Assembly (NCBI RefSeq): GCF_003704095.1
Contig: NW_020844913.1
Coordinates: forward strand, 1 to 64,000
Reading direction: 5' to 3'
Source: Pocillopora damicornis
Taxonomy: Eukaryota
Length of the DNA: 64,000 nucleotides
This document shows, in pieces, positions 1 to 64,000 of the stretch. Below the pieces are notes generated by a model. The model was not told where the DNA came from. It saw only the letters and a list, made by a program, of their open reading frames with translations, and did no database searches. Made by a program: the position numbers and the translations under genes. The stretch's first letter is position 1. The number at the start of each line of letters is the position of its first letter.

Positions 1-811
1 GTGACAACATTGATACCGTTCTGACAGGCATGCACCTATCTAAATGTCCGCTACTAATTCTCTCGAGTTGATTAACTGCTTGGTCAACATCCGTGGCACG
101 ATAAACATCTCCCANNNNNNNNNNNNNNNNNNNNNNNNNNNNNNNNNNNNNNNNNNNNNNNNNNNNNNNNNNNNNNNNNNNNNNNNNNNNNNNNNNNNNN
201 NNNNNNNNNNNNNNNNNNNNNNNNNNNNNNNNNNNNNNNNNNNNNNNNNNNNNNNNNNNNNNNNNNNNNNNNNNNNNNNNNNNNNNNNNNNNNNNNNNNN
301 NNNNNNNNNNNNNNNNNNNNNNNNNNNNNNNNNNNNNNNNNNNNNNNNNNNNNNNNNNNNNNNNNNNNNNNNNNNNNNNNNNNNNNNNNNNNNNNNNNNN
401 NNNNNNNNNNNNNNNNNNNNNNNNNNNNNNNNNNNNNNNNNNNNNNNNNNNNNNNNNNNNNNNNNNNNNNNNNNNNNNNNNNNNNNNNNNNNNNNNNNNN
501 NNNNNNNNNNNNNNNNNNNNNNNNNNNNNNNNNNNNNNNNNNNNNNNNNNNNNNNNNNNNNNNNNNNNNNNNNNNNNNNNNNNNNNNNNNNNNNNNNNNN
601 NNNNNNNNNNNNNNNNNNNNNNNNNNNNNNNNNNNNNNNNNNNNNNNNNNNNNNNNNNNNNNNNNNNNNNNNNNNNNNNNNNNNNNNNNNNNNNNNNNNN
701 NNNNNNNNNNNNNNNNNNNNNNNNNNNNNNNNNNNNNNNNNNNNNNNNNNNNNNNNNNNNNNNNNNNNNNNNNNNNNNNNNNNNNNNNNNNNNNNNNNNN
801 NNNNNNNNNNN

Positions 812-1080
812 TAAACATTAACTACCGTGAGGTTGTTTGGTATATAAATTGCAACACCACCGTTATTCCTCATATCCCTTCCAGACCAGTTTCTGTCTCT
901 CCTAAAGATAGAAGAATTTGCGATGTTTACCATGGCATCTGGTTGTGCTGGTTTGAGGTGCGTTTCCATCACCACACACGCAGTCATATCATTCTGACAC
1001 GTATCAGCCTGAAGCACAACTACGGCTCTAACTTTGTTCTTGATATTAGTCAGGTTTCAAATGTTAATAAATATGCATCT
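812..1080 (-). mobile_element. Non-LTR retrotransposon (LINE) ORF2 apurinic-like endonuclease N-terminal fragment, running into an assembly gap
   Basis: Minus-strand translation ...[45 protein letters not shown] contains the ETxL...FRxDR...GGVAIY motifs of CR1/L2/Jockey-type endonucleases. Confidence 0.75.
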
Positions 1081-3000
1081 GGGCACGGCAAAAACAGAAT
1101 GATAGGCCGATGGCTTTGGCTCGCGGGGTATGGGTGTTAGACATCTCCGTGTAATCGGCTTCCTTAACTCACCTATTTCATGACAGCAACTTCAATTGCT
1201 TGACAATGCTCAATAGTCCATGAAGGCTGAGAGATGTGATGATAGTCTTTGACTGTTCTTTTGCCATTTTTACGTCCGCCTCTGTATTTAAGACCTTACT
1301 TCTTCAGCGTATTACACACGTTAGACGGGGGTATTGATGCAAACTTGCGAAAACAAAACAAAATGTTGCGGTGAATCGAGTGTCGATTTCCAACAACCGA
1401 TAGGGAAGCTGGGTTATGTAGAAAGCCATTAGTTTCTTCGTTCTGTCGAACAACCTCCACCTTAGTTCCAGGGGAAGGGTGCACAACCATATAAACCGTT
1501 AAGTCAAATACGACAAACGTCTCCAGTAATGTCAAGTTAACTAAACCACGAGTGTTCCATCTCACCAAAGGTGAAACACCGTAACTTGATGACATTTGTG
1601 ATTGATTGTAACTCCTGTAGGACATCTCGGTTCTGACAACTTGAGAGCGCACCACCTACTCATTGCAACATTCGCACATGCGCAGAAGTTTGACCGCTTT
1701 ATTTTGTAAGACAGCAGTTCTTATGTTTTCCTTCGAAACTCTTTGCGGGAAATTGGTGCACAGGCGGAAAAAAGTGATCCCCTTGCACATGCCTTACTTT
1801 TGACCGCTGTGTTCGAGCTGGCACTTTGCCAAACAAGGAAAAAAGCTGACAATTCGCCGAATTTGTTCTCAGCAACAGCGTAAGTAGTAAAGAGGGACCT
1901 CCCTTAAGTTTCCACATTGTGTAATACGGTTTATTCTAANNNNNNNNNNNNNNNNNNNNNNNNNNNNNNNNNNNNNNNNNNNNNNNNNNNNNNNNNNNNN
2001 NNNNNNNNNNNNNNNNNNNNNNNNNNNNNNNNNNNNNNNNNNNNNNNNNNNNNNNNNNNNNNNNNNNNNNNNNNNNNNNNNNNNNNNNNNNNNNNNNNNN
2101 NNNNNNNNNNNNNNNNNNNNNNNNNNNNNNNNNNNNNNNNNNNNNNNNNNNNNNNNNNNNNNNNNNNNNNNNNNNNNNNNNNNNNNNNNNNNNNNNNNNN
2201 NNNNNNNNNNNNNNNNNNNNNNNNNNNNNNNNNNNNNNNNNNNNNNNNNNNNNNNNNNNNNNNNNNNNNNNNNNNNNNNNNNNNNNNNNNNNNNNNNNNN
2301 NNNNNNNNNNNNNNNNNNNNNNNNNNNNNNNNNNNNNNNNNNNNNNNNNNNNNNNNNNNNNNNNNNNNNNNNNNNNNNNNNNNNNNNNNNNNNNNNNNNN
2401 NNNNNNNNNNNNNNNNNNNNNNNNNNNNNNNNNNNNNNNNNNNNNNNNNNNNNNNNNNNNNNNNNNNNNNNNNNNNNNNNNNNNNNNNNNNNTTATTCAA
2501 ACTTCAATTTGGATCTTAAGTGAAGTAGATCTGTTATTATTTATCACTTAAGAGAATTTAATGGCTCACTGATCGTGTTTTTCGTAGCTTCCGACGGGGC
2601 CCGGGAAATACTACTTAACTCGCAAACACATGCGATCATTTTGTAATGTACCATTGTACCATTCTGTATTCTGGTAAATTCAGCTTCCTTTCCTTAATTA
2701 TTTACCTCGCGGCCCGGTTAGAGTCAGTTTCCATTTTTCCTCACTATCCCCACAGAGATAAACCACTGACCATAAAGTCCAAGGAGCTCCACGAATATCC
2801 ACCAAAGAGATCTTATCCTGAAATTTTTATGTCGCTAACTCTTCACTAGCAATAATTCGTGTTGGAAAGGAAGGGATATTTTGTATGACTCTTTCATCAT
2901 TCCTTGTGCTTCGCCAAATCTCAGATAAATTTTCCCGTTGGATTGAGTTATTTTATGTTAGATTATAGGCAATCCGCCAACTCTTCTCGTACGCCTGTAG

Positions 3001-3414
3001 TGCGCCGATCAAGTCCAAGCTTCAGCATCCCCCCGGGCAACGGGCATTTGACTGTCGTCCTTGTCCGGGGGGGTGAGGAGTTTGAACCTTTCCTGGCAGG
3101 GGTGGAGAAGTTAAACCGGAAGTTTCAAGTCTTTCCAGTGGATTACAAGTATGATACCTTTTAGTATGGAGGTGTTTAAGGTAAATATTTCACTTTCGCG
3201 AGCGAATGGCTCAGAAGAAAAGGTCTTCAAGGTCAGATTTTAAAGCTTGGTCAAGGGGTGAAAAGTCACAGTCGCTGATTTTGCGTTTTACAAAAGAAAT
3301 TGGAGGGGGCATTTGAACACAATTCTTGCCCCCGGGGGCTGGAATTTGAACAAACCGATCTTCAAAAGTTCAATTGCCCGAGGGGGATATTGAAGCTTTG
3401 AATTGTTCGACGCA
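3001..3414. mobile_element. MITE / non-autonomous DNA transposon with imperfect terminal inverted repeats
   Basis: Left end tgcgccgatcaagtccaagcttcagcatcccccc and right end gggggatattgaagctttgaattgttcgacgca are reverse-complementary; no coding capacity. Confidence 0.6.
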
Positions 3415-3622
3415 TCAGTAGGTATATTCTTACTCTATTTTTTTCGTCTTGAACAGAACCCAGTTAGTTTTTAAACAACTTCTACAGATTGAATTACTTC
3501 GATGTAATTGCTTTATTTTCATAAGAAGCTCATGACCCCGCTCATCGTAAACTTCAAAACTGAGAAAATCAAATTTATGAGTTTCTTCAGTATAGTTACT
3601 AGATAGAAAAACTCACTTACAA

Positions 3623-5089
3623 TCAAATTTCAAAAAATCTTTCATCAAAAATCTTGATTCCAGGGATTTGCTTTGGAGTATAAATGCTGACATTCATCCG
3701 CCCAACTTCCATCATTGGTGGCTCAGGTATCAAAATCTTCCAGTAAGGTAACTCCCGGAGCTTTCCAGTTCTTTCAATAGAGGGAGTCTTGCACATTGAA
3801 CTTCTTGATCTTGCTATGTTTAGCCCTGAGGAAGAATGAGGTTTCCTGCCCCTTTTATTGAAACAGTTAGCTTCGAAACTGCCCTCGTCTCCATAATTAT
3901 AGTCAGCCATGGGACTGCGAAACGCAGGTGAGATCCTTCCTCGCAGTGAGGTCTAAAAAACATCCATTTTTCCGTCTTCGTCTGAATGTTCACCTTTCGA
4001 GCATAATTCGTTATTTTTTGATTCGATCAAGAACCTTGTAATACTTGATCTTCGAGAACTACAGATCGACGAAATTGGTGACCTCGCACGAAGTCGAACT
4101 TCTAAGGGCAAACTGTTGCTCTGGCTCTCGCTTTGGATGAAATCAGCAGCGTAGTTAGAGTCGTGTGATCTTGATTTTTCGTTAGAGCAACTATTTGGAC
4201 GCGTTTTAAGACCTTGAAGGTGGTGGGTTAAAGAGACAGGTGAAGGTCTTCTGCGTTGCAGTGGGTCACATTCCTTGTAGACGGAGAATGGGGTTTTGAG
4301 GTCTCTTTCGGTTTCTTGCGGGACGCACAAAACATATGGCGAAACACAAATGTCTGGAAAACTTCGGATGTGTTCGTCGATAACAAACTGTTGCATCTGA
4401 GACTTGGTACAGTCAGTGCACAGGTCAGGACCAAGAACATCACAGAACTGTTTCGAATACTCATCCTTGCCTACGTGTACCAATCGATCACAGNNNNNNN
4501 NNNNNNNNNNNNNNNNNNNNNNNNNNNNNNNNNNNNNNNNNNNNNNNNNNNNNNNNNNNNNNNNNNNNNNNNNNNNNNNNNNNNNNNNNNNNNGAGGTGC
4601 TGCGACACCCATTTTCCTTCCTAAAATACTCGGGGTCGATGGCGGGCTCTCGTAATGACATGATCTCTCGCTGTCAATCCAATTCTGTTGTTTTACCTCC
4701 CGTAATAAACGTTCTCTGGTAGATTTTTCAAGGTCGGTTTCTCCAACGAAAACGTATTTATAATCTAAGTTTTCTTCCTCTCTCTGTAGTAATCGAGCAT
4801 CAAGCGCCTCTGTGTGTACTGACTTTTTGCGAATTCGCGGTGGTTTTTCCACGGCTGAGCGAATCTTACTCCGGGGCAAAGCAGCGTTTTCGTAATTGCC
4901 GAAGAGGCTGGTTTGTGTAAATTTGTCTTTAGAGGTGAGACCCCCGAATTTAGAAAAGACTTCAAACTCCTGGAGTTTCTTTCCTTCTTTCGACTTGTTT
5001 TGTTTTCTTATGACGGTTTTGTTCATCTGTGAAGAAGAGCTTGTGATACCATGTGGTGGAGAAAACTTCGTTCCTTTACCCACAGCCAT
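3623..5089 (-). CDS. Uncharacterised, largely disordered Ser/Arg/Lys-rich protein (large first exon), interrupted by a 100-N gap and an in-frame TAG
   Basis: ORFs 3953..5089 and 3623..3910 are in the same frame, separated only by TAG at 3953-3955. A GTAAGT donor follows at ~3620 (minus strand). No recognisable domain. Confidence 0.5.
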
Positions 5090-5472
5090 ACACGCACTTC
5101 TTAGCTATTCGTCACTACAAACTAAACTTTTGTAGTAAACAGACGGTTCATATGAAAATTAGATCGTTATTGCTGATCACTTATTCCAGATCAAATATTG
5201 ACTTGCCCACACAGCTGTACATACGCTTTACAAAGCTATTCAAGTGTTATTCTAATGTTATTCAGAAATATCTTGCTGGCCAAGCGCAAAAGGAGAAAGA
5301 AGTCAAAGAAGCCGAAAACAAAAGCCTAACACACTAATAACAGAGGAACCACTATTATTTTAATTTACTTGCAACCTTTGAAAGCTTCTTTTGTAATCAG
5401 TCTAAAGCTATTTAATGTAACTAGTAATCCCAAGGGTAGGGTCAAAATGAGAAAGAAACGTCCACTGTTTAA

Positions 5473-5486
5473 GTCTCCATGGTAAC
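5473..5486. promoter_or_regulatory. Candidate RFX X-box
   Basis: GTCTCC-AT-GGTAAC matches the GTHNYY-AT-RRNAAC X-box consensus, ~390 bp upstream of the ATG at 5089. Confidence 0.35.
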
Positions 5487-7199
5487 ACTTCTTTGACGGT
5501 TTAGGGCTTGTTTGTAACAAAAAAGGGTCCGAATTTAATATTATTAAATTTGACCGCTAATTAACGATTAATGGCTTTCTCGTCTAAATTAATTTAGTTC
5601 TTCTGCAAGGGGCTATAATCCCTCACGTCACGACTTTCAATATGTTGCTGAAGACTGTCTTCACAGAAGGTTCAAAAGGGATTTTGTTCCTTTTAACTTT
5701 ATCTATGGACACTTGAAGACGAAGGCTTAAACAAACAAAACGAATTAACACTTCAGCCTTCTGTCAACATGCAAATTGTTATACTCAATACTAGGTTGGG
5801 ACACATTTGTTCTTCGTAGTCCGGCGATGTACGTTTTACGGCAACGGAACAAGTTATCCTTATCAATGTTCCATTCCCATGTAACCTCATTTACTTTCTC
5901 AGTAAAATTTGGTAAAGAAATTAGGTTCGAATGTGCCAGCGGGCAAGTGAAAACCAAGTTAATTATCAACGTTTACTATAGCGCCTCGTTATAATATGTA
6001 AGTGCCTCGTTTTGGTGGAACGTTGACGGTAAGCGCCCCCACTTCAGTACAATTAAGACAAAGTTTGAGGTTGGTTCGGAACTATTTACAAGCTGCCCAC
6101 GTAGATCTCTCAGACCCTAAATTGAACACAAACAAATTACATTTTGTGCAACTTGTGGAGATCAGAGAGGTATCAATCAATATCAAGTGTTGAATCAAAC
6201 TGAACTGATGCAAAAATACCCAACGCTCTAAGGACTTGCAGTTATATCCGCTTGTGAACTTGTGAATAGCTTTAGAGACCGTCAAAGAAAGGAAGCGTTC
6301 AACCATTTAATTTGAGAACTGTGAGATTACGAACGTTTTGAAAAAATTGAAAGGTAACGCATTAGGAATAGCGTCAGACGTTTGACTACAACAACTTCAC
6401 TCTAAGCATTTCACTTATAAAGACTATTCTGTTTTTGTCACTATCAACACGAAAAAGGTTCATTTGATTTTTAATTACATTCTTTTTCCAGCAGTAAGTT
6501 GTCAAGAAAATATTTTGTTTTTACAAGGAAGGGAAATCGTTGTTTTGACTCTTGCAACAAATTTTAAGATTTTGACCGTTGTTAGCTAACCGTTCCCTTT
6601 CTAACGCTGGTTTCCTAAAATTGTTCGTCACAAAGTATAAGCAAACAAGATCACTCCTTCTTTATCTCAGACAAATTGTAGTGGAACACATCTGTCTAAT
6701 AATTGTTACTTCAGCTACAGACATTGTTTAATTAGTTAAAATATGTAAATTCATGAACAAAAAGCTGAANNNNNNNNNNNNNNNNNNNNNNNNNNNNNNN
6801 NNNNNNNNNNNNNNNNNNNNNNNNNNNNNNNNNNNNNNNNNNNNNNNNNNNNNNNNNNNNNNNNNNNNNACACGAATGGGCATATTAAGCGATGACGACA
6901 CGATTTCCGCCTTTTCAAACTTTGCTGAATGAACGTGGTTTGTTCGTTGTTTGGAATAATGGCCGCCGCAAAGATTTTGTGGTAAACGACAACGATGAAT
7001 TTATTGTCCGTATGCAAAAAAGAAAATTACACGTTAGCTCGAAGATATGAATTTTATGTTCGTAGCAAGAGCGATACTTGGGCTCACTCGTGAGATATTG
7101 TCCTTACCACTTTAAAATTGATATTTTGTCGCCGCCGCATAATATCCTCTAAGTTTGGCTTTCTCATCGAAGTTTTCTAGAAAGAAGTTTTTCATCCGA

Positions 7200-8395
7200 T
7201 ACATGATCACATGGTTGACACGAACTTATATCCGACTGCGCAATCGGCTGACAGGGAGAACCACAACACTAAAACTGCTCTCCTGAAAGTTAACAACGAC
7301 ATCTTTGTGCTACAATTGATACTGTCGACTACAGTATTTTGCGGAAGGCACTCAACAAAGTGCGACTTGGGGACTGGGTATTTAAGTGGTTGCGATCGTA
7401 TTTATCAGGGCGTACTCACCGGATATCAGCTCGTGGGTGTTAGCCTGAGGAGTTTCAATTAAAATGCGGAGTTCCTCAAGGCTCCTTTCTTGAGATAATT
7501 CATTTGTTCGATCTCGCCACTAGATGTTGTTCAAGATTATATTCCATCTGTCCACTGCTACACAGACGACACCCATCTTTCATTCTCCTTCAGCCCCGCA
7601 TATGACACGGGTCACTTGGATACCATCGCTGCATGTTATCGAGCGTTGTATTAAGGCGATCAGGTGTTGGATGAGTGACAATGAACTACTGTTGGATGAG
7701 GCTAAAACTGAGTTTCTTTTGATTGGCACGAAGTTGCACCTCTCCATACTAAATATTGGCCACGTCTAAGTTGGTAATGTAAATGTAACTCCGTACTCTC
7801 CTGTTAAAAAATCTTGAAGTCTGGCTTGACCCAAACCTTTCTATGATTGATCATATCACTACTAGAAGACTAGTTCTGCAGCGTTTTGTCCTCTTTACAA
7901 TTTTAGAAGAATTAGAAAGTACTTGTGCAGAGACATTTACACATGTTTTATTTCAAGCTGCCTGGACTATTGTAACAGTCTCTTGTTTGTAGCTTGCGAA
8001 TGTCATCTACATGAGTTACAGATAGTCCAGAATACCCAGAGCTGTGTGCCTAATATTCCAGGAGAACATATTTTGTCACATCGCACCTCTGCTGAAGTCA
8101 TTACACTGGCTGCCTGTATGATATCGTATTGCTTTTAAAATTCTCTTAATTACCTAGTCTTGCCCTTGCTTGTATAAGCGACCTTATTTCTGTTAGAGAC
8201 ACCGGAAGACATAATTTACGCTCAAATGATGGTCTATGCCTTCCTCCTTGTAAGCGTAAATCACTCGTTACACTTGGCGATTATTCTTTTTACGCAGCCG
8301 CTCATAACTTTGTGGAATCATCTTCCGTTTTGCATCACAAACATTGCGTCCGTAAATAGGTTTAAGAAAGTTACTAAAACATTTCTATTCGCGAA
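7200..8395 (+). mobile_element. Degenerate 5'-truncated LINE (CR1/L2-like) reverse transcriptase 3' portion
   Basis: Frameshifted motifs in order: QSADRENHNTKTALLKV, CGVPQGS, VHCYTDDT, AKTEFLLIG, SCLDYCNSLL, LHWLP, LWNHLP...FKK..KTFLF. Confidence 0.85.
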
Positions 8396-9893
8396 AGATA
8401 GTGCGGCATGTGTTGCAATTTTATGGGAGCCCGGATGAAGTCTGGCAGTCCGTCGTAGAAGTTGTTTCGGTCGTGGAAAGGGCACAAGAGACTAGATCAA
8501 AGTCACCAAATTGTTAAACCAGAAGCTTATGGGTTATATGCTTATATTCTGGTTAACCCTACTTCCAGAAGTTGAGTTGGAAGAACAAAATTTAATATTC
8601 CACGAACAACTGCATAATTACTTACTAGACCACGACATAAGCATCTCAAACATCACGATTGCACTGGTAAGCACGACCAAGAAGCGTATAAGACAACATG
8701 ATTTTCAATGCCGACACATAGTGCTGTGATTGACGGTGAAATAGGGATATTCAACATGAATTTGAAACAGCGTTGACTCGCAGCTTAAGTCAAGTTCGGT
8801 GTGACCGATGCAAGCAATAGCAAATAAAAAAGCAACAGAAAAAGCGATATAACAGCTACGCATAGGACAGCCCTAGAAGGCATTTTTAATAGGTGGTTGG
8901 GCATCAATCATCAAGCAAAGTAGACTATAAGGGAACCTCTATCCTTATCGTATGTTGTTGCCAACCACACGAGGAAGTTATTTTATACCCTGTCCCCCAT
9001 CTTATGTCTATTGTCGTTTGTTTCTTTATTGTTTGTTTCACTTTTTCTCAGTTTTCTTGGGTAAGTTAGTGCCATGGTTGTTCTAATAACATTTGTGATT
9101 GGCGGATTTAGTTGAGTGTATTTGGTGTCAGAAGTGAAATACTTAGAACTGAGTGAATTTCATACCCCTCAAAAACTTCCACCTGTTGCCACACAATGTT
9201 ACCCATAATACCCACTCTGAAGAAAATATTAGTGGACAATATTGCATTTCTTAAAAAGCGATCTTTACTTAAAGAAATATACAAAGACCTTCCCCTCATC
9301 TCATTTAGGGCAGGAAAGCCTTAATAGGAGTACTCCTTCAGTCTAAACTATGCTAGGTGCCCAAGTCCAACAAAATCGCCAGGGTCGGCGTCGTGATAGG
9401 TTTGTCAACACATTTTACCAACACAAATTGTTGAAAGTCTTAATCCCTGTTCAAGGAATTATTGTGGATTGGCATTCAACAATTTTAAAATATATACAAA
9501 TTGTATTCGTTCACCACTTTGTTAACTTGAGGTCTTGATGAGTTTTTAGGCTCGGGATTTCCCAGCCAAAGAAGAAGACGTTCTTGATTAAAAAAATTGT
9601 ATCTTCAGACTTCGCCGTATTTTTTGGCAGGTTTTCTCTTTACTACTCTAAATAACTTGAAGTGTTCCCTTTAAGGGTGTCAAATTCTAATGTTCTTTCC
9701 CTCAAATAACCATAACACTTTCTGTACGTATCATAATTTTAAAAACGCCTTGCGGAACTTGAGCACGAACAAACGGATTCGCTCCTGAAATGGCGAGGAT
9801 CAAAATAAAATTAAAATCTCTGACCCACTGAAGTGAATAAAGGTATAACTGGAGATACAGCAAGAGTAGAGCCAATATTGTATTATTGCAATC

Positions 9894-10862
9894 TTAGTTA
9901 CTTTCTGTTCCCTGCATGGCTATGTTGTCAAATGTTAAAGTTCTTTGTCTTTGTTTTCTACAGCACTTTCTGTTCCCCAGAAGTTTTGCGAACGCTTTCC
10001 TGAAATTTTCAAACCGCCAGGCATACACAAACGGGTTCACTCCTGAATTAGCCGTGATCAAAAGAGAAGGAATATCTCTTGCCCAGTGTATAAGAGTGCA
10101 ACTGCATGCTTTGCATAAGTTAACAATGTAAATGCAGATACAGGCAGGAAGATAGCATGCTAAGAAGAAAGCCAGTGTGATAATAAAGGTTTCGGTTACT
10201 TTCTGTTCCCATCTTGCTGCCTGTCTCTTCGCCTGATTGTCTACGTTCGTCTGATCCAAAGAATTCCACTGTTCCATTTGACTTTTTAATACACGAAGGA
10301 TCTTGTGATAAGTAAGAATGATGATTAAGAGAGTGCCAATCACGACTGTGTGGAGGAAGACAAATGAATATGTGAGGTAACCCGTGACAAGGTATATGAA
10401 AGGGAAACTTAGTGAGAATAACCAGATGCCAGCCGCCACAAAACCTGCTCGCTTCGGATTTAACTTTGTTCTGTAGGTTAACGGAGACGTTATCGCCAAA
10501 TATCGATCCAGTGTTAAAGCTGCCAAACTGAGAACAGAAGCTGTACACGAAATGAAGTACGGCACGTGAAGGTAGGATGCTGGTGGTCTTTTTCTCGCAG
10601 TTCCTTCCATTACATGATACACTACCGAAGTCGGGTCGACGACGAATCCCACCAAAAGATCGCTAATGGCAAGGCTGGCCACAAAGTAGTTAAAAGGTGA
10701 TTTGAGATCTTTGTTTGGATCGATGAAGATTGCTAACACGACGAGTACATTCCCAGCGACCGTAAACAGACATAAAGGAACAGTTACTGCGGCCGTCGTG
10801 AACGCAATGTGGATTGGAGCAACTGATTGATTAGTGCACGGATATTCACCGAACAGAGACAT
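9894..10862 (-). CDS. Intronless class A (rhodopsin-like) GPCR, paralogue 1 (322 aa)
   Basis: Seven hydrophobic helices with GN (TM1), LAISD (TM2), DRY (TM3), W (TM4), CYLP (TM6) and NPFVY (TM7). ATG at 10862, matching the paralogues. Confidence 0.95.
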   Translation of the reverse strand: MSLFGEYPCTNQSVAPIHIAFTTAAVTVPLCLFTVAGNVLVVLAIFIDPNKDLKSPFNYFVASLAISDLLVGFVVDPTSVVYHVMEGTARKRPPASYLHVPYFISCTASVLSLAALTLDRYLAITSPLTYRTKLNPKRAGFVAAGIWLFSLSFPFIYLVTGYLTYSFVFLHTVVIGTLLIIILTYHKILRVLKSQMEQWNSLDQTNVDNQAKRQAARWEQKVTETFIITLAFFLACYLPACICIYIVNLCKACSCTLIHWARDIPSLLITANSGVNPFVYAWRFENFRKAFAKLLGNRKCCRKQRQRTLTFDNIAMQGTESN

Positions 10863-11544
10863 GAAGCTCAATCAAATTTTCAGCGCTACTAAAACTAATT
10901 TACAATCAGACGATGGGATAGAGTGGAAGATACGAAGCTCGAATTAGTGATACGTGAATATAATTTCTCCTAAGGCTGCCAATATTTTGTGGTATTGGCG
11001 TCTCAAAATCGCACAGTCTGCACTTCACTTCCTACTAGAGCCCACTGGATTTTACTTCTTGCTTAGACTATGAGTCGGAGACAATGTTTTTAATTTTGAT
11101 AATGATGTTTCATGATACGGTCTATAAGCCCCAACTTTATCAAACATCTTCAAAGAATGAAAACACCATGATATCAGGACAGAACAGGGAACTAAAACAC
11201 TCGTAGAATCAATACGATCACCACATCCGAGAACAGAGTGGCACTTTTTTCCGCCTTTTCGAACTTTGCTAAATGAACGTGGTTTGTTTGTTGTTTGGAA
11301 TGATGGCCGCCGCAGGAGTTTTGTGGTAAACGACGGAGATGAATTTATTGTCCATTTACAAAAAAGAAAATTACACGTTAGCTCGAAAATATGAATTTTA
11401 TGTTCTCGTGACAAGAACGATACCGGGGCTCACTCGTGAGATATTGTCCTTACCACTAAAAAAATTAATATTTTGTCGCCGCCGCATAAAATCTTCCAAC
11501 TTTGGCTTTCTTATGGAAGGTTTCTGAGAAAGCAGTTTTTCATC

Positions 11545-12712
11545 CGATACATGATTACAGGGTTGACTCGAACTTATATCCGTTGCGCAATCGGCTTACA
11601 GAGAGAACCACAGCACTGAAACTGTACTCCCGAAAGTTAAAAACGACATCTTTGTGTTACTATTGATAGTATCGACTACAGGATCTTACTGAAGGCACTC
11701 AGGCTACAACTTGGGGGGAAGGGTGTTTAAGTGTTTGCGATCGTATTTATCAGGGCGTAATCAGCGGATATGAGTTTGTGGGCGTCAGCCTGGGAAGTTT
11801 AAATTGAAATGCGGAGTCCCTCAAGGCTCCTGTTTTGAGCCGCTTCATTTGTTCGATCTCGCTACTAGATGTTGTTCAAGATTATATTCCATCCGTCCAC
11901 TGCTACACAGACGACACCCACCTTGAATTCCCTTCAGTCCCGCATATGACACGGGTCACTTAGTTACCATTTCTGCATGTTATCGAGCGTCGGTTGTATT
12001 AAGGCGCTCAGGTGTTAGACGGGTGACAGTAAACTACTGTTGGTTGAGGCTAAAACTGACTTTTTTTTGATTGGCACGAAGCTGCACCTCTCCATACTAA
12101 ATATTGGCCACGTTTAAGTTAGTTATGTAAATGTAGCTCCGCACTCTCCTGTTAAAAAGTCTGGCTTTACCCAAACCTTGCCATGATTGATCATATCACG
12201 ACGAGAAGAAGAAGAACACCTAGAAGAATTAGAAAGTACTCGGGCAGAGACACTTACACATCTTTTATTTCAAGCCGCCTGGACTATTGTAACAGTCTCT
12301 TGTTTGTAGCTTGCGAATGTCATCTACATGAGTTACAGAGAGTCCAGAATGCCCAGAGCTGCGTGCCTAATATTCCAGGAGAACATATTTTGTCACATCG
12401 CACCTCTGCTGAAGTCATTACACTGGCTGCCTATATGATATCGTATTGCTTTTAAAATTCTCTTAATTACCTGCTCTTTCCCCTGCTTGTATAAGCGACC
12501 TTATTTCTGTTAGAGACACCGGAAGACATAATTTACGTTCAAATGATGGTCTACGCCTTCCTCCTTGTAAGGGTTAATCACTCATTACGCTTGGCGATCA
12601 TTCCTTTTACGCAGCCGCTCATAACTTTGTGGAATCATCTTCCGTTTTCCATCACAAACATTGCGTCCGTAAATAGGTTTAAGAAAGTTATTAAAACATT
12701 TCTATTCGCGAA
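11545..12712 (+). mobile_element. Degenerate LINE reverse transcriptase remnant (duplicate of 7200..8395)
   Basis: QSAYRENHSTET, CGVPQGS, VHCYTDDT, SRLDYCNSLL, LHWLP and LWNHLP motifs with frameshifts. Confidence 0.85.
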
Positions 12713-13172
12713 AGATAGTGCGGCATGTGTTGCAATTTTATGGGAGCCTGGATGAAGCCTGGTAGTCTGTAGTGGACGTTGTTTCGGTTGTGGAGAGGGT
12801 GCAAGAGATCGAAGTCACCAAATTGTTAAACCAGAAGCTTATGGGTTATATGCTTATATTCTGGTTAACCCTACTTCCAGAAGTTGAGTTGGAAGAACAA
12901 AATTTGATATTCCACGAACAACTGCATGAATACTTACTAGACCACGACATAAGCATCTCAAACATCACGATTGCACTGGTAAGCACGACCAAGAAGCGTA
13001 TAAGACAACATGATTTTCAATGCCGACACATAGTGCTGTGATTGACGGTGAAATAGGGATATTCGACATGAATTTGAAACAGGCTGGTTAACGCAGCGTT
13101 GACTCGCAGCTTGAGTCAAGTTCGGTGTGACTGATGCAAGCAATAACAAATAGAAAAGTAACAGAAAAAGCA

Positions 13173-13667
13173 TTATAAAATAATTCAAATAGTACGCGCG
13201 CTCTGATTGGCCATAAAACCATTTTACATGAGCGTATGTAAACACGGTTTTCATACAGAATCTTCTCGCGGAGTTCTCCCTGCTATTTATTTAGCTCAGT
13301 TTCTTTAAGTTTGTTTTGAGTACAGTAATGGAAGAAGAAGATTTTCCTAATTTTTCTTTGGAGTTTAATTTTCCCAGTATTGCAAGAAACGGCCGAAAAG
13401 CCAAATGAACAACAACAACAAGCACGTCGCTTTCCTTCGTTGCAAGAAGAGGCTCTTTCATTAGTTATTTTACAAAAGAAATGTAAAATGGTTTCCGTGT
13501 TTACATAGCCTGATGTAAACACTTGGGAGGTTGGGAGAACACTCGATAAGCTGGAAACCACTCCGCTTCGCGTCGTGGTTTCCTACGCTTATCTCGTGTT
13601 CTCCCAACCTCCCGCGTGTTTACATCAGGCTATGTAAACACGGAAACCATTTTATATTTCTTAAATA
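13173..13667 (+). mobile_element. Non-autonomous element with a long 3' palindrome, inserted only in duplication copy B
   Basis: Absent at the homologous site in copy A (~8846). Starts near cgcgcgctctgattggc and ends in a hairpin 13476..13662 with ~85-bp arms. Confidence 0.8.
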
Positions 13668-14998
13668 GAACAGCTACGTATAGGACAACCCTAGAAGGCA
13701 TTTTTAATAGGTGGTTGGGCATCAATCATCAAGCAAAGTAGAGTATAAGGGAACCTCTATCCCTATCGTATGTTGTTGCCAAGCACACGAGGAAGTTATT
13801 TTATACCATGTCCCCCATCTTATGTCTATTGTCCTTTGTTTCTTTTGTCACTTTTTCTCAGTTTTCTAGGGTAAGTTAGTGCCATGGTTTTTTTAATAAC
13901 ATTTGTGATTGGCGGATTAAGTTGAGTGTATTTGGTGTCAGAACTGAGTGAATTTCATACCTCTCAAAAACTTCCACCCGTTGCCACGCAATGTTACTCA
14001 TAAGACCCAATGTGAAGAAACTATTAGTGGACATGTTGTCGGAGACTTTGATTCGTGCGTGACACATGTCAGATGATGAGTGCGAACNNNNNNNNNNNNN
14101 NNNNNNNNNNNNNNNNNNNNNNNNNNNNNNNNNNNNNNNNNNNNNNNNNNNNNNNNNNNNNNNNNNNNNNNNNNNNNNNNNNNNNNNNNNNNNNNNNNNN
14201 NNNNNNNNNNNNNNNNNNNNNNNNNNNNNNNNNNNNNNNNNNNNNNNNNNNNNNNNNNNNNNNNNNNNNNNNNNNNNNNNNNNNNNNNNNNNNNNNNNNN
14301 NNNNNNNNNNNNNNNNNNNNNNNNNNNNNNNNNNNNNNNNNNNNNNNNNNNNNNNNNNNNNNNNNNNNNNNNNNNNNNNNNNNNNNNNNNNNNNNNNNNN
14401 NNNNNNNNNNNNNNNNNNNNNNNNNNNNNNNNNNNNNNNNNNNNNNNNNNNNNNNNNNNNNNNNNNNNNNNNNNNNNNNNNNNNNNNNNNNNNNNNNNNN
14501 NNNNNNNNNNNNNNNNNNNNNNNNNNNNNNNNNNNNNNNNNNNNNNNNNNNNNNNNNNNNNNNNNNNNNNNNNNNNNNNNNNNNNNNNNNNNNNNNNNNN
14601 NNNNNNNNNNNNNNNNNNNNNNNNNNNNNNNNNNNNNNNNNNNNNNNNNNNNNNGGCTCGGGATTCCCTAGCCAAAGAAGAAGACGTTCTTGATAAAAAA
14701 AAATTGTATCCTCAAACTTCGCCGTATTTTTAGGCAGGTTTACACTTTGCTACTCTAAATAACTTGAAGTATTCCCTTTAAGGGTGTCAAATTCTAATGT
14801 TCTTTCCCTCAAATAACCATAACACTTTCTGTACGTCTCATAATTTTAAAAACGCCTTGCGGAACTTGAGCACGAACAAACAGATTCGCTCCTGAAATGG
14901 CGAGGATCAAAATAAAATTAAAATCTCTGACCCACTAAAGTGAATAGAGGTATAACTGGAGATACAGAAAAAATAGAGCCAATATTGTGGTAGCAGCC

Positions 14999-15967
14999 TT
15001 AGTTACTTTCTGTTCCCTGCATGGCTATGTTGTCAAATGTTAAAGTTCTTTGTCTTTGTTTTCTACAGCACTTTCTGTTCCTCAAAAGTTTTGCGAACGC
15101 TTTCCTGAAATTTTCAAACCGCCAGGCATACACAAAAGGGTTCACTCCTGAATTAGCCGTGATCAAAAGAGCAGGAATATCTCTTGCCCAGTGTATAAGA
15201 GTGCAACTGCACGCTTTGCATAAGTTAACAATGTAAATGCAGATACAGGCAGGAAGATAGCATGCTAAGAAGAGAGTCAGTATAATAATAAAGGTCTTGG
15301 TCACTTTCTGTTCCCATCTTGCCGCCTGTCTCTTTGCCTGGTTTTCCACGTTTGTCTGATCCAAAGAATCCCATTGTTTCACTTGATCTCTGATCACACG
15401 AAATATTCTCAGATACGTTAGAAGGATGACTAAGAGAGTGCCAATTACGACTGTGTGGAGAAAGACAAATGAATATGTAAGGTAGCCTGTAACAAGGTAT
15501 ATGAAAGGGAAACTTAATGAGAATACCCAGATGCCAGCCGCCACAAAACCCGCTCGCTTAGGATTCAATTTTGTTCTGTAGGTTAGCGGAGACGTTATCG
15601 CCAAATATCGATCCAGTGTTAAAGCTGCCAAACTGAGAACAGAAGCTGTACACGAAATGAATAACGGCACGTGAAGGTAGGATGCTGGTGGTCTTTTTCT
15701 CGCAGTTCCTTCCATAACATGATACACTACCGAAGTCGGGTCGACGAAGAATCCCATCAAAAGATCGCTAATGGCAAGGCTGGCCACAAAGTAGTTGAAA
15801 GGCGATTTTAGATCTTTGTTTGGATCGACGAAGATTGCTAACACGACGAGTAAATTTCCAGGGACCGTAAACAGGCACAAGGGAACAGTTACCGCGGCCG
15901 TTGTGAACGCGATGTAGCTTGGAGCAACTGATTGATTTGTGCACGGATATTCACCAAACAGAGACAT
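14999..15967 (-). CDS. Intronless class A GPCR, paralogue 2 (322 aa)
   Basis: Full 7TM ORF with DRY, CYLP and NPFVY; very similar to paralogue 1. Confidence 0.95.
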   Translation of the reverse strand: MSLFGEYPCTNQSVAPSYIAFTTAAVTVPLCLFTVPGNLLVVLAIFVDPNKDLKSPFNYFVASLAISDLLMGFFVDPTSVVYHVMEGTARKRPPASYLHVPLFISCTASVLSLAALTLDRYLAITSPLTYRTKLNPKRAGFVAAGIWVFSLSFPFIYLVTGYLTYSFVFLHTVVIGTLLVILLTYLRIFRVIRDQVKQWDSLDQTNVENQAKRQAARWEQKVTKTFIIILTLFLACYLPACICIYIVNLCKACSCTLIHWARDIPALLITANSGVNPFVYAWRFENFRKAFAKLLRNRKCCRKQRQRTLTFDNIAMQGTESN

Positions 15968-18308
15968 GACTCGTGACTGAGCAGATTTGGTTGCTCAAAT
16001 TTACTGTATACCTCTCTTTCTACCCGAAACTATTCACTTCCTGTTACAGTCTAATTATTAAAAACAGGACGTTTACTTCAGCGCCATCTTGGATCGCATT
16101 GGGCACCAAATCGAGGCTGGACGTGCTTTGGGTTGTGTTGCGTTACAGTGTTTTGATTGAAGATTACAAGAAAGCATTGCCCACAATCTTTGCTATATTA
16201 ACTATTGTTGTAACGAGAAGCGAAATAAAACGTGGCAGAGGTAAAGAAAACTATCAGCGAAGGCGAAGCAGTGGCTGTAATTTTTCCATGTCACTTAATG
16301 TCTTTTATGACTTTATGACTTCATAACAAATTGTTTTTATTTGTGATCAAGAAACAATTCTAAAGAAGAAATTGTTTTTATTTGTGATTAGACATACGTA
16401 AAATGCTTCGCCTAGTGCCAATTTGGCCCACAACTGCCCAGACTGAAAGTAGTATGCCTCTGCTTCGAAATCAAATACCCTAAAACAAGGGTAATCCTAG
16501 ACTGCACTGAGATCAAAGTCCAGAGGCCTAACTCCAAGGTTTTAAACAAAGAAATTTACTGTGCGTACAAGTCGTATACCTTCTTAAAATATTTTGTTCC
16601 ACATTTAAGGAAAGTATATCGGACAAAGAAATACCAAAGCGTAGTGGATTTCTGTCGCTTGTCTAAAAAGGGGTTTCCCAGTCCAGGATATATTAGAAAC
16701 TAAAAAAGCTACATTGGCAATTCCATCTTTCTCGGCAAGAACAAAGTCTTTGCATTTCACATCTCAAGAAGTAACAGAAACACAACTGAGATTGCCGTAT
16801 CCATGATGAGAGGGCAAGAAGGTGAATTAGAGAAAATAATATTTTGAGAAAGTGTTACTTCTTTCGCGGGTTGATTCAGTAAACCAAATTTGGACAATGG
16901 GCTGTCTTCCGCTAACAAACGTTAGAGGGCAAATTTAATCGGCTATTAGTGTTATTCAGTAAATCTTGGTTCAATAATGACATTTGTTGCGCCTCAAAAA
17001 GTTAATCAAGTACGTGGCAACTTATGGTTAATGAACCGAAAAAAAAGATTTGAATTGAATGAGGAAAGTTGTTTCTAATTTGTGTGATTCCAGAAAATGT
17101 CCACTTCTCCTCGAGGAAGATGGGAAGTTGGAATGAGAGTGGCAACCGGCAATTTTCTTCACTTTGAAGAGATGCATAGACCCTAAATCGCTATAGTTAG
17201 GATAACAGTTCACAAGCACGAACTAAATTTATCATCTGTTGTAGTAGTGAGTTCCTTGTGTGGATCATACTAACATTCACATCTCGCATAGGGTACTTAA
17301 CTGACACTCCCTTTTTGAATGGCGAAGTAACCCGACACTCATACATGGTGTGGTGGTGAAATACCCTGGTTTGTAGTACTAACTTAAACATGTTCGACTG
17401 TAAGAAAATTCTTCCCTTTTGGAAAACCCGCTGGTATGTTGAGTAAGTTGTTGCCATGGTTGTTGTAATCAATGTCGTGATTGGTGGATGTAGTTGAGTA
17501 TATTTAGAGTCAGAAGTGAAGTTTTTCAGAAGTGAAGTTTTTCAGAAGTGAATTTATAAACAGAGTCAAACCGCTCAAACGAAACTTCTACCCTTTGTCA
17601 CGCAATATCACCAATCAGACCTAATCTAAAGGAAATATTGGCGGTCAAGTGGTAATTCGTAGAAAATCTTCCTTTACTTAAATAAATCCTCAAAGACCCT
17701 CCATCTCATACAGGGGAAGAAAGTCTTGAAAGGAGTATGACTCATGGAGTCTAAACTATAACTGGCGAAGTGAGACAAATCGCGAGGGTCGCGATAACAT
17801 ACATTGTTGAAAATCTTAATCCCTCTTCTAGAAATTACTGTGTATTGGCGCGAATAATTTTTAAGATATATGTATACAAATTGAATTCGCTCGGCACTTT
17901 TCACTTGAGCTCTTCATGAGTTCGATGTTTTGGGATTTCCCAAACCAAGGATAAGAGAATCTTAATAAAGAAATAGTATCTTAAAAGATTTTTAAAGTTC
18001 GCCGTATTTAACATGTTTACAGTTTGCTCCTTTTAATAACGTGCGGTATTCCCTCTGAAGATGTCAAATTCTAATTCTAAACACTCTCTCCACGTCAGAA
18101 GATTTTAAAAACGCTTTTCGGAGCCTGAGCACGAACAAACGCGTTCACTCCTGAAATGGCGAGGATCAAAGTAAAATGAAAATCTCTGACTGACTGCCGG
18201 TATAAACTTACAACCCGAGATACAGTAAGAACAAAGCCTATACTGCGATAGCAGCCTTGGTTACTTTTTGTTCTCCATTTGTAGCCTTTTACTAGTCACT
18301 GCTTTAAC

Positions 18309-19274
18309 TCAGTTGTCCATTGTCTCCATGGCGACGTTGTCAAATCTTAAGGTTCTTTGGCTTCGTTGTCGACAACACTTTCTGTTCCTCAAAAGCTTCA
18401 TGAACGCTTTCCTGAAATTTTCAAACCGCCAGGCATACAGAAACGGGTTCACTCCTGAATTGGCTAAGATCAGAAGGAAAGGAATATCTCTTGCCCAGTG
18501 AATAAGTGTGCAACTGCAGACTGTGCATAAATTAATAATGTAAATGCAGATACAGGAAGGCAGATAGCATGCTAAGAAGAGGGTCAGCATAATAATAAAG
18601 GTCTTCGTCACTTTCTGTTCCCTTCTTGCCGCCTGTCTCCTCGCCTGATTGTCCACGTTCGTTTGATCCAAAGAATCCCACTGTCTCACTTGATCTTTGA
18701 ACACTCGAAATATCTTCAGATATGTTAGAAGGATGACTAAGAGAGTGCCAATTACGACTGTGTGGAGAAAGACAAATGAATATGTAAGGTAGCCTGTAAC
18801 AAGGTATATGAATGGGAAACTTAGTGAGAATAACCAGATGCCAGCCGCCACAAAACCTGCTCGCTTAGGATTCAATTTTGTTCTGTAGGTTAGCGGAGAA
18901 GTTATCGCCAAATATCGATCCAATGTTAAAGCTGCCAAACTGAGAACAGAAGCTGTACACGAAATGAAGTACGGCATGTGAATGTAGGGTAAAGGTGGCA
19001 GTTTCCTCTCAACTCCTTCCTTTACATGGTACACCACCGCAGTCGGGTCAACGACGAATCCCACCAATAGATCGCTAATGGCAAGGTTGGCCACAAAATG
19101 GTTAAAAGGTGACTTGAGATCTTTGTTTGGATCGATGAAGATTGCTAACACGACGAGTAAATTTCCGGCGATGGTGAATAGACACAGCGGAACACATATC
19201 GTGGCCGTAGTAAACGAGATGTAGATTGGAGCAACTGATTGATTAGTGCACGGATATTCACCAAACAGAGACAT
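18309..19274 (-). CDS. Intronless class A GPCR, paralogue 3 (321 aa)
   Basis: Full 7TM ORF with DRY, CYLP and NPFLY. Its 3' flank (~17490-18270) is a diverged homologue of 9100-9890. Confidence 0.95.
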   Translation of the reverse strand: MSLFGEYPCTNQSVAPIYISFTTATICVPLCLFTIAGNLLVVLAIFIDPNKDLKSPFNHFVANLAISDLLVGFVVDPTAVVYHVKEGVERKLPPLPYIHMPYFISCTASVLSLAALTLDRYLAITSPLTYRTKLNPKRAGFVAAGIWLFSLSFPFIYLVTGYLTYSFVFLHTVVIGTLLVILLTYLKIFRVFKDQVRQWDSLDQTNVDNQARRQAARREQKVTKTFIIMLTLFLACYLPSCICIYIINLCTVCSCTLIHWARDIPFLLILANSGVNPFLYAWRFENFRKAFMKLLRNRKCCRQRSQRTLRFDNVAMETMDN

Positions 19275-19459
19275 GACTCGATTAGTTTTACGGCGCTACC
19301 AACGCTAGGTTAGAATGAGAAGTTAAGATTGAATAGATTTTGCTTACGAATCTGCTGTACACTTCACTTCCAACGCGAAAGAAGTATTGTTTTCACCGTT
19401 TGCCTCAGACTATAAATAGAAAACTGTCAGCTTTGGAAATGAGGCTCTTCCATAACAAT

Positions 19460-19918
19460 AGGTTAAACCCCGATAATTCGAACCCCACTATCTTGAAGCA
19501 AAACTGATTTCCCTTGGATTTGCCTCATATAGTTACTGTAATTATAACCCCAATTACTCGAAACCCTGATAACTTGAAGCAATTTTTACTTCCCTTCAGG
19601 TACTTTTCTTTGTAATTTTTCCCTCGATAACTCAAAGTCCATTTTTGCGGACTAATGAGCCATAACATTTTGCACCGGAAGATTACATTTAATCTCATTT
19701 AGATGTTATGATAAATTGACCTTTGTCGATATCACACGTTTGTATGTCCGTAAACAAACAGTTTTGACAGTTCTTCCCGCAAAGAGAAATCAAGGCGCGA
19801 AATCTGGAATTGATTAAGTGTTTTTTGTCTTTTTGTTCGAGACCCTTAGAACTCGAAACCCCGAGAACTCGAGCTAATTTCAATCCCCCAGGCAATTCGA
19901 GTTTCCGGGGTTCAACTG
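19460..19918. mobile_element. Tc1/pogo(Tigger)-like MITE
   Basis: Right end ttcgagtttccggggttcaactg is reverse-complementary to degenerate left end gttaaaccccgataattcgaa; internal repeated cgataactcgaa-like motifs. Confidence 0.55.
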
Positions 19919-20839
19919 TTCAAATAAAGGTTTGTCACTCTGATGTGATAATTTAATGCCTTCGAGCTTTCAAGGTGTTGAATTTATTTTCGTTTAAATA
20001 TGTTTGGCTTACATCAGAAGAATAACACAAGATATCATCAGGCCATCTACCGAGGGGCGGCAGACGGCTTGTGCTTGTGCTAGCTACTCCTGGGCTGCCA
20101 CACCATTGCGCTCCCTCGAAAAAAATTACAGATTTGTTTGACGCTCTACATCTCAGCTGTATACTTTAGCTCTACACCGTAACTAGAATACCATCTAAGG
20201 GTAATTGTTGGCTCATCAGTGCGAAAGCGAATTCTCTCCTGAAGTATCATCTTGAAATGAATGAGGCGAATTTTTCAGTGGCTAAATAAAGCTGTTGATG
20301 CAACTTGTAATCATACCTTGGATTTCCCTTGCGGTTCATTTTTCTTCCTCATTGTTTAATATCCGCATTTTTTGTAACGTTATCAGTACTTGTAAGATAC
20401 ACCAGAAGTTTTACAAAACAATGCTTGGAACTTACTTGCGCTTATGTGTAGGTCTACAAGCTGGTGGTAAAGATAATTACAGAAACATTAACTTAACAAA
20501 CCAGTTTTATTTCCGCATCAAATGGCACTTACATTCCTGATCTCGCCGAGTGATAAGCATTGCGTGACCTATTGGCTCAGAAAAATTGGGCATAATTCAA
20601 CTTTACTGGTCTAGAGCCTCTTCCTCAGGTATACTCTGGCATGTTTAGTATACTCACCTCTCCTTTGAGTGATTGTTTAACCTCTCAGCGAAGGTGTGAA
20701 ATGGTATTTTTGTGCCTTATACCCCTAAAGCGAATAAGTCGTTGCTGGCACGCAACGGTTGTCTTTTCGCATGACCTCGAAACATCAACGATGCCCTATG
20801 GCTTCAAACTTTGCTACCCTTTCGCACGCCTACAATTTT

Positions 20840-21817
20840 CTACGCGGTAGTGTCACTCGTCGTACTCTCCGGGAGGGTGTTTAATTCTACAGCTCTTCCT
20901 TGACGATGACATGAACAATTTTTACAGGACAGAAGCTTTTGAAACGCTTTTCTGAAATTGTCAAATCGCCAGGCGTAAATAAAGGGGTTCACCCCTGAGT
21001 TGGCAAGTATCAAAAGGAAGTGAAAATCTCTGACCCAGTGAATAAACGTACAACTGCAGGCACTGCAGAGATTCGTGATGTAGATGGAAATACAGGAAGG
21101 TAGATAACATGCTAAGAAGAGGGCCAAAATAATGATAAAAGTCTTTGTCACTTTCTGTTCCCATCTTGCCGCCTGTCTCTTGGCCTGATTGTCCACGTTC
21201 GTGTGATCCATCGAGTCCCACTGTTTCACTTGATTTTTCAATACGCGAAAAATCTTGTAATACGTTGTCAACATGACCAGGAAAGTGAAAATTATGACAG
21301 TGTGAGCGAAGACAAATGCGTAAGTCAGGTAGCCCGTCACAAAGTAAATAAACGGGAAGCTTAGTGAAAAGGCCCATATACCAGCCGCCACAAAGCCTGC
21401 TCGCTTAGGGTTCAGCTTTGTTCGGTAAGTCAACGGAGACGTTATCGCCCAGAGTCGATCCACAGTCAAAGCCGCTAAACTGAGAACAGACGCCGTACAC
21501 GAGATGAAGTATGGCATGTGGATGTAAGCCAATGGGGCTGGATATTTCCTTGAAACTCCTTCGCTCAGATGATATGCAAAGGATAACGGGTCGACGACAA
21601 ATCCCACCACAAGGTCGCTGATGGCTAGGTTCGCCACAAAGTAATTAAACGGCGATTTTAGATCTTTGTTGGGGTCCATGAAAATTGCCAATACCACGAG
21701 AAGGTTGCCAGCGATGGTAAACAAGCACATCGGAACTGATATTGCCGCTGAAGTAAATGAAATGTAACTTGGAGCAATTGTTTGATTGATACATGGATAT
21801 TCACCGAACAGAGACAT
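20840..21817 (-). CDS. Intronless class A GPCR, paralogue 4 (325 aa; DRL instead of DRY)
   Basis: Full 7TM ORF with NPFIY; most divergent member of the cluster. Confidence 0.95.
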   Translation of the reverse strand: MSLFGEYPCINQTIAPSYISFTSAAISVPMCLFTIAGNLLVVLAIFMDPNKDLKSPFNYFVANLAISDLVVGFVVDPLSFAYHLSEGVSRKYPAPLAYIHMPYFISCTASVLSLAALTVDRLWAITSPLTYRTKLNPKRAGFVAAGIWAFSLSFPFIYFVTGYLTYAFVFAHTVIIFTFLVMLTTYYKIFRVLKNQVKQWDSMDHTNVDNQAKRQAARWEQKVTKTFIIILALFLACYLPSCISIYITNLCSACSCTFIHWVRDFHFLLILANSGVNPFIYAWRFDNFRKAFQKLLSCKNCSCHRQGRAVELNTLPESTTSDTTA

Positions 21818-22152
21818 TGCTCGTAAATATAAAGGAAAACAAAATCAACGATGGGAGGAAGTTGTTCCAGTTTTGAAACTACTCGTAGAACGTGATCGTG
21901 ATCCTTGATTCGCAGCGGAAGTACCAGGCGATTATCGCTTCCCCTACCACCACCTACGTCACGTTCGTTTTCTTCCACAATAGCGAGAAAGACTGGAACA
22001 AACTAGATCCAGTACCCATGCATTTTCAATATGGCAGATAACGAGATGAACATATACTTCACTTCTTCGTCATTTTGGAACCAAATGTGAAACTAGGGGC
22101 GGACTTTACGTTATGGAACGACAGTTAATTTATCTGCGACATATGAAGTAGA
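21818..22152. promoter_or_regulatory. Probable bidirectional promoter
   Basis: Divergent start codons (21817 minus, 22153 plus) are 335 bp apart; YY1-like caatatggcag at ~22027 and GC-box ggggcgga at ~22096. Confidence 0.4.
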
Positions 22153-25100
22153 ATGGACGGGACAGAACTTAGAAATATTCATGTTGTGCATCAAAATACA
22201 GAAGCGTATAAACAACAACAAAAAGATGACACGGTGAGGTGAATTCTGCAAATACAAATAGTACATAGTTAAAACCTACATATTCCCATCTAGGTTACGA
22301 AGAAAAAGAGTCGTTTCTTGTTCCAAGTTCTTCGTTTATTATATCTCTCCTCAATAGTTTTGCAGCTAAGGAAGATAATAAAAAAATAAGTCATATTTTT
22401 GGAAGGATAGCATCCCTATGTGCACGTTCACCGTTTTTACTAGGGTATGCCTCCATTATTATAAAATTAGTGCAAAAGATCAATAAATGCCTTAGTGAAC
22501 CAATAAATAAAATTCGCATATATTTACAGGATTAGCTTACTCTCATCATAGCACACTTGCTGGCCAAGGAGAGTATGGACAGTGTCTCAGCTCATTTAAA
22601 CAGTAATAAAGTGAAGATCACTTAAACTGAAGAGCAAATTCAAACATTTACTTATTTATGACTTGGCAAATAATTTTTTGCCTCCACTAACATATTGAAA
22701 TGTAGTGCATTTTACCGTTTTCAGTTGCATTTGCACGACAAACATGTTCAAGGGGATTCCACCTTTATCCCAGGACCTTGTCACCACAACAAGAAGTTTG
22801 CCTGTGTTTTCATCCCTTGTGTTGTACCTTTGTTTTACATTGGAGGAGAACTGTATGTATAACTATGGTTTTCAGCTACTGCTTTCAGTTATGGCTAAAT
22901 GATTTTTCTGCTTGCAAGAAAGAAGTTAGCTACTGTTATTGTCACTTAATTTGGGTTGGATTAGCCAACATATAACAGACAAACTACCTCCCATTTTAAT
23001 CTTATCTTAAACAATGTTGGAGTTATTCTTATTTTTCAATATGTTAACAATGAAACTAATACAAAAATGCTATGTAATGCATGCAAAAAATGTGACAGCC
23101 TGGTGCAGAAATTTACTTCCAACCTCTAAGAGTGGGCAGCATTTAATTTCTCCTTACAATATCACCATTGAATCAGAGTCACAAGAATAAATGAAATGAC
23201 CACCAACCAAAGAAGCTCTTGATTGGGTAAAAGTGAAGAACAGTTCCTGAAAGATACTGTCAGCCAACAGTCGGCTGACAGTTGGCTGACTGTTGGCCAA
23301 TTGTCTGCCGACAGTTTTCATTATGTGTTAGGCCAAAGTTTTGGCCAACTGTTGGCCAACAGTCAACTTGGCAGCAAAAATGTGAAAAAGTTATGTAAAA
23401 GCAATGAAATCAAATTGAACATACACAAATCACTGTGTGAACACAAGTTTGTCAAGAATCTCTTGTAGCATGACCAATAATTTTATCATCTCAAAATTGT
23501 TTGTATTCATCATTTTTTTCAATATTAACAGATTGTTTGGTTTTGCTGTATTCTGTATTTTGATGATGTATCTTGTGGAAAACACTTCAAGATGTAGAAA
23601 AAGGTGGTTCAAGTTTGATAATTTTTGTGAGAATTTATTCCTGTTGAAGTGTGCATGCTGGCTGGTTGATTAGTTCTGGTTAAGATATTGTTAAGCTTAT
23701 GTATTTTATGAATAATTACTGCATTTGATGACCAACTAGAAATTAAATCCATTTGACATAGAGTATCTGGATCGCTCATGTCTGCAATAGTACGTATTAA
23801 CTTAACGCCATATCTCATTTCCTATAGGTCTTTGGTGGCATATGTCGTTTCAGTCCTGCTTTTCCAATTATCTTCAATATTTTGCCTTGTTCCCTTTCTA
23901 TGGTAAGTTTAAACAGAGAGATTATTTTCAAAAGGTAGTTGTAATAATGAGTAAATGAAGAGTAGTTATTGTGTAGTCTTAAATAAAAGTAACTTTTGAA
24001 CAAGCTAAATGCAGTTAAGTACAATGTACCAGGTAGTCTTTTTTTAAGGTGAATAGTAAGGGGTGATACAGTCTCCTTTATTAATAAAAAAGTCTTTTTT
24101 TTAATCATTTCTATATTCCTAGCTCACAAGAGCACCACTCTGGGATCCAGGATATTTGTTGATACCCAGTACTATAAATATTTATAGTGTGCTGATAATG
24201 AAATCTATTTTTTTTTTCCCTTCTGTAGGAAATCAGTATTTAACCTTGGACTTATATTTATTTACAATGTATTTATTGTGCTGTCAGGTAAAGAAGCTGG
24301 ATGATTAGCAGTTGTATGTGGCAATATTCAAAACCCAGGATTTTTTTAATGTAAATTAACATGACTGTTTTAATCTCTTTTATGAAATTTATTTTTGAAG
24401 GTGGTGTTGGTCTCTTCCAGTTTAAGCAACTACAGTATGAAGAGCCTGAGTTTATAAAGGTGACTAAACTTTTCAATTTATTGGTGCAAATTTATTGTAC
24501 CTTGTTTTAATAAAAGGGTCACAGCATTTTCCCTGAGTTCAATCAGTTAGAGCAACAGCCCTCTATGTGTATTTGCCAAATTACTGAAACATACAAAACA
24601 AGGATGTGTTTCATATTAGATAAAAATGAATACCTCTTTGATTAGAATAAGAGAGATTGTAAATTTTGAACTCTAAGTTATCCATAAAAGAATGGTGATA
24701 CAAGTAACCATCTTTCTTAATTTAGTCATTTATAAGATGCTTTCTTCATTGCTGATCCTATCTATGTGCAGGACATGTGTCTCATTTGAGCCTGGCTTAC
24801 CTTAGGATTTCTTGCTGTTTGGTAGTAGGGAAACGGAATGCAATGTCAAAAAATATGATTCCTGGACAGGGATAGAGATAATTTCTTTGCTCCATGCTTG
24901 TAACAGAAACAAAGAACTTCTAACATAAAATTTCACAAAAATCAAGCCAATAACACATAACAAAGTGAAGCGAACATGGTGAAAGCTCACTAAAATGCAA
25001 TCCTTTTAATCTTCTTCAATGTTCCTTGTTCTTTCTCTTACTGAGATATCCTGTTTACATGATTTCAAGAACTTTAATTGTTGTAAAATGTTTTATTTTC

Positions 25101-28100
25101 TCTCTGTAGAACATGGAGTATGTAATATACATTAGCTATCCAATAGTTGGCCAGTTGACACTGACGGCAGTATCAGGAAATGTGTTCAGCTGGTCTGTTG
25201 CACCATTCTTTTGTATTATATTTGGGTGAGTAAATTGAGTCCTCTATTTTCTCCAGTATTGAGACATAATACATTAATACCTTGACAATGAACTGAGTTC
25301 TTTTGTGCTGACGTGGAAATAAACATAATGAGTTACTTTGCTCATTAAGTCATGTCTGACCAGGTATTTCATCTTACACTGTATATCCACTGAAAAATAT
25401 CAGTTAATTAATTGTTCATTTGGAGAAAATTATGTGATATTTAATGAATGCTAAGTTGATTCAGTATGACATATTATCAACACTTTAATTGATTTTTTAG
25501 GTTCCTTTTTCTTCAAATTTTCTATCCTCCAAGTCGCTCTTCTTTCATTTATCATGATGTAGTACATAAGGCTGGGGAGGAAAGACCTCCTGAACGTAAG
25601 TGATTAATAGCAACCTTTGTTACACTTGTTGTACTTCAAAGAAATAGTTTGTTCTTTACATGAAAACCTTCTTCATCAACTTGATATGTCTGATTTTCTT
25701 CTGCAGAGAACTTCCATTTCATCAAAATTAACAAATATTTATATTTGAATAAAGAAAGTACCTTGACTGTTGTCTTAAGTTTCATTTAGAGGCAGTCAGA
25801 TTAATTTCTAACTCTTGAAATGGATGTCACATCTAGGGTGTGAGCTGTTAGCTGTGTGTCAGCTGTCTTTGGGAAAGAAAATGATGATACAAATTAATGA
25901 GTATATTTTTCCATTGGAAGATTTTCTTTTAGGGTCCTTAGAGATATAACAACAACTGAGTAAGTTTTTGCAAAAATATAAGCATGCTTTTCTAAAATCA
26001 TAATGTGATGATAAACTTCCTTTCAGGTTTCCTTTTAAGTAGTCTTGAAAAGACACTGCTGTTGGTAAACCTAGTTACTGTCCCAGGCAGCATGTTTATT
26101 GTAATTAATTTTATGGACTTCTTGCACATAATTACTTGGGTGAGTATTTATTCTAAAGAAACAATCATTATCTTGAGAATTTCTTTGATTAGTTTTATCA
26201 GTGATAATGCAGTTTTTTGGTTCTTGTACGTGAAGATACACCTTTACATCATTATCCACTGATCAAACTCAGCTTGCCGCAGTTTCTTTCCTTTCTCAAT
26301 TTGATAATTAAGCATACCTTTTCAGTTCTTTTGTGTTGCAAATTTTCAACCCCAATGCTCTATATCCCATTTTTGTCAGTTCTCATTAGTTAACTGGTTA
26401 CAAATGCATATTTTTGTACGACTGGCACTGCAAGTGGGCAAGGTGAAGCAAATATTGCTTTCTTGTTGTCTACCTTAGTGAGAAAGATGAGCCATTTTGT
26501 CAAACCAGTATTGTCTTCTTTGTTTGTGTATAGCTATATTTGTGCAGAGGATCTTACTAAGAATGTATTAGTCTCAAACAGACTTTATAGAATGTACTTC
26601 CCTGACTCATAACTCAGTAGGGGAATATTATTTTTTTTTACTGTATTTCCTCTACAGATTAAATTGATGTTATGTGGTGTTCTTCCTATCTTTCTCTGTA
26701 CTTGTTTGGATATTGACGATGAGATAGAATTTTTGGGTAAGGTTCACAAACACAGAGTCTATTAAGCTGATCACATGTAACAGTAAACATTTGGAAGATG
26801 AAGAATGAACTCTGAATTCAACATGTCCTACAAGATAAATTGTGAGTGCAACTTGACCCCACAACTGGTTGAAGCAGTGACTCTTTACAGAGGCCAGTTT
26901 CCACCACTTAGTGCCTAGAGAATTATGGCCTTTATTCTTGTGTAATAAAATAAGACTTGAATTGGACAGTTTGCATCCACAGATTATATAGATACAAGTT
27001 GTTCTTTCTTTACCTTAAATTATAAACTATGACGTACACAAAGTGCAGTAAATGATTTGATGTTACAGGGAATGCTACTATTTTTAATGGCAAGGCAACT
27101 AATATACTTTTCTCTTGCTGCGTAATTTCTTCCATACTGCTAACATTAGATCATTTAAATTAAAATCAGAATTGTCAAAAGATGCTGTGGCCAAAACAAA
27201 ACTAGGATCTGGATTGGGGAGTTTGGTAAGTCCAAGCTTTGTCACAAACATAGTGTCAAACATAGGATATCAGTGTATAAATTAATGTTGGCCAGCCACA
27301 TGCCAATTTTCCCTGGACAGTGTCAAAGAGCACACACCAAACAACTGTTCATAAGCAATACTTCATGAAAAAAAAGAGGTAAATTTGGAGCATTCACAGA
27401 ACTTTTGAATGGAATCAAAAGTGCCAAAAGTAGTACAAAAGAAAACTGGATACTTTTTGAAAACAAAGGTTATTTCATCGTGGGTATTTTGTTAGTAATT
27501 CATTCTTTTAAGCTTCACCAGACAAGTTATACGTTCTTAAAACATTAGTATTGACTGGCTCTTGTTGTTTTTGAATCATGAGAGGGTGCTCAAATTTTTG
27601 ACCTATTAAAATACCTGAACAAATGACATGACATGAGTAAAGTGTGTGTGCATGTGTGTAATTGCAGCTGTGGTCTTGTCATAAGAGGAATTATCTAAAT
27701 ACTGGGAACTTTACGACATCAATTCAGAATTTAATATCATGAAGAATTTTTTCTTTGCTGGGTTTTTTTGTTACTTACAAGCAGCATGACACTTGCAGTC
27801 TATGAATTTCATTGTTTTTACTGTTTTTGTAACAGTATGAATGTTATGTGTTACATGTACTTAAATAATGAAATTAAAAGTTACAAGGTATAATGTGTAT
27901 GATTAAAGCATTTATTCTATTTTCCTTAAAAAGGTTTGTTACTCTTATTGTCACTAATAATGTACTAATCTATTTGTACAACTACAAAACATAATTATTT
28001 GGTTTGTTTGTTTTGTTTGTTTTTCTCATCAGCTACTGTTGGTTGTAATATTGATTTCATCTGGTACTGTGGGTTTCCATAGTCTACCAATAATTCTAGG

Positions 28101-31100
28101 AAATGTCATCTGTGGTGTTTTAATTGTGATCACTAGTGGACGAGAAAAGTGCAGGGTACGTCAAATAAATCTCAGCAATGACTATAAAAAGTCCTCTTTA
28201 GTAATTATGTATCTTCTTTGGCTGTTACCTACTGAGTGTACAGTATACACATCCCAGCAAGCCATTTCTATCATCATAAACAAAGATTAATGCTATAACT
28301 TAATAGTTATTCTATTAACACTAGATCAAACATATCACCAAGTTGAAATTTTCCTCTTGGAACAACTAAGGAATAGTAATAATCTGCACTAGAGTATATG
28401 TTTTACTCAAATTATGACCATATTGCACTGCTAAAAAGTGCAGCATACTTCATGTTGTCAGAAACTAAAGCACATAAAAATATCAGCTTAGATTTTTCCC
28501 CATATATTCATTAATTCTTGTATCTTGTTGTCAATGATATTAAAACAGTCAGGAATACAAGTGCTTTTTCACCTTCTTTTCAATAATTTTCTATCAGCAG
28601 TTTTTGTCTATGTTGTCTTTTTCTAAACTTTGTTGTTCCCTAAGAACCAAAAAGCCTAGGCCACACCTACATTTTTTCCCTCAGAAAGTAAAGTTCTTAT
28701 CACTTACCTGTGGTTTACTGACCAGCATTTCTCTTTTGATTGTGTGTTGTGATAATATAAAAATGTATGAGTGCCAATTCTCAATTTCTTCTCAGCAATT
28801 TATTAGAAAACCTTTTTTAAAGTAACTCTTTTTAAATCTAATTATTTGCAGGTTTATCAGAATTCTTTATATGCAGTACTTGGTATTTTGTCTCTTCTTG
28901 GTGTATGTATGCTGCCCTGGACACTAATGTATCCTTGAGGAATTTTACTCATATTTAGCCTATAAATGTACTGTTTGATCTGGGTAACCACAGCTTAAGA
29001 TGCCTTGTTATGGAGTTTTGTGTGTGTTTTAAAAAGTTATAAATACATTTTAGACCACCCGCTATGAGTTTAGAGGACGGTGACGCATGACTATTGGACA
29101 GATTAACAAGACATCGAGTGGCTTCTCACTTTACCATTTTTGACTTATTTCAATTCTAGCATTGTTTAAAGTTGGGATTGTTTTAAAACGTTTCCTCGTA
29201 TTTCTAACAATAATTCTTGGGTAGATCAAGTTTACTATACATGTTAGTTATTTCTTCAGATAGATCCTAATAGTGTATATTTTCAAAGACCAAATAAACA
29301 AGGTCATTCTTATTTAGAAATCCTTAACAAATGGAAGATACTATTTCCATTTTCTTTCACTCCCTCTCTGGGGAGTTAACTTTCTTCTTGGACTAGTTTC
29401 TTGTCTCTCAGTACTCTGTGTATATCTTGTTTCTCACAGTACTAACAGAGAATGGATAAATCCTCTTCTAGTTTTTCAGTCCGTAGGTAAGGCTCCTGAA
29501 ACGCAAATTTGGTTATTTTGGATCGCATTCCATTTAGGTTTCTAACCCAACTACCCATAATTTCAAAATCCAATCAGAACAAAAGAAAACAACACAAGGA
29601 GCTAAGTGGAGCTTAACATAGAAGCAGGCAAATTCTCTGAGGCACAGAAAACGCGCAAAGAAGTGAAACTTCATTGCATGTCTGTATTATTCTCAGATTT
29701 TGAAAGTGTAGTGGCGAGAAAACGTACTCATGTTGGTTGATGCAGTTTTTTCTTCTTTTTTTAAAAAAAATTAGGTTTCCATGGTGGGATCAAATATGAC
29801 TTGCTTTTTTTATTTTTACAGTATTTGTGCTTTGTGAAAATATCCTTGCTAAAGAAAGCCTCTATCCAGTCTATTTTCTTGTGGGGACCATGCTCTGTGC
29901 TAGTTACATTTTTGAAAGGTATTTAGAACATTGTCCAATTATAGCGAGGACGTTTTGGCATACAAGAGCCCTTACCTTACAAGCAACTTCTGCAGACATT
30001 CGCCAACAGCAAAATTTCCTCATAGACGGAACTCAGTTTCCTCATACAATTTTATCCAAAACATAAGCACGCTTAAGATAATCTATGCCTTTGTAGATCA
30101 TATAGGTAATGACTAATAATTGCAAGTATGCTTTTAGGTTGCACAGTGTAGGCAAGCTCCATTCCCAGTCTATGTTACTGTGTATTGCAGTCCATGGTTC
30201 AAAGGTGCCTCTGTGTTTATCGCTGGTCCTCCCCTTCAGACAGACATCCTCTGTATTGCTTCCCAGCATAGTAGTTATATCACCTGCAGTACTCATGTTC
30301 ATTTTTACGTACGTTGTAAGCAAGATAATCGAGTCGCCTGAGGACCTCTCAATAAATGAGGTAAGTTTTCTCTTAAAAGGAAAAAAAAAACAGTCATTCT
30401 TTTCGCCGGAAAACAAAATTTATTTCTAATTTGAGCCGGCTGCCAACAAGCTGTCGGTTTTGAATTAAATCGTTTGCAACGATCACAGAAAAAATAAGCA
30501 GCACGAAAGAGCGATCAGACCTAAATTTCGTAAGAATTGAGGAGTCTGTTTTGTTACTGTTGTTATAATTTGTTTCTATGCTGTTGCTGCTGCAGTCAAG
30601 TCCATGTTAGGGCATGGAGAAGCAAATCTGACTTCTTTAATTTGTTCCTTGGTCGTAGGGATTAAAGCTTTGTATGGCATCAGGCATTGTAACAGTTGCC
30701 GTATACGATGTGCTTGTGCTCCCTTTATGGCTCCTAATGACTCACAGAATACCTTCGCCAGCGGATGTTCTGGGTAAGTGGGTCACTAGATGTGGTGTTA
30801 TTGAAAATATCAGGGAACAGTTATTCGTGTTAACCGCAGACATGCAGAAAAATGGCTTGACGCTAGCCTCCCTTTCCCGCAGATCCTTGCCTTTATCCCG
30901 CCTTTACTCCGTTTGCAGTCTTTTCAATGTAGGGAAAAAACTTTTGTGTTGATATTATTTTTTTCCACCTCTGAGTTTGTTCGTTAGTTCCTAGTGTTAT
31001 CAGACCACAACCAGGTAACCTGTCTGAAGCACGTTTTTTGTGATTATTTCAGCTGGAGTGCTATTCATCTGGGGAGCCATATGCCTCAAGTTGTCCCACA

Positions 31101-34100
31101 TGCACTTTTCACACAATCTCTTCCTTAAGAGACTTAACATCCTTGTTCTGTGTGTGAGTGTTTTAGTGGAAATTATCCAACCAGACTTAAATGTTTACAG
31201 GGTGAGTGCTCTGTACCCTCAAGGTGTTTTAAAGAGATATGATTGCTATGAATGGCTAACAGTTAGTACATGTGCCTTTTACATGTTAGGACTTGACATC
31301 GAATCAAGGCTTCATAGAATCCTCTCCTTCTGATAGAAGGTTAATTCGTAGTATGTGCATAACTGTTGTTAGTTAACGTCAGTACGCATGCTCGTCATTT
31401 AAGTACCACTAAGGGCGGTGCTCAATTTATTTGATATGTAATGTAATTATTTCTTAACCAGGTACTGCAAGGCGCCTTGGTGTTTGTGATCTCACTGTTT
31501 TATCCATTCTTCAGCAATGAAAGCGTTCTATCATCAGAGTGAGTTTAGTCTGTTTGTCAGTCAGAATCTTAAAATTAACGCTGCCCTCAGAAAATTGACT
31601 GATTGGTGCCCTTTGAAATAATGAAAGTGATTTCAATCAGAGACTTGGAGGTTTGTGGTTACTGCTACGGAAAATGGGTAAAGGGGATATTTCTTGTTCT
31701 TGTTATTTCAGCAGCAGTAAGAATTCATATATATACCTCTCGGCTTTTGGAATGGAATTCGTCAAGTACCAGTCAGAAACGTTGTTTTTAGTGGTATGGG
31801 TTTTATTTTACGTGATAATGGGGTCTTTCATAATTTACTTCCTCGGCATCGATGGAACTTACTTTTTACAAATTATGAGATAATCGTTTACTTACTTATA
31901 GGCGAAGAGTTTTACCTCTGTGGTTAGTGGTAGAATTTTTTTCTTTTACTTTTTCCAGAGCCACTGTACTGCCTTGGCTAATTCTTGTTGCTTTATCAGT
32001 GCTACTAGCGGTATTGACTAAACTTATGACGTTTGAGCAAGCGTCTTGGTCACAGAGGCTTGCTGTTGCGGTTTTAATCGGCTTGGCTTTGGGTTTCAAG
32101 GTTTCCTCCGCGGTAAGTGTAAAGAGGGTCGTCTATAATTTCCAATGCCGTCATTTCTGAATAATCGAACTGAGATACATACTTAAGTGATTAAGTATGT
32201 ATCCCTGGAATTTGAGTTCCATGTCAAACATGAAGGCGTTTACTCTAATGTCCGAACACAAAGACAACTTAACCACGCGTTATCGAAATGTCAGTAGCTT
32301 AAGTTAGAGCTAACCTCATCTGCTCCAAGTAGATGCGACCTTAATTAGATGGACACCTGAGTCATACCATCTCAACTCACTGTATAGCTTCGTTTTTTCT
32401 GTAGATGATGCCTCCAACAACTCGTCCACTTCTGATCATTCTCCTGTTTGGAATCTCTTCCAGCTTTACATTTTATTTACTGATAATTTCCTGGAAGCCG
32501 ATTTTTGGAGAAGCACCCCCAAATTTAAGGTATCTAGCTACAAAAATTAAGTTCCAACCAGAAAATCTACAGCGGATATTTTATCCAGGCCACTTTTGCT
32601 ATCGATTTTTTCCCCTTGATGAGAAATTGACCTATGTTTTTTTTCTTAGGCGATCACGGAAACAGACCAGATCCTTAAAAAAAACATCTAATTGCAACAA
32701 CGTAGTCATGGAAAATAGGGAAAAATGAAAAAAGGCAAATGAGAATTAATATGCTTAAAAGTTTCCTTCCCAGGATCATAGCAGTTATAAAACATGAAAA
32801 GGAACTGATTTAGGTTTATTTCAATTGGTTAATACACGTCTCTTTTCCTATTGTTTGGGTGATTTTTATACATTTAAAATATCTAGACACACTACTGTCA
32901 CAATGCCTCTCTCCACCCAGGAGTAAATATGGGTACTGGCGAATTGTCAGAGAAGCATGATGAAATGCTGGAGGGTACCCTTGCGATGGACTAGCATCCC
33001 ATCCTGGGGGGGGAGTAGTAATACTCCTAGGCGCTTCATGTTACATGGGAAGAAGGTCCGATTGGGTGGGCTAGTAGGCTTGAGTACAAACTTTACCTTT
33101 ACCTCTACAATATCTGGCATGAACAACGATAATTTAGATTTGACTGGATACTCCTAATGAGCCTTTTTTTCCCTTCGTGTTTGATTTGGCTATTCATTAC
33201 CACGCTGTTGCGGTTAGGTGAATCTTAAGTTAATCAAACGACAACATTTAAGATTACACAAACAGTCATGTAAGTTCGCGTTTCATGCTCAGGTTTTCTA
33301 GGTAATCCCTTGATTTCGAGTGCGATGTGAGATAAATCAGTACCAGTGATTTTTTCAAAGTCTTTTCTGTCAATTGATTTAATTTCAATTTTTGACGTGT
33401 TCTCGGCCAATAACCATGCTGACATTTTCCTATCTGCGTGAGCGGAAACACTTTTGAAATAGGTCTTATGCATGCTTACGTCGGAAAACCCACTATCACC
33501 CCAAGCCTCACTTTCAAGGTGTGAGCTTGTGCATTTTTGCAAAAAAATGTTCCAAAAACATTCAAATCAAAGGAAAGCTCACGTGGAAACATCACGGAGG
33601 TGGAAAAGATTCATGAAAATGTTAGTGCACAAGGGGCTTGTGGCTGAATTTTCAAATGGCGTTATCCCGCTAAGGGCTCTTCGACAAAGAAACCGAAGCG
33701 CTCTTTTGATAGTTAACTTATTGGTTTTGTCTTCTGTTTGTGCTCTCTCCATTAATTTCAGCTTGCCATATATGCTTCTAAATGGTTCTTTTTTGGCCTG
33801 CGTCTTGTCAGAGACTGTATTTTCTAAACCCCTGGATGTATTGAAAGGTCAGTTAACGAAAGGGCCCTTCAAATTTTTTTTAATGTTTTTTTTTCGTGTT
33901 TCTATTCTTTCTCAAAATGATCTTTACAATTTTCTTCGCTTTCTTTAAGGATCGCACAAACTGCCTCCAGTCCTCTCCAGTTCGTTTTATCATTTGTGTC
34001 TTTACACTATTTTGGGTTTGGGCCTCAGAAGAGATGCTGTGGCACAAGAAGATAGCCTGGTAATTTTAGTATGAACATGTCGTGATAAGATTTTTTCTCT

Positions 34101-35267
34101 TTAGTTTAATTAGTTTAACAACTATTTTCCTTGACTTTATATGCAGGAAGAGAAGAAAGGAAAGCTTCCATCTGGACTCGTTCTTCAGAGTTTTTCGTTT
34201 TTCTCCAACATTTCCATATGCATCTCATTTCTACTGCTTCTAATGTGTTCTTCCTCGGACTATTGGGAGCTGTGGGTAAGTGGTGTTTTAAAAACTATAA
34301 ACAACCGCAACAGCAAATTGTTTTGTTTTTTTCATGAAGATTTTCTGTCTTTTCCCAGATTTCTTTTGCCGTTCTCCTATTGTTATTTCTGAGACCGGAA
34401 GGATTGCCTTATTTAAGAGGCATTCGTGTTCGGTTCACGCCAACCTTACCTGCGACAGTAGCGTTAGCTCTGTGTATGTACTCTCGGACAGTAACTGAAG
34501 CATTACCAACGCAACTATCTTTCTTCTCAGTTACAGGTTAGCACACATCATTGTTAATATTTGATAACCACCTGGTAAAGTATAACCGTGTGAAGGGGTC
34601 TGAGAACTATAGAAGCGTCATACTGGAATTCACAACCTCGGGCTTGCGGCGGCTGTGCCGTAATGGTTATGTGCGGAAGCAAATAGCAAATGATTTTATT
34701 TCTCATTTCCTTATCTTCTCATACTGTAGACTGTAAATTTAAGTAAATAGAGTTATGCCAAACCTAATTTCGTTTCCTATCGAACCGAACCTAGACCTTT
34801 CCATTCAGATTCCAGCGCGCTAACTGGCAACAAATAACAAAACAGCCGAGGGAAACCTGCCAAAAAGCTTGAGGAAGCAATAAATTGTTTCGTTCTCCGA
34901 TAGCAAGGAATAGCAGTTCGTTCTTCCTTTTTCTGTTACGAGAATACACGACATACATATCCTTACTTTTCTTAGTCCTGAACATTTTTATAGTTTCTTT
35001 AAAGTATTTTAACTTTATTCTACAGGTTACGTTTTGGAGATGCTTATCTTGGTCAGTTCCTTACCGACTTATGTAGTCTTAGTGTGCACGATATGGCGCG
35101 CCGGCGAGATGTCATTGGTTGAACAACAACTGGTTATGTTCACGGCTCCTAGCAACGTGGTGCTTTTGATTTACTGCAGCACTCTGTCGGCAAAAATCTT
35201 AGGCTTTGTAGGAATTGCTGCAGTCTATTGGCTGTTTTATCATGTAAAGATTACTGAAAGTAAATAG
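22153..35267 (+). CDS. Multi-exon polytopic membrane protein, NO EXINE FORMATION 1 (NEF1)-like
   Basis: Phase-consistent GT-AG exons: 22153-22233, 22725-22852, 23532-23603, 23828-23902, 24229-24287, 24401-24459, 25110-25225, 25501-25595, 26027-26139, 26658-26736, [unresolved], 28033-28155, 28852-~28928, [unresolved], 29822-29918, 30138-30360, 30659-30773, 31053-31201, 31462-31538, 31959-32112, 32405-32529, 33762-33847, 33950-34059, 34147-34275, 34359-34536, 35026-35267. Peptides GVGLFQFKQLQYEEP, LYPVYFLVGT, HMHFSHNLFLKRL...IIQP and SLPTYVVL...APSN...KILGFVGI match recalled plant NEF1 motifs (GVWASLQFKWIQxENP, MYPSYMV, ALHFSHVLSAKR...MQP, FPSH...LPLN...ILGLLG) in the same order. Confidence 0.8.
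23120..23225 (+). repeat. Fragment of an interspersed intronic repeat (MITE-like)
   Basis: cagcatttaatttctccttacaatatcacc...gaaatgaccaccaaccaaagaagctcttgattg resembles, from recall only, a repeat abundant in pocilloporid coral genomes. Confidence 0.4.
23257..23372. repeat. Degenerate short palindromic repeat array (gccaacagtcggc / ttggccaa units)
   Basis: Repeated ~12-bp self-complementary units are directly visible. Confidence 0.55.
32890..33105 (+). mobile_element. SINE fragment (Deu/Nin-domain-like core), intronic
   Basis: gcctctctccacccaggagtaaatatgggtactggcgaa...gatggactagcatcccatcc...ggagtagtaatactcctag; a second, inverted copy lies at ~56270-56545. Confidence 0.65.
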
Positions 35268-36182
35268 AAATTTTTGAATTTAGAAATGCGCTGTTATCCA
35301 CAATCTTTTAACTGCCTAGACACAGATGAACTGGTAAAGTCTCGTCAGTCAACTGTTATGATTGTCCATTTCAACGGTGCGATAAGCGAATGGGGTGACT
35401 TCCGCGTTGCTTAGAGTTAAATTGCGCTGTAGATATTCGGGTTATCTATTTGCTACATCATTGAAAGATCGTGGTGAAAGAGAAGAACTACCAGTGATCG
35501 TCATCAAGACAATACGCCCCGTATTCTATTTTTGGTGTAACAAAAAACCCGCAGTTTGGTTATCTACTCGCTTATTTGGCTTTTTGTATGCATCTCAGAA
35601 TTTCATTCTAAAAAGCTACACCACTGTGACAACTCATTTCCAGACTGTTTCATCTTCATCTGCAGTGAATCGAACAAGATCGTCTGTTCAAGTTGGCAGA
35701 CTGATTGACACGACATGTAGGTGCGATAATATGGTAGCAGTAATGCCAAAAAAAAAACCTTGCTACTTCTCTTGTCTTGCCTAAGTGTTGGAAATTAGGG
35801 AAAAGTACCTCTCCGTTCTTTCGGCGGTATAATGCACGCAGCATTTTGCGCGCGCAGCGTTCTACTTTTGAAACAAGGCGGTAAGGCCTTTTTTAAAGAA
35901 AGACTCCAAAGCTAACGTTTTGTTTACATAGCCTTAGCGGTACTATCATTACTGTTCAAAATTTACAAAAAGCGACCTTGACTTTACGGCAATTACTGAT
36001 TTACAGGGAGATGAGGTGATCTCCATTATTTGTAATTATTTAATTCACGAGGCACGACGTCAAATGTACTAATTCGTTATTGTGACGTAGAATTAGTATT
36101 GCGAAACTTTTCTTCACATTAGGAGTTGAGTTGCAGTGCGGAGACAAAATTTTCTTATAAGAGAGATTTTCTACAAGGAGAA

Positions 36183-39100
36183 ATGAAATTGTGGGTCGGG
36201 ATTGTGTTCTTGGTTGTGTCGACACAACTGGGAATCAATGCTCGGCCCATTCCAAGATCAAAACCACTACTAAATGATGGTAGGTAAACATTCCTTGGGT
36301 TTCCTACTGAATAATATACATGAAAAAATTACTCAGTTCTGATTGGTTAAGATAAGTGTAGTTTTCAGGTAATTCAATATAGAAGAGGGTTAATTCAGTG
36401 CAAAGAAGTTACAAACCAGACATTCTGATTGGTCAATAATCAAATGCGAGCCTTGGATGTCGCAACATTTGGATACGCTGAAAATTTGCGAGCGAACAAT
36501 GGCCGGCGTTTTGAGTAGGTTTTCTTTCGCCACCGTAATAGAGCAGCTGAGAAACAGCTCTAATAACGAAAACACTACCTTTTGGTTTTCGGTTTGGAAA
36601 AAGTGGTGTTTAGATAAAGGAATTGCTAAGGAAATCGAAAATTACGAGCCGACCCAGCCTAACACTTTACTCGAGCCATTCTACGCCAAAATTAAAAACA
36701 AACATGGTTAAACCTCGCAAACGACGATTCCATTTCATCGAAAGTGTTTCGGACACAGACTGAACAATTCCTTGAACTGTTTCGCCGGACTTTGAACTTT
36801 TTTGCGTCTTAGAGATGTGAAAATATTGTATATTATTGTTTTGATTGTACGCGGTTGTTTTGACCGAACGCGCACTGTCACTTGCAGGTTTGAATAAATT
36901 ATTTTTGCACTTGATGCGCGCGCTTTGCTTCTGCATAATAGGCCATCTTCCAGTTGTGTACTTAGTTGCTAAGCCTTTGATTTGGAGTGAGGCTGAAGGT
37001 GACCTTGTTGTGGTAGAGACCAGTATCCAATTAGCATGATAACAAAGTAATTTGCATTTGAAAAGCAGCAAGGTTTGTATCATAACAAGGTCACCCTTAG
37101 CCTCATTCCTGTTCAAAGGCTTGGCATCCAAGCACACAACTGTAAAATGGACTATTATGACAAGCTATCTCGTATTTTTTCATGTATATTATTAATACGA
37201 AATCACATGATTTTCTTTGTGCAATTTGGAATAAATAAGCACTCGTTAATTTTTTCAAAGACCACAAATTGCACTCGCCCAAAGGGCTCGTGCAATTTTG
37301 TTAGTCTTTGAGAAAAAATTACTCGTGCTTATTTATTGCACTCGAAATCATGTGATTACCTATATAATAATAATTAATAGGTCAACCGGGTATATCGTCT
37401 TGTGGGGTCACCAACCAATGACTGGAGCTTATGAACGAAGGCCAATCATTGTAACATTATTAATTATAGAAAGTGATAGCACAAAGTTGGCAGACGTATC
37501 CTGCTTCAGGCGCAGGAAAATGTAATCGACAAGATCATAGCGCGAATTACTGTGCCAGACATAGAACTTGGTAGGGCAAAACCAAAGTCAGTAATAAAAA
37601 ACAGCTCTAATCGCCGAAGGTCATGTTGATAAAGCATTTTTAAATTCTAATTTCCTCATTTTTTATGCGGTTGGGGAGGGTACATCGAACACTAGGGGTG
37701 AATTTGTTCGACATAATCAGTAATAAAAAGAGCTGCACGCACTTCTTTAATGGATTGCGCGACCCAAGTGATGCTAAAATTTTATTGAGTAGTTTATCTG
37801 AAGCAAAGTGACTAATAAAGCAACGACTGCTGAAAAGCGCTTGTGTTAAAACTGCTTTTAAGTAGGTTTTAAGTACTTTGCAGCCAGCTTTCAGCGTTTG
37901 TCCAGGAATGAAACAGTCGAACTGAGGTGTTCAAAAGATAGGCTGTATATCCATGTTAGACAACTGTCAATAGGCAGTAATTGATGTAAATTCCCGACAA
38001 CTTTCAATTTTTCAAAACCTTCCCTGATTCTTTGGCAAGTCTGTAGTGTTGCGACCGTTGCTATGGCTCCAGGGCGTTAGCCCACGAAAGTCCGTGATGT
38101 GTACATACGTTTTTTTAACTCTGTTATTCTAAGTTGTTTAGTTTCTGATACTCTTACGTCGTGCGCGTAGATTTTCATTTTAAGGTAGTTAAAGTAAAGT
38201 ACTCTTAAGCTCACGATAAGCCAGTTCTGGCTCGGCGAAATGGTATCAAAGGTTTCAAAGAGTAACGGTAGGGTTCAGAATGATAATTTACGTATGGCTG
38301 GACACTGACACTAAATTTCCTAAAGAGTAGTTAAGATGAAAAGCTATCAGCCAACAGTCTTCCACAGTCTGATGACGTCAGTTTTAGACTTCCCTAGCAT
38401 TAAAGGTAGGTACCCCGAAAATGATCCACCTCCGAATGAAGATGGTATTAACGACTCTTTGCATGATAAAGGTGGAGCCGATGACGATGAAGAAGCCAAC
38501 TGGACTAACGGTGATGATTACAACGAAAATGCCGAGTGGAGAGACAAAGAAGGAGGTGACTCTATCGATGGTGAAGGTAGGCCCCCACGACCTTGAAGAT
38601 TAACATCGGAATTGAGATGATACTAATGACCATCTTGGTGCTATAGGTGATCCGGATGACGACGAAGACGCAGAGTGGAGAGACGGTGATTATGATCACT
38701 CTATCGATAGTGAGGGTAAGTTCCGTACAACAGACATTGACAATGACGTTGATACAAATGAATCCCTAAGTACTTAAAGCAATCCCCATGAAACTTATCA
38801 CGCAGAATCCACATCGGAGTAAAGATGATACTAATAACCCTCTTTGTGCTTAAGGTGAGCCCAATGACGATGAAGATGCCAAGTGGAGCGACGGTGATGA
38901 CTTAATCAACAGTGAAGGTAAGCCCCATGAAAGTACGGGTTTATATGAGAATGACACTGATGCTAATGATATCCCTGCTTAAAGCACTAACAGCTTACTT
39001 TTTGTTAAAGGTGAGCCGGATGTCGATGAAGATGCTGAGTTAAGTGGCGGTGATCGTGATGAGTCTAGCGATGCTGATGGTGAGCTAGAAAATGAGAATT

Positions 39101-42100
39101 TATATGTCGATAACGTCTATACTAATGACCATCTTGGTATTTAAGGTGAACTCGATAGAACTGAAGACTCAACTGAAAACAATGATGATCCTGATGATTA
39201 CTTCGGTATTGAGGACGAGCACAGTGATTATTCTAATGGTAAGCTTCCTGAAACTCAAAATTTTTTTATCAGAATAAGAATGATACTTATGTTACCTTTA
39301 GTACTAAAGGGGAGCCCCAGATAGTTCCACGAAACTTATAATGGTGAATAACCAAAGAGAGGGAGGACACTTACGTTTCTCTTGATGCTCTAGGTGAACT
39401 AGATGGCGATGAAGATATCGAAAGGAGTGAAAGTGAGGATGAGGACCTCATCCATAGTGAAGGTAAGCCTCAGAAAACTTTTTCGTGGAGATTGACATCG
39501 AAATAAAGATGATACTAACGGCTCTCATTGTGCTAAAGGTGAGCCAGATGGCGATGAAGATGCCGAGTGGAGTGACAGTGAAGAAGATGACTTCATTGAT
39601 AATGAAGGTAAGTCTTAGGAAAGTAACACAAAGATTGACATCGCAATTAGGATGATGCAATAACTCTCTTTATGCTAAAGGTGAGCTGGGCGGCGACGAA
39701 GATGTCAAATGGAGAGATAATGACGATATTGACCTCGTGGATAGCGACGGTAAGACCCACTAAACTTATCATGAAGATTGACATGGGAATTAAGATGATA
39801 CTATGGACTCTCTTTGTACTTAAGGTGAGCAAAATAGCGATGAAGATGCCGATTGGATAGACAGTGAAGATGATGACTTCATCGACAATGAAGGTAAGCT
39901 TAATGAAAGTAACATGGAGTTTGGCATTGGAGTTAAAATGATACAAATGACTATTTTTGTGCTAAAGGTGAGCCGGATGACGATAAAGATGTCGAGTGGA
40001 GAGATAGTCACGATGATGGCCCCGTCGATAGTGATGGTAAGCCCCATAAAACTTATCCTGAGAATTGACATCGGAATAACGATGACATTAACAACTCTCT
40101 TTATGCTACAGGTGAGACTGATGGTGATGAAGATATCGAGTGGAGTGACAGTGATGATAATTCTATTGATAGTGAAGGTAACCCTTATGAAACAAATCAT
40201 AAATTCCACATCAGAACTAGAATTACACTAACGACTCTCTTTTTGCCAAAGGTGAGCCGGATGGCGATGATGATACCGATGGGAGAGTCAGTGACGATAA
40301 TGACCTCATCAATAGTGAAGGTAGGCCTCATAAAAATTACCATAGAGATTCACATCATAATCAAGATGATGTAAACGGCTCTCCCTGTTCTAAAGGTGAG
40401 CCAGATGGCGATAAAGATGTCGAGTGGAGGGACACTAAAGATGATGACCTTATCGATCGTAAAGGTAAGCATTATGAAAGTAACGTGAAGATTAACATCG
40501 GAATTAAGATGATACAAATGACTATCTTTGTGCTAAAGGTGAGCCGGATGGCGATGAAGATGTCGAATGGAGAGACAGTGACGATGATGACCTCGTTGAT
40601 GATGATGGTAAGTTCCCCGAAACTTATCCTAAAGATTAACATCGAATTTAAGATGATACTAACGACTTTATTTGTGCTACAGGTGAGCGAGATAGCGATG
40701 AAGATGCCGATTGGAGAGACGGTGAAGATGATGACTTCATGGATAGTGAAGGTAAGCTTTATGAAAGTAACATGAAGTTTGATATCGGAGTTAAGATAGC
40801 ACAATTGACTATCTTTGTGCTAAAGGTGAGCCGGATGGCGACGAAGATGTCGAATGGAGAGACAGTGACGGTAATGATCTCGTCGCTAGTAACGGTTAGC
40901 CTAATGAAACTTATCATGAAGATTCAAAACGGAATCAAGATGATACTAACGACTCTCTTTGTGCTACAGGTGAGCCACATAGCGATGAAGATGCCAATTG
41001 GATAGATGGTGAAGATGGTGATTTTATCGATAGTGAAGGTAAGCTTTATGAAAGTAACATGGAGTTTGACATCGGAATTGAAATGATACAAACGGCTTTC
41101 TTTATACTAAAGGTGAGCAGGATGACGATGAAGATGTCGAGTGGAGAGACAGTCAAGATGATGGCCCCGACGATAGTGATGGTAAGCCTCATGAAACTTT
41201 TCATAAAAATTGGCTTCGGAATAAGGATGATATTAACAACTCTCTTTGTGCTACAGGTGAGACTGATGGTGATGAAGATATCGAGTGGAGTGACAGTGAT
41301 GATAATTCTATTGATAGTGAAGGTAACCCTTATAAAACAAATCATAAATTCCACATCAGAACTAGGATTACACTAACGACTCTCTTTTTGCCAAAGGTGA
41401 GCCGGATGACGATGCAGATACCGATGGGAGAGACCGTGAAGATAATGACCTCATCGATAGTGAAGGTAAGCCTAATAAAAGTTACCATGAAGATTCACAT
41501 CGTAATCAAGATGATGTAAACGACTCTTCCTGTTATAAAGGTGAGCCAGATGGCGATGAAGATGTTGAGTGGAGAGACAGTGAAGATGATGACCTTATTG
41601 ATAGTGAAGGTAAGTCTTACGAAAGTAACGTGAAGATTGACATCGGAATTAAGATGATGCAAATGACTATCTTTGTGCTAAAGGTGAGCCGGATGGCGAT
41701 GAAGATGTCGAATGGAGAGACAGTGGCGATGATGACCTCATTGATAATGATGGTAAGCTCACCGAAACTTATCATGAAAATTGACATCGGAATTAAGATG
41801 ATACTAACGACCCTCTTTGTGCTACAGCTGAGCAAAATAGCGACGAAGATGCCGAGTGGAGCGACAGTAAAGATGATGACTTCATGGATAGTGAAGGTAA
41901 GCTTTATGAAAGTAACATGGAGTTTGACATCGGAATTAAGATGATACAAATGGCTTTCTTTGTGCCAAAGGCAAGCCGGCTGGCGATGAAGATGTCGAAT
42001 GGAGAGACAGTGACTATGATGACCTAGTCGATAGTGATGGTAAGTCCCATGAAACTTTTCATGAGAATTGACATCGGAATTAGAATGATATTAACAACTC

Positions 42101-45100
42101 TTTTTGTGCTATAGGTGAGGCACATGGCGGTGAGGATCTCGAGTGGAGTGACAATGATGACATTTCTATTGATAGTAAAGGTAACCCCAATGAAAGTAAT
42201 CACGAAGTTCACATCAGAATTACGATAATACTTACAGCTCTCTTTGTGCTAAAGGTGAGCCGGATGGTGAGAAAGACACCGATTGGAGAGACAGTGAGGA
42301 TGATGACCTCATCGATAATGAAGGTAAGCCTCAGAAAACTTTTTCATGGAGATTGACATTGAAATTAAGATGAACTGAAGGCTGTCATTGTACTAAAGGT
42401 GAGCTAAATGACGATGAAGATGTCGAGTGGAGTGGCAATAAAGATAAAGACTTCATTGAAGGTAAGCCTTATAAAAGGAACATGAATATTGACATCGGAA
42501 TTAAAATGATACAAATGACTATCTATGTGCTTAAGGTGGGCAGGATGTCGATGAAGATGTCGAATGGAAAGAGAGTGACGATGATGGCCAAGTTGATAAC
42601 GATGGTAAACTCTCCAAAACTTATCATGAAGATTGACATCGGAACTAAGATGATATTAACAACTCTCTTTGTGCTACAGGTGAGCGAGATAGCGATGAAG
42701 AGGCCGAGTGGAGGGACAGTGAAGATGATGACTTCATGGATAGTGAAGGTAAGCTCTATGAAAGTAACATAGAGTTTGACATCGGAATTAAGATGATACA
42801 AATGGCTTTTGTTGTGCTAAAGGTGAGCCGGATGAATATAAAGATACCGAGTGGAGAGACAGTGAGGATGATGACCTCATCGATAATGAAGGTAAGCCTC
42901 AGAAAACTTTTTTATGGAGATTGACGTTGAAATTAAGATGATACTGAAGGCTCTCATCATGCTAAAGGTGATGGCGATGAAGATGTCGAGTGGAGTGGCA
43001 GTGAAGATGATGACTTCGTTGATACTGAAGGTAAGCCTTATGAAAGTAACATGAAGATTGACATCGAAATTAAAATGATGCAAATGGCTCTCTTTGTGCC
43101 AAAGGTGGACAGGATGTCGATGAAGATGTCGAGTGGAGAGACAGTGACCATGATGACCTCGTTGATAATGATGGTAGGCTCCCTGAAACTTATAAAGACT
43201 GACATCGGAATTAAAATGATACTAACGACTCTCTTAAACGACTCTCCCTGTTATAAAGGTGAGCCAGATGGCGATGAAGATGTCGAGTGGAGAGATAGTG
43301 AAGATGATGACTTCATCGATAGTGAAGGTAAGTCTTACGAAAGTAACGTGAAGATTGACATCGGAATTAAAATGATACAAATGACTATCTTTCTGCTAAA
43401 GGTGAGCAGGATGGTGACGAAGATGTCGAATGGAGAGACAGTGACGATGATGACCTCGTTGATAATGATGGTAAGCTTCCTGAGACTTAGCATAAAGATT
43501 GACATCGGAATTAAGATGATATTAACGACTCTGTTTGTGCTAAAGGTGAGCCAGATAGCGATGAAGATGCCGATTGGAGAGACAGTGATGATGATGACTT
43601 AATCGATAGTGAAGGTAAGATTTATGAAAGTTACTAAAGTTTAACATCGGAGCTAAGACCATACAAATGACTATCTTTGTGCTACAGGTAAGCAGGATAA
43701 TGATGAAGATGTCGAGTGGAGAGACAGTCACGATGATGGCCTTCTCCACAGTGATGGTAAGCCCTATGAAACTTATCCTGAAAATTGACATCGGAATAAG
43801 GATGATATTAATAACTCTCTTTGTGCTTCAGCTGGGGCAGATGGTGATGATGATATCGAGTGGAGTGACAATAATGATAATTCTGTTGATAGTAAAGGTA
43901 ATCCTTATGAAACAAATCATAAATTCCAAATCAGAACTAGGATTATACTAACGACTCTTTTTTTGCCAAAGTTGAGCCGGATGGTGATGAAGATATTGAT
44001 GGGAGAGACAGTGAAGATAATAACCTCATTGGTAGTAAAGGTAAGCCTTATGAAAGTTACCATGGAGATTCACATCGCAATCAACATGATGTAAACGACT
44101 CTCCCTGTTATAAAGGTGAGCCAGATGGCGATGAAGATGTCGAGTGGAGAGATGGTGAAGATGATGACTTCATCGATAGTGAAGGTAAGCCTTACGAAAG
44201 TAACGTGAAGATTGACATCGGAATTAAGATGATACAAATGACTATCTTTCTGTTAAAGGTATGCCAAGTGGCGATGAAGATGTCGAATGGAGAGACAGTG
44301 ACGATGATGACCTCGTTGATAATGATGGTAAGCTTCCTGAGACTTATCATAAAGATTGACATCGGAATTAAGATGATATTAACGACTCTCTTTGTGCTAC
44401 AGGTGAGCCAGATAGCGATGAAGATGCCGATTGGAGAGACAGTGATGATGATGACTTAATCGATAGTGAAGGTAAGCTTTATGAAAGTAACTTCGAGTTT
44501 GACATCGGAATTGAGATGATGCAAATGGCATTCTTTGTGCTAAAGGTGAGCAGTATGGCGATGAAGATGCCGAATGGAGACACAGTGACGATGATGACCT
44601 CGTCGATAATGATGGTAAGCTCCCCGAAACCTATCACGAAGATTGACACCTGAATTAAGATGATACTAACGACTCTCTTTGTGCTACAGGTGAGCGACAT
44701 AGCGATGAAGATGCCAAGTGGAGGGAAAATGAAGATGATGACTTCAGCGATAGAACAGGTAAGCTTTATGAAAGCATTATGGAGTCTGACATCGGAATTA
44801 AGATGATAAAAGTGATTATCTTTTTTGCTAAAGGTGAACTGGATGGTGATAAAGACACCGAATGGAGTGACAGTGAGGATGATGACCTCATCGATAGTGA
44901 AGGTAAGCTTCATAAAAGCTATTATGGAGATTAACATTGCAATCAAAATTATATTAACAACTCTCCTTGTGCTTAAGGTGAGCTAGAAGGTGATGAAGAT
45001 ATCGAGTGGAGGGACAGTGAGGATGATGACCTCATTGATAGTGAAGGTAAGCCTCAGAAAACTTTGTTATGGTGATTGACGTCAAAATTAAGGTGATACT

Positions 45101-45940
45101 AACGGCTCTGTTTGTGCTAAAGGTGAGCCAAATGGCTATGAGGATGTCGAGTGGAGTGACGGTGGTGATGACTCTATTGATAGTGAGGGTAAGTTCCATG
45201 AAAGTAAGGTTTTCTCTCTCAATAACGCCAAAAGTAATGAGCTCTTGGCATTAAAGGTGAATTTGATGGAACGGAAGACCTTGATCACCATGATGATGAT
45301 AGAATTGACTACTCTGGTATCGAAGAGGAGCTCGTTGAAAATGAAGATTCGAATCAGAAAGAGGATACTCAGGACTCTTTCGATTTTGATGTTAAGCTTT
45401 GTTAAAGAAGATGAGCTCCAAGGTACGGGTGATTCGAATCATAAAGAAGATTTTGCTAATGACTCTTTATATATCTAAGGTGGTTCTGATGATAGAGATT
45501 GGGACCAGAATGAAGATGACTACTCTTTCGGCACTGAGGACGACCCTTATGAAAGTGAACATCCCAAACAGAATGAAAGAAATGCTGATGACTCCTCTTC
45601 TGAAGGTGAATCAAATGAGATTTTAGATTCAAATCATCACGTAGATGATATTGACAATTAATTCAAAACGATTGTAGATATCGAAGGTGCTCTCGATGCT
45701 AGAGACGACTTTCCAGAAACCGAAGCTTCAGATCCAGATACCGAAGATATTCGAAACGTCCCTAAATTTGTGGAGCATCACGCGCAATTTGAGGATACAG
45801 AGTGGAGTGATGATGATGACAAGGAGGGTTCTGGAGGCTTTGGAGTTCATAATAATAATGAAGGCATAGAAACTGCATGGTGGAATGACAACAATGAAAA
45901 CACTTTCGATGAGTTTGAAAATAATTTGGAGGAAATCTGA
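36183..45940 (+). CDS. Secreted hyper-acidic (Asp/Glu-rich) tandem-repeat protein encoded by ~50 exons; candidate skeletal organic matrix / Ca2+-binding protein
   Basis: Exon 1 (36183-36279) encodes MKLWVGIVFLVVSTQLGINA-RPIPRSKPLLND (signal peptide) with a phase-1 gtaggt donor. Phase-1 acidic exons then start at about 38388, 38647, 38855, 39011, 39146, 39394, 39539, 39681, 39825, 39968, 40112, 40252, 40396, 40539, 40683 and roughly every 144 bp to 44978 and 45123. They are followed by 45257-?, 45480-45605 and a terminal exon 45678-45940 (...FDEFENNLEEI*), with AATAAA at 46153. Every repeat exon I translated is stop-free with only in-frame indels. Confidence 0.8.
36313..37370 (+). mobile_element. 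Non-autonomous Crypton-like (tyrosine recombinase/DUF3504-type) element in intron 1 of the acidic-protein gene
   Basis: 5' ttctgattgg motifs; remnant ORF MAGVLSRFSF...NENTTFWFSVWKKWCLDKG...IENYEP...LLEPFYAKIKNKHG resembling the N-terminal region of Crypton-A/DUF3504 proteins; 3' hairpin ~37200-37358. Family assignment is from recall. Confidence 0.55.
36938..37155. mobile_element. MITE nested in the Crypton-like element
   Basis: Long imperfect TIRs: ataggccatcttccagttgtgtacttagttgctaagcctttga versus tcaaaggcttggcatccaagcacacaactgtaaaatggactat. Confidence 0.75.
38406..45256 (+). repeat. ~144-bp exon+intron tandem repeat, ~46 copies, with higher-order blocks of 1145 bp and 857 bp
   Basis: Unit is gtgagccggatggcgatgaagatgtcgagtggagagacagtgaagatgatgacctcatcgatagtgaag | gtaagc...gatgatactaacgactctctttgtgctaaag. 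Diagnostic variants recur at offsets of 1145 (40112/41257, 40539/41684) and 857 (43259/44116). Confidence 0.95.
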
Positions 45941-48004
45941 AACTTAAAGTGGAATGAGGACTTTTCTTTTTTTTCATGATAATGATGTTAATTTGATAAC
46001 TGTCAACTTGCTTTCGTGGAATCTATATTTGCGGGAGGGGGGTCTTTGATCAAGATTTTGCAGTGAAGGAAATATGTGGCCAATGAATGAGTGGAAATTT
46101 TGGTTTCTTTTTCTTAAAGTACAACTCCTTCTTCAGTTCTGGTATTCATAACAATAAAACTCTTTGACAGGTTGACAACACAATTTCTCTAAAGTGTGAT
46201 AATTCTCAACCAGTTCATGGATGATGGCCGATCATGCTTTGCGATAAATTTTTTGTCGTTTTCGCTCACTGCGTATTCACTGATCAAGCGCCTGACTTAG
46301 GCTATGGTTCAGTCGGCTTTAGGCTCAGCATCAAACATATTGTATTGCACAAATTTCATGTTATTAACGGTTCTCACTTTATTAGGAGTACCATTCATGA
46401 CCACGCTGAAAGCAAAATGATTATTCTTATCTATTGCATACCCCATGCATTTTTGTCAATTTTTCCGTGTTTTTAAGTTTTTTTTAGTTATTTCTCCCTC
46501 GTTCTCAATCCTTTCTCTTCCGTGCGTCACAAGAGAATAGTTGCTCCCTCAATTCGTGGACTTTTCTACAGATGTTTTGGTTTGAGTTGTGCTAATTGTT
46601 GCCCAGGGAGAGCCAAGTGGTTCTGACAGTTATATACGTACACAAGCTCCTAATATGTCTAATCCAAACGAAGTGCGAAACACCAGATAGACGACGCATT
46701 GGTGTTTTTAATTCGATTACTTTCCAAGAATATTATATCGACTTTTTTTGCATTATGAAAGGTTAGCAACAAAACACAACAACTAAGGAAATGGCAGGTA
46801 ACCATATATATCATGCATAGTGCAAGTAATCCAAAATATAAAGTCAGGGGCGCTCGTTTGTCGTAATCAAACTACACCGTGTTTTAAATCGGATAGATTA
46901 ACAATTTATCGGCTGCTACACTTGTTTTTGCCGTCAAGTCAAAAGGTCAATATTTTATTGAAACATTGCACTCTTCAAAATACTTCGTTAGGAAAATAAT
47001 ACTTTTCTTTTCCGGCATTAATTCAGTTACTACTGCAAAAGACTAATTTATTGCTAGAGACGACTGTCTGACATTTTTACCTTCGGCAATTTTCTGCACC
47101 ATGCGGCGATAATTACGTGATAAAGGGTTACTAAGTTGAGGTAAACACCTTTAAAAAGAACTCTTATTCCATGTTATGTTGTTGAAGCGATATCACTAAG
47201 CCGGTGGAGCTCAGTTTCCTTGATCATGTAAAGGAAAATATAAAATATAATTCGAAGACGAGTGGGTGAAAAGGGAAATAAGAGAGTTTATCTTCCCCCT
47301 CACTACTCCAACGTTAGCCTTCGCTCAATCTTGCGGTTAACCACTCACGATAAACAATTTCTCACGCGTGTCACTAGGTGCACGGACCAATATTTATCAT
47401 TAAGTGCGCTTTAAAATGAAGATTAAGTCACCATTTCAATATCAAAAATAGAAAGTAATCTTTTCTGGTGTCTTGCTCTGCTCTTAACAGAACCTTGTGA
47501 AAAGTAATAAGCATTTGCTTATGGACATCGCCGTCACTGTCATACGAAACCACACCCACTCGTTTCTAATCTTTTCCTTCGTCAAAGCGCCTAATTAGGC
47601 TACAGTTTTCAAAACAGTGAATGGAGTCCAATTTACGTCACGTCAGGGCATATGTGGCAAGGGAAAATGCTTAAAAAACTCTTAATGGGGAGTGCATTAA
47701 TAGTCCATTTTTGAGCCCATTGGTGAGCTGATTGAGAACATCAGCACCTACATCGAAGAATTTTAATGTGATATGCCTTCAGGGAATATTATCGCAGAAT
47801 AGAGAAGCATTTCAACAGAGGTCTTATGCAATTCCACACAACCGAACTTTGGTTCAAGATTACGCGAGAGTCGAGCTATACGGTAATTATTCACGCTAGC
47901 TTAAATTTCGTAGCCCTTAAAGGACTAATTGCTGTTGCACAGACCGTAGAGGAACTAGGAGCTTGATTCTCTTTGCAAAAGCTAACTTTGATAAAACAGA
48001 AAAT

Positions 48005-49099
48005 ATGATGAACTCAAACCAGACGCAGCCAAATTTGACAGGAGCTTCAGATATAGGGACAGTAACAATTGTGCAAGTGACATCGTATGCGCTCATAACA
48101 ATCCTCGGGACTGTTGCAAATTTACTGTTGTATGGTGCACTTCTGAGAAAAAAACAACGAAGCCCCAGCGAATATTTCGTGCTGAATCTGGCTTTTACCG
48201 ATCTCATGACGTGTGTAGTTGGGATTCCTTTAGATATGGCCGAAATTTTAATCCAGCGTTGGCCATTTGGAGCCTTCATGTGCAAAGTTGTGTACCCATT
48301 TCAGACGGCTTTAATAGGAGTATCAGTTGCAACATTGACATGCATGGCCATCGAGCGATATCGGGCCATTGTGACACCTTTCAAGCCAATGATAACAAAA
48401 AGAATGGTTAAGGTTGTGATATCCGCTGTTTGGTGCATATCTGGTGCTCTTGTGTCACCTTACATCGTTGTTCTTGAACATAAACGCGAACAGCTACAGT
48501 GCACCGAAGCGTGGCCAAGTGAGAACTATCCAAAAATGTTCACTATGTGTGTTTTTCTACTCTTTTACTCTCTGCCTCTGTGTATTATTGCCCCGGCATA
48601 CATTTGCATTGGATTCAGATTGTACTCTGACGGAAAAAAGATGAAACGATTCAGCATTAAACAAGGTGCTGGAAATCAGTCGTTCCGAAAGCTGGTGAGG
48701 CAGCGAACAAGGACGAATGTCATTATTGTGAAAACGTTTTTGTTCGGTGCTGTAGCGTTCTCCCTGTGCTTGTTACCCTATCACATTATGTGGTTATGGG
48801 CTGACTTCGGAAATGGTGCTCACTGGAGTTATTTTGGAGATGTACTGGTGTTTGCGAACGCTTTGGTGTATTTCAACAGTTTAGTGGACCCATTTATTTT
48901 TGGAGGCACTGTGATACGACACAATTGGAGTAAAACATGTGCGGCCATGCTTCAAAGGTGCTTGAATATTCAAATGGTTAACGAACGGCGAAAGACAAAC
49001 AACAACGTATCCCTAAAACAACAAAACTGCGATAATTCAACAAAAAAGCCGTACTTTAAGCTTCCAAACGCCCCCATTATTTATACTTCGTCCGTATGA
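48005..49099 (+). CDS. Intronless class A GPCR, neuropeptide-receptor-like (QRFP/NPFF/galanin-receptor-like; 364 aa)
   Basis: N-glycosylation sequons (NQT, NLT), NLAFTD, WPFGAFMCK, ERY, ECL2 CTEAWP, CLLPYH and NSLVDPFIF. First ATG is at 48005. Confidence 0.93.
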   Translation: MMNSNQTQPNLTGASDIGTVTIVQVTSYALITILGTVANLLLYGALLRKKQRSPSEYFVLNLAFTDLMTCVVGIPLDMAEILIQRWPFGAFMCKVVYPFQTALIGVSVATLTCMAIERYRAIVTPFKPMITKRMVKVVISAVWCISGALVSPYIVVLEHKREQLQCTEAWPSENYPKMFTMCVFLLFYSLPLCIIAPAYICIGFRLYSDGKKMKRFSIKQGAGNQSFRKLVRQRTRTNVIIVKTFLFGAVAFSLCLLPYHIMWLWADFGNGAHWSYFGDVLVFANALVYFNSLVDPFIFGGTVIRHNWSKTCAAMLQRCLNIQMVNERRKTNNNVSLKQQNCDNSTKKPYFKLPNAPIIYTSSV

Positions 49100-51044
49100 A
49101 CACGGATCATTAATCTGGCTGTCAAGTTATGTTAGTTATTTAGCGCTAGAGATCGCTTGAGTCGCCAAGCGAGTAAAATATATCGGTTTGTTAAACTTTT
49201 CAGAACGTAAGGTATCAATGTTATTTTCTCTGGGGGCACAATTGTTGCGAAACTTCGATGTTAAGTTTAAAAAGCTGAACTTATTAACCTCTGAAAGATT
49301 TAACTAGGCCTTCGATTGCCAATTATTTTGGACCTCGCCGAGTAATCGATTCAGAGGCTTACATTTTATCTTTGATACTACGCGATAATGCTAAATAAAG
49401 ATATGAATTGCTGCTGTTTGATAAGCACAATGATACCTTCTGCACTGATCGGGTGCATGTAGCTGTAAGTTATCTAAGGCCATATTTTGGAACGATAACA
49501 TTTAACAGTAGTTTCGTGTAGTACCTACAGCCTAACGACCTAAGGTATACCCCCTATTTTGTAACATCAACCGTTTTGAAAGGGAGCTTTCATAAAATTT
49601 GGCGTCTGTTCTGGAAGATTTCTTGGATCCTGATGACACTTTTGTAACCAAAGGAAACTTTAATTGTCAAAATAAGTAAAAGCTTTCCGGGTAAGATGAA
49701 CCACACCATCCTGTTTCCTGAAGAACACAAACCGTTCAACTTGCCTGACGTAAATAGGGAGCATTCTCTTTAATCTCTATCTCGTCTGATTTGTTTTTTT
49801 ATTCCAATTATTATTATTTATTTTTACGAGTTGAGATTTCGTGCTCTTTTTGTGCATCTCAGTCACACCGGTGGCTGATAATCAGGAATACATCATTTCA
49901 CATTTCAAAAATCTTATTATTTTCATAGTTCGTAAAGCGATCAAAGTTTCAACCAACTAAGATTACACTACAAAAGTGAACACAAATTTCCAGTTTTTAG
50001 ATTACTTAAATAATGTTTGAGCAAAAAGACGAGTATTTGAAATCAATTGTTTCAATAACCGACAATTTGATCAATCGTTGTCCTCTTTCAGAAAAGAGCT
50101 CCAGACTACAGTCTGTAGCACAAGGGTATTATTTGGGTGGGTGCAGGAGGAAAGCGTGCGAAGGGTGCTGGTAGGGTGCGTGCGCACAAGTACTTGTGAC
50201 ATACTTCGTCCTTGTAATAATCAAATCCGTCCTTCTGGACTCCTAAAGCAAAAGGCTCTTCCTGCAGGTCAACACATTCTTAACATTGCATTTACAGGTG
50301 TTGTACCCAATTAAGCTTAATTCACGTTGTAATACTTCAGCTGCTGAGACGTGTTAGTGCCAACTAATTTTTCACTACCTACCAGAAAAACGGCCGTCGG
50401 TGAATGTAGACTAAAAATATTGCCAAACCAGACGAAACATTACAGAACTATTCCGAATCAACTCAATTTTTTTTAACAACGGTGTCTCATGTATGATTAG
50501 GATAATACGATTTCCTCAAAATCATCCCTCATTCTATGTGGATTAATCAACTTATTTACTATCATTGTAGACCATTGAGTGCTGGAATTATAGATATGGT
50601 ATTTACGTGGGCTGGAGCACGCGATCTGGGCTTGAACTGTTAATCAAACGCAAGCTACAAGTTATCGTGGGAAATGCCCCCAAGGCAAGATAGATCTTTA
50701 AATCACGTTATATTAATTATAGTTTTACATTGTAAATTACTTAAAAGACAGATTAAAAGCAAAGAATTATGATAAAAATTCCATGAAAAGATGATGTTTT
50801 TTTTATTCATGGTTAATCCTAACAAAGCGAAAACAAATAAACCAAAACTAAACCAAAGAAAACAAAATAGAATCTCTAGAATACCAAAGCCTTCTTTTCT
50901 AACATCGGGCAAGAGGATCACTGCACACAAAGCTGAGTATCCCGCCTAAAATTTTTCAAAGTCCTTGGTGTAACACAACAAACCCCTCTGCAATCTTAAC
51001 AGTGTCGTGATGTCCGTAAACGATTTGAAAAAATGCACAAAAAG

Positions 51045-51260
51045 GTAATTTAGCATTATCAACTGCGTTGACGACGTAAATTGGCCACCGTAAAGAGTTT
51101 CAAAGCTGACGTTTCGAGCGGTAGCTCTTTGAAACGTCAGCTTTTTAACTCTTTACGGTGGCAAATTTACGTTATCAACTCAGTTGATAATGCTAAATTA
51201 CCCTGTTAAAAACTCCCATTGACGCGGCACCAGAGTTTCTGTAGAAACTTACCCCTTTTA
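51045..51260. mobile_element. Palindromic interspersed repeat (Penelope-like element terminal remnant)
   Basis: ggtaatttagcattatcaactg...gctgacgtttc pairs with gaaacgtcagc...cagttgataatgctaaattacc (~75-bp arms). Family assignment is from recall. Confidence 0.55.
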
Positions 51261-54200
51261 TTCAATGCATAAGAAGGTACTCTTTCTTTGGAAACGGTCC
51301 AACAAGCGTAACGAGGAGCGATTGGGGATTCATGATTCCTTTGCTTACGGATTTCAAATTCATGCTTTTATCTTATATGCATTTGTAACGGCCCTACTCT
51401 TGATAGATATTTTACACCCGAGCCAATCAGACTTATTTGATCTTGGCAATATTTACCAAAATCCCTCACCAAAGTAGCAACCGCGAAGCGAAGTAAACAA
51501 AACCCAAGCAATCCTGGATTGTTCTCGACGAGCATTTTTGAGTAAATTGTGCTAGCAAGGAAGGTTATTGTTCGAGAAGTAACCACAACCCAAATTATCA
51601 TGAAACTGAACAGACTAACATAATTCTTCTTTAATGACGTCTGACTGAGCTTGTGACTTTTTTATTTGTTCTTTGATTTGTCAGATTACATTTTCTCGGC
51701 AGATACAACACCTGCACTAGCTGCCTGCAGTTTTGTGGGATTGATAAATTTAATACTTATATAGTTTGGTTCTGTAACATGTTTCCTACAGTGAGCACAG
51801 TTCAAAGTATAGTGTTTTGATTATCTGTGACCATTTCGCACCATTCTCTTACAGGGTTTCTCTTTCTGGAGGCTTTGAATTCTGTCTCGTTGATCGATTT
51901 TTGCTAGTCTTCATACTGGTCTACCTGAAAATTTATCAACGCGCACTCTGTTACTATATGAATTATTAAGCATTTTTTGCACACTATCTTAACTTAACTG
52001 TGATGGTGCATTCTGGATAGTTTTGCATGCACATAATTTTAACCTATCCTAACCTGAGTAAAGCTATTTTTTAGCCAAGCGCCATGATTTAGTATTGTTT
52101 CTCAAGTGCTAGCCTCTCAAATGAAATATCTGATAGGCTAAGAAATGCCTCTAAACTCTGTAGTAGGCATCGTCGTCAATTTTTTAAAAATATTTGTGCG
52201 AGATGCACATCCGATTTTAGTACCAGTCCACTTGAGTTCTATCACAAATGGTGTTATCTTATTCGTTTCGCCACTCGCTATCTATTCCGTGATAGACGCT
52301 GAGTAAAGTAAATGGTCGAATAGTGTCGGTGCAATTGTAAACAGAATAAAAATACTGAACTACACAGGCCAGTCTTGTTCAGTTTTGAACATGCAGTAAA
52401 ATTGTCACCAGAGCAATCAGCCTATTCGCTCTCGATTTCTTTGCGTGATGGTTGATTCGGGCTTTGCTCTCACCAACTACTAAGTATCAAGCGAGGGAAA
52501 TCTTTAGCCCATAATCTGATTGTAAAGTAATGACTCTCACCCACACAGCCCAATATTCTTTGTAAGTTTGCCTCGTAACACCTATACTACCATGTCACGA
52601 GTCACCACAAGAAAGAGTTTGACAATTTCAGTGGTAAACTAAAAGAGTAGAATTTTATGGATAGATTTTGTACCGCCGTGAATTTATTCGGGACGTAACC
52701 ATATATATCAAGACGGTTTTATATTTCATTTTATTTCAGGGATTTGATCTGAGGTATCAAACTACAGTAAATACTTACTGTCTTAAAATGCAATATTTCC
52801 TTCTCAACTCTTGTGACTAACACAGCCAAGTGGGAGAAGTGCCCCATAGCGAGGTTAAAACTTAAAGGAACTAAAGAAGGTAAAATTTCTTGACACTGAT
52901 AGAATTTTAACAGAAAGCTAGAAAAAAAGACGTGTGTAAAGTGATATTCCTTTGTTCACTCAGAAGAGACATGAAGACCTATTGCACTTGAACTCAATAA
53001 TTTTAATAACTTCTGTCGGTGATCTGATAAGGACAGGCCGATTTTCTGAGAAATGCCTTCTTCAAATTCATTTATCAAGTTTAGACATGAAACATTGCAT
53101 TGTAAATATAGTGCTTATCAGAGCTGAAGTATAAGCGACTTGATATTAGAAAGTTTATCAAACTAAAAATAATCTGAAAGTAAGAATTGTTAAGTCATTG
53201 TGCTTCACCAGCAAACGTAGATATCGATGTTTCAAAGATGAAAGTCTGCAGGAAACAAAGTTTGATGTTCAACTCATTAAGAGATAATTTAAGGGTTAAA
53301 CGAAATAAACAAAAATGACGTTCCATTTATTGGTCTTCAACCTCAACCGTGTAAATGTGATTTCGTTTTTCTTAAATATTACATCTCTTTGAATCTGCAA
53401 AACAGTCGATAACTTGGCATTCCTCACATGGTTTCACAAGTAAATTGTGACAGAAACGGGCGCCGGCCAAAAAAGGCTCGTTATGAAAGGAATACAGTAG
53501 TTTTTCTCTTTTCTTTAATCTACTGATCTCTCTACTGTTTCAAATCAATTTGAATAGCGTTGAACACTCATATCTGTGGTACTTTTGATACAGCACATCT
53601 CTGAGTTTTGGTCACATGGAGTCTTGTAGATCCCCTTATTCGTCATCCACAACACTCACCTGTCTTAAATAAAATGAAGCCACGTAAACCCCGTGCAATA
53701 AATGATGCTTTCTTTAATTTGGAAATCAAAAGTCAACATTTATCACAAGGGAAGATAATTCCTACTACGACGAATTTCATAGTTCAAGTGGAGAGTATTG
53801 GAAATTTAAGGCAATACAACTCCAATTATATAGAAACGATGGTTTGAAAATGTGCTCATTTACAGACGCTCATAAGAATGTGGGTTCAATGACTGTCAAC
53901 CCAAGCCAAAGACTATGTTTGAAATTCATTTTAAATGGTTACTTTTAACAATACCTGGCTAGTGGAGACTTCGAATGACGGCCAAATTAAGGGTCATTTC
54001 TTCTGTGTTGGTTAAATTTTTCTGACTTATATAGTGAGGGCTTGAGGGGTCTGACTCGGCGCCAATTTAAAGGGTCTTCTTTCAAGCAAGGTACTATATA
54101 ACAGATCTATTCGACTCCTTTGTTGAAGAGGCGGTCCAGTCTTTTAATTAAGTTTATCTTTTTCCAATCTCGTAAAGATTTCAGTAAAAGTTTATTGCGT

Positions 54201-55029
54201 CTGCATATGAATTATAAGGTTTTTTAGGTCAAAAGTAATGACCACGTTACTGACCGTAATGGCACGGTTTCGGATGTGTTTCAACACAAATTTTTTACTC
54301 AACTTAATCTATATATTAAAACTATATACTTAACTCTATATCATCTAGGCACTAAAATTAAGGGTTGCTTCTAAAGCTTAATGGTATCGAGCTTTTTGTT
54401 CAGTAGGTTACAAAATTCATCTAATATGCATAATAAATGAACAGGTGTAGAGCATTATAGTTACTCTTTAAAAATATTTGCGCGCAGTGCAGACCCGATA
54501 TTATCTACTCATTCTTTGAACACAACATTCTCTAATGTTACATTTTGTAACTTAGTTTCCAAATAAGCTCCACGTATATTGTTTCCTTCAGTATCTAATT
54601 CTTAGTAGGAAAGAGTTTGGCCAACGATTTCAGCTCCGAACTGAAAGAGAGAAATTCTTGCGATAGAACTGGGAACGAAACACGTTCAGGATGCTCACTT
54701 GGAAGGTGAGTATTGTATCAGGACTACACTGCACCACATTTCAAGGATTCTTATGGCTACCAATCTGTAGTATATACTGTTTTTCTTCAAAATTACAATA
54801 TTATTAATATCACCATTTAAAAATTGAATGAATATTTACGCGGATTGTTCCCGCTTGCAACACGAAAGGGAGAATACCTTTCATATCACCAAATTTAGGT
54901 TTAACCTATCTATTAAATAATTCCCTGTTGATGTTTCAAAATCAAATTATCTGGAAGTATATTTTAAATTGCAATGAATTACAATAGTTTTGGGGTACAA
55001 CAAACCAAAAACAGGGACAAATTTCGATG

Positions 55030-58000
55030 TCACTCGATATAGAAATCTTCTATAGGAGCTTGATAGTCGAGAAATTCAGCATAAAACTTCTTGAAGGCAA
55101 GCCTGTAATCACAAGAGCAGATAAAACTCGATTAGTACTTTTAAAGGAAGAAAGAGTGTCTATGTCCGTTATTTCAAGCCAAATGATGCCGGACTGAACT
55201 CAGCCAAACAGGAGAAAGCATTTCAGCAAACGCAGTACATCAAAAAGCCCACTGTCATTCGGCAACATTGTCTTGGCCATCATGAAACTGAAATGTTACC
55301 AGTGATCGTTGAGCCAAGCTAAGGGGGGCCAAAGTTATTACAAGTGACGACGATCAAGCCGTGGGACTGAATTATCCACACTAAGATCTACTTTAGGGGT
55401 AATCCATCTTAGGATTTCGTATATTTGAGGAACACCTAACAGATAGCCAACCCAAAAGGGCAAATGCAGCTTATGTGGACAAAAACGTTACCCATCCAGT
55501 CTTCTTCGTTTATTCTTCAATTAACACGAGAGATTAACTATAAAATAATTTAAGGAGGTTGACTCCGAAATAGAACCTCCAAAGAGGGTTTAGTTTCTTT
55601 GGTGTGTATTGTAGCTTGATCCACTCTTAAAGAAGATTAACAGAAAAATATAACATACAGAAATAAATAAAATAAAAAGATCTAGAAAACATTGAGAAAC
55701 TCCCTACCCTACAGCGTTTGCTACTGGCTCGGTCGAGTATTCTGACATAAACACGTGACACGCAAATCGGTGATGTTCAGGATGTTTCGTGATAAAGGCG
55801 AAGAATCTGGAAAACAGAAAAACTAGTCGTTAGAATGTGCGCTTTGACTTTCAATTAAAAAGTATCTGTAGTTAAAAATTACGAAGAAAAAAAATCGTAC
55901 CTGGCATTTTGTGGATGACAACCACAAAACGTTACATTCTTCAATGCAAAATAGTGAGATTGCGTTAAAGTTTCCTACGAAAAAACAAACAAACACTGTT
56001 GGGTTTAATATTTCTTTTCTTCATTTGGGAGAGGGCGGCAAAGGTGAAATAAAGCGGCATAAGCTACTCCAGAACATTCTACAGTATATAAGCATTACAG
56101 TAACAGTAACAAACACCCACCCTTAGGTAATAGAGATTGAAACGAAGAATCCAACCGGTGAATGCTTCAACAAGTTCAAAGATTTTATTTTCACCATTTT
56201 GGCATAACAGAATGCAACAGGGATGTTATCACCAGCTTCCTTGTTTATTTTTTACTTTTTTTTCCAGCCAGAGCCTATCCCAGTTTCCATGTAGCATGAA
56301 TTGACTAGGAGTGTTACTACTCCCCTTTGGATGGGATGCCACTCATCCTAAGGGTACCCTCCAGCATTTCATCAGGCTTCCCTGACAATTTGCTAGTACC
56401 CATTTATACCATTTATATTCCTGGGTGGAGAGGGGCACTGTTGGAGTATTGTATCTTGTACAAGAACACTACACATTGACCTGGCCATGTCTTACACCTT
56501 GGACACTCAACCTAGAGTCCAGTGCACTGATTATTAGGCCATTGTATCTCCCTATAACTATAACAAAAACCTGATGTGTTGTAAGAAAATAACTGTAAAC
56601 CTTTCCATCCCTGTCAAAAAGTTTTCCTAGTTTACGTCTGCTTGATTTCTTATTAGATGCAGAGTCCTGAAATGATAGCAAAAAAAGAGATCACCACTGA
56701 ATCCCTACCTTGTCACCAGCACAACATATAGCATTGTGTAAATTGCAAGAAATATATATTACAGGTTAAAATTCAGTCACAGGGGCAGATCCAGGAATTC
56801 CTGATAGGGAGGGTCCAAACATCAATTTGGAAACACAGAAATCATTTCCTCTTAGGCCTAGATAAGCTGAGAATTATATCAAGACTTTTAAACAGATTTC
56901 AACACATTCAACATTCATATGTACACCATGCTGTATTCCCCTTAGAAAGATAGCAGTTATGTACCCATGCTTATGGTGATGAATAGTGCACCAAACAACT
57001 AGTCATAACCAACATTCAATGGACTATAAAGTTCAAATGCATAGTGTTATCCTTTTTGGGTAGTAACTGGTCAAATTTACCACTTGTAGTACCTTTTATA
57101 AACGGCTAAAATTGGTTGGAATTCAAGAAATTTTGCTGTACTTAATATAAGGAGAACACTGTATGTAATGTGACATCTGCACTGTAGATAAACAATAAAT
57201 ACACTTTACCTTCCCTCCTAATGGACCTTGAGGATGTTCAGTAATTCTGATTCCTCTCTCACTGACATCCAGTAAACATGCTGGGGGTTTGGTAACTGAT
57301 GTCAGTTGATGCTGTTTTACAATCTGAAAGGTGTTACAAAATTATAATTATTATTATAATAAAAAAAAGGTTTTGATGTATAGGACTATGCAGACCCCTA
57401 ATATTGGATCCCAACATCAAAGGTACACCATGTTACACAACCTATACAAAGGCCTGTTGAATTGTAAAATTTATGCATTTATGAATGCAATGGGTGCAAG
57501 CAGGATTCTTGAAAGTAGCTGATAGTCTTCAAAACAGCCTGGCAGTTCTTTTCAGGGGGGGGGGGGAATAAAAGAAAAAACAAGTGAGAGGTTCAGTAAG
57601 GATGGATCATACGAGCAAAGGACTGGTATTCATCTATCACTTGCTTTTACAAGGTATCAGAAGGATCTGATGTTTTCAAAGATTTTTAGATACAGAGATG
57701 AATCCTTTCAAATGAAAAAAAGAAAGAAAACAAACTGTAATAACACTGGTAAAAAACTCAAGCATACCTCTCTCATAGCATCACATATGATATCATTTCC
57801 CTTGAAGCCACTCACTTCAACTGATCCGAGAAATCTTAAGAGTATGAAAACAAGAAACATAAAGTTCCTTCCAGAAAAGTGTTCAATAGATGTTTACATT
57901 GATTTCATAAACTTAATCACTCAATATATTTTGCAGTTAAGAAAAAAATTGTAACAAAATGATTTCAATGGCTTTTCTTCATGTCCAGCACTGTTTCTTT

Positions 58001-60382
58001 TACATTTCTATGAGCTCATGCACATGGAAAGTGAAAATTGAAATTAAATTGAGTAAGAGCATTGTCTACCTTAATAATGTAACAAAACCCCATAAAAAAT
58101 TAAAATCTTGGGTCAAAGCTCTTCAGAGGTTCTTTATACAATGATTACCACTGAGGTTTTTTACATTTAACAGACTTGATAACTGTATTAGTATTTTCTG
58201 TACTACTTATTTAGTAATTATTATCAAATGGCTAACCATAGGTGGTATGTGATAGACCATTAGGTAACATTCAATGCTTAATTAAATTATTATTTAATTA
58301 TATTAAATTTCAGAACCATGAAATTTGATCTCACATCAAAGATAATTCAATTTTAGTTTATTAAATATTCAAGTTCAATTCAATGGAATGTCAATTCCAA
58401 ATTCAATTAAAAAAGAACTTATGATAAGTGGCCCAGAAGAAAATGATTACTGAGAACAAATCATTTTTCAGTTCTCAGGTTTCTAAGTCATTCTAAATGA
58501 AACAACTCCTTGACAAATTTTTCATTTTTCATCTGCTAAAGTGTTAACACGTTCTTTAACTGAGAGCACATCAATCTGGTCAACTAATCCCAAACAGTAC
58601 AAAGTAATATGTACATTACTGATGTGTAATAATTTCTTAAGCAATATCTTTTTAATATTACACTCCAAAAATCCACTTATAAATACCACAATGAGCTCTT
58701 GCTGATTTTTTTTTAATCCTAGAAGAGTTTACCTGACAATACTCTCTAATTATAAATAAAACTTGGAATTATTTTATAACCTATATTGTAAATATAGAGA
58801 TAGTACACTTGCTATATTTGAAATTAAAGATGCTTTTTCTTTCCATTTTACACCCAAATGTTACATTGTACATACCTGACACTGAACTGATTCACTTGTG
58901 TACCTCTTTTGGAATTGTCTGAAACAGTAGAAAATATGTCTTGCTGACTGCTTTATTTATAATATATATGTTTAGATCATATATGCTCTTAGTAGAATTA
59001 AATAATTATTTTTATAAACTTATTTTTTTTCAAAATTTGCTGACTTATATTTCTAGTCTTGATCATAGTAGTGGCAAAATTTAGCCTCGCAAGTGATTAG
59101 TTAGTGCTACGAATCTCCAAGCTGCCAGAGGAAAATAGCCCCTCAAGAACTTCATTTCCGACCATTTTTCTGGCTCTAGTCTGGTGTATTATTAAAACAA
59201 TTATTCACCTTAATGTCGGTGAAAATGAATAATTATTAACTAATATTAGTCAATGAAGACTCTTAACCAAAAAAAATTTCAATTGAGATCACTTTGAGAG
59301 TTTGATTTATTAGAAAAATCGAGTTATGATAAATTTGCTTGCTTTGGGCCAGCAACAAAAGTGTAATTTTTGAACAAATATCTTTGCTGAAACATGCTTT
59401 GCCTTAATTACGTAATCAACGTCTGTTTTTAGAAAGGCTCTCTAGCATGCAATCCATTTATTTGTTTGTAATGACGACAACACCGATGTTGATGGCAGTA
59501 ATTTGAATAATAAAGAAGTTACCACCTACATAATTATATGTTTCATTCATTTTAGGAAGCTGGTTATCACTTATTTGCTATTTGTTGTTATTTCCATTGT
59601 TTCCTAATCCATAAAAGCTGAAAGGAAATTGTTTCATTCTTTTCAAAGTTAAACAAAGAAAATAGAGTTGAATGTTAGACCCGAGCTATTTTTCTGACAA
59701 GAATATCACTCTAACCTTGAACGTCGCTTTCTCGCAAAATATCAGAGACGTAGCGAGATGGGAAAATTCCTGATTCGCCGGTCCGCAAATTAATCCCTAC
59801 GAACCACAGATCTTCATCCTTCTTGTTCACATGAACCGCATCTCCAGTTTCCAAACTCACTTCGTCGTCGTGTCGGGCCACGAACTTATAAAGCGCAATG
59901 TGGGTTTGTTTGATTTTCGATCTACCGAGGTCATCTTCCGAAGATAAAGAAGTATTACTGCTTCGTGATGAGGACGTACTCAGTCGTTTGGATTTTAATG
60001 TCACAATTTCAGCTGAATAATTAATCGACGGAGTCACTGGACTCTGGGATAAATAAAGTGACTTTGGAGTTGCTGGTAAGAGTCTTCTTCCTCTTTCTGT
60101 TTTTGGACTCATTATCTTTTGTTCAGAGACATTTCCGACATCTCGAGACTGCTTGACATGTCCGTTTTCTTCTACGGTCGAAGTTCGGCTTGTCATTTTA
60201 TCTCTGTGATCCCTCAACACATCTTTGTTTTTAATGGTGAAAGTTTCCAATTGTTCCTTCAGGGTTTCTGTATTGTTCTTCGCATTCCCGTACAGTGAAG
60301 TTATGTTTCGACCAATTGTTTCTCTTTCACCTGTTCTTGCAAGATCAGAGTCCACTAATGTAGAGGCTGCCGAATTTAGCAT
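55030..60382 (-). CDS. MAPK8IP1: JNK-interacting protein 1/2-like scaffold (MAPK8IP1/2 family; SH3 + PTB); 5' end unresolved
   Basis: Minus-strand exons: ~60382-59716 (SH3 [23 protein letters not shown]...[15 protein letters not shown]), 58918-58876, 57834-57768 ([21 protein letters not shown]), 57323-57210, 56666-56601, 55974-55901 ([13 protein letters not shown]), 55806-55708 ([18 protein letters not shown]), 55102-55030 (AFKKFY...PIEDFYIE*). All are GT-AG and phase-consistent and match the JIP1 SH3-PTB region. Confidence 0.92.
56270..56545 (-). mobile_element. SINE (same family as 32890..33105) in a JIP intron
   Basis: Reverse complement of the ctctccacccagga...atgggtact...gaaatgctggagggtaccctt...catcc core. 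Confidence 0.65.
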
Positions 60383-61651
60383 CGCTCAGGGAAACTTACC
60401 TTTTGTACTTCCCGCTTGAGAGCTTGTATCGATCAACAAATATTGGTGCAATATCGGCTTGGCGGCAACCAAAAAATGACAACACTTACGTTTGAGAGGC
60501 GGATCGCGCGGTTTCCCTCCGTTTTTACCTCATTCACCGGCTCTTCAGAAGAAAGGGCAGACATTCTAATATCAGTGAAGTCTCAGACTCAGAGCATGTC
60601 AGCTGACTTTTCACGATCGGATAAACTTTGAGGTTAATCTAATTGAATTGTAAATATTAACCAAACGACGGCATGTGGAGGAATTTAATTATGCTAGGTA
60701 ACCTGGCCTAGCTTCATTAGCAACCAAGTTGTACGAATGTAAGCAAATTCGTGATGGCTTAATTTGATATTAATTGGTGGTCAAGGCTCAGTCAAAATGC
60801 AGGCCTTACCGTATTTACAAATCAAAGAGCCCGAGAGTGCTGTCTCTCCAGAGAAGAAAAGTTACAGATTGAGTTTACACGAAGTTTCGTCCAAGACAGC
60901 TCAGTTCAAGGACGGACAATCGAAGAGTGGAAGAAATGTCAACAGACCGGTGAGTGGTCTGCAAACATAGCAAATACGTGTTAAAAAGGATACAAAATTG
61001 GCTAAACTTAATAATTTTGGATTTTACATGGAACAAAAATAATCTTTTGAAAAATTTACACCACATTATTCTCGAACTTTAGACACCATTGTTGATACAA
61101 CAGTTTATCTGCTAAGTTTAACGTCGACTGATCACATTGGAAATTTTACTGAAATTTAGCCAATGTGAGCCTTGATTACTCGCTGTTAAGTCTCGTCGAG
61201 TACGGTTGATAAGAAGGTAAATATTGTGCATTTTTCTGTACAGCTGTTAGGTAATTTTTTTCTTAGAAATTTGCAACGCTGTAGCGCAGTAACTTTGTGA
61301 AATCAAACCAGTTAACAAATTAATATTCAACTTTCTTACCAAAGGTAAACTACTGAGACACAAACTTTTAGAAAAATTATAGGCAAATTTCTTTTGGTTT
61401 AAAGGTGTTGGTAAAATGCATTTTTGTCATATTTGGAGCTCTCTTAATTTACTTGGAAGAGATAAGTATGTAGCGCCCTCAGGGTTATTATTTAAATCTT
61501 GAACATTCTGTCTGTTGGGTGTTCTTGTTATTCAAATTTTTCTTTTACCCTATGAGGTGTATACAAAACAAAGCAATTAGATAGCCTTCAGATATTTCCA
61601 TCTTTCACTTTTATGCATCTTGTTTTATTTCTAAATTTGTGGCTGAGAAAA

Positions 61652-62142
61652 TCACATAGTATGTGTTGAGCTACTAACTGTGTTTTGATGAACAAGAAAG
61701 CAGAAAATTTTGGCATATAGTTTAATCAACTCTGTTCCATTATGGTGGCTGAGAAAGGAGAGTTACATGCTGAGTTTCTTCTTAAAATATCGTCATCCCA
61801 GTGGGTTAGTATTTTGCAAATTAAGTTTTTAGTGTCTAAGGAGGTCACATGTTGGGCTGTCGCTGTTCTAGAGATTACTGATGACGTCAAAATGTGGTAA
61901 GAATAGGAAAATGGCATACAAGGTGCAGTCAAGTGTATCACTGCTGTTTGATATCTGTTATGATCCATTGTTGAACAGATGAAGGTCAATAAACTGAATT
62001 CATTCCATATTGACCTTCTTATATTTTAAGAAGAAACTCAGCATGTAACTCTCCTTTCTCAGCCACCATAATGAAACAGAGTTGATTAAACTGCTTTCTT
62101 GTTCATCAAAACACAGTTAGTAGCTCAACACATACTATGTGA
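61652..62142. repeat. Long inverted repeat (~120-bp near-identical arms, ~230-bp spacer)
   Basis: 61652-61790 is the reverse complement of 62021-62142 apart from a ~17-bp indel and a substitution. Confidence 0.9.
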
Positions 62143-62307
62143 AATAAAAAAAAAGCAGAGAGTTGTTCATGGTGGTGTCATCAATGTGTCTGTCCTCCAG
62201 TAGAGGATTACTAAGAAGCAATTAAAAATGCATGGATAATTAAGCTTAGATGTAGTATTGGTAGTCTCCATAATTCTTCTCTAGATAAAAAATTATATCT
62301 CTTAGAT

Positions 62308-62510
62308 TAACAATAAAAGCTAAGTTTTCCGTTTGTCTCACGATGTAGTCACATGTGATGTAGATCGTGATGTTTCAACTGCATAATGCTAGTCTTCTTC
62401 AGATTGTCATTTGCTTGAAGAAGACTAGAAGTATGCAGTTGAAATGTTGCAATTTACACCAAACATGACTACATCATGAGACAAACGGAAAACTTAGCTT
62501 TTATTGTTAT
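62308..62510. repeat. Palindromic element (~95-bp arms)
   Basis: taacaataaaagctaagttttccgtttgtctca...ctagtcttcttca pairs with tgaagaagactag...tgagacaaacggaaaacttagcttttattgtta. Confidence 0.85.
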
Positions 62511-64000
62511 TCACCATGATGAATAACCACAACCTTTTTTATGAAATCTCTCAGTTTACAAACTAAAACTTAAAAAAGTAATAAAGAGGTCAACAATAGT
62601 AAAAATATGTAAAAAAATCTAGATGATTTACATAAGAATTCTAAGAATGGTGTGTATTAACTTTGGGGCAATGACAAAATTTATTTCCAAAATTATAAAT
62701 GTAATTTTTGATAATTTAACTCTCTCTTGTTACCACCATTTCAGAGTTGCAGCGGCAAAACTTAAATTTAGGTTTGCCTTCTATCAGCCAGCAGTCAGTA
62801 CATGCACTTGTAACACATGACTTTCATTAGTAGACTAATGAGTGAAGGGGGATAGGACATTGTCCTTGTTAAGATTCTACTAAAATATGACAATTAAGGG
62901 AAATCTGATTGTAATTGAAAAGATTAAGAAGAAGACAGAGAGGGAGCTTGCAGAACTCTCAGTTCTTCAGTTGTTACTGGTACATCATGGGCTAGTCCTC
63001 AGGGATACGTTTGCTTTCTTATGAATCTTGATGAGAGCCAAAAGTTTGAAGATGGAATTTAAAGTTTTAAGATTCCCTTAAATTGCAAAGAAATTCATAC
63101 AATTGAAGTTACTTTGGATAATCTCATATGATTACTCTAATCACTATTTAAATGTAGCTTTCTCTTGAGTCCTGATTTACAAATGACTGTTCTTTACTTT
63201 TAAATTGTTCTAGGAATGTTCAAGGGAGAGCAATGGACTTCTTGAAGGAACAAGTAGCATTTACTTTGGTGATATTGCACCATATCGCACTCCTGCACAA
63301 TCACCATCTCCAAGTAAAAGTTGCAGAAGACCAACAAGGAGTCAGAATCAATCATCTCTTCCAACGTGGCTGGATCCTCTAGGAGTCTGGCTACCCAGTA
63401 ATAAGGTAAGAACTTCTCACCACCATACACAATTTCAGGCAAACTTTGGTAAAATTTATATTACAGTATAAAAGATCTGTCTTTGAAATATTCTGCAAGA
63501 TTGTCGGTCTTAGAATGTTTTGAAGATCTGTATAGGGCTGAAGATAGAAGTAATATGAAAGTGTTTCTGTTTGCATTTTTTCAGAAACATTTAAAAAATA
63601 TCCATTCAAACTTTAAGCAGCATTTCATTAAAGATGTTACATTGATTGTGTTAGATAGTGTGGCTTTTGGTTTCTATAATAATTCATGTAATACTTTCTA
63701 GTTATGGAGCATTTATGCTGCAGAATGCATAAACAATGTTGGGTTGTACATTGCACAAATAATATCTAAATATGGTAAGCAATGCACTGTTGGTTTTTGC
63801 TATGTTTCAAGAAAATTGCCATAGTTTGAAACATAAGAAGATGAGAAGTTAGTTGGATTGAAAAAATTTCCATTAAAGAAAAGTGTGTCATTGAATTGAT
63901 GTTTAAATTGTTTAAAATCCAACAAAATTTTTATGGGAATTCTCTTACCTCCTTACTTATCCTCTTGCAGGTTTTCTCACCCTGTCTTTTCCATTCCTTT

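Follow-up and report, generated by a model that had tools for sequence, protein, structure and literature searches.

Why should the acceptors of a coding array look like donors? In the coral Pocillopora damicornis, the plus strand of the window (the whole stretch of 64,000 nucleotides analysed, positions 1 to 64,000 of contig NW_020844913.1) carries a gene that holds an entire repeat region, a tandem array with a 144-nt period, about 40 copies and 72% match. The array (38647..45188) consists of 45 acidic phase 1-1 exons alternating with introns of about 75 nt (mostly 73–76 nt), as read from the sequence and from 12 joints between adjacent exons in RNA contigs. The repeat exons are 69 nt long in 36 cases, 66 nt in five, 63 nt in three and 93 nt in one; all are multiples of three and every junction is in frame, in agreement with the symmetry described in the initial annotation of this DNA.

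The exons start with GT in 41 of 45 cases, with GTGAG in 32 and with GTGAGC in 29, and they end in GAAG (23), GATG (12) or other letters (10). Ligation of such ends to such starts had been predicted to remake a strong 5′ splice site, and it does remake one of donor-like strength. Pairing with the 5′ end of the genome's own U1, a proxy that scores GTGAG and GTAAG nearly alike and likely flatters GTGAG, averages −8.1 kcal/mol for the regenerated sites and −8.8 kcal/mol for the exons' own donors, the regenerated site being the more stably paired in 22 of the 45 exons. The same annotation was right in giving GTGAGC as the start of most repeat exons, GAAG or GATG as the upstream ends, and GTAAGC and GTATGC as the starts at 43688 and 44259. 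It counted only three exons without GT (41828, 43832 and 43972); there are four, 41828 (CT), 41971 (GC), which was overlooked, 43832 (CT) and 43972 (TT). The AAG acceptors that it regarded as weak are indeed in the majority (AAG 32, CAG 10, TAG 3), but they are used normally in RNA.

Joined with the omission of one dead exon (see below), the exons form an open frame with a predicted product of 1,228 aa. The coding part of exon 1 (36183..36279) encodes a predicted signal peptide, judged by eye from the hydrophobic N-terminus, and ends at a phase-1 donor; it is 81% identical to the matching exon of a paralogous array elsewhere in the genome (contig C3414) and 79% identical to the first 33 aa of the homolog from Stylophora pistillata (XP_022794478.1, 'PFC0760c-like isoform X9' in its source). 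After the leader the predicted protein contains 31% Asp and 16% Glu (47% Asp+Glu), and the net charge of a repeat-exon module averages about −10. This composition makes it likely that the gene encodes a polyanion that is secreted, disordered and calcium-binding, and that possibly has a role in the skeletal matrix. Its Asp and Glu content and its predicted signal peptide may recall the coral acid-rich skeletal proteins (CARPs; Acropora AGARP, B7W112), a likeness read from composition; AGARP is conserved in Acroporidae according to the accessible part of bioRxiv 10.1101/2024.06.04.597398. A further homolog, Pocillopora verrucosa XP_066029015.1, is nearly identical across the last exons, which assigns the window to Pocillopora; the module order of the P. 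verrucosa RefSeq protein (P0018) is unlike that of the window. The product matched no family in Pfam, a search of the last exon against longer proteins found no homolog, and an ESM Atlas search gave no match above 0.78. Homolog searches with the Stylophora protein returned solely the protein itself, none of its other isoforms being among the results. No published description of the gene, or of an array with introns copying its exons, was found in a literature search that covered the main text of mostly non-subscription journals.

Is the donor-like exon start maintained as a donor? All units go back, as tandem copies, to a single ancestor, and the count of GT starts is therefore no evidence beyond chance; the starts are one ancestral junction copied 45 times and not 45 separate events. 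On a tree of 40 of the 45 units (five with atypical exon or intron lengths were omitted), exon positions +1 to +5 underwent 13 changes against 14.9 expected from coding columns matched by codon position and base (P=0.38). Hence, no excess conservation of exon-start GTGAG beyond coding need was detected on the 40-unit tree; the bases concerned encode Gly-Glu. The true donors show 6 changes at the same five positions, none of them at GT, and GT was lost in 0 of 45 true donors versus 4 of 45 exon starts (Fisher P=0.058). In the paralogous array, 22 of 33 units start with GTGAG and 30 of 33 have AAG acceptors, counting broken units (stops or lost acceptors), and 12 of the 15 modules of the Stylophora homolog begin with GE. 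The motif is therefore an old, inherited one and bears no mark of having been selected as a donor.

The introns resemble the exons. Donors most often read GAAG|GTAAGCC and acceptors AAAG|GTGAGCC; the two contexts agree even at +6/+7 and also at acceptor −3, and have one AGGT-containing junction in common, AAG|GTRAGCC. Translation of the 75-nt introns in the frame of the exons yields Gly-Lys-Pro...Asp-Asp-Thr-Asn-Asp-Ser, and Asp, Glu, Asn and His together account for 34% in this frame versus 6% and 10% in the other two. An in-frame stop occurs in 13 of the 18 introns of 75 nt, and many other introns are 74 nt long. In the frame of the exons, codons for D, E and N are more numerous than after dinucleotide shuffling (median p 0.022 for 16 related introns). 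The codon rhythm is shared, with A at position 2 in 59% of both introns and exons and T at position 3 in 61% of introns and 47% of exons; pyrimidines near the 3′ end amount to 74% in introns versus 55% in exons.

With the splice signals trimmed, the best match between exon profile and intron profile placed both 3′ ends in register in four out of four comparisons (window, paralog and the two crosses between them), which share ancestry and whose register was spotted by eye before testing. Codon permutations in fixed register reached the match in 23, 5, 20 and 8 of 5000 trials (p 0.001–0.005); with any of 31 offsets allowed, 509 (window), 161 (paralog) and 110 (pooled) of 3000 did so (family-wise 0.04–0.17). 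Once a single 6-nt gap is allowed, the commonest letters of exon and intron coincide in 39 of 69 places. In the pairwise exon-intron test, the observed value was reached by 55 of 400 codon permutations and by 0 of 400 column permutations, and a comparison of Stylophora modules with translated introns showed no significant match (295 of 1000).

An intron profile drawn from 16 of the 18 75-nt introns was also compared with single units. The first 60 nt of exon 45480 (45480..45605), spliced in according to RNA contigs X1 record 7 and X2 record 20, match the intron profile with a score reached by 0 of 500 codon shuffles; this exon is identical to its closest intron at 33 of 52 positions in the same frame. 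In-frame matches to the same profile were found for the dead exon 45257 (reached by 14 of 500 shuffles) and for the first half of exon 2 (15 of 500 codon shuffles). Six single standard repeat exons, exon 39146 and the last exon gave no significant match to it. Just upstream of exon 2 lies an orphan intron-type unit (38406..38471, plus strand). Both of its ends score as intron-type, and in the frame of the exons it stays open and is acidic. The 66-nt intron 39080..39145, with GTGAGC as donor, is chimeric: its 5′ end scores 14.8 as exon-type and −1.8 as intron-type, its 3′ end 4.8 and 20.3, respectively. Its removal may be read from lengths in contig X2 record 17.

We propose, with a probability of roughly 0.6, that the acceptors mimic donors because both stem from one ancestral coding-repeat junction, alternate copies having become introns and the exon-intron pair having been amplified, and that modules with weak sites are skipped. 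The part of this proposal that derives the introns from coding repeats is the firmer one and quite probably correct. At the start, a coding repeat roughly 70 nt long, acidic and with AAG|GTRAGCC (Glu/Lys-Gly-Glu/Lys-Pro) at its junctions, would have been duplicated. As such a repeat would have begun with GT, ended with AG and had a length divisible by three, excision of one copy would have been frame-neutral. Alternate copies may then have been excised, gained a branch point and 3′ pyrimidines and decayed into introns, the exon plus intron pair, now present 45-fold in this array, having been amplified before the paralogs split. Exon-start GTGAG would be inherited and kept by Gly-Glu coding and by acceptor context, not as a selected donor. 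The exon junction complex (EJC) likely blocks the regenerated donors, most modules appearing spliced in; skipping would come mainly from weak own splice sites, decayed modules being skipped, some of them permanently. Genes for Mago and Pinin were found in the genome, and the encoded proteins presumably act at this gene. An intron-less ancestral state was not found and metagenome scans were empty, so that the direction of change is inferred.

Splicing of the array was followed in 4 of 22 sequencing runs, which were compared with the gene and consist entirely of assembled contigs; contig depth therefore does not measure inclusion, and rare forms drop out. The joints listed number 15 of 60, all from two polyA samples (X1 and X2) of one study. 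Run X5, from a second study, covers 19 of 30 bins and has no joints among those listed, and run X19 looks genomic; hence, the evidence for splicing comes from one study and two samples. GT..AG joints are present in the RNA contigs, i.e. the introns are truly removed. Twelve of the 15 listed joints connect neighbouring exons, 10 as placed and two misplaced onto near-identical copies. An apparent long-range skip (43327>44259) and a backward joint (44040>43259) were rejected as misplacements between near-identical copies. The remaining three are true skips of two live modules and the dead exon, which makes a limited isoform variation real.

The clearest live skip concerns exon 42536..42604, bypassed by joint 42461>42680 in both samples; the shorter flank of this joint has 64 and 58 letters, and it allows no reading as an adjacent joint. 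This exon starts with GTGGGC, and its own donor, ATG|GTAAAC, is among the two weakest own donors. The second, exon 44546..44614, which starts with GTGAGC, is most likely skipped: an exon end of the 43546/44403 type is joined to 44690 with 22 letters on the short side and 5 differences in 24 letters from exon 44546's own end, again in both samples. The dead exon (45257..45391) is in frame and open, and is skipped by joint 45188>45480 in X1 and X2. Its donor reads TTAAGC, a branch-point motif was not found at its acceptor, and the exon is missing from P0018. An assembly error at this place was ruled out, run X19 being gapless across 44852-46100 and X2 listing no difference at the donor. Absence of the branch-point motif does not predict skipping elsewhere, since exons without it are included.

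Module 40826..40894 has the weakest own donor of all (ACG|GTTAGC), and an 8-nt loose end before exon 40970 mismatches its end, a hint of skipping or of an internal donor. It is the exception among the 11 listed loose ends in X1 and X2 (133 are not listed), the other 10 of which fit adjacent joints. The gene ends were settled with the same contigs. Exon 2 (38472..38576, 105 nt) rests on the spliced contig X2 record 17, which begins at 38471, and a 490-nt contig fits the length of exon 2 plus the next five exons; the joint between exons 1 and 2 is absent from the joints listed. The coding part of the last exon, to the stop, is 45678..45940, as given by joint 45605>45678 (125 letters on the short side) and in agreement with P0018. 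On this RNA evidence, earlier starts at 38406 (exon 2) and 45687 (last exon) were replaced.

The mRNA would be identical under recursion and under direct skipping, which leaves recursion a candidate mechanism. A reading with the same coding-repeat origin, in which removal of the upstream intron lets the regenerated donor beat a weak own donor in the manner of Ubx m1/m2 and human RS-exons, is the best of the alternatives but doubtful. It draws on the two live skipped exons, in both of which the regenerated site is stronger than the own donor (2 skips among the 22 exons of this kind, 0 among the other 23; P=0.23), and on the introns 3′ of both, which appear unspliced (depths 29 and 173). Moreover, GTGAGC (intron 39080) and GTGAAT (intron 45606) act as real donors within the gene, which keeps recursion live, and the short introns, thought to be defined across the intron (PMC8624252, as far as accessible), would produce the intermediate required. 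Against this, at least five exons with a nominally stronger regenerated site (40539, 42115, 42255, 42399, 43688) still use their own donor in the listed joints. These include exon 43688..43756, with the perfect regenerated site AAG|GTAAGC; though the strongest candidate of the initial annotation, it uses its own donor in both samples (joint 43756>43832). An unspliced piece of depth 32 also occurs at this included exon, the motif shows no sign of selection, the best-supported live skip starts with GTGGGC next to a weak own donor, and direct skipping suffices for the dead exon, given its poor acceptor. In the accessible part of PMC6224609, a donor is regenerated by 3.6% of human exons, of which 93.8% are constitutive, with the site repressed by the EJC. 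For Drosophila, the outcome is described as depending on donor competition, on exon content and on splicing upstream (PMC8605326, likewise in part). We favour direct skipping at weak sites over recursive splicing, at the strength given above for the proposal as a whole.

Another reading, which we consider unlikely, treats the array as one homologous repeat whose exon and intron states are interchangeable: as AAG|GT bounds all units, modules that lose their own donor would be removed recursively via their own start and could harden into introns. Stages of this continuing conversion would then be seen in intron 39080, in the dead exon 45257 and in both skipped modules. Dozens of introns would have been made in this way and would still be made, recursion across 75-nt introns trimming a coral polyanion.

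Ordinary exon duplication would need no coding origin of the introns. An unrelated intron would have sat at a standard AG|GT in a Gly codon and the pair would have been amplified, the likeness reflecting GAT-rich composition or later exchange. AG|GT is the usual junction context (PMC3443670) and 3.6% of human exons regenerate a donor (PMC6224609), each according to the part of the source available, and the family-wise and protein-level homology tests are weak. This explanation nevertheless appears quite improbable, as it leaves unexplained the codon rhythm in the exon frame, the end-to-end register that was best in 4 of 4 comparisons, the match of exon 45480 to the intron profile and the A at acceptor −3 in both paralogs.

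Finally, a regulated combinatorial ladder tuned by recursive splicing, as first envisaged for this locus, or conversely skip joints that represent alleles without whole units, is highly improbable: frame-neutral exons, the skipping of 42536 and likely of 44546, the in-frame junctions and the Stylophora name 'isoform X9' speak for the former, and the divergent module order of P0018 for the latter, but 12 of 15 listed joints are adjacent, the 490-nt contig fits five consecutive exons by length, the two samples agree in which exons are skipped, and unspliced pieces place exon 42536 in X1 (42544-42695) and exon 44546 in X2 (44575-44686), next to which a second, deleted allele could still exist.

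Repeat proteins with symmetric exons, such as tropoelastin, titin PEVK and Xenopus FIM-B.1, occur as length isoforms, their frame-neutral repeat exons permitting module skipping; their introns are not known to be exon copies. Compared with these, few skips were seen here. Ubx m1/m2 (PMC8605326) and human RS-exons (PMC6224609) are, in the accessible parts of these accounts, likewise short coding exons that preserve the frame and that remake a donor with their first bases once ligated, their inclusion depending on donor competition and the EJC. The repeat exons share with RS-exons a regenerated site of donor strength and skipping in some mRNA (42536 clear, 44546 likely; 2 of 45 exons in 15 of 60 listed joints), but not conservation of that site beyond coding need. 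The Ubx m1/m2 exons lie in an intron of ~73 kb and are ultraconserved at wobble positions (PMC8605326, in part), whereas here the introns are ~75 nt and the motif is not specially conserved. Classical intronic ratchet points occur in very long introns (human medians of hundreds of kb, although shorter cases exist; PMC10156609, as far as accessible), in contrast to the 73–76 nt that prevail here.

Intron gain by tandem duplication is established as a model, and some cases of it are documented (PMC4974935, PMC3443670, PMC3629103, each in its accessible part). As in this model, one duplicated AG|GT junction would supply donor and acceptor, and the intron appears to resemble the neighbouring coding sequence. 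The published cases described there are single, whereas here every second array unit appears to be an intron, amplified about 45-fold and in two paralogs; the divergence is also deep (the 39 of 69 letters above) and no intron-less outgroup was found. Both tandem-duplication intron gain and expressed RS-exons are thus already known, and what is apparently new is likely the array with introns copying its exons.

According to the available part of PMC4974935, it is rare for a gained intron to have an identifiable source sequence. If our proposal is true, the locus would show the tandem-duplication route at the scale of an array, with intermediates in a single place (coding intron-type units, a chimeric intron, a dead exon). 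The recursive ladder is the weaker part. The 45 near-identical exons, differing in the strength of regenerated and own donors, form a ready natural series, so that donor competition and protection by the EJC become testable in a cnidarian with short introns. For the coral, the skipping of a module costs a large and apparently undescribed acidic protein about 10 negative charges.

The array of the window gene contains higher-order repeats, with positions 40112-41041 matching 41257-41900, and 43235-43620 matching 44092-44477. Multi-unit blocks have thus been re-duplicated; 74- and 75-nt intron types alternate within them, and the longest exact repeat is 85 nt. The dead exon downstream (45257-45391) carries an in-frame GAT insertion at 45363 in contigs from runs X1 and X2 (polyA RNA samples of one study) and X5 (a second study), and with this insertion it retains its open acidic frame.

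A paralog of the gene lies on contig C3414 of the same genome at about 172515-178700 (L001:7515 to L002:3700), where the assembly has N gaps. It shares the leader exon and contains about 33 units. Many of its units start with GTGAGT, which would be an even better donor. Since several units contain an in-frame stop, have AAT as acceptor or lack a donor that was once present, either the paralog is in decay or many dead modules are skipped in it.

A high-copy repeat element occurs twice near these genes, at 36310-37372 inside the window gene's intron 1 and at L001:6740-7371 upstream of the paralog's exon 1; it was very deeply covered in all four runs (X1, X2, X5 and the genomic-looking X19). Another part of intron 1, 38184-38386, is replaced by other sequence in X1 and X19, an allelic difference. 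Elsewhere the window holds four tandem single-exon rhodopsin-family GPCR genes (9894-21844, minus strand; Pfam 7tm_1 checked for one of the four), a further 7tm_1 GPCR (47921-49099, plus strand) and an SH3-domain exon (59711-60385, minus strand).

In the homologous Pocillopora verrucosa protein (XP_066029015.1), a module resembling that of exon 42823 immediately precedes the 44978 module. Module order or number is therefore unlike that of the window, a difference due either to DNA rearrangement or to splicing.

What the first reader, a model, noticed from the sequence alone, without database searches (positions are those of the whole stretch)
36183..45940. Hidden ~50-exon gene: a tandem exon-intron array encoding a secreted hyper-acidic repeat protein
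Seen: the apparent 7-kb satellite splits into a 69-nt segment and a 73-76-nt segment per unit. The 69-nt segments I translated are all stop-free in one frame, and their indels are 3 or 6 nt (63-nt exons at 38855 and 42968; 66-nt exons at 40112, 41257 and 45123). The other segments carry recurring TGA/TAA stops and frameshifting lengths (76 nt at 39463-39538, 73 nt at 39608-39680, 74 nt at 40465-40538). They always start GT and end AG, often with TACTAAC (branch-point consensus) and a pyrimidine tract. The AG stays fixed even where the following bases change (AG|CT 41828 and 43832, AG|GC 41971, AG|TT 43972). A phase-matched signal-peptide exon lies 2 kb upstream, and a terminal exon plus AATAAA lie downstream. 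Spliced, this gives very roughly 1,200-1,300 aa of GEPDGDEDVEWRDSEDDDLIDSE repeats (13/23 acidic, near-invariant Trp). Established: Asp-rich secreted proteins (coral CARPs/SAARPs, mollusc aspein) act in CaCO3 biomineralisation. Inference: this is an unannotated skeletal matrix or Ca2+-binding protein that repeat-masking and ORF finders would miss.
Basis: partly seen in the sequence, partly recalled or inferred. Interest (0 to 1): 0.95.

Follow-up and report, generated by a model that had tools for sequence, protein, structure and literature searches.

The report
Spliced 49-exon hyper-acidic coral gene
What looks like a 7-kb satellite is a real, strongly transcribed coral gene whose about 45 tiny 69-base exons are spliced into a secreted protein of about 1,230 residues that is 45% Asp/Glu. 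Relatives are already predicted automatically in sister corals, and its role in skeleton building is unproven.

Summary
Window 36183-45940 (+) holds a 49-exon gene. It has a signal-peptide exon, 46 internal exons (45 of them 63/66/69-nt repeats at a 144-bp period) and two 3' exons. Every internal exon is a multiple of 3, open in one frame, phase 1-1 and flanked AG|..|GT. The 73-85-nt spacers carry stops, and 22 of 40 have lengths that shift the frame.

RNA contigs from three runs of two studies show 12 of the predicted GT..AG joints, including 40607|40683, and loose contig ends support three more.

The product is 1,228 aa: 30% Asp, 15% Glu, no Cys, 45 Trp, net charge about -479.

It is not truly hidden. 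The Pocillopora verrucosa ortholog is annotated in three fragments (1240+311+201 aa). A Stylophora relative is XP_022794478.1, 'PFC0760c-like isoform X9'. This scan already reported the paralog on another contig (s1-765095).

The family appears restricted to Pocilloporidae and has no known domain. The array differs in copy number between congeners (45 vs 65 repeats).

The skeletal-matrix reading is untested. The Stylophora relative is absent from a published list of 60 skeleton proteins. My best reading is a secreted, disordered polyanion that binds Ca2+; where it acts is unknown.

The parts
36107..36182 (+). 5' UTR (minimum extent)
   Evidence: An RNA contig of run X1 covers 36107-36189 (table 8). 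I see no ATG in 36107-36182 on reading the sequence.
36183..36279 (+). Exon 1: start codon, signal peptide and a short conserved basic/Pro segment; it ends in phase 1
   Evidence: The translation has one Lys, then a run of 10 mostly hydrophobic residues, then a c-region ending ..GINA before RP. It is 81% identical to exon 1 of the paralog and 79% to the N-terminus of Stylophora XP_022794478.1. The RNA joint 36279|38472 is seen in runs X1 and X3. SignalP was not available.
36280..38471 (+). Intron 1 (2,192 nt, GT..AG), holding repeat or transposon-like sequence
   Evidence: Joint 'skips 2192, GT..AG'. The unique part 37500-38299 has depth 29 in X1, against 2,600-192,000 over bins that hold exons. 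36300-37300 is deep in all four runs, as expected of a dispersed repeat.
38472..39238 (+). Five divergent 5' exons: 38472-38576 (105 nt), 38647-38715, 38855-38917, 39011-39079, 39146-39238 (93 nt, non-repeat)
   Evidence: All are multiples of 3 and open in phase 1. Every joint between them and on to 39394 is seen in RNA contigs (table 5).
39394..45188 (+). Core array: 41 exons of 63/66/69 nt separated by 40 introns of 73-85 nt. The period is 144 bp, with higher-order blocks of 2, 6, 8 and 14 units.
   Evidence: Exon table; statistics; block structure. RNA joints shown up to 41113; reads were laid only up to 42099. 3' of that, support comes from the sequence criteria, from the ortholog's 65 intact exons, and from the share of sampled 31-mers held by RNA runs. 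That share is 0.30-0.32, against about 0.26 expected by my own estimate if all exons are transcribed.
40895..40969 (+). Intron with a weak donor, GTTAGC. If it is retained, the frame reads G|GT TAG, an immediate stop.
   Evidence: In P. verrucosa the first gene call ends exactly here (L016:7877). The joint 40894|40970 was not among the 15 joints shown.
45257..45404 (+). Dead, skipped exon-like segment, homologous in its 5' part to exon 39146-39238
   Evidence: Its acceptor is intact, but the donor position reads TTAAGC and the frame runs into TAA. The same is true in P. verrucosa. The P. verrucosa model P0018 joins the equivalent of 45188 directly to 45481.
45481..45606 (+). Penultimate coding exon (126 nt, phase 1-1)
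   Evidence: Open in phase 1 and collinear with residues of P0018 / XP_066029015.1.
45678..45940 (+). Terminal coding exon with the conserved C-terminal domain; stop TGA at 45938-45940
   Evidence: The acceptor at 45676-45677 is inferred from P0018, which reads ..SSSE|DIVGALD... A second in-phase AG lies 9 nt downstream, at 45685-45686. The 83-aa translation matches P0001 (96% identity), P0002 (56%) and P0003 (57%), and nothing else.
46153..46158 (+). AATAAA polyadenylation signal
   Evidence: It is the only AATAAA in the 660 nt after the stop, 213 nt downstream. The 3' UTR itself was not covered by reads.

Best explanation
This is a real, highly transcribed 49-exon gene of a Pocillopora coral. 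An N-terminal signal-peptide exon is spliced to about 45 tandem 23-codon exons. All are phase 1-1, with a Gly codon split as G|GT. Two unique 3' exons follow.

The product is a secreted, Cys-free, intrinsically disordered polyanion of 1,228 residues (45% Asp+Glu, one Trp per repeat). It has no retention signal, membrane anchor or known domain.

The array grew, and still changes, by unequal crossing-over of whole exon-plus-intron cassettes. Selection keeps the frame, the splice sites and the acidic composition, and constrains individual residues only loosely.

Inferred mechanism: outside the cell, or inside secretory vesicles, it binds Ca2+ and other cations with low affinity and high capacity. 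The compartment is not shown. My odds are:
- about 0.3 for the calcifying space or skeleton matrix;
- about 0.35 for another secretion (mucus, gland or cnidocyst content);
- the remainder unknown.
For: - Exon anatomy.
- GT..AG joints at 12 predicted junctions, in contigs of poly(A)/oligo-dT RNA runs X1, X3 and X9 from two studies, plus three more from loose ends.
- Exon depth is 100 to several thousand times the unique-intron depth in X1.
- No stop-making variant among the 105 observed changes.
- All exon indels are 3 or 6 nt, against 1-2 nt in introns.
- dN/dS is about 0.54 between paralogous units.
- Against the P. verrucosa ortholog, exons differ by 1.5% and introns by 2.5%.
- The P. verrucosa locus has 65 intact repeat exons.
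- The same signal peptide, repeat type and C-terminal domain occur in the paralog on contig C3414 and in Stylophora XP_022794478.1.
- Composition.
- The high-capacity, low-affinity Ca2+ binding of Asp/Glu-rich proteins is established knowledge, as summarised in PMC3748352.
Against: - Function is inferred from composition only.
- There is no cell-type or protein-level evidence.
- The Stylophora relative is absent from the 60 skeleton proteins of PMC7115838, although its repeats contain Lys/Arg and so should give tryptic peptides.
- Reads were laid only on 36100-42099, so joints 3' of 41113 and the 3' end rest on sequence and on the sister species' gene model.
- This assembly may have collapsed near-identical units, so the true length may be greater.
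- The signal peptide was judged by eye, not by a predictor.
Confidence: 0.8

Rival explanations
1. It is a genuine skeletal organic matrix protein. Calicoblasts would secrete it and it would be occluded in aragonite, where it nucleates or shapes CaCO3 as CARPs/SAARPs or aspein are thought to do.
For: It has a signal peptide, 30% Asp and very high transcript depth in adult colony metatranscriptomes. [quoted passage not shown] Known skeleton-occluded coral proteins are acidic and secreted (PMC3748352).
Against: The NCBI name probably reflects composition only. There is no sequence relation to CARP/SAARP: the C-terminal domain finds only three clusters, and the named ones are pocilloporid. The Stylophora relative is not among the 60 skeleton proteins identified against the same RefSeq protein set. 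Neither its name nor its accession occurs in the held supplements of the Stylophora cell atlas or in any coral paper.
Confidence: 0.25
2. It is a secreted polyanion with a role unrelated to the skeleton. Examples are a packing or counter-ion protein of secretory granules or cnidocyst capsules, or a mucus component.
For: It is absent from the skeleton proteome of the relative. It has no Cys, no adhesion or ECM domain and no anchor. The family is restricted to one coral family, although all scleractinians calcify. An atlas feature search gave only weak look-alikes among secreted repeat glyco- and phosphoproteins; scores were below 0.8, which is noise level.
Against: No positive evidence for any particular compartment. 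Lineage-specific skeletal proteins are common in corals (PMC9532382 abstract).
Confidence: 0.3
3. The array is a splice-tunable gene. Every exon is symmetric (phase 1-1), and 33 of 41 begin GTGAGC. Each spliced junction therefore regenerates a consensus donor (AAG|GTGAGC), like a recursive splice site. Exons could then be removed one by one, giving mRNAs with variable repeat numbers.
For: The motif counts are. One joint, 41181|41397, skips the 66-nt exon that has the weak donor GTAACC (run X3). Several isoforms are predicted for the Stylophora relative, whose record is labelled isoform X9. Skipping any exon keeps the frame.
Against: The dominant joints join neighbouring exons. GTGAGC is also simply the coding of Gly-Glu-Pro. 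The skip joint has only 24 nt on its short side, and the source animals may carry a different unit order. The 1,220-nt skip 40036|41257 is ambiguous because exons 40112 and 41257 are identical.
Confidence: 0.15
4. It is a non-coding minisatellite, or a decaying pseudogene, whose open frame is a by-product of GAT/GAA-rich repeats.
For: A second frame is also open in 33 of 41 exons. Exons are only slightly more conserved than introns between units.
Against: Spliced poly(A) transcripts are seen at very high depth. Splice sites and 3n lengths are perfect in 46 of 46 internal exons here and in the ortholog's repeat exons. Stop-making changes are depleted. dN/dS is below 1.
Confidence: 0.01

Closest known systems
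[quoted passage not shown]
   Same: They share the signal peptide (79-81% identity), the 23-residue acidic repeats with one Trp, and the C-terminal domain (56-96% identity). The paralog has the same 69-nt exon / ~75-nt intron cassettes.
   Different: The Stylophora protein has about 400 non-repeat residues after the signal peptide that have no match in this window. It looks closer to the C3414 paralog. The P. verrucosa ortholog has 65 repeats against 45 here and is annotated in three pieces, apparently without the signal-peptide exon. None of these has been studied experimentally, as far as the paper searches show.
Coral acid-rich skeletal proteins (CARP4/5, SAARP1/2, acidic SOMP, SAP1/2)
   Same: They are secreted, Asp/Glu-rich and presumed low-affinity Ca2+ binders (PMC3748352).
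   Different: SAARPs and CARPs have about 20% Asp, in two Asp-rich regions separated by conserved non-acidic regions. This protein has 30% Asp plus 15% Glu in about 45 regular repeats, and it has no such non-acidic regions. No sequence similarity was found. Those proteins were identified in skeleton by mass spectrometry; this family was not.
Spider silk genes with iterated exon-intron cassettes (Nephila Flag, Argiope MaSp2)
   Same: In both, the repetitive structural protein gene duplicates intron together with exon, so introns within one gene are nearly identical (Hayashi and Lewis 2000, as cited in PMC3563967). Here intron identity between units (0.72-0.81) tracks exon identity (0.75-0.82).
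   Different: The cassettes here are far smaller (69+75 nt) and far more numerous (45-65). The product is an acidic secreted protein, not a silk.
Tropoelastin and other genes built of symmetric phase 1-1 exons with a split Gly codon (from my own knowledge, not checked here)
   Same: All exon borders split a codon the same way, so any exon can be skipped or duplicated without breaking the frame.
   Different: There is no sequence or compositional relation. The elastin exons are not a recent tandem array.

Membership tests
Pocilloporid secreted acidic Trp-repeat family (XP_022794478.1 / XP_066029015.1 / C3414 paralog) | Shared N-terminal signal peptide followed by the RPIPR..PL..DG segment | tested here: met
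   79% identity over 33 residues to P0003; 81% to the paralog's exon 1.
Pocilloporid secreted acidic Trp-repeat family (XP_022794478.1 / XP_066029015.1 / C3414 paralog) | Shared C-terminal domain | tested here: met
   phmmer over 1.84 billion representatives gave P0001 at E 7e-28, P0002 at 3e-09 and P0003 at 4e-09, and nothing else. The P. verrucosa member is collinear with the last three repeat exons and both 3' exons.
Pocilloporid secreted acidic Trp-repeat family (XP_022794478.1 / XP_066029015.1 / C3414 paralog) | 23-residue acidic repeats, each encoded by one 69-nt phase 1-1 exon | tested here: met
   For Stylophora only the protein repeats were seen, not the gene structure.
CARP/SAARP coral acid-rich skeletal proteins | [quoted passage not shown] | tested here: not met
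   The architecture is 45 regular repeats between a signal peptide and one short C-terminal domain. The C-terminal domain has no relative outside the three matching clusters. No direct alignment to a SAARP sequence was run.
CARP/SAARP coral acid-rich skeletal proteins | Detected in cleaned skeleton by mass spectrometry | tested here: not met
   This holds for the Stylophora relative only: no accession XP_0227944xx other than unrelated ones, and no 'PFC0760c-like' entry, in Table 1 of PMC7115838. Nothing was tested for Pocillopora.
Skeletal organic matrix protein in the wide sense | Expression in calicoblastic cells | not testable with these tools
   The runs are whole-colony metatranscriptomes. 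The held supplements of the Stylophora cell atlas do not contain the accession.
Recursive splice sites (AG|GTRAGT ratchet points) | An acceptor immediately followed by a consensus donor | tested here: met
   33 of 41 core exons begin GTGAGC directly after AG.
Recursive splice sites (AG|GTRAGT ratchet points) | Use of the regenerated donor, so that the exon is removed from the mature RNA | tested here: inconclusive
   The main joints keep the exons. One low-confidence skip, 41181|41397, was seen.

The most novel reading that the evidence does not exclude
The array may be a rapidly evolving, splice-tunable polyanion. Cassette copy number changes between sister species (45 vs 65). Every spliced junction also regenerates a strong donor, so one gene could yield a ladder of secreted acidic proteins of different lengths. 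This abundant protein could be a lineage-specific regulator of pocilloporid calcification that skeleton proteomics has overlooked.
Probability: 0.12. Interest if true: 0.7.

Novelty: new member of a known kind. Interest (0 to 1): 0.42.

Why it matters
The case shows that a block which repeat finders call a 144-bp minisatellite can be one of the most heavily transcribed protein-coding genes of a reef coral. It also shows that automatic annotation breaks such genes into fragments and loses the signal peptide.

The product is more acidic than the coral acid-rich skeletal proteins compared here (30% Asp here, against about 20% for SAARPs). It is confined to Pocilloporidae and changes repeat number between congeners. 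That makes it a reasonable candidate for lineage-specific control of Ca2+ handling or secretion, and a clean natural example of cassette (exon plus intron) amplification under frame-only selection.

It does not by itself open a long-standing question. Relatives are already in public protein sets, and the paralog was already reported by this scan.

Tried and rejected
- Pfam on seven exon translations, given by reference: no family, even at E 1.
- The search for homologous proteins with the Stylophora relative, residues 430-822 and then 1-430: only the query came back. Acidic words swamp the candidate list, and longer isoforms fall outside the length band.
- ESM Atlas look-alikes: best score 0.79, which is noise level.
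- Paper searches for 'PFC0760c' with Stylophora or coral, for the accession prefix, and in the held supplements of the Stylophora cell atlas: nothing on this gene. PMC12152308 and PMC12019164 mention only generic acid-rich proteins.
- The idea from another note that the introns are intronised copies of the exon. The consensus exon and consensus intron align at 45 of 66 positions, z 3.6 against full shuffles. With the splice-signal-like ends held fixed, z is only 1.6 and 149 of 2,000 shuffles do as well, so it is not demonstrated.
- Megablast at 93% identity between the window and the P. verrucosa locus found nothing long, because the arrays are rearranged. blastn and flank alignments were used instead.
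Low-depth contigs starting at 38387 mark the edge of a 660-bp segment that P. verrucosa has and this window lacks.
- The 1,220-nt 'skip' 40036|41257 was rejected as evidence of exon skipping, because exons 40112 and 41257 are identical.
Full report
**Observation**

Tandem Repeats Finder sees one array at 39378-45193, with periods of 144 and 287 bp and 72-76% matches. GC skew turns strongly positive only over 38-46 kb. I aligned every unit to one reference unit and then tabulated the model.

The model has 46 internal exons between 38472 and 45188. Each is preceded by AG and followed by GT. Each has a length that is a multiple of 3 (63, 66, 69, 93 or 105 nt). Each is open in the frame that completes a split codon, mostly G|GT = Gly.

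In the 41-exon core:
- 0 exons have a stop in the coding frame.
- The 40 spacers are 73-85 nt long, and 22 of them are not multiples of 3.
- 19 spacers have an in-phase stop.
- Donors are mostly GTAAGC (25 of 41), and acceptors are mostly CTAAAG|.

Exon indels are 3 or 6 nt, while intron indels are mostly 1-2 nt. Of the 198 possible single-base changes to the exon consensus, 105 are present somewhere in the array, but none of the 8 that would make a stop.

**Transcription and splicing**

Thirteen RNA runs hold part of the stretch. Four poly(A) metatranscriptomes hold 0.24-0.32 of its sampled 31-mers. By my own estimate, about 0.26 is expected if only exon-internal words are present.

I laid contigs of four RNA runs on 36100-42099. 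Three runs from two studies (X1, X3, X9) show GT..AG joints at these 12 junctions:
- 36279|38472
- 38576|38647
- 38715|38855
- 38917|39011
- 39079|39146
- 39238|39394
- 39607|39681
- 39749|39825
- 39893|39968
- 40320|40396
- 41038|41113

Loose contig ends additionally fit 39462|39539, 40177|40252 and 40464|40539.

In X1 the bins that hold exons have depths of thousands to about 190,000. The unique part of intron 1 has depth 29. The random-primed run X5 shows only low-depth unspliced contigs.

Exon 1 joins 38472 directly.

**Gene model**

The exons are: 36183-36279; 38472-38576; 38647-38715; 38855-38917; 39011-39079; 39146-39238; 39394-39462; 39539-39607; 39681-39749; 39825-39893; 39968-40036; 40112-40177; 40252-40320; 40396-40464; 40539-40607; 40683-40751; 40826-40894; 40970-41038; 41113-41181; 41257-41322; 41397-41465; 41541-41609; 41684-41752; 41828-41896; 41971-42039; 42115-42180; 42255-42323; 42399-42461; 42536-42604; 42680-42748; 42823-42891; 42968-43030; 43105-43173; 43259-43327; 43402-43470; 43546-43614; 43688-43756; 43832-43897; 43972-44040; 44116-44184; 44259-44327; 44403-44471; 44546-44614; 44690-44758; 44834-44902; 44978-45046; 45123-45188; 45481-45606; 45678-45940.

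The last two exons and the skipping of the exon-like stretch 45257-45404 are taken from the P. verrucosa RefSeq protein XP_066029015.1 (P0018). That protein is collinear with 44823-45940. The skipped stretch has TTAAGC where a donor should be, and it runs into TAA, in both species.

The CDS is 3,687 nt, giving 1,228 aa: Asp 30%, Glu 15%, Lys+Arg 5.9%, no Cys, 45 Trp, net charge about -479.

Exon 1 reads as a classical signal peptide: one Lys, ten mostly hydrophobic residues, then a small residue at -1. The C-terminus has no hydrophobic tail and no KDEL-like end. I read both directly from the sequence; no predictor was run.

The joined spliced protein was not sent to any search tool. Exons were searched one by one, by reference.

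**Relatives**

The 83-aa terminal exon, scored against 1.84 billion representative proteins, finds three clusters:
- fragments 96% identical, including P. verrucosa XP_066029015.1;
- ORF fragments of a second gene;
- Stylophora pistillata XP_022794478.1, 'protein PFC0760c-like isoform X9'.

The Stylophora protein has the same signal peptide, about 17 repeats of 23 residues with one Trp each, and the same C-terminus. It also has about 400 unique residues that have no match in this window.

In this genome (234,350,878 bases in 4,393 contigs) the signal-peptide exon, the 144-bp unit and the C-terminal exon each occur at exactly two loci. These are this window and C3414:172515-178680. The second locus has the same 69-nt exon / ~75-nt intron cassettes. 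It is the gene already reported by this scan as s1-765095.

Non-repeat flanks are 98.5% identical to P. verrucosa.

**The orthologous locus**

The P. verrucosa locus (L016) carries 65 repeat exons, all intact, against 45 here. One 287-bp dimer, the equivalent of 40539-40825, is amplified about 17 times there. The highest RNA depth lies in exactly those bins.

Either copy number really differs between the species, or this assembly has collapsed near-identical units.

Three adjacent gene calls (1240, 311 and 201 aa) cover that array. The first ends exactly at the weak donor GTTAGC, where read-through gives G|GT TAG. The array is therefore annotated in the sister species, but in fragments and apparently without the signal-peptide exon.

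**Evolution**

- Units resemble each other best at offsets of 2, 6, 8, 14 and 18. Introns are about as alike as exons (0.72-0.81 against 0.75-0.82). Whole cassettes are therefore duplicated at the DNA level.
- Across 20 independent nearest-unit pairs, dN/dS is about 0.54.
- In collinear parts of the two species, exons differ by 1.5% and introns by 2.5%, with 8 synonymous and 15 non-synonymous changes.
- Selection is strict on frame, splice sites and acidity, and loose on residues.

**Function**

Nothing tested here places the protein in the skeleton.
- No Pfam family matches any exon.
- The family is unrelated to CARP/SAARP, whose hallmark is two Asp-rich regions between conserved non-acidic regions (PMC3748352).
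- The Stylophora relative is missing from the 60 skeleton proteins identified against the same RefSeq set (PMC7115838). Its repeats do contain Lys/Arg cleavage sites.
- No paper in the library mentions the gene.

From composition, binding of Ca2+ and other cations is close to certain physically. The site of action is open.

**Precedents for the architecture**

[quoted passage not shown] Genes made of symmetric phase 1-1 exons, such as tropoelastin, are a second precedent; that one rests on my own knowledge.

**Verdict**

The claims 'hidden' and 'skeletal matrix' are not established. This is a new, larger paralog within an uncharacterised, lineage-restricted family of secreted acidic repeat proteins that is already present in public predictions.

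Noticed in passing
window 39394-45188 (exon starts): 33 of 41 core exons begin GTGAGC directly after the acceptor AG, so each spliced junction reads AAG|GTGAGC, a consensus donor (a recursive-splice-site-like motif). One low-confidence RNA joint, 41181|41397, skips the 66-nt exon that has the weak donor GTAACC.
   Followed up: partly
window 40895-40900; L016:7873-7877: The donor here is the weak GTTAGC. If the intron is retained, the frame reads G|GT TAG, which would truncate the protein after 16 repeats. The first gene call in P. verrucosa ends at exactly this point.
   Followed up: partly
window 38379-38390 vs L016:103-762: P. verrucosa, and the source of low-depth contigs in run X9, carries about 660 bp that this window lacks. 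The segment includes one more 69-nt exon-like unit with AG/GT flanks (L016:462-530). This is either a deletion in this species or an assembly difference.
   Followed up: partly
window 40539-40825 vs L016:2925-7729: One 287-bp two-cassette block is present once or twice here but about 17 times, nearly identical, in P. verrucosa. RNA contig depth in this window peaks in the same bins (up to 192,000). This suggests either real expansion in other Pocillopora or collapse in this assembly.
   Followed up: partly
window 36300-37300 (intron 1): Deep RNA contig coverage in all four runs, including those without the spliced mRNA. There are also an inverted repeat around 36960-37110 and a non-canonical joint 36355|36756 (GT..CA). 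It looks like dispersed repeat or transposon sequence sitting in intron 1.
   Followed up: no
window 45257-45404: An exon-like segment related to exon 39146-39238 has lost its donor (TTAAGC) and runs into TAA in both Pocillopora species. It is a dead cassette left inside the last long intron.
   Followed up: yes
window about 48004-49098 (from L016:13259-14353): The next gene downstream in P. verrucosa is a single-exon 364-aa product with a 7tm_1 (rhodopsin-type GPCR) Pfam hit. By the flank alignment it should lie at about these window coordinates. I did not check this in the window.
   Followed up: no
core-array introns 39463-45122: 18 of 40 introns are exactly 75 nt, and several are open in phase; for example 40321-40395 and 41466-41540 read through without a stop. 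Their retention would insert 25 residues in frame. The exon and intron consensus sequences share their ends and an ATGAAGAT core, but overall similarity is not significant once the ends are fixed (z 1.6).
   Followed up: partly

Follow-up and report, generated by a model that had tools for sequence, protein, structure and literature searches.

The locus described here raises the question of how several dozen short introns of closely similar sequence came to lie within one gene. It is located in a window of 64,000 nucleotides from the coral Pocillopora damicornis, and all coordinates given below refer to the forward (+) strand of this window. A pair consisting of a tiny exon and a tiny intron is repeated about 45 times and makes up an acidic coral gene. 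A sequence-only reading had interpreted these introns as coding sequence turned into introns, i.e., as intron birth caught in the act. To our knowledge, the origin of spliceosomal introns has been documented well in only a few instances, mostly for single introns. The data presented here show an intron that was gained long ago and has been multiplied many times since, and not intron birth in progress.

The locus is a strongly expressed coral gene, the product of which is secreted, very acidic, and built on a 23-residue repeat. Exon 1 (36183..36279), assigned by reading the sequence, begins with a start codon and a hydrophobic leader (MKLWVGIVFLVVSTQLGINA, followed by RP), which by eye resembles a signal peptide; its translation is stop-free and it ends with a phase-1 donor (G|GTAGGT). 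The long first intron (36280..38471) has its acceptor at either 38405 or 38471. Its last 66 nt (38406-38471) are indeed open, as had been noticed before, and match the intron profile with 21 bits, being a diverged, stop-free copy of an array intron. The irregular 5′ edge of the array (38472..39393) was delimited in the sequence by AG|GT sites and unit-profile alignments and consists of diverged units with exons of 105, 69, 63, 69, and 93 nt and introns of 70, 139, 93, 66, and 155 nt, whereby the 139-nt intron (38716-38854) represents two adjacent intron modules that are not separated by an exon. The regular array (39394..45188), defined by the unit table and RNA joints, comprises 41 phase-1 exons and 40 introns. 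All 41 exons are open and have a length divisible by three (34 of 69 nt, five of 66 nt, and two of 63 nt; consensus GEPDGDEDVEWRDSEDDDLIDSE). The introns measure 75 nt (18), 74 nt (16), 76 nt (three), 73 nt (two), or 85 nt (one), so that 22 of the 40 are not a multiple of three; the 74-nt and 75-nt types alternate across most of the array. All 40 align over their full length with a mean pairwise difference of 0.27. TRF confirmed the tandem array with periods of 144 and 287 in about 40 copies, the period of 287 scoring higher than that of 144. Most exon/intron boundaries read AG|GT, with AAG|GTAAG or ATG|GTAAG as donors and AAG or CAG|GTGAG as acceptors. Downstream of the array, a 291-nt intron (45189..45479), a 126-nt exon (45480..45605), and the last intron (45606..45677; 72 nt, phase 1) follow, the joints 45188|45480 and 45605|45678 being present in RNA contigs of the runs X1, X2, and X7. 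The last intron reads as reported earlier and is a diverged copy of an array intron with a weak match to the intron profile (4.2 bits). The last exon (45678..45940) encodes a unique acidic C-terminal region, has an open frame up to the TGA at 45938-45940, and is covered by RNA contigs. A Pfam search with this C-terminal exon, an open unit, and exon 1 yielded no family. A mirtron or structured RNA as the reason for intron conservation was rejected, since the RNA-structure z-scores were weak (-0.1 to -0.4 for three intron types and an unconvincing -2.0 for one open copy) and an Rfam search of 36000-46500 yielded no family.

Splicing was analyzed in the region 40000-45960 on contigs of the RNA runs X1 and X2 (study P1) and X7 (study P3), which stem from two independent studies. 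GT..AG joints of high depth were found in contigs of these runs at the predicted introns 40608-40682, 42040-42114, 42181-42254, 42324-42398, 43031-43104, 43757-43831, 43898-43971, 44759-44833, and 44903-44977. Two exons carry weakened donors. For the exon 40826..40894 (GTTAGC), an X7 contig has a loose end before 40968, the sequence of which corresponds to the last nucleotides of exon 40683-40751 as well as to those of two further exons; the exon 40826..40894 is possibly skipped, a tentative assignment as the genotype of the sample may differ from that of the window. The exon 42536..42604 (GTAAAC) is absent from the dominant contigs, in which a GT..AG joint 42461|42680 skips 218 nt at a depth of 1071 (X1) and 466 (X2), compared with a depth of 29 for an unspliced contig spanning 42544-42695. 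It has probably been absorbed into an intron, although an allele lacking the unit would give the same joint. The contigs also contain multi-unit skips, for which exon skipping, allele differences, or mis-laid repeats all come into question.

The idea of ongoing intron birth had been based on introns that can be read through. In the exon frame, the 75-nt intron consensus does encode an acid-rich peptide with a TGA at codon 11 and a TAA at codon 15, as had been stated, yet only 18 of the 40 introns are 75 nt long. Three copies of one intron type, called D here (40321..40395, 41466..41540, and 44041..44115), were confirmed in the unit table to be 75 nt long and stop-free in the exon frame, with TCA and CAA at codons 11 and 15 and TGTAAAC where others have TACTAAC. 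About half of the introns are devoid of TACTAAC anyway (the 74-nt type has ACAAATGAC), and thus its lack in the open copies is not special. Two further open 75-nt introns (41182-41256 and 44759-44833) bring the introns that are both stop-free and a multiple of three to 5 of 40; the 74-nt introns are stop-free in the exon frame in 16 of 16 cases, and retention of any of them would shift the frame. The three type-D copies occupy equivalent positions in a repeated block of intron types A'-C-D-B, with a spacing of 1145 and 2575 nt, and form one clade. Therefore, they count as one founder and one observation. Since 15% of shuffled introns lack a stop in the exon frame by chance, about six intron types are expected to include one open founder. 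The acidic in-frame bias of the introns is modestly above chance: six of eight GA dinucleotides start at the first codon position (P = 0.02 when the exon frame alone is considered, P = 0.07 when any frame is allowed). As for the suggestion that the stops derive from TCA and CAA, TCA probably preceded TGA at codon 11, being the common state both in a paralogous array and in the edge copies; codon 15 is ambiguous, as TAA is the majority state in both arrays and the edge copies have GAA, GAG, or GTA.

At least two of the three type-D copies are spliced out. For 41466-41540, an X7 contig extends from exon 41397-41465 as far as 41472, and the loose end there corresponds to the start of exon 41541 (AGATGGCGATGAA); the X1 and X2 contigs also reach 41472, matching the first 7 nt of the next exon with one mismatch. 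For 44041-44115, the X7 loose end at 44047 runs into the next exon, and an X2 joint connects the end of the preceding exon with a start of the next-exon type. The copy 40321-40395 has no joint among the 15 shown, and the sole contig across it is unspliced, of low depth, from a random-primed run, and spans stop-bearing introns too. Overall, unspliced contigs reach 1-3% of the spliced depth and cover stop-bearing introns as well. Thus, the expectation that the open copies are retained or exitron-like was not borne out: the contigs, which do not measure rates and would allow for low-level retention, gave no preferential retention of open introns. Coding constraint was also not detected. Diversity by codon position amounts to 0.26/0.31/0.26 in introns versus 0.21/0.17/0.27 in exons, and the introns have no third-position excess. 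New stop-creating variants are observed in introns about as expected (2 versus 2.2 expected; 1 versus 2.6 expected), in contrast to exons (1 versus 4.9 expected, P = 0.04), and the introns carry indels that are not multiples of three. Between the sister corals, exons diverge by 3.75% and introns by 4.45%, the exons being without third-position excess too. The array introns are old, properly spliced, and evolve as ordinary non-coding DNA.

The age of the unit became apparent from a comparison set consisting of the same genome and one close relative, with the intron present in both. A second, paralogous array with an identical 69+75 layout is located on contig C3414; its intron consensus is 91% and its exon consensus 81% identical to that of the present array. 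By the consensus differences between the loci (7/75 in introns versus 13/69 in exons), the introns seem more conserved than the exons, but the two values are not statistically distinguishable (P about 0.1, a rough estimate), and the difference is accounted for by fast exon evolution. A genome search with the 23-residue exon profile gave no third or intron-free copy. A word-index search with the C-terminal exon returned only two 56-residue fragments, which led to the locus of a sister coral; Tara Pacific coral scaffolds contain both loci, and the flanks are 97.7% identical. For 36 of the 40 units, a one-to-one (reciprocal-best) orthologue is present there. The exon+intron unit is thus older than the separation of the two loci and also older than the divergence from the sister coral, which is at odds with the notion of an intron birth caught in the act. 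The orthologue of 44041-44115 (T41 in L014) is 74 nt long and bears a stop. Together with the neutral gain of stops and the indels described above, this also speaks against the open copies being relics under coding constraint.

The 3′ edge of the array holds two elements that bear on the relation between exon and intron sequence. The 126-nt exon 45480-45605 is contiguous in RNA with joints on both sides in three runs. Its first half (45480-45541) is of the exon type; its second half (45542-45605) is homologous to the array introns and is translated in the exon frame. At the position of the array-unit donor GGTAAG, the exon carries GGACGAC. The unit profile matches this exon collinearly over positions 9-137 (22.4 bits). 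The intron-only profile matches its 3′ half with 11.7 bits and its 5′ half with 11.8 bits, the latter in the same register as the exon profile, and also matches the 3′ half of a second element, 45257-45391; none of 1000 dinucleotide shuffles and none of 1000 codon-preserving shuffles reached these scores. The element 45257-45391 is a dead exon within the 291-nt intron: its donor is G|TTAAGC instead of G|GTAAGC, and reading on meets an in-frame TAA at 45403-45405. In the sister coral, the counterpart has the same dead donor and in addition an acceptor changed from AG to GG. Thus, an exon with a decayed donor has been absorbed into a longer intron at 45257-45391, as was probably the case for 42536-42604. 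The last intron, in turn, uses as donor (GAAG|GTGAAT) the site that corresponds to the array-unit acceptor (AAAG|GTGAGC). The homologous boundary hence serves as acceptor in the array units and as donor at 45605|45606, and no single site was seen to be used both ways.

In the coding copies of the intron module, the 3′ end is rich in pyrimidines (CTCCTCTTCT ahead of GAAG), in keeping with a derivation from introns. Such copies would be explained equally well by exonization of a stop-free intron copy with a length divisible by three that lost its donor. Moreover, sense codons are required by selection in coding copies, which gives a biased view of the ancestral state.

Whether the intron and coding modules are related was addressed by several alignments, which concern sequences of about 70 nt rich in GAT/GAA and include several tests tried after the data had been seen. 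In register, 33 of 69 positions of the exon and intron consensus are identical; allowing one 6-nt gap raises the count to 37/69 for the present array and to 41/69 for the paralogous one (P = 0.0006 to 0.04). Under circular shifts, identity is strongly 3-periodic (23-25 matches in phase versus 14-16 out of phase), and the shifts 0 and 6 are the best two among the 25 in-phase shifts. All modules align in a single register with 50-64% identity. An nhmmer search of all array introns with the exon profile gave no matches and was no better than shuffles, and free-gap global and local alignment of the window's exon and intron consensus was not significant against dinucleotide shuffles (P = 0.06-0.3). 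On balance, a common ancestry of the intron and coding modules is probable.

We propose a route that follows the tandem-duplication (Rogers) model combined with the dual-specific-splice-site model. Both halves of the unit, exon and intron, would go back to a single ancestral coding module of about 70 nt, from which they have diverged. This module would have begun with G|GT(A/G)AG and ended with AAG and would therefore have had AG|GT at every module boundary. Upon tandem duplication, one boundary could have provided the donor and the next one the acceptor, whereby one copy would have turned into an intron. This event would have taken place before the locus was duplicated and before the sister corals separated. 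The 144-nt unit (69-nt phase-1 exon plus 74/75-nt intron) was amplified in higher-order blocks, so that a few founder introns multiplied to about 45 here and to a similar number at the second locus. At the less homogenized 3′ edge, a module of the intron family is still read as protein (45542-45605). The parts of this proposal differ in strength. That exon and intron were amplified together, as already concluded from the window sequence, is practically beyond doubt, and this created dozens of introns here and dozens more at the second locus. Given common ancestry, the direction from coding sequence to intron is fairly likely. The complete sequence of events, in which an old tandem duplication of an AG|GT-bounded coding module was followed by conversion of one copy into an intron and amplification of the pair, has in our view slightly better than even chances. 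The widest version, according to which the intron family is a tandem duplicate of a coding module with boundaries usable as donor or acceptor, was mass-amplified from one event to about 100 introns at two loci, and is still converted in both directions, is put forward only tentatively, as somewhat less likely than not.

The earlier suggestion that the introns derive from coding sequence thus gains from the match of the intron profile to coding halves, which none of the 1000 shuffles reached, and is weakened by the fact that exonization would account for the coding copies equally well. Exonization is also part of the strongest alternative, in which an ordinary old intron without coding ancestry was simply copied together with its exon. 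Here, the likeness of exon and intron would reflect composition and a shared splice-site context, and the intron-like halves of the edge exons would be exonized, stop-free intron copies with a length divisible by three, the donor of which was lost so that the next AG|GT became the donor. This would agree with the negative nhmmer and free-gap results, and the pyrimidine tract before the 3′ end of the coding copy would be a remainder of the intron. Exonizable copies would be common, given that 15% of shuffled introns are open, and the tandem intron modules at 38716-38854 provide the substrate that such an exonization needs. It does not explain, however, why the intron profile matches the exon-type half of 45480-45605 in the register of the exon profile (0/1000 shuffles), why in-register identity amounts to 48-59% with two in-register shifts ranking best, or why the intron GA dinucleotides lie in the exon frame (P about 0.02-0.04). 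We regard plain co-amplification as rather unlikely.

It might also be that neither module type was coding first. A non-genic repeat of about 70 nt with one AG|GT would have expanded, splicing between the sites would have made a transcript, and the exon and intron modules would have diverged only then. Such a route was proposed in the paper on dual-specific sites (PMC10809524), and no relatives outside these coral samples and no Pfam family were found for the locus; moreover, its exons evolve nearly as fast as the introns and without third-position excess. An open exon-intron-exon unit searched against 1.84 billion protein representatives gave nine matches, all of them short reading frames through introns as generated by prokaryote-style gene calling on coral DNA (one was looked up and derives from a coral metagenome scaffold); an intron-free repeat of 48 residues was not encountered in any protein from a distant organism. 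Missing relatives are weak evidence, however, as the searches used can hardly detect acidic exons of 23 residues. Moreover, the exons show a deficit of new stops and keep lengths divisible by three, and the gene has an exon of its own for the signal peptide as well as a C-terminal exon of unique sequence. An origin from non-coding repeats is thus improbable. Intron birth still under way, with the open 75-nt copies as surviving coding versions or exitron-like sequences that are often retained and translated, is the least probable explanation and largely refuted by the present data: the five stop-free 75-nt introns, the probably older TCA at codon 11, and the type-D copies without TACTAAC would suit it, but two of the three listed copies are spliced out with no retention above the unspliced background, all three form one block-derived clade, one has a stop-bearing 74-nt orthologue, codon-position signal and a deficit of new stops are absent, and the intron is older than the locus duplication and the species split.

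If these considerations hold, one founder intron, probably derived from a duplicated coding module, gave rise to roughly a hundred working introns in two reef-coral genes. The gene described here also has an intron-family module that is translated and exons that are dying into introns. Should the direction from coding sequence to intron be true, AG|GT-bounded tandem repeats could yield introns in bulk; should conversion go both ways, the locus would be a natural system for exon-intron interconversion. The coral units are short and easily cloned, which makes them suited to minigene work. There is also a practical side, as prokaryote-style gene callers applied to coral metagenomes produce long false proteins by reading through these introns, and such proteins have already entered public protein collections.

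Several known systems share features with the coral locus. Exitrons are stop-free introns with a length divisible by three that lie inside coding exons and are alternatively retained. Five of the 40 coral introns resemble them in being 75 nt long and stop-free in frame, but they have no preferential retention or coding constraint, and most of the family is stop-bearing or not a multiple of three. Intronization in the strict sense is the mutation of exon sequence into intron (PMC2740785, PMC3002245). In a similar manner, the intron-family sequence 45542-45605 is coding in another unit of the same coral gene, whereas the clear coral cases represent exon death by loss of splice sites and not new splice sites inside an exon. 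For the array introns, the direction from exon to intron is only fairly likely, and orthologues devoid of the intron are not known.

Repeated and homogenized introns are known from spider silk genes, such as the flagelliform spidroin and MaSp2 of Argiope (PMC9779670). Like these, the coral gene encodes a secreted, highly repetitive protein of structural type in tandem exon-intron pairs with mutually similar introns, has two alternating intron types with a core unit of two exons and two introns, and belongs to arrays that turn over fast between close species. The coral units are, however, far smaller (69-nt exon and 74/75-nt intron), pairwise intron identity is about 73% compared to about 98% in spidroins, and a relationship between intron and coding module, as it appears to exist in the coral gene, is not asserted for spidroins (PMC9779670).

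Dual-specific AGGT sites have been described in the human tandem-repeat genes UBC and VCX3A, where whole units can be removed as introns with the frame kept, and unit removal at such boundaries was proposed as a route to new introns (PMC10809524). The coral locus is comparable in that a homologous boundary is an acceptor in the array units and a donor at 45605|45606. In UBC, a site can act in both roles and what is spliced out is intact coding sequence, whereas the coral exon and intron modules are fixed and long diverged. Finally, intron gain by tandem genomic duplication according to the Rogers model was reported for the potato RdRp gene (PMC4974935) and for Drosophila (PMC2891723). As in these cases, the coral intron has AG|GT at both ends and about the length of the neighboring coding module; it starts like the following exon (GTAAGCC versus GTGAGCC), ends like the preceding one (AAAG versus GAAG), and is similar to the coding module in register. 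The published gains (PMC4974935, PMC2891723) are recent and near-identical, whereas the coral halves are 48-59% identical and the event is old, and therefore homology is probable but not certain. The coral case further differs from the published gains in that the exon-intron pair was afterwards amplified dozens of times.

Division at AG/GT (AG|GT) sites of the array, which TRF reports as a tandem repeat with periods of 144 and 287 nt and about 40 copies (39378-45193), yielded 41 exons (34 of 69 nt, five of 66 nt, two of 63 nt) and 40 introns (18 of 75 nt, 16 of 74 nt, three of 76 nt, two of 73 nt, one of 85 nt). All 41 exons are multiples of three in length, stop-free in the exon frame ("open") and in phase 1-1, with the consensus peptide GEPDGDEDVEWRDSEDDDLIDSE. 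The sequence-only reading had given 75 nt as the consensus intron length, which holds for the 75-nt class (18/40) but not for the rest, as 22/40 introns have a length that is not a multiple of three. Upstream of the array, a start codon and a hydrophobic, signal-peptide-like leader (36183-36279) end in a phase-1 donor; downstream, the sequence contains a unique acidic exon that runs to the stop codon at 45938-45940. The gene matched no Pfam family. The 139-nt intron at 38716-38854 consists of a tandem pair of intron modules with the exon absent in between, and the 85-nt intron at 43174-43258 is a hybrid in which an A-type 5' part is joined to a D-type 3' end and the 10-nt overlap is duplicated, D being the type of three open copies discussed below. 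Both are traces of unequal exchange inside the array. The +1 frame of the exons likewise has no stops in the exons and 75-nt introns of 39394-45188, so that reading frames extend across both for as many as 262 codons; public collections contain false proteins (P0003 to P0011), derived from prokaryote-style gene calling of coral metagenomes, in which array introns were read through.

RNA contigs of four runs were mapped to 40000-45960 only, whereby X1 and X2 are poly-A runs of the same study, X7 comes from a different study and X5 is random-primed. Runs bearing the locus are present in several studies; their labels, together with the Tara Pacific scaffolds described below, show that the window is of coral origin. 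In X1, X2 and X7, GT..AG joints lie exactly at predicted introns, with contig depths of hundreds to thousands; the supported introns are 40608-40682, 42040-42114, 42181-42254, 42324-42398, 43031-43104, 43757-43831, 43898-43971, 44759-44833, 44903-44977, and 45606-45677. At the open intron 41466-41540, an X7 contig enters as far as 41472 from the upstream exon and its loose end is downstream exon sequence; X1 and X2 contigs also extend to 41472, where the end matches the first 7 nt of the next exon with one mismatch. The same contig pattern is found at 44047 for the open intron 44041-44115. As the contig ends at 41472 and 44047 carry on into the next exon, both open copies are spliced out. Unspliced contigs reach about 1-3% of the depth of spliced ones, a figure that is not a retention rate, and include stop-bearing introns (42605-42679, 43757-43831), and X5 covers every kind of intron at a depth of 2-6. 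The suggestion that open 75-nt copies are preferentially retained finds no support here: two of them are spliced out, and the contigs do not single out open copies.

The RNA-supported joint 45188|45480 makes 45189-45479 a single 291-nt intron, in which a former exon is embedded. This "dead exon", 45257-45391, has the donor G|TTAAGC (GT changed to TT), and read-on from it would meet TAA at 45403-45405. The dead donor is shared by a sister coral, where the acceptor AG is lost as well. Exon 42536-42604, which has the weakened donor GTAAAC, is absent from the dominant X1 and X2 contigs (joint 42461|42680) and is tentatively taken to be skipped there, and exon 40826-40894, with the weakened donor GTTAGC, may be skipped in X7, where a loose end precedes 40968. 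Both assignments are tentative because alleles differing in unit number yield the same joints.

The array had been proposed to represent intron birth caught in the act, with an intron-poor version to be looked for in related corals. When the window's own genome was searched at the DNA level, a second array emerged on contig C3414, with 69-nt exons and mostly 75-nt introns; the consensus sequences of the two arrays are 91% identical for introns and 81% for exons. No locus beyond these two was found in the genome with the 23-residue exon profile. Two database fragments of 56 residues, reached from the C-terminal exon, led to metagenome scaffolds of Tara Pacific corals. Among these, L014 comes from a close relative and is orthologous to the present locus, and L026 is the orthologue of the second locus. 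Despite flanks that are 97.7% identical to those of the window, L014 has 47 regular units (L014:2612-9350) vs 41 in the window (39394-45188); its exon and intron classes are those of the window. A tree of 110 units matches window units one to one to units of the relative, with 36 reciprocal-best pairs, and the paralogue units branch outside these pairs. The second array, the relative's loci and the unit tree together place the exon+intron unit before the locus duplication and the species split. Thus, the birth of these introns was not caught in the act, and the relative carries the same exon and intron classes instead of an intron-poor orthologue. About 2 kb downstream of the gene, at window positions ~48000-49100 (from L014:12342-13436), there is a gene for a 364-residue rhodopsin-type receptor (Pfam 7tm_1), with conserved synteny in the scaffolds of the sister coral. 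In the 3'-terminal part of the paralogue gene (L012:330-690; C3414 ~178330-178690), an intron-like module passes in frame, after its first 33 nt, directly into the C-terminal coding region, no acceptor separating the two, and the frame there stops at TGA (TGG in the window's gene), 26 codons short of the conserved stop. Dead donors (ATAAGC, CTAAGC) are also present in two paralogue units.

As had been noted, translation of the 75-nt class consensus in the exon frame gives an acid-rich peptide interrupted by TGA (codon 11) and TAA (codon 15). The introns 40321-40395, 41466-41540 and 44041-44115 carry TCA and CAA at these codons, are open, and have TGTAAAC replacing TACTAAC; the sequences of 38406-38471 and 45606-45677 also agree with the earlier description. 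As a distinction of the open copies, TGTAAAC fails, since the 74-nt type is likewise without TACTAAC. Additional open 75-nt introns are 41182-41256 and 44759-44833. The three D-type copies are all genuinely open but do not constitute three independent cases: they occupy the equivalent slot of a repeated block and form a single clade, and therefore go back to one founder. Shuffled introns were open in the exon frame in 15% of cases, so that it is not surprising for one founder to be open out of about six intron types. The acidic fraction in frame 0 of the 75-nt class is 0.16, vs 0.05 ± 0.04 in shuffles, and 6/8 GA dinucleotides of the intron lie at codon position 1 (P = 0.02 for the exon frame, 0.07 for any frame). 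The open frame is thus as expected by chance, whereas the acidic bias modestly exceeds chance. With regard to the proposed origin of the stops from TCA and CAA, codon 11 is mostly TCA in the paralogue, and TCA/TCG also occurs in the 3' half of the dead exon, the last intron and the D-type copies, for which reason TGA is probably derived. At codon 15, however, most units of both arrays have TAA, GAA, GAG, CAA, AAA, and GTA being found among edge and coding copies as well as in scattered units, and the ancestral state is ambiguous.

Within-array diversity at codon positions 1/2/3 amounts to 0.21/0.17/0.27 for exons and 0.26/0.31/0.26 for introns, and the paralogue is alike. Orthologous units of the window and the sister coral differ by 4.45% in introns and 3.75% in exons, with no third-position excess in the introns. 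Unique stop-creating variants occur in introns as expected in every frame (2 observed vs 2.2 expected; 1 vs 2.6), and exons show a deficit of them that is confined to frame 0 (1 vs 4.9 expected; P = 0.04). Length changes are all multiples of three in exons and mostly 1 or 2 nt in introns, and the open intron 44041-44115 has a 74-nt, stop-containing orthologue in the sister coral. With no third-position excess, stops at the expected rate and 1-2-nt indels, the array introns do not behave as coding sequence. Exon changes between orthologous units number 40, 24, and 28 at codon positions 1, 2, and 3, the first position being the commonest, and the protein is under little constraint in its evolution.

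In order to judge the claimed coding ancestry of the introns, ordinary comparisons were of little help, as free-gap alignment of the window's exon and intron consensus detected no similarity and a search of the introns with the exon profile gave no match. When exon and intron were both begun at GT, 33/69 positions matched without gaps, and one 6-nt gap raised this to 37/69 in the window and 41/69 in the paralogue (P = 0.0006 with simple shuffles, 0.002-0.04 with codon-preserving shuffles). Circular shifts revealed 3-periodic identity (about 24 matches in phase vs about 15 out of phase), and shifts 0 and 6 rank top among the 25 in-phase shifts. The 3' edge of the array provides stronger evidence than these alignments. 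Exon 45480-45605, contiguous in contigs of three RNA runs with a joint on either side, is collinear with the entire exon+intron unit (profile positions 9-137) and has GGACGAC at the place of the array donor GGTAAG. The next 64 nt, its 3' half, are translated in the exon frame and score 11.7 bits against the intron-only profile, which 0/1000 shuffles of either kind reach; the 3' half of the dead exon reaches a higher score (16.1 bits). The exon-type 5' half of 45480-45605 bridges the exon and intron families, since it matches both profiles in one register (exon profile 8.0 bits; intron profile 11.8 bits, 0/1000 shuffles). All modules can be aligned in one register with 50-64% identity. Taken together, exon and intron modules are probably diverged copies of one ~70-nt module with AG|GT bounds. 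The boundary 45605|45606, homologous to the array acceptor, serves as a donor according to its RNA joint. A coding ancestry of the introns is supported insofar as the intron profile matches the coding halves of 45480-45605, but ordinary alignments are empty and exonisation may be the actual direction. In that case, the coding copies would be stop-free intron copies, multiples of three in length, whose donor was lost: they have kept a pyrimidine-rich 3' end, and a tandem pair of intron modules exists at 38716-38854. Their being stop-free is necessary whichever the origin.

With respect to known systems, the nearest architecture is that of spider silk genes, whose introns are repeated, homogenised and sometimes alternating (PMC9779670). 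The model of intron gain by tandem duplication (PMC4974935, PMC2891723) fits one ~70-nt AG|GT-bounded module behind exon and intron, and the idea that AGGT at the unit boundaries of tandem repeats creates introns (PMC10809524) also fits such a shared module. The nearest mechanisms are tandem-duplication intron gain and dual-specific splice sites, and the array founds no new kind but adds a coral example to those already known.
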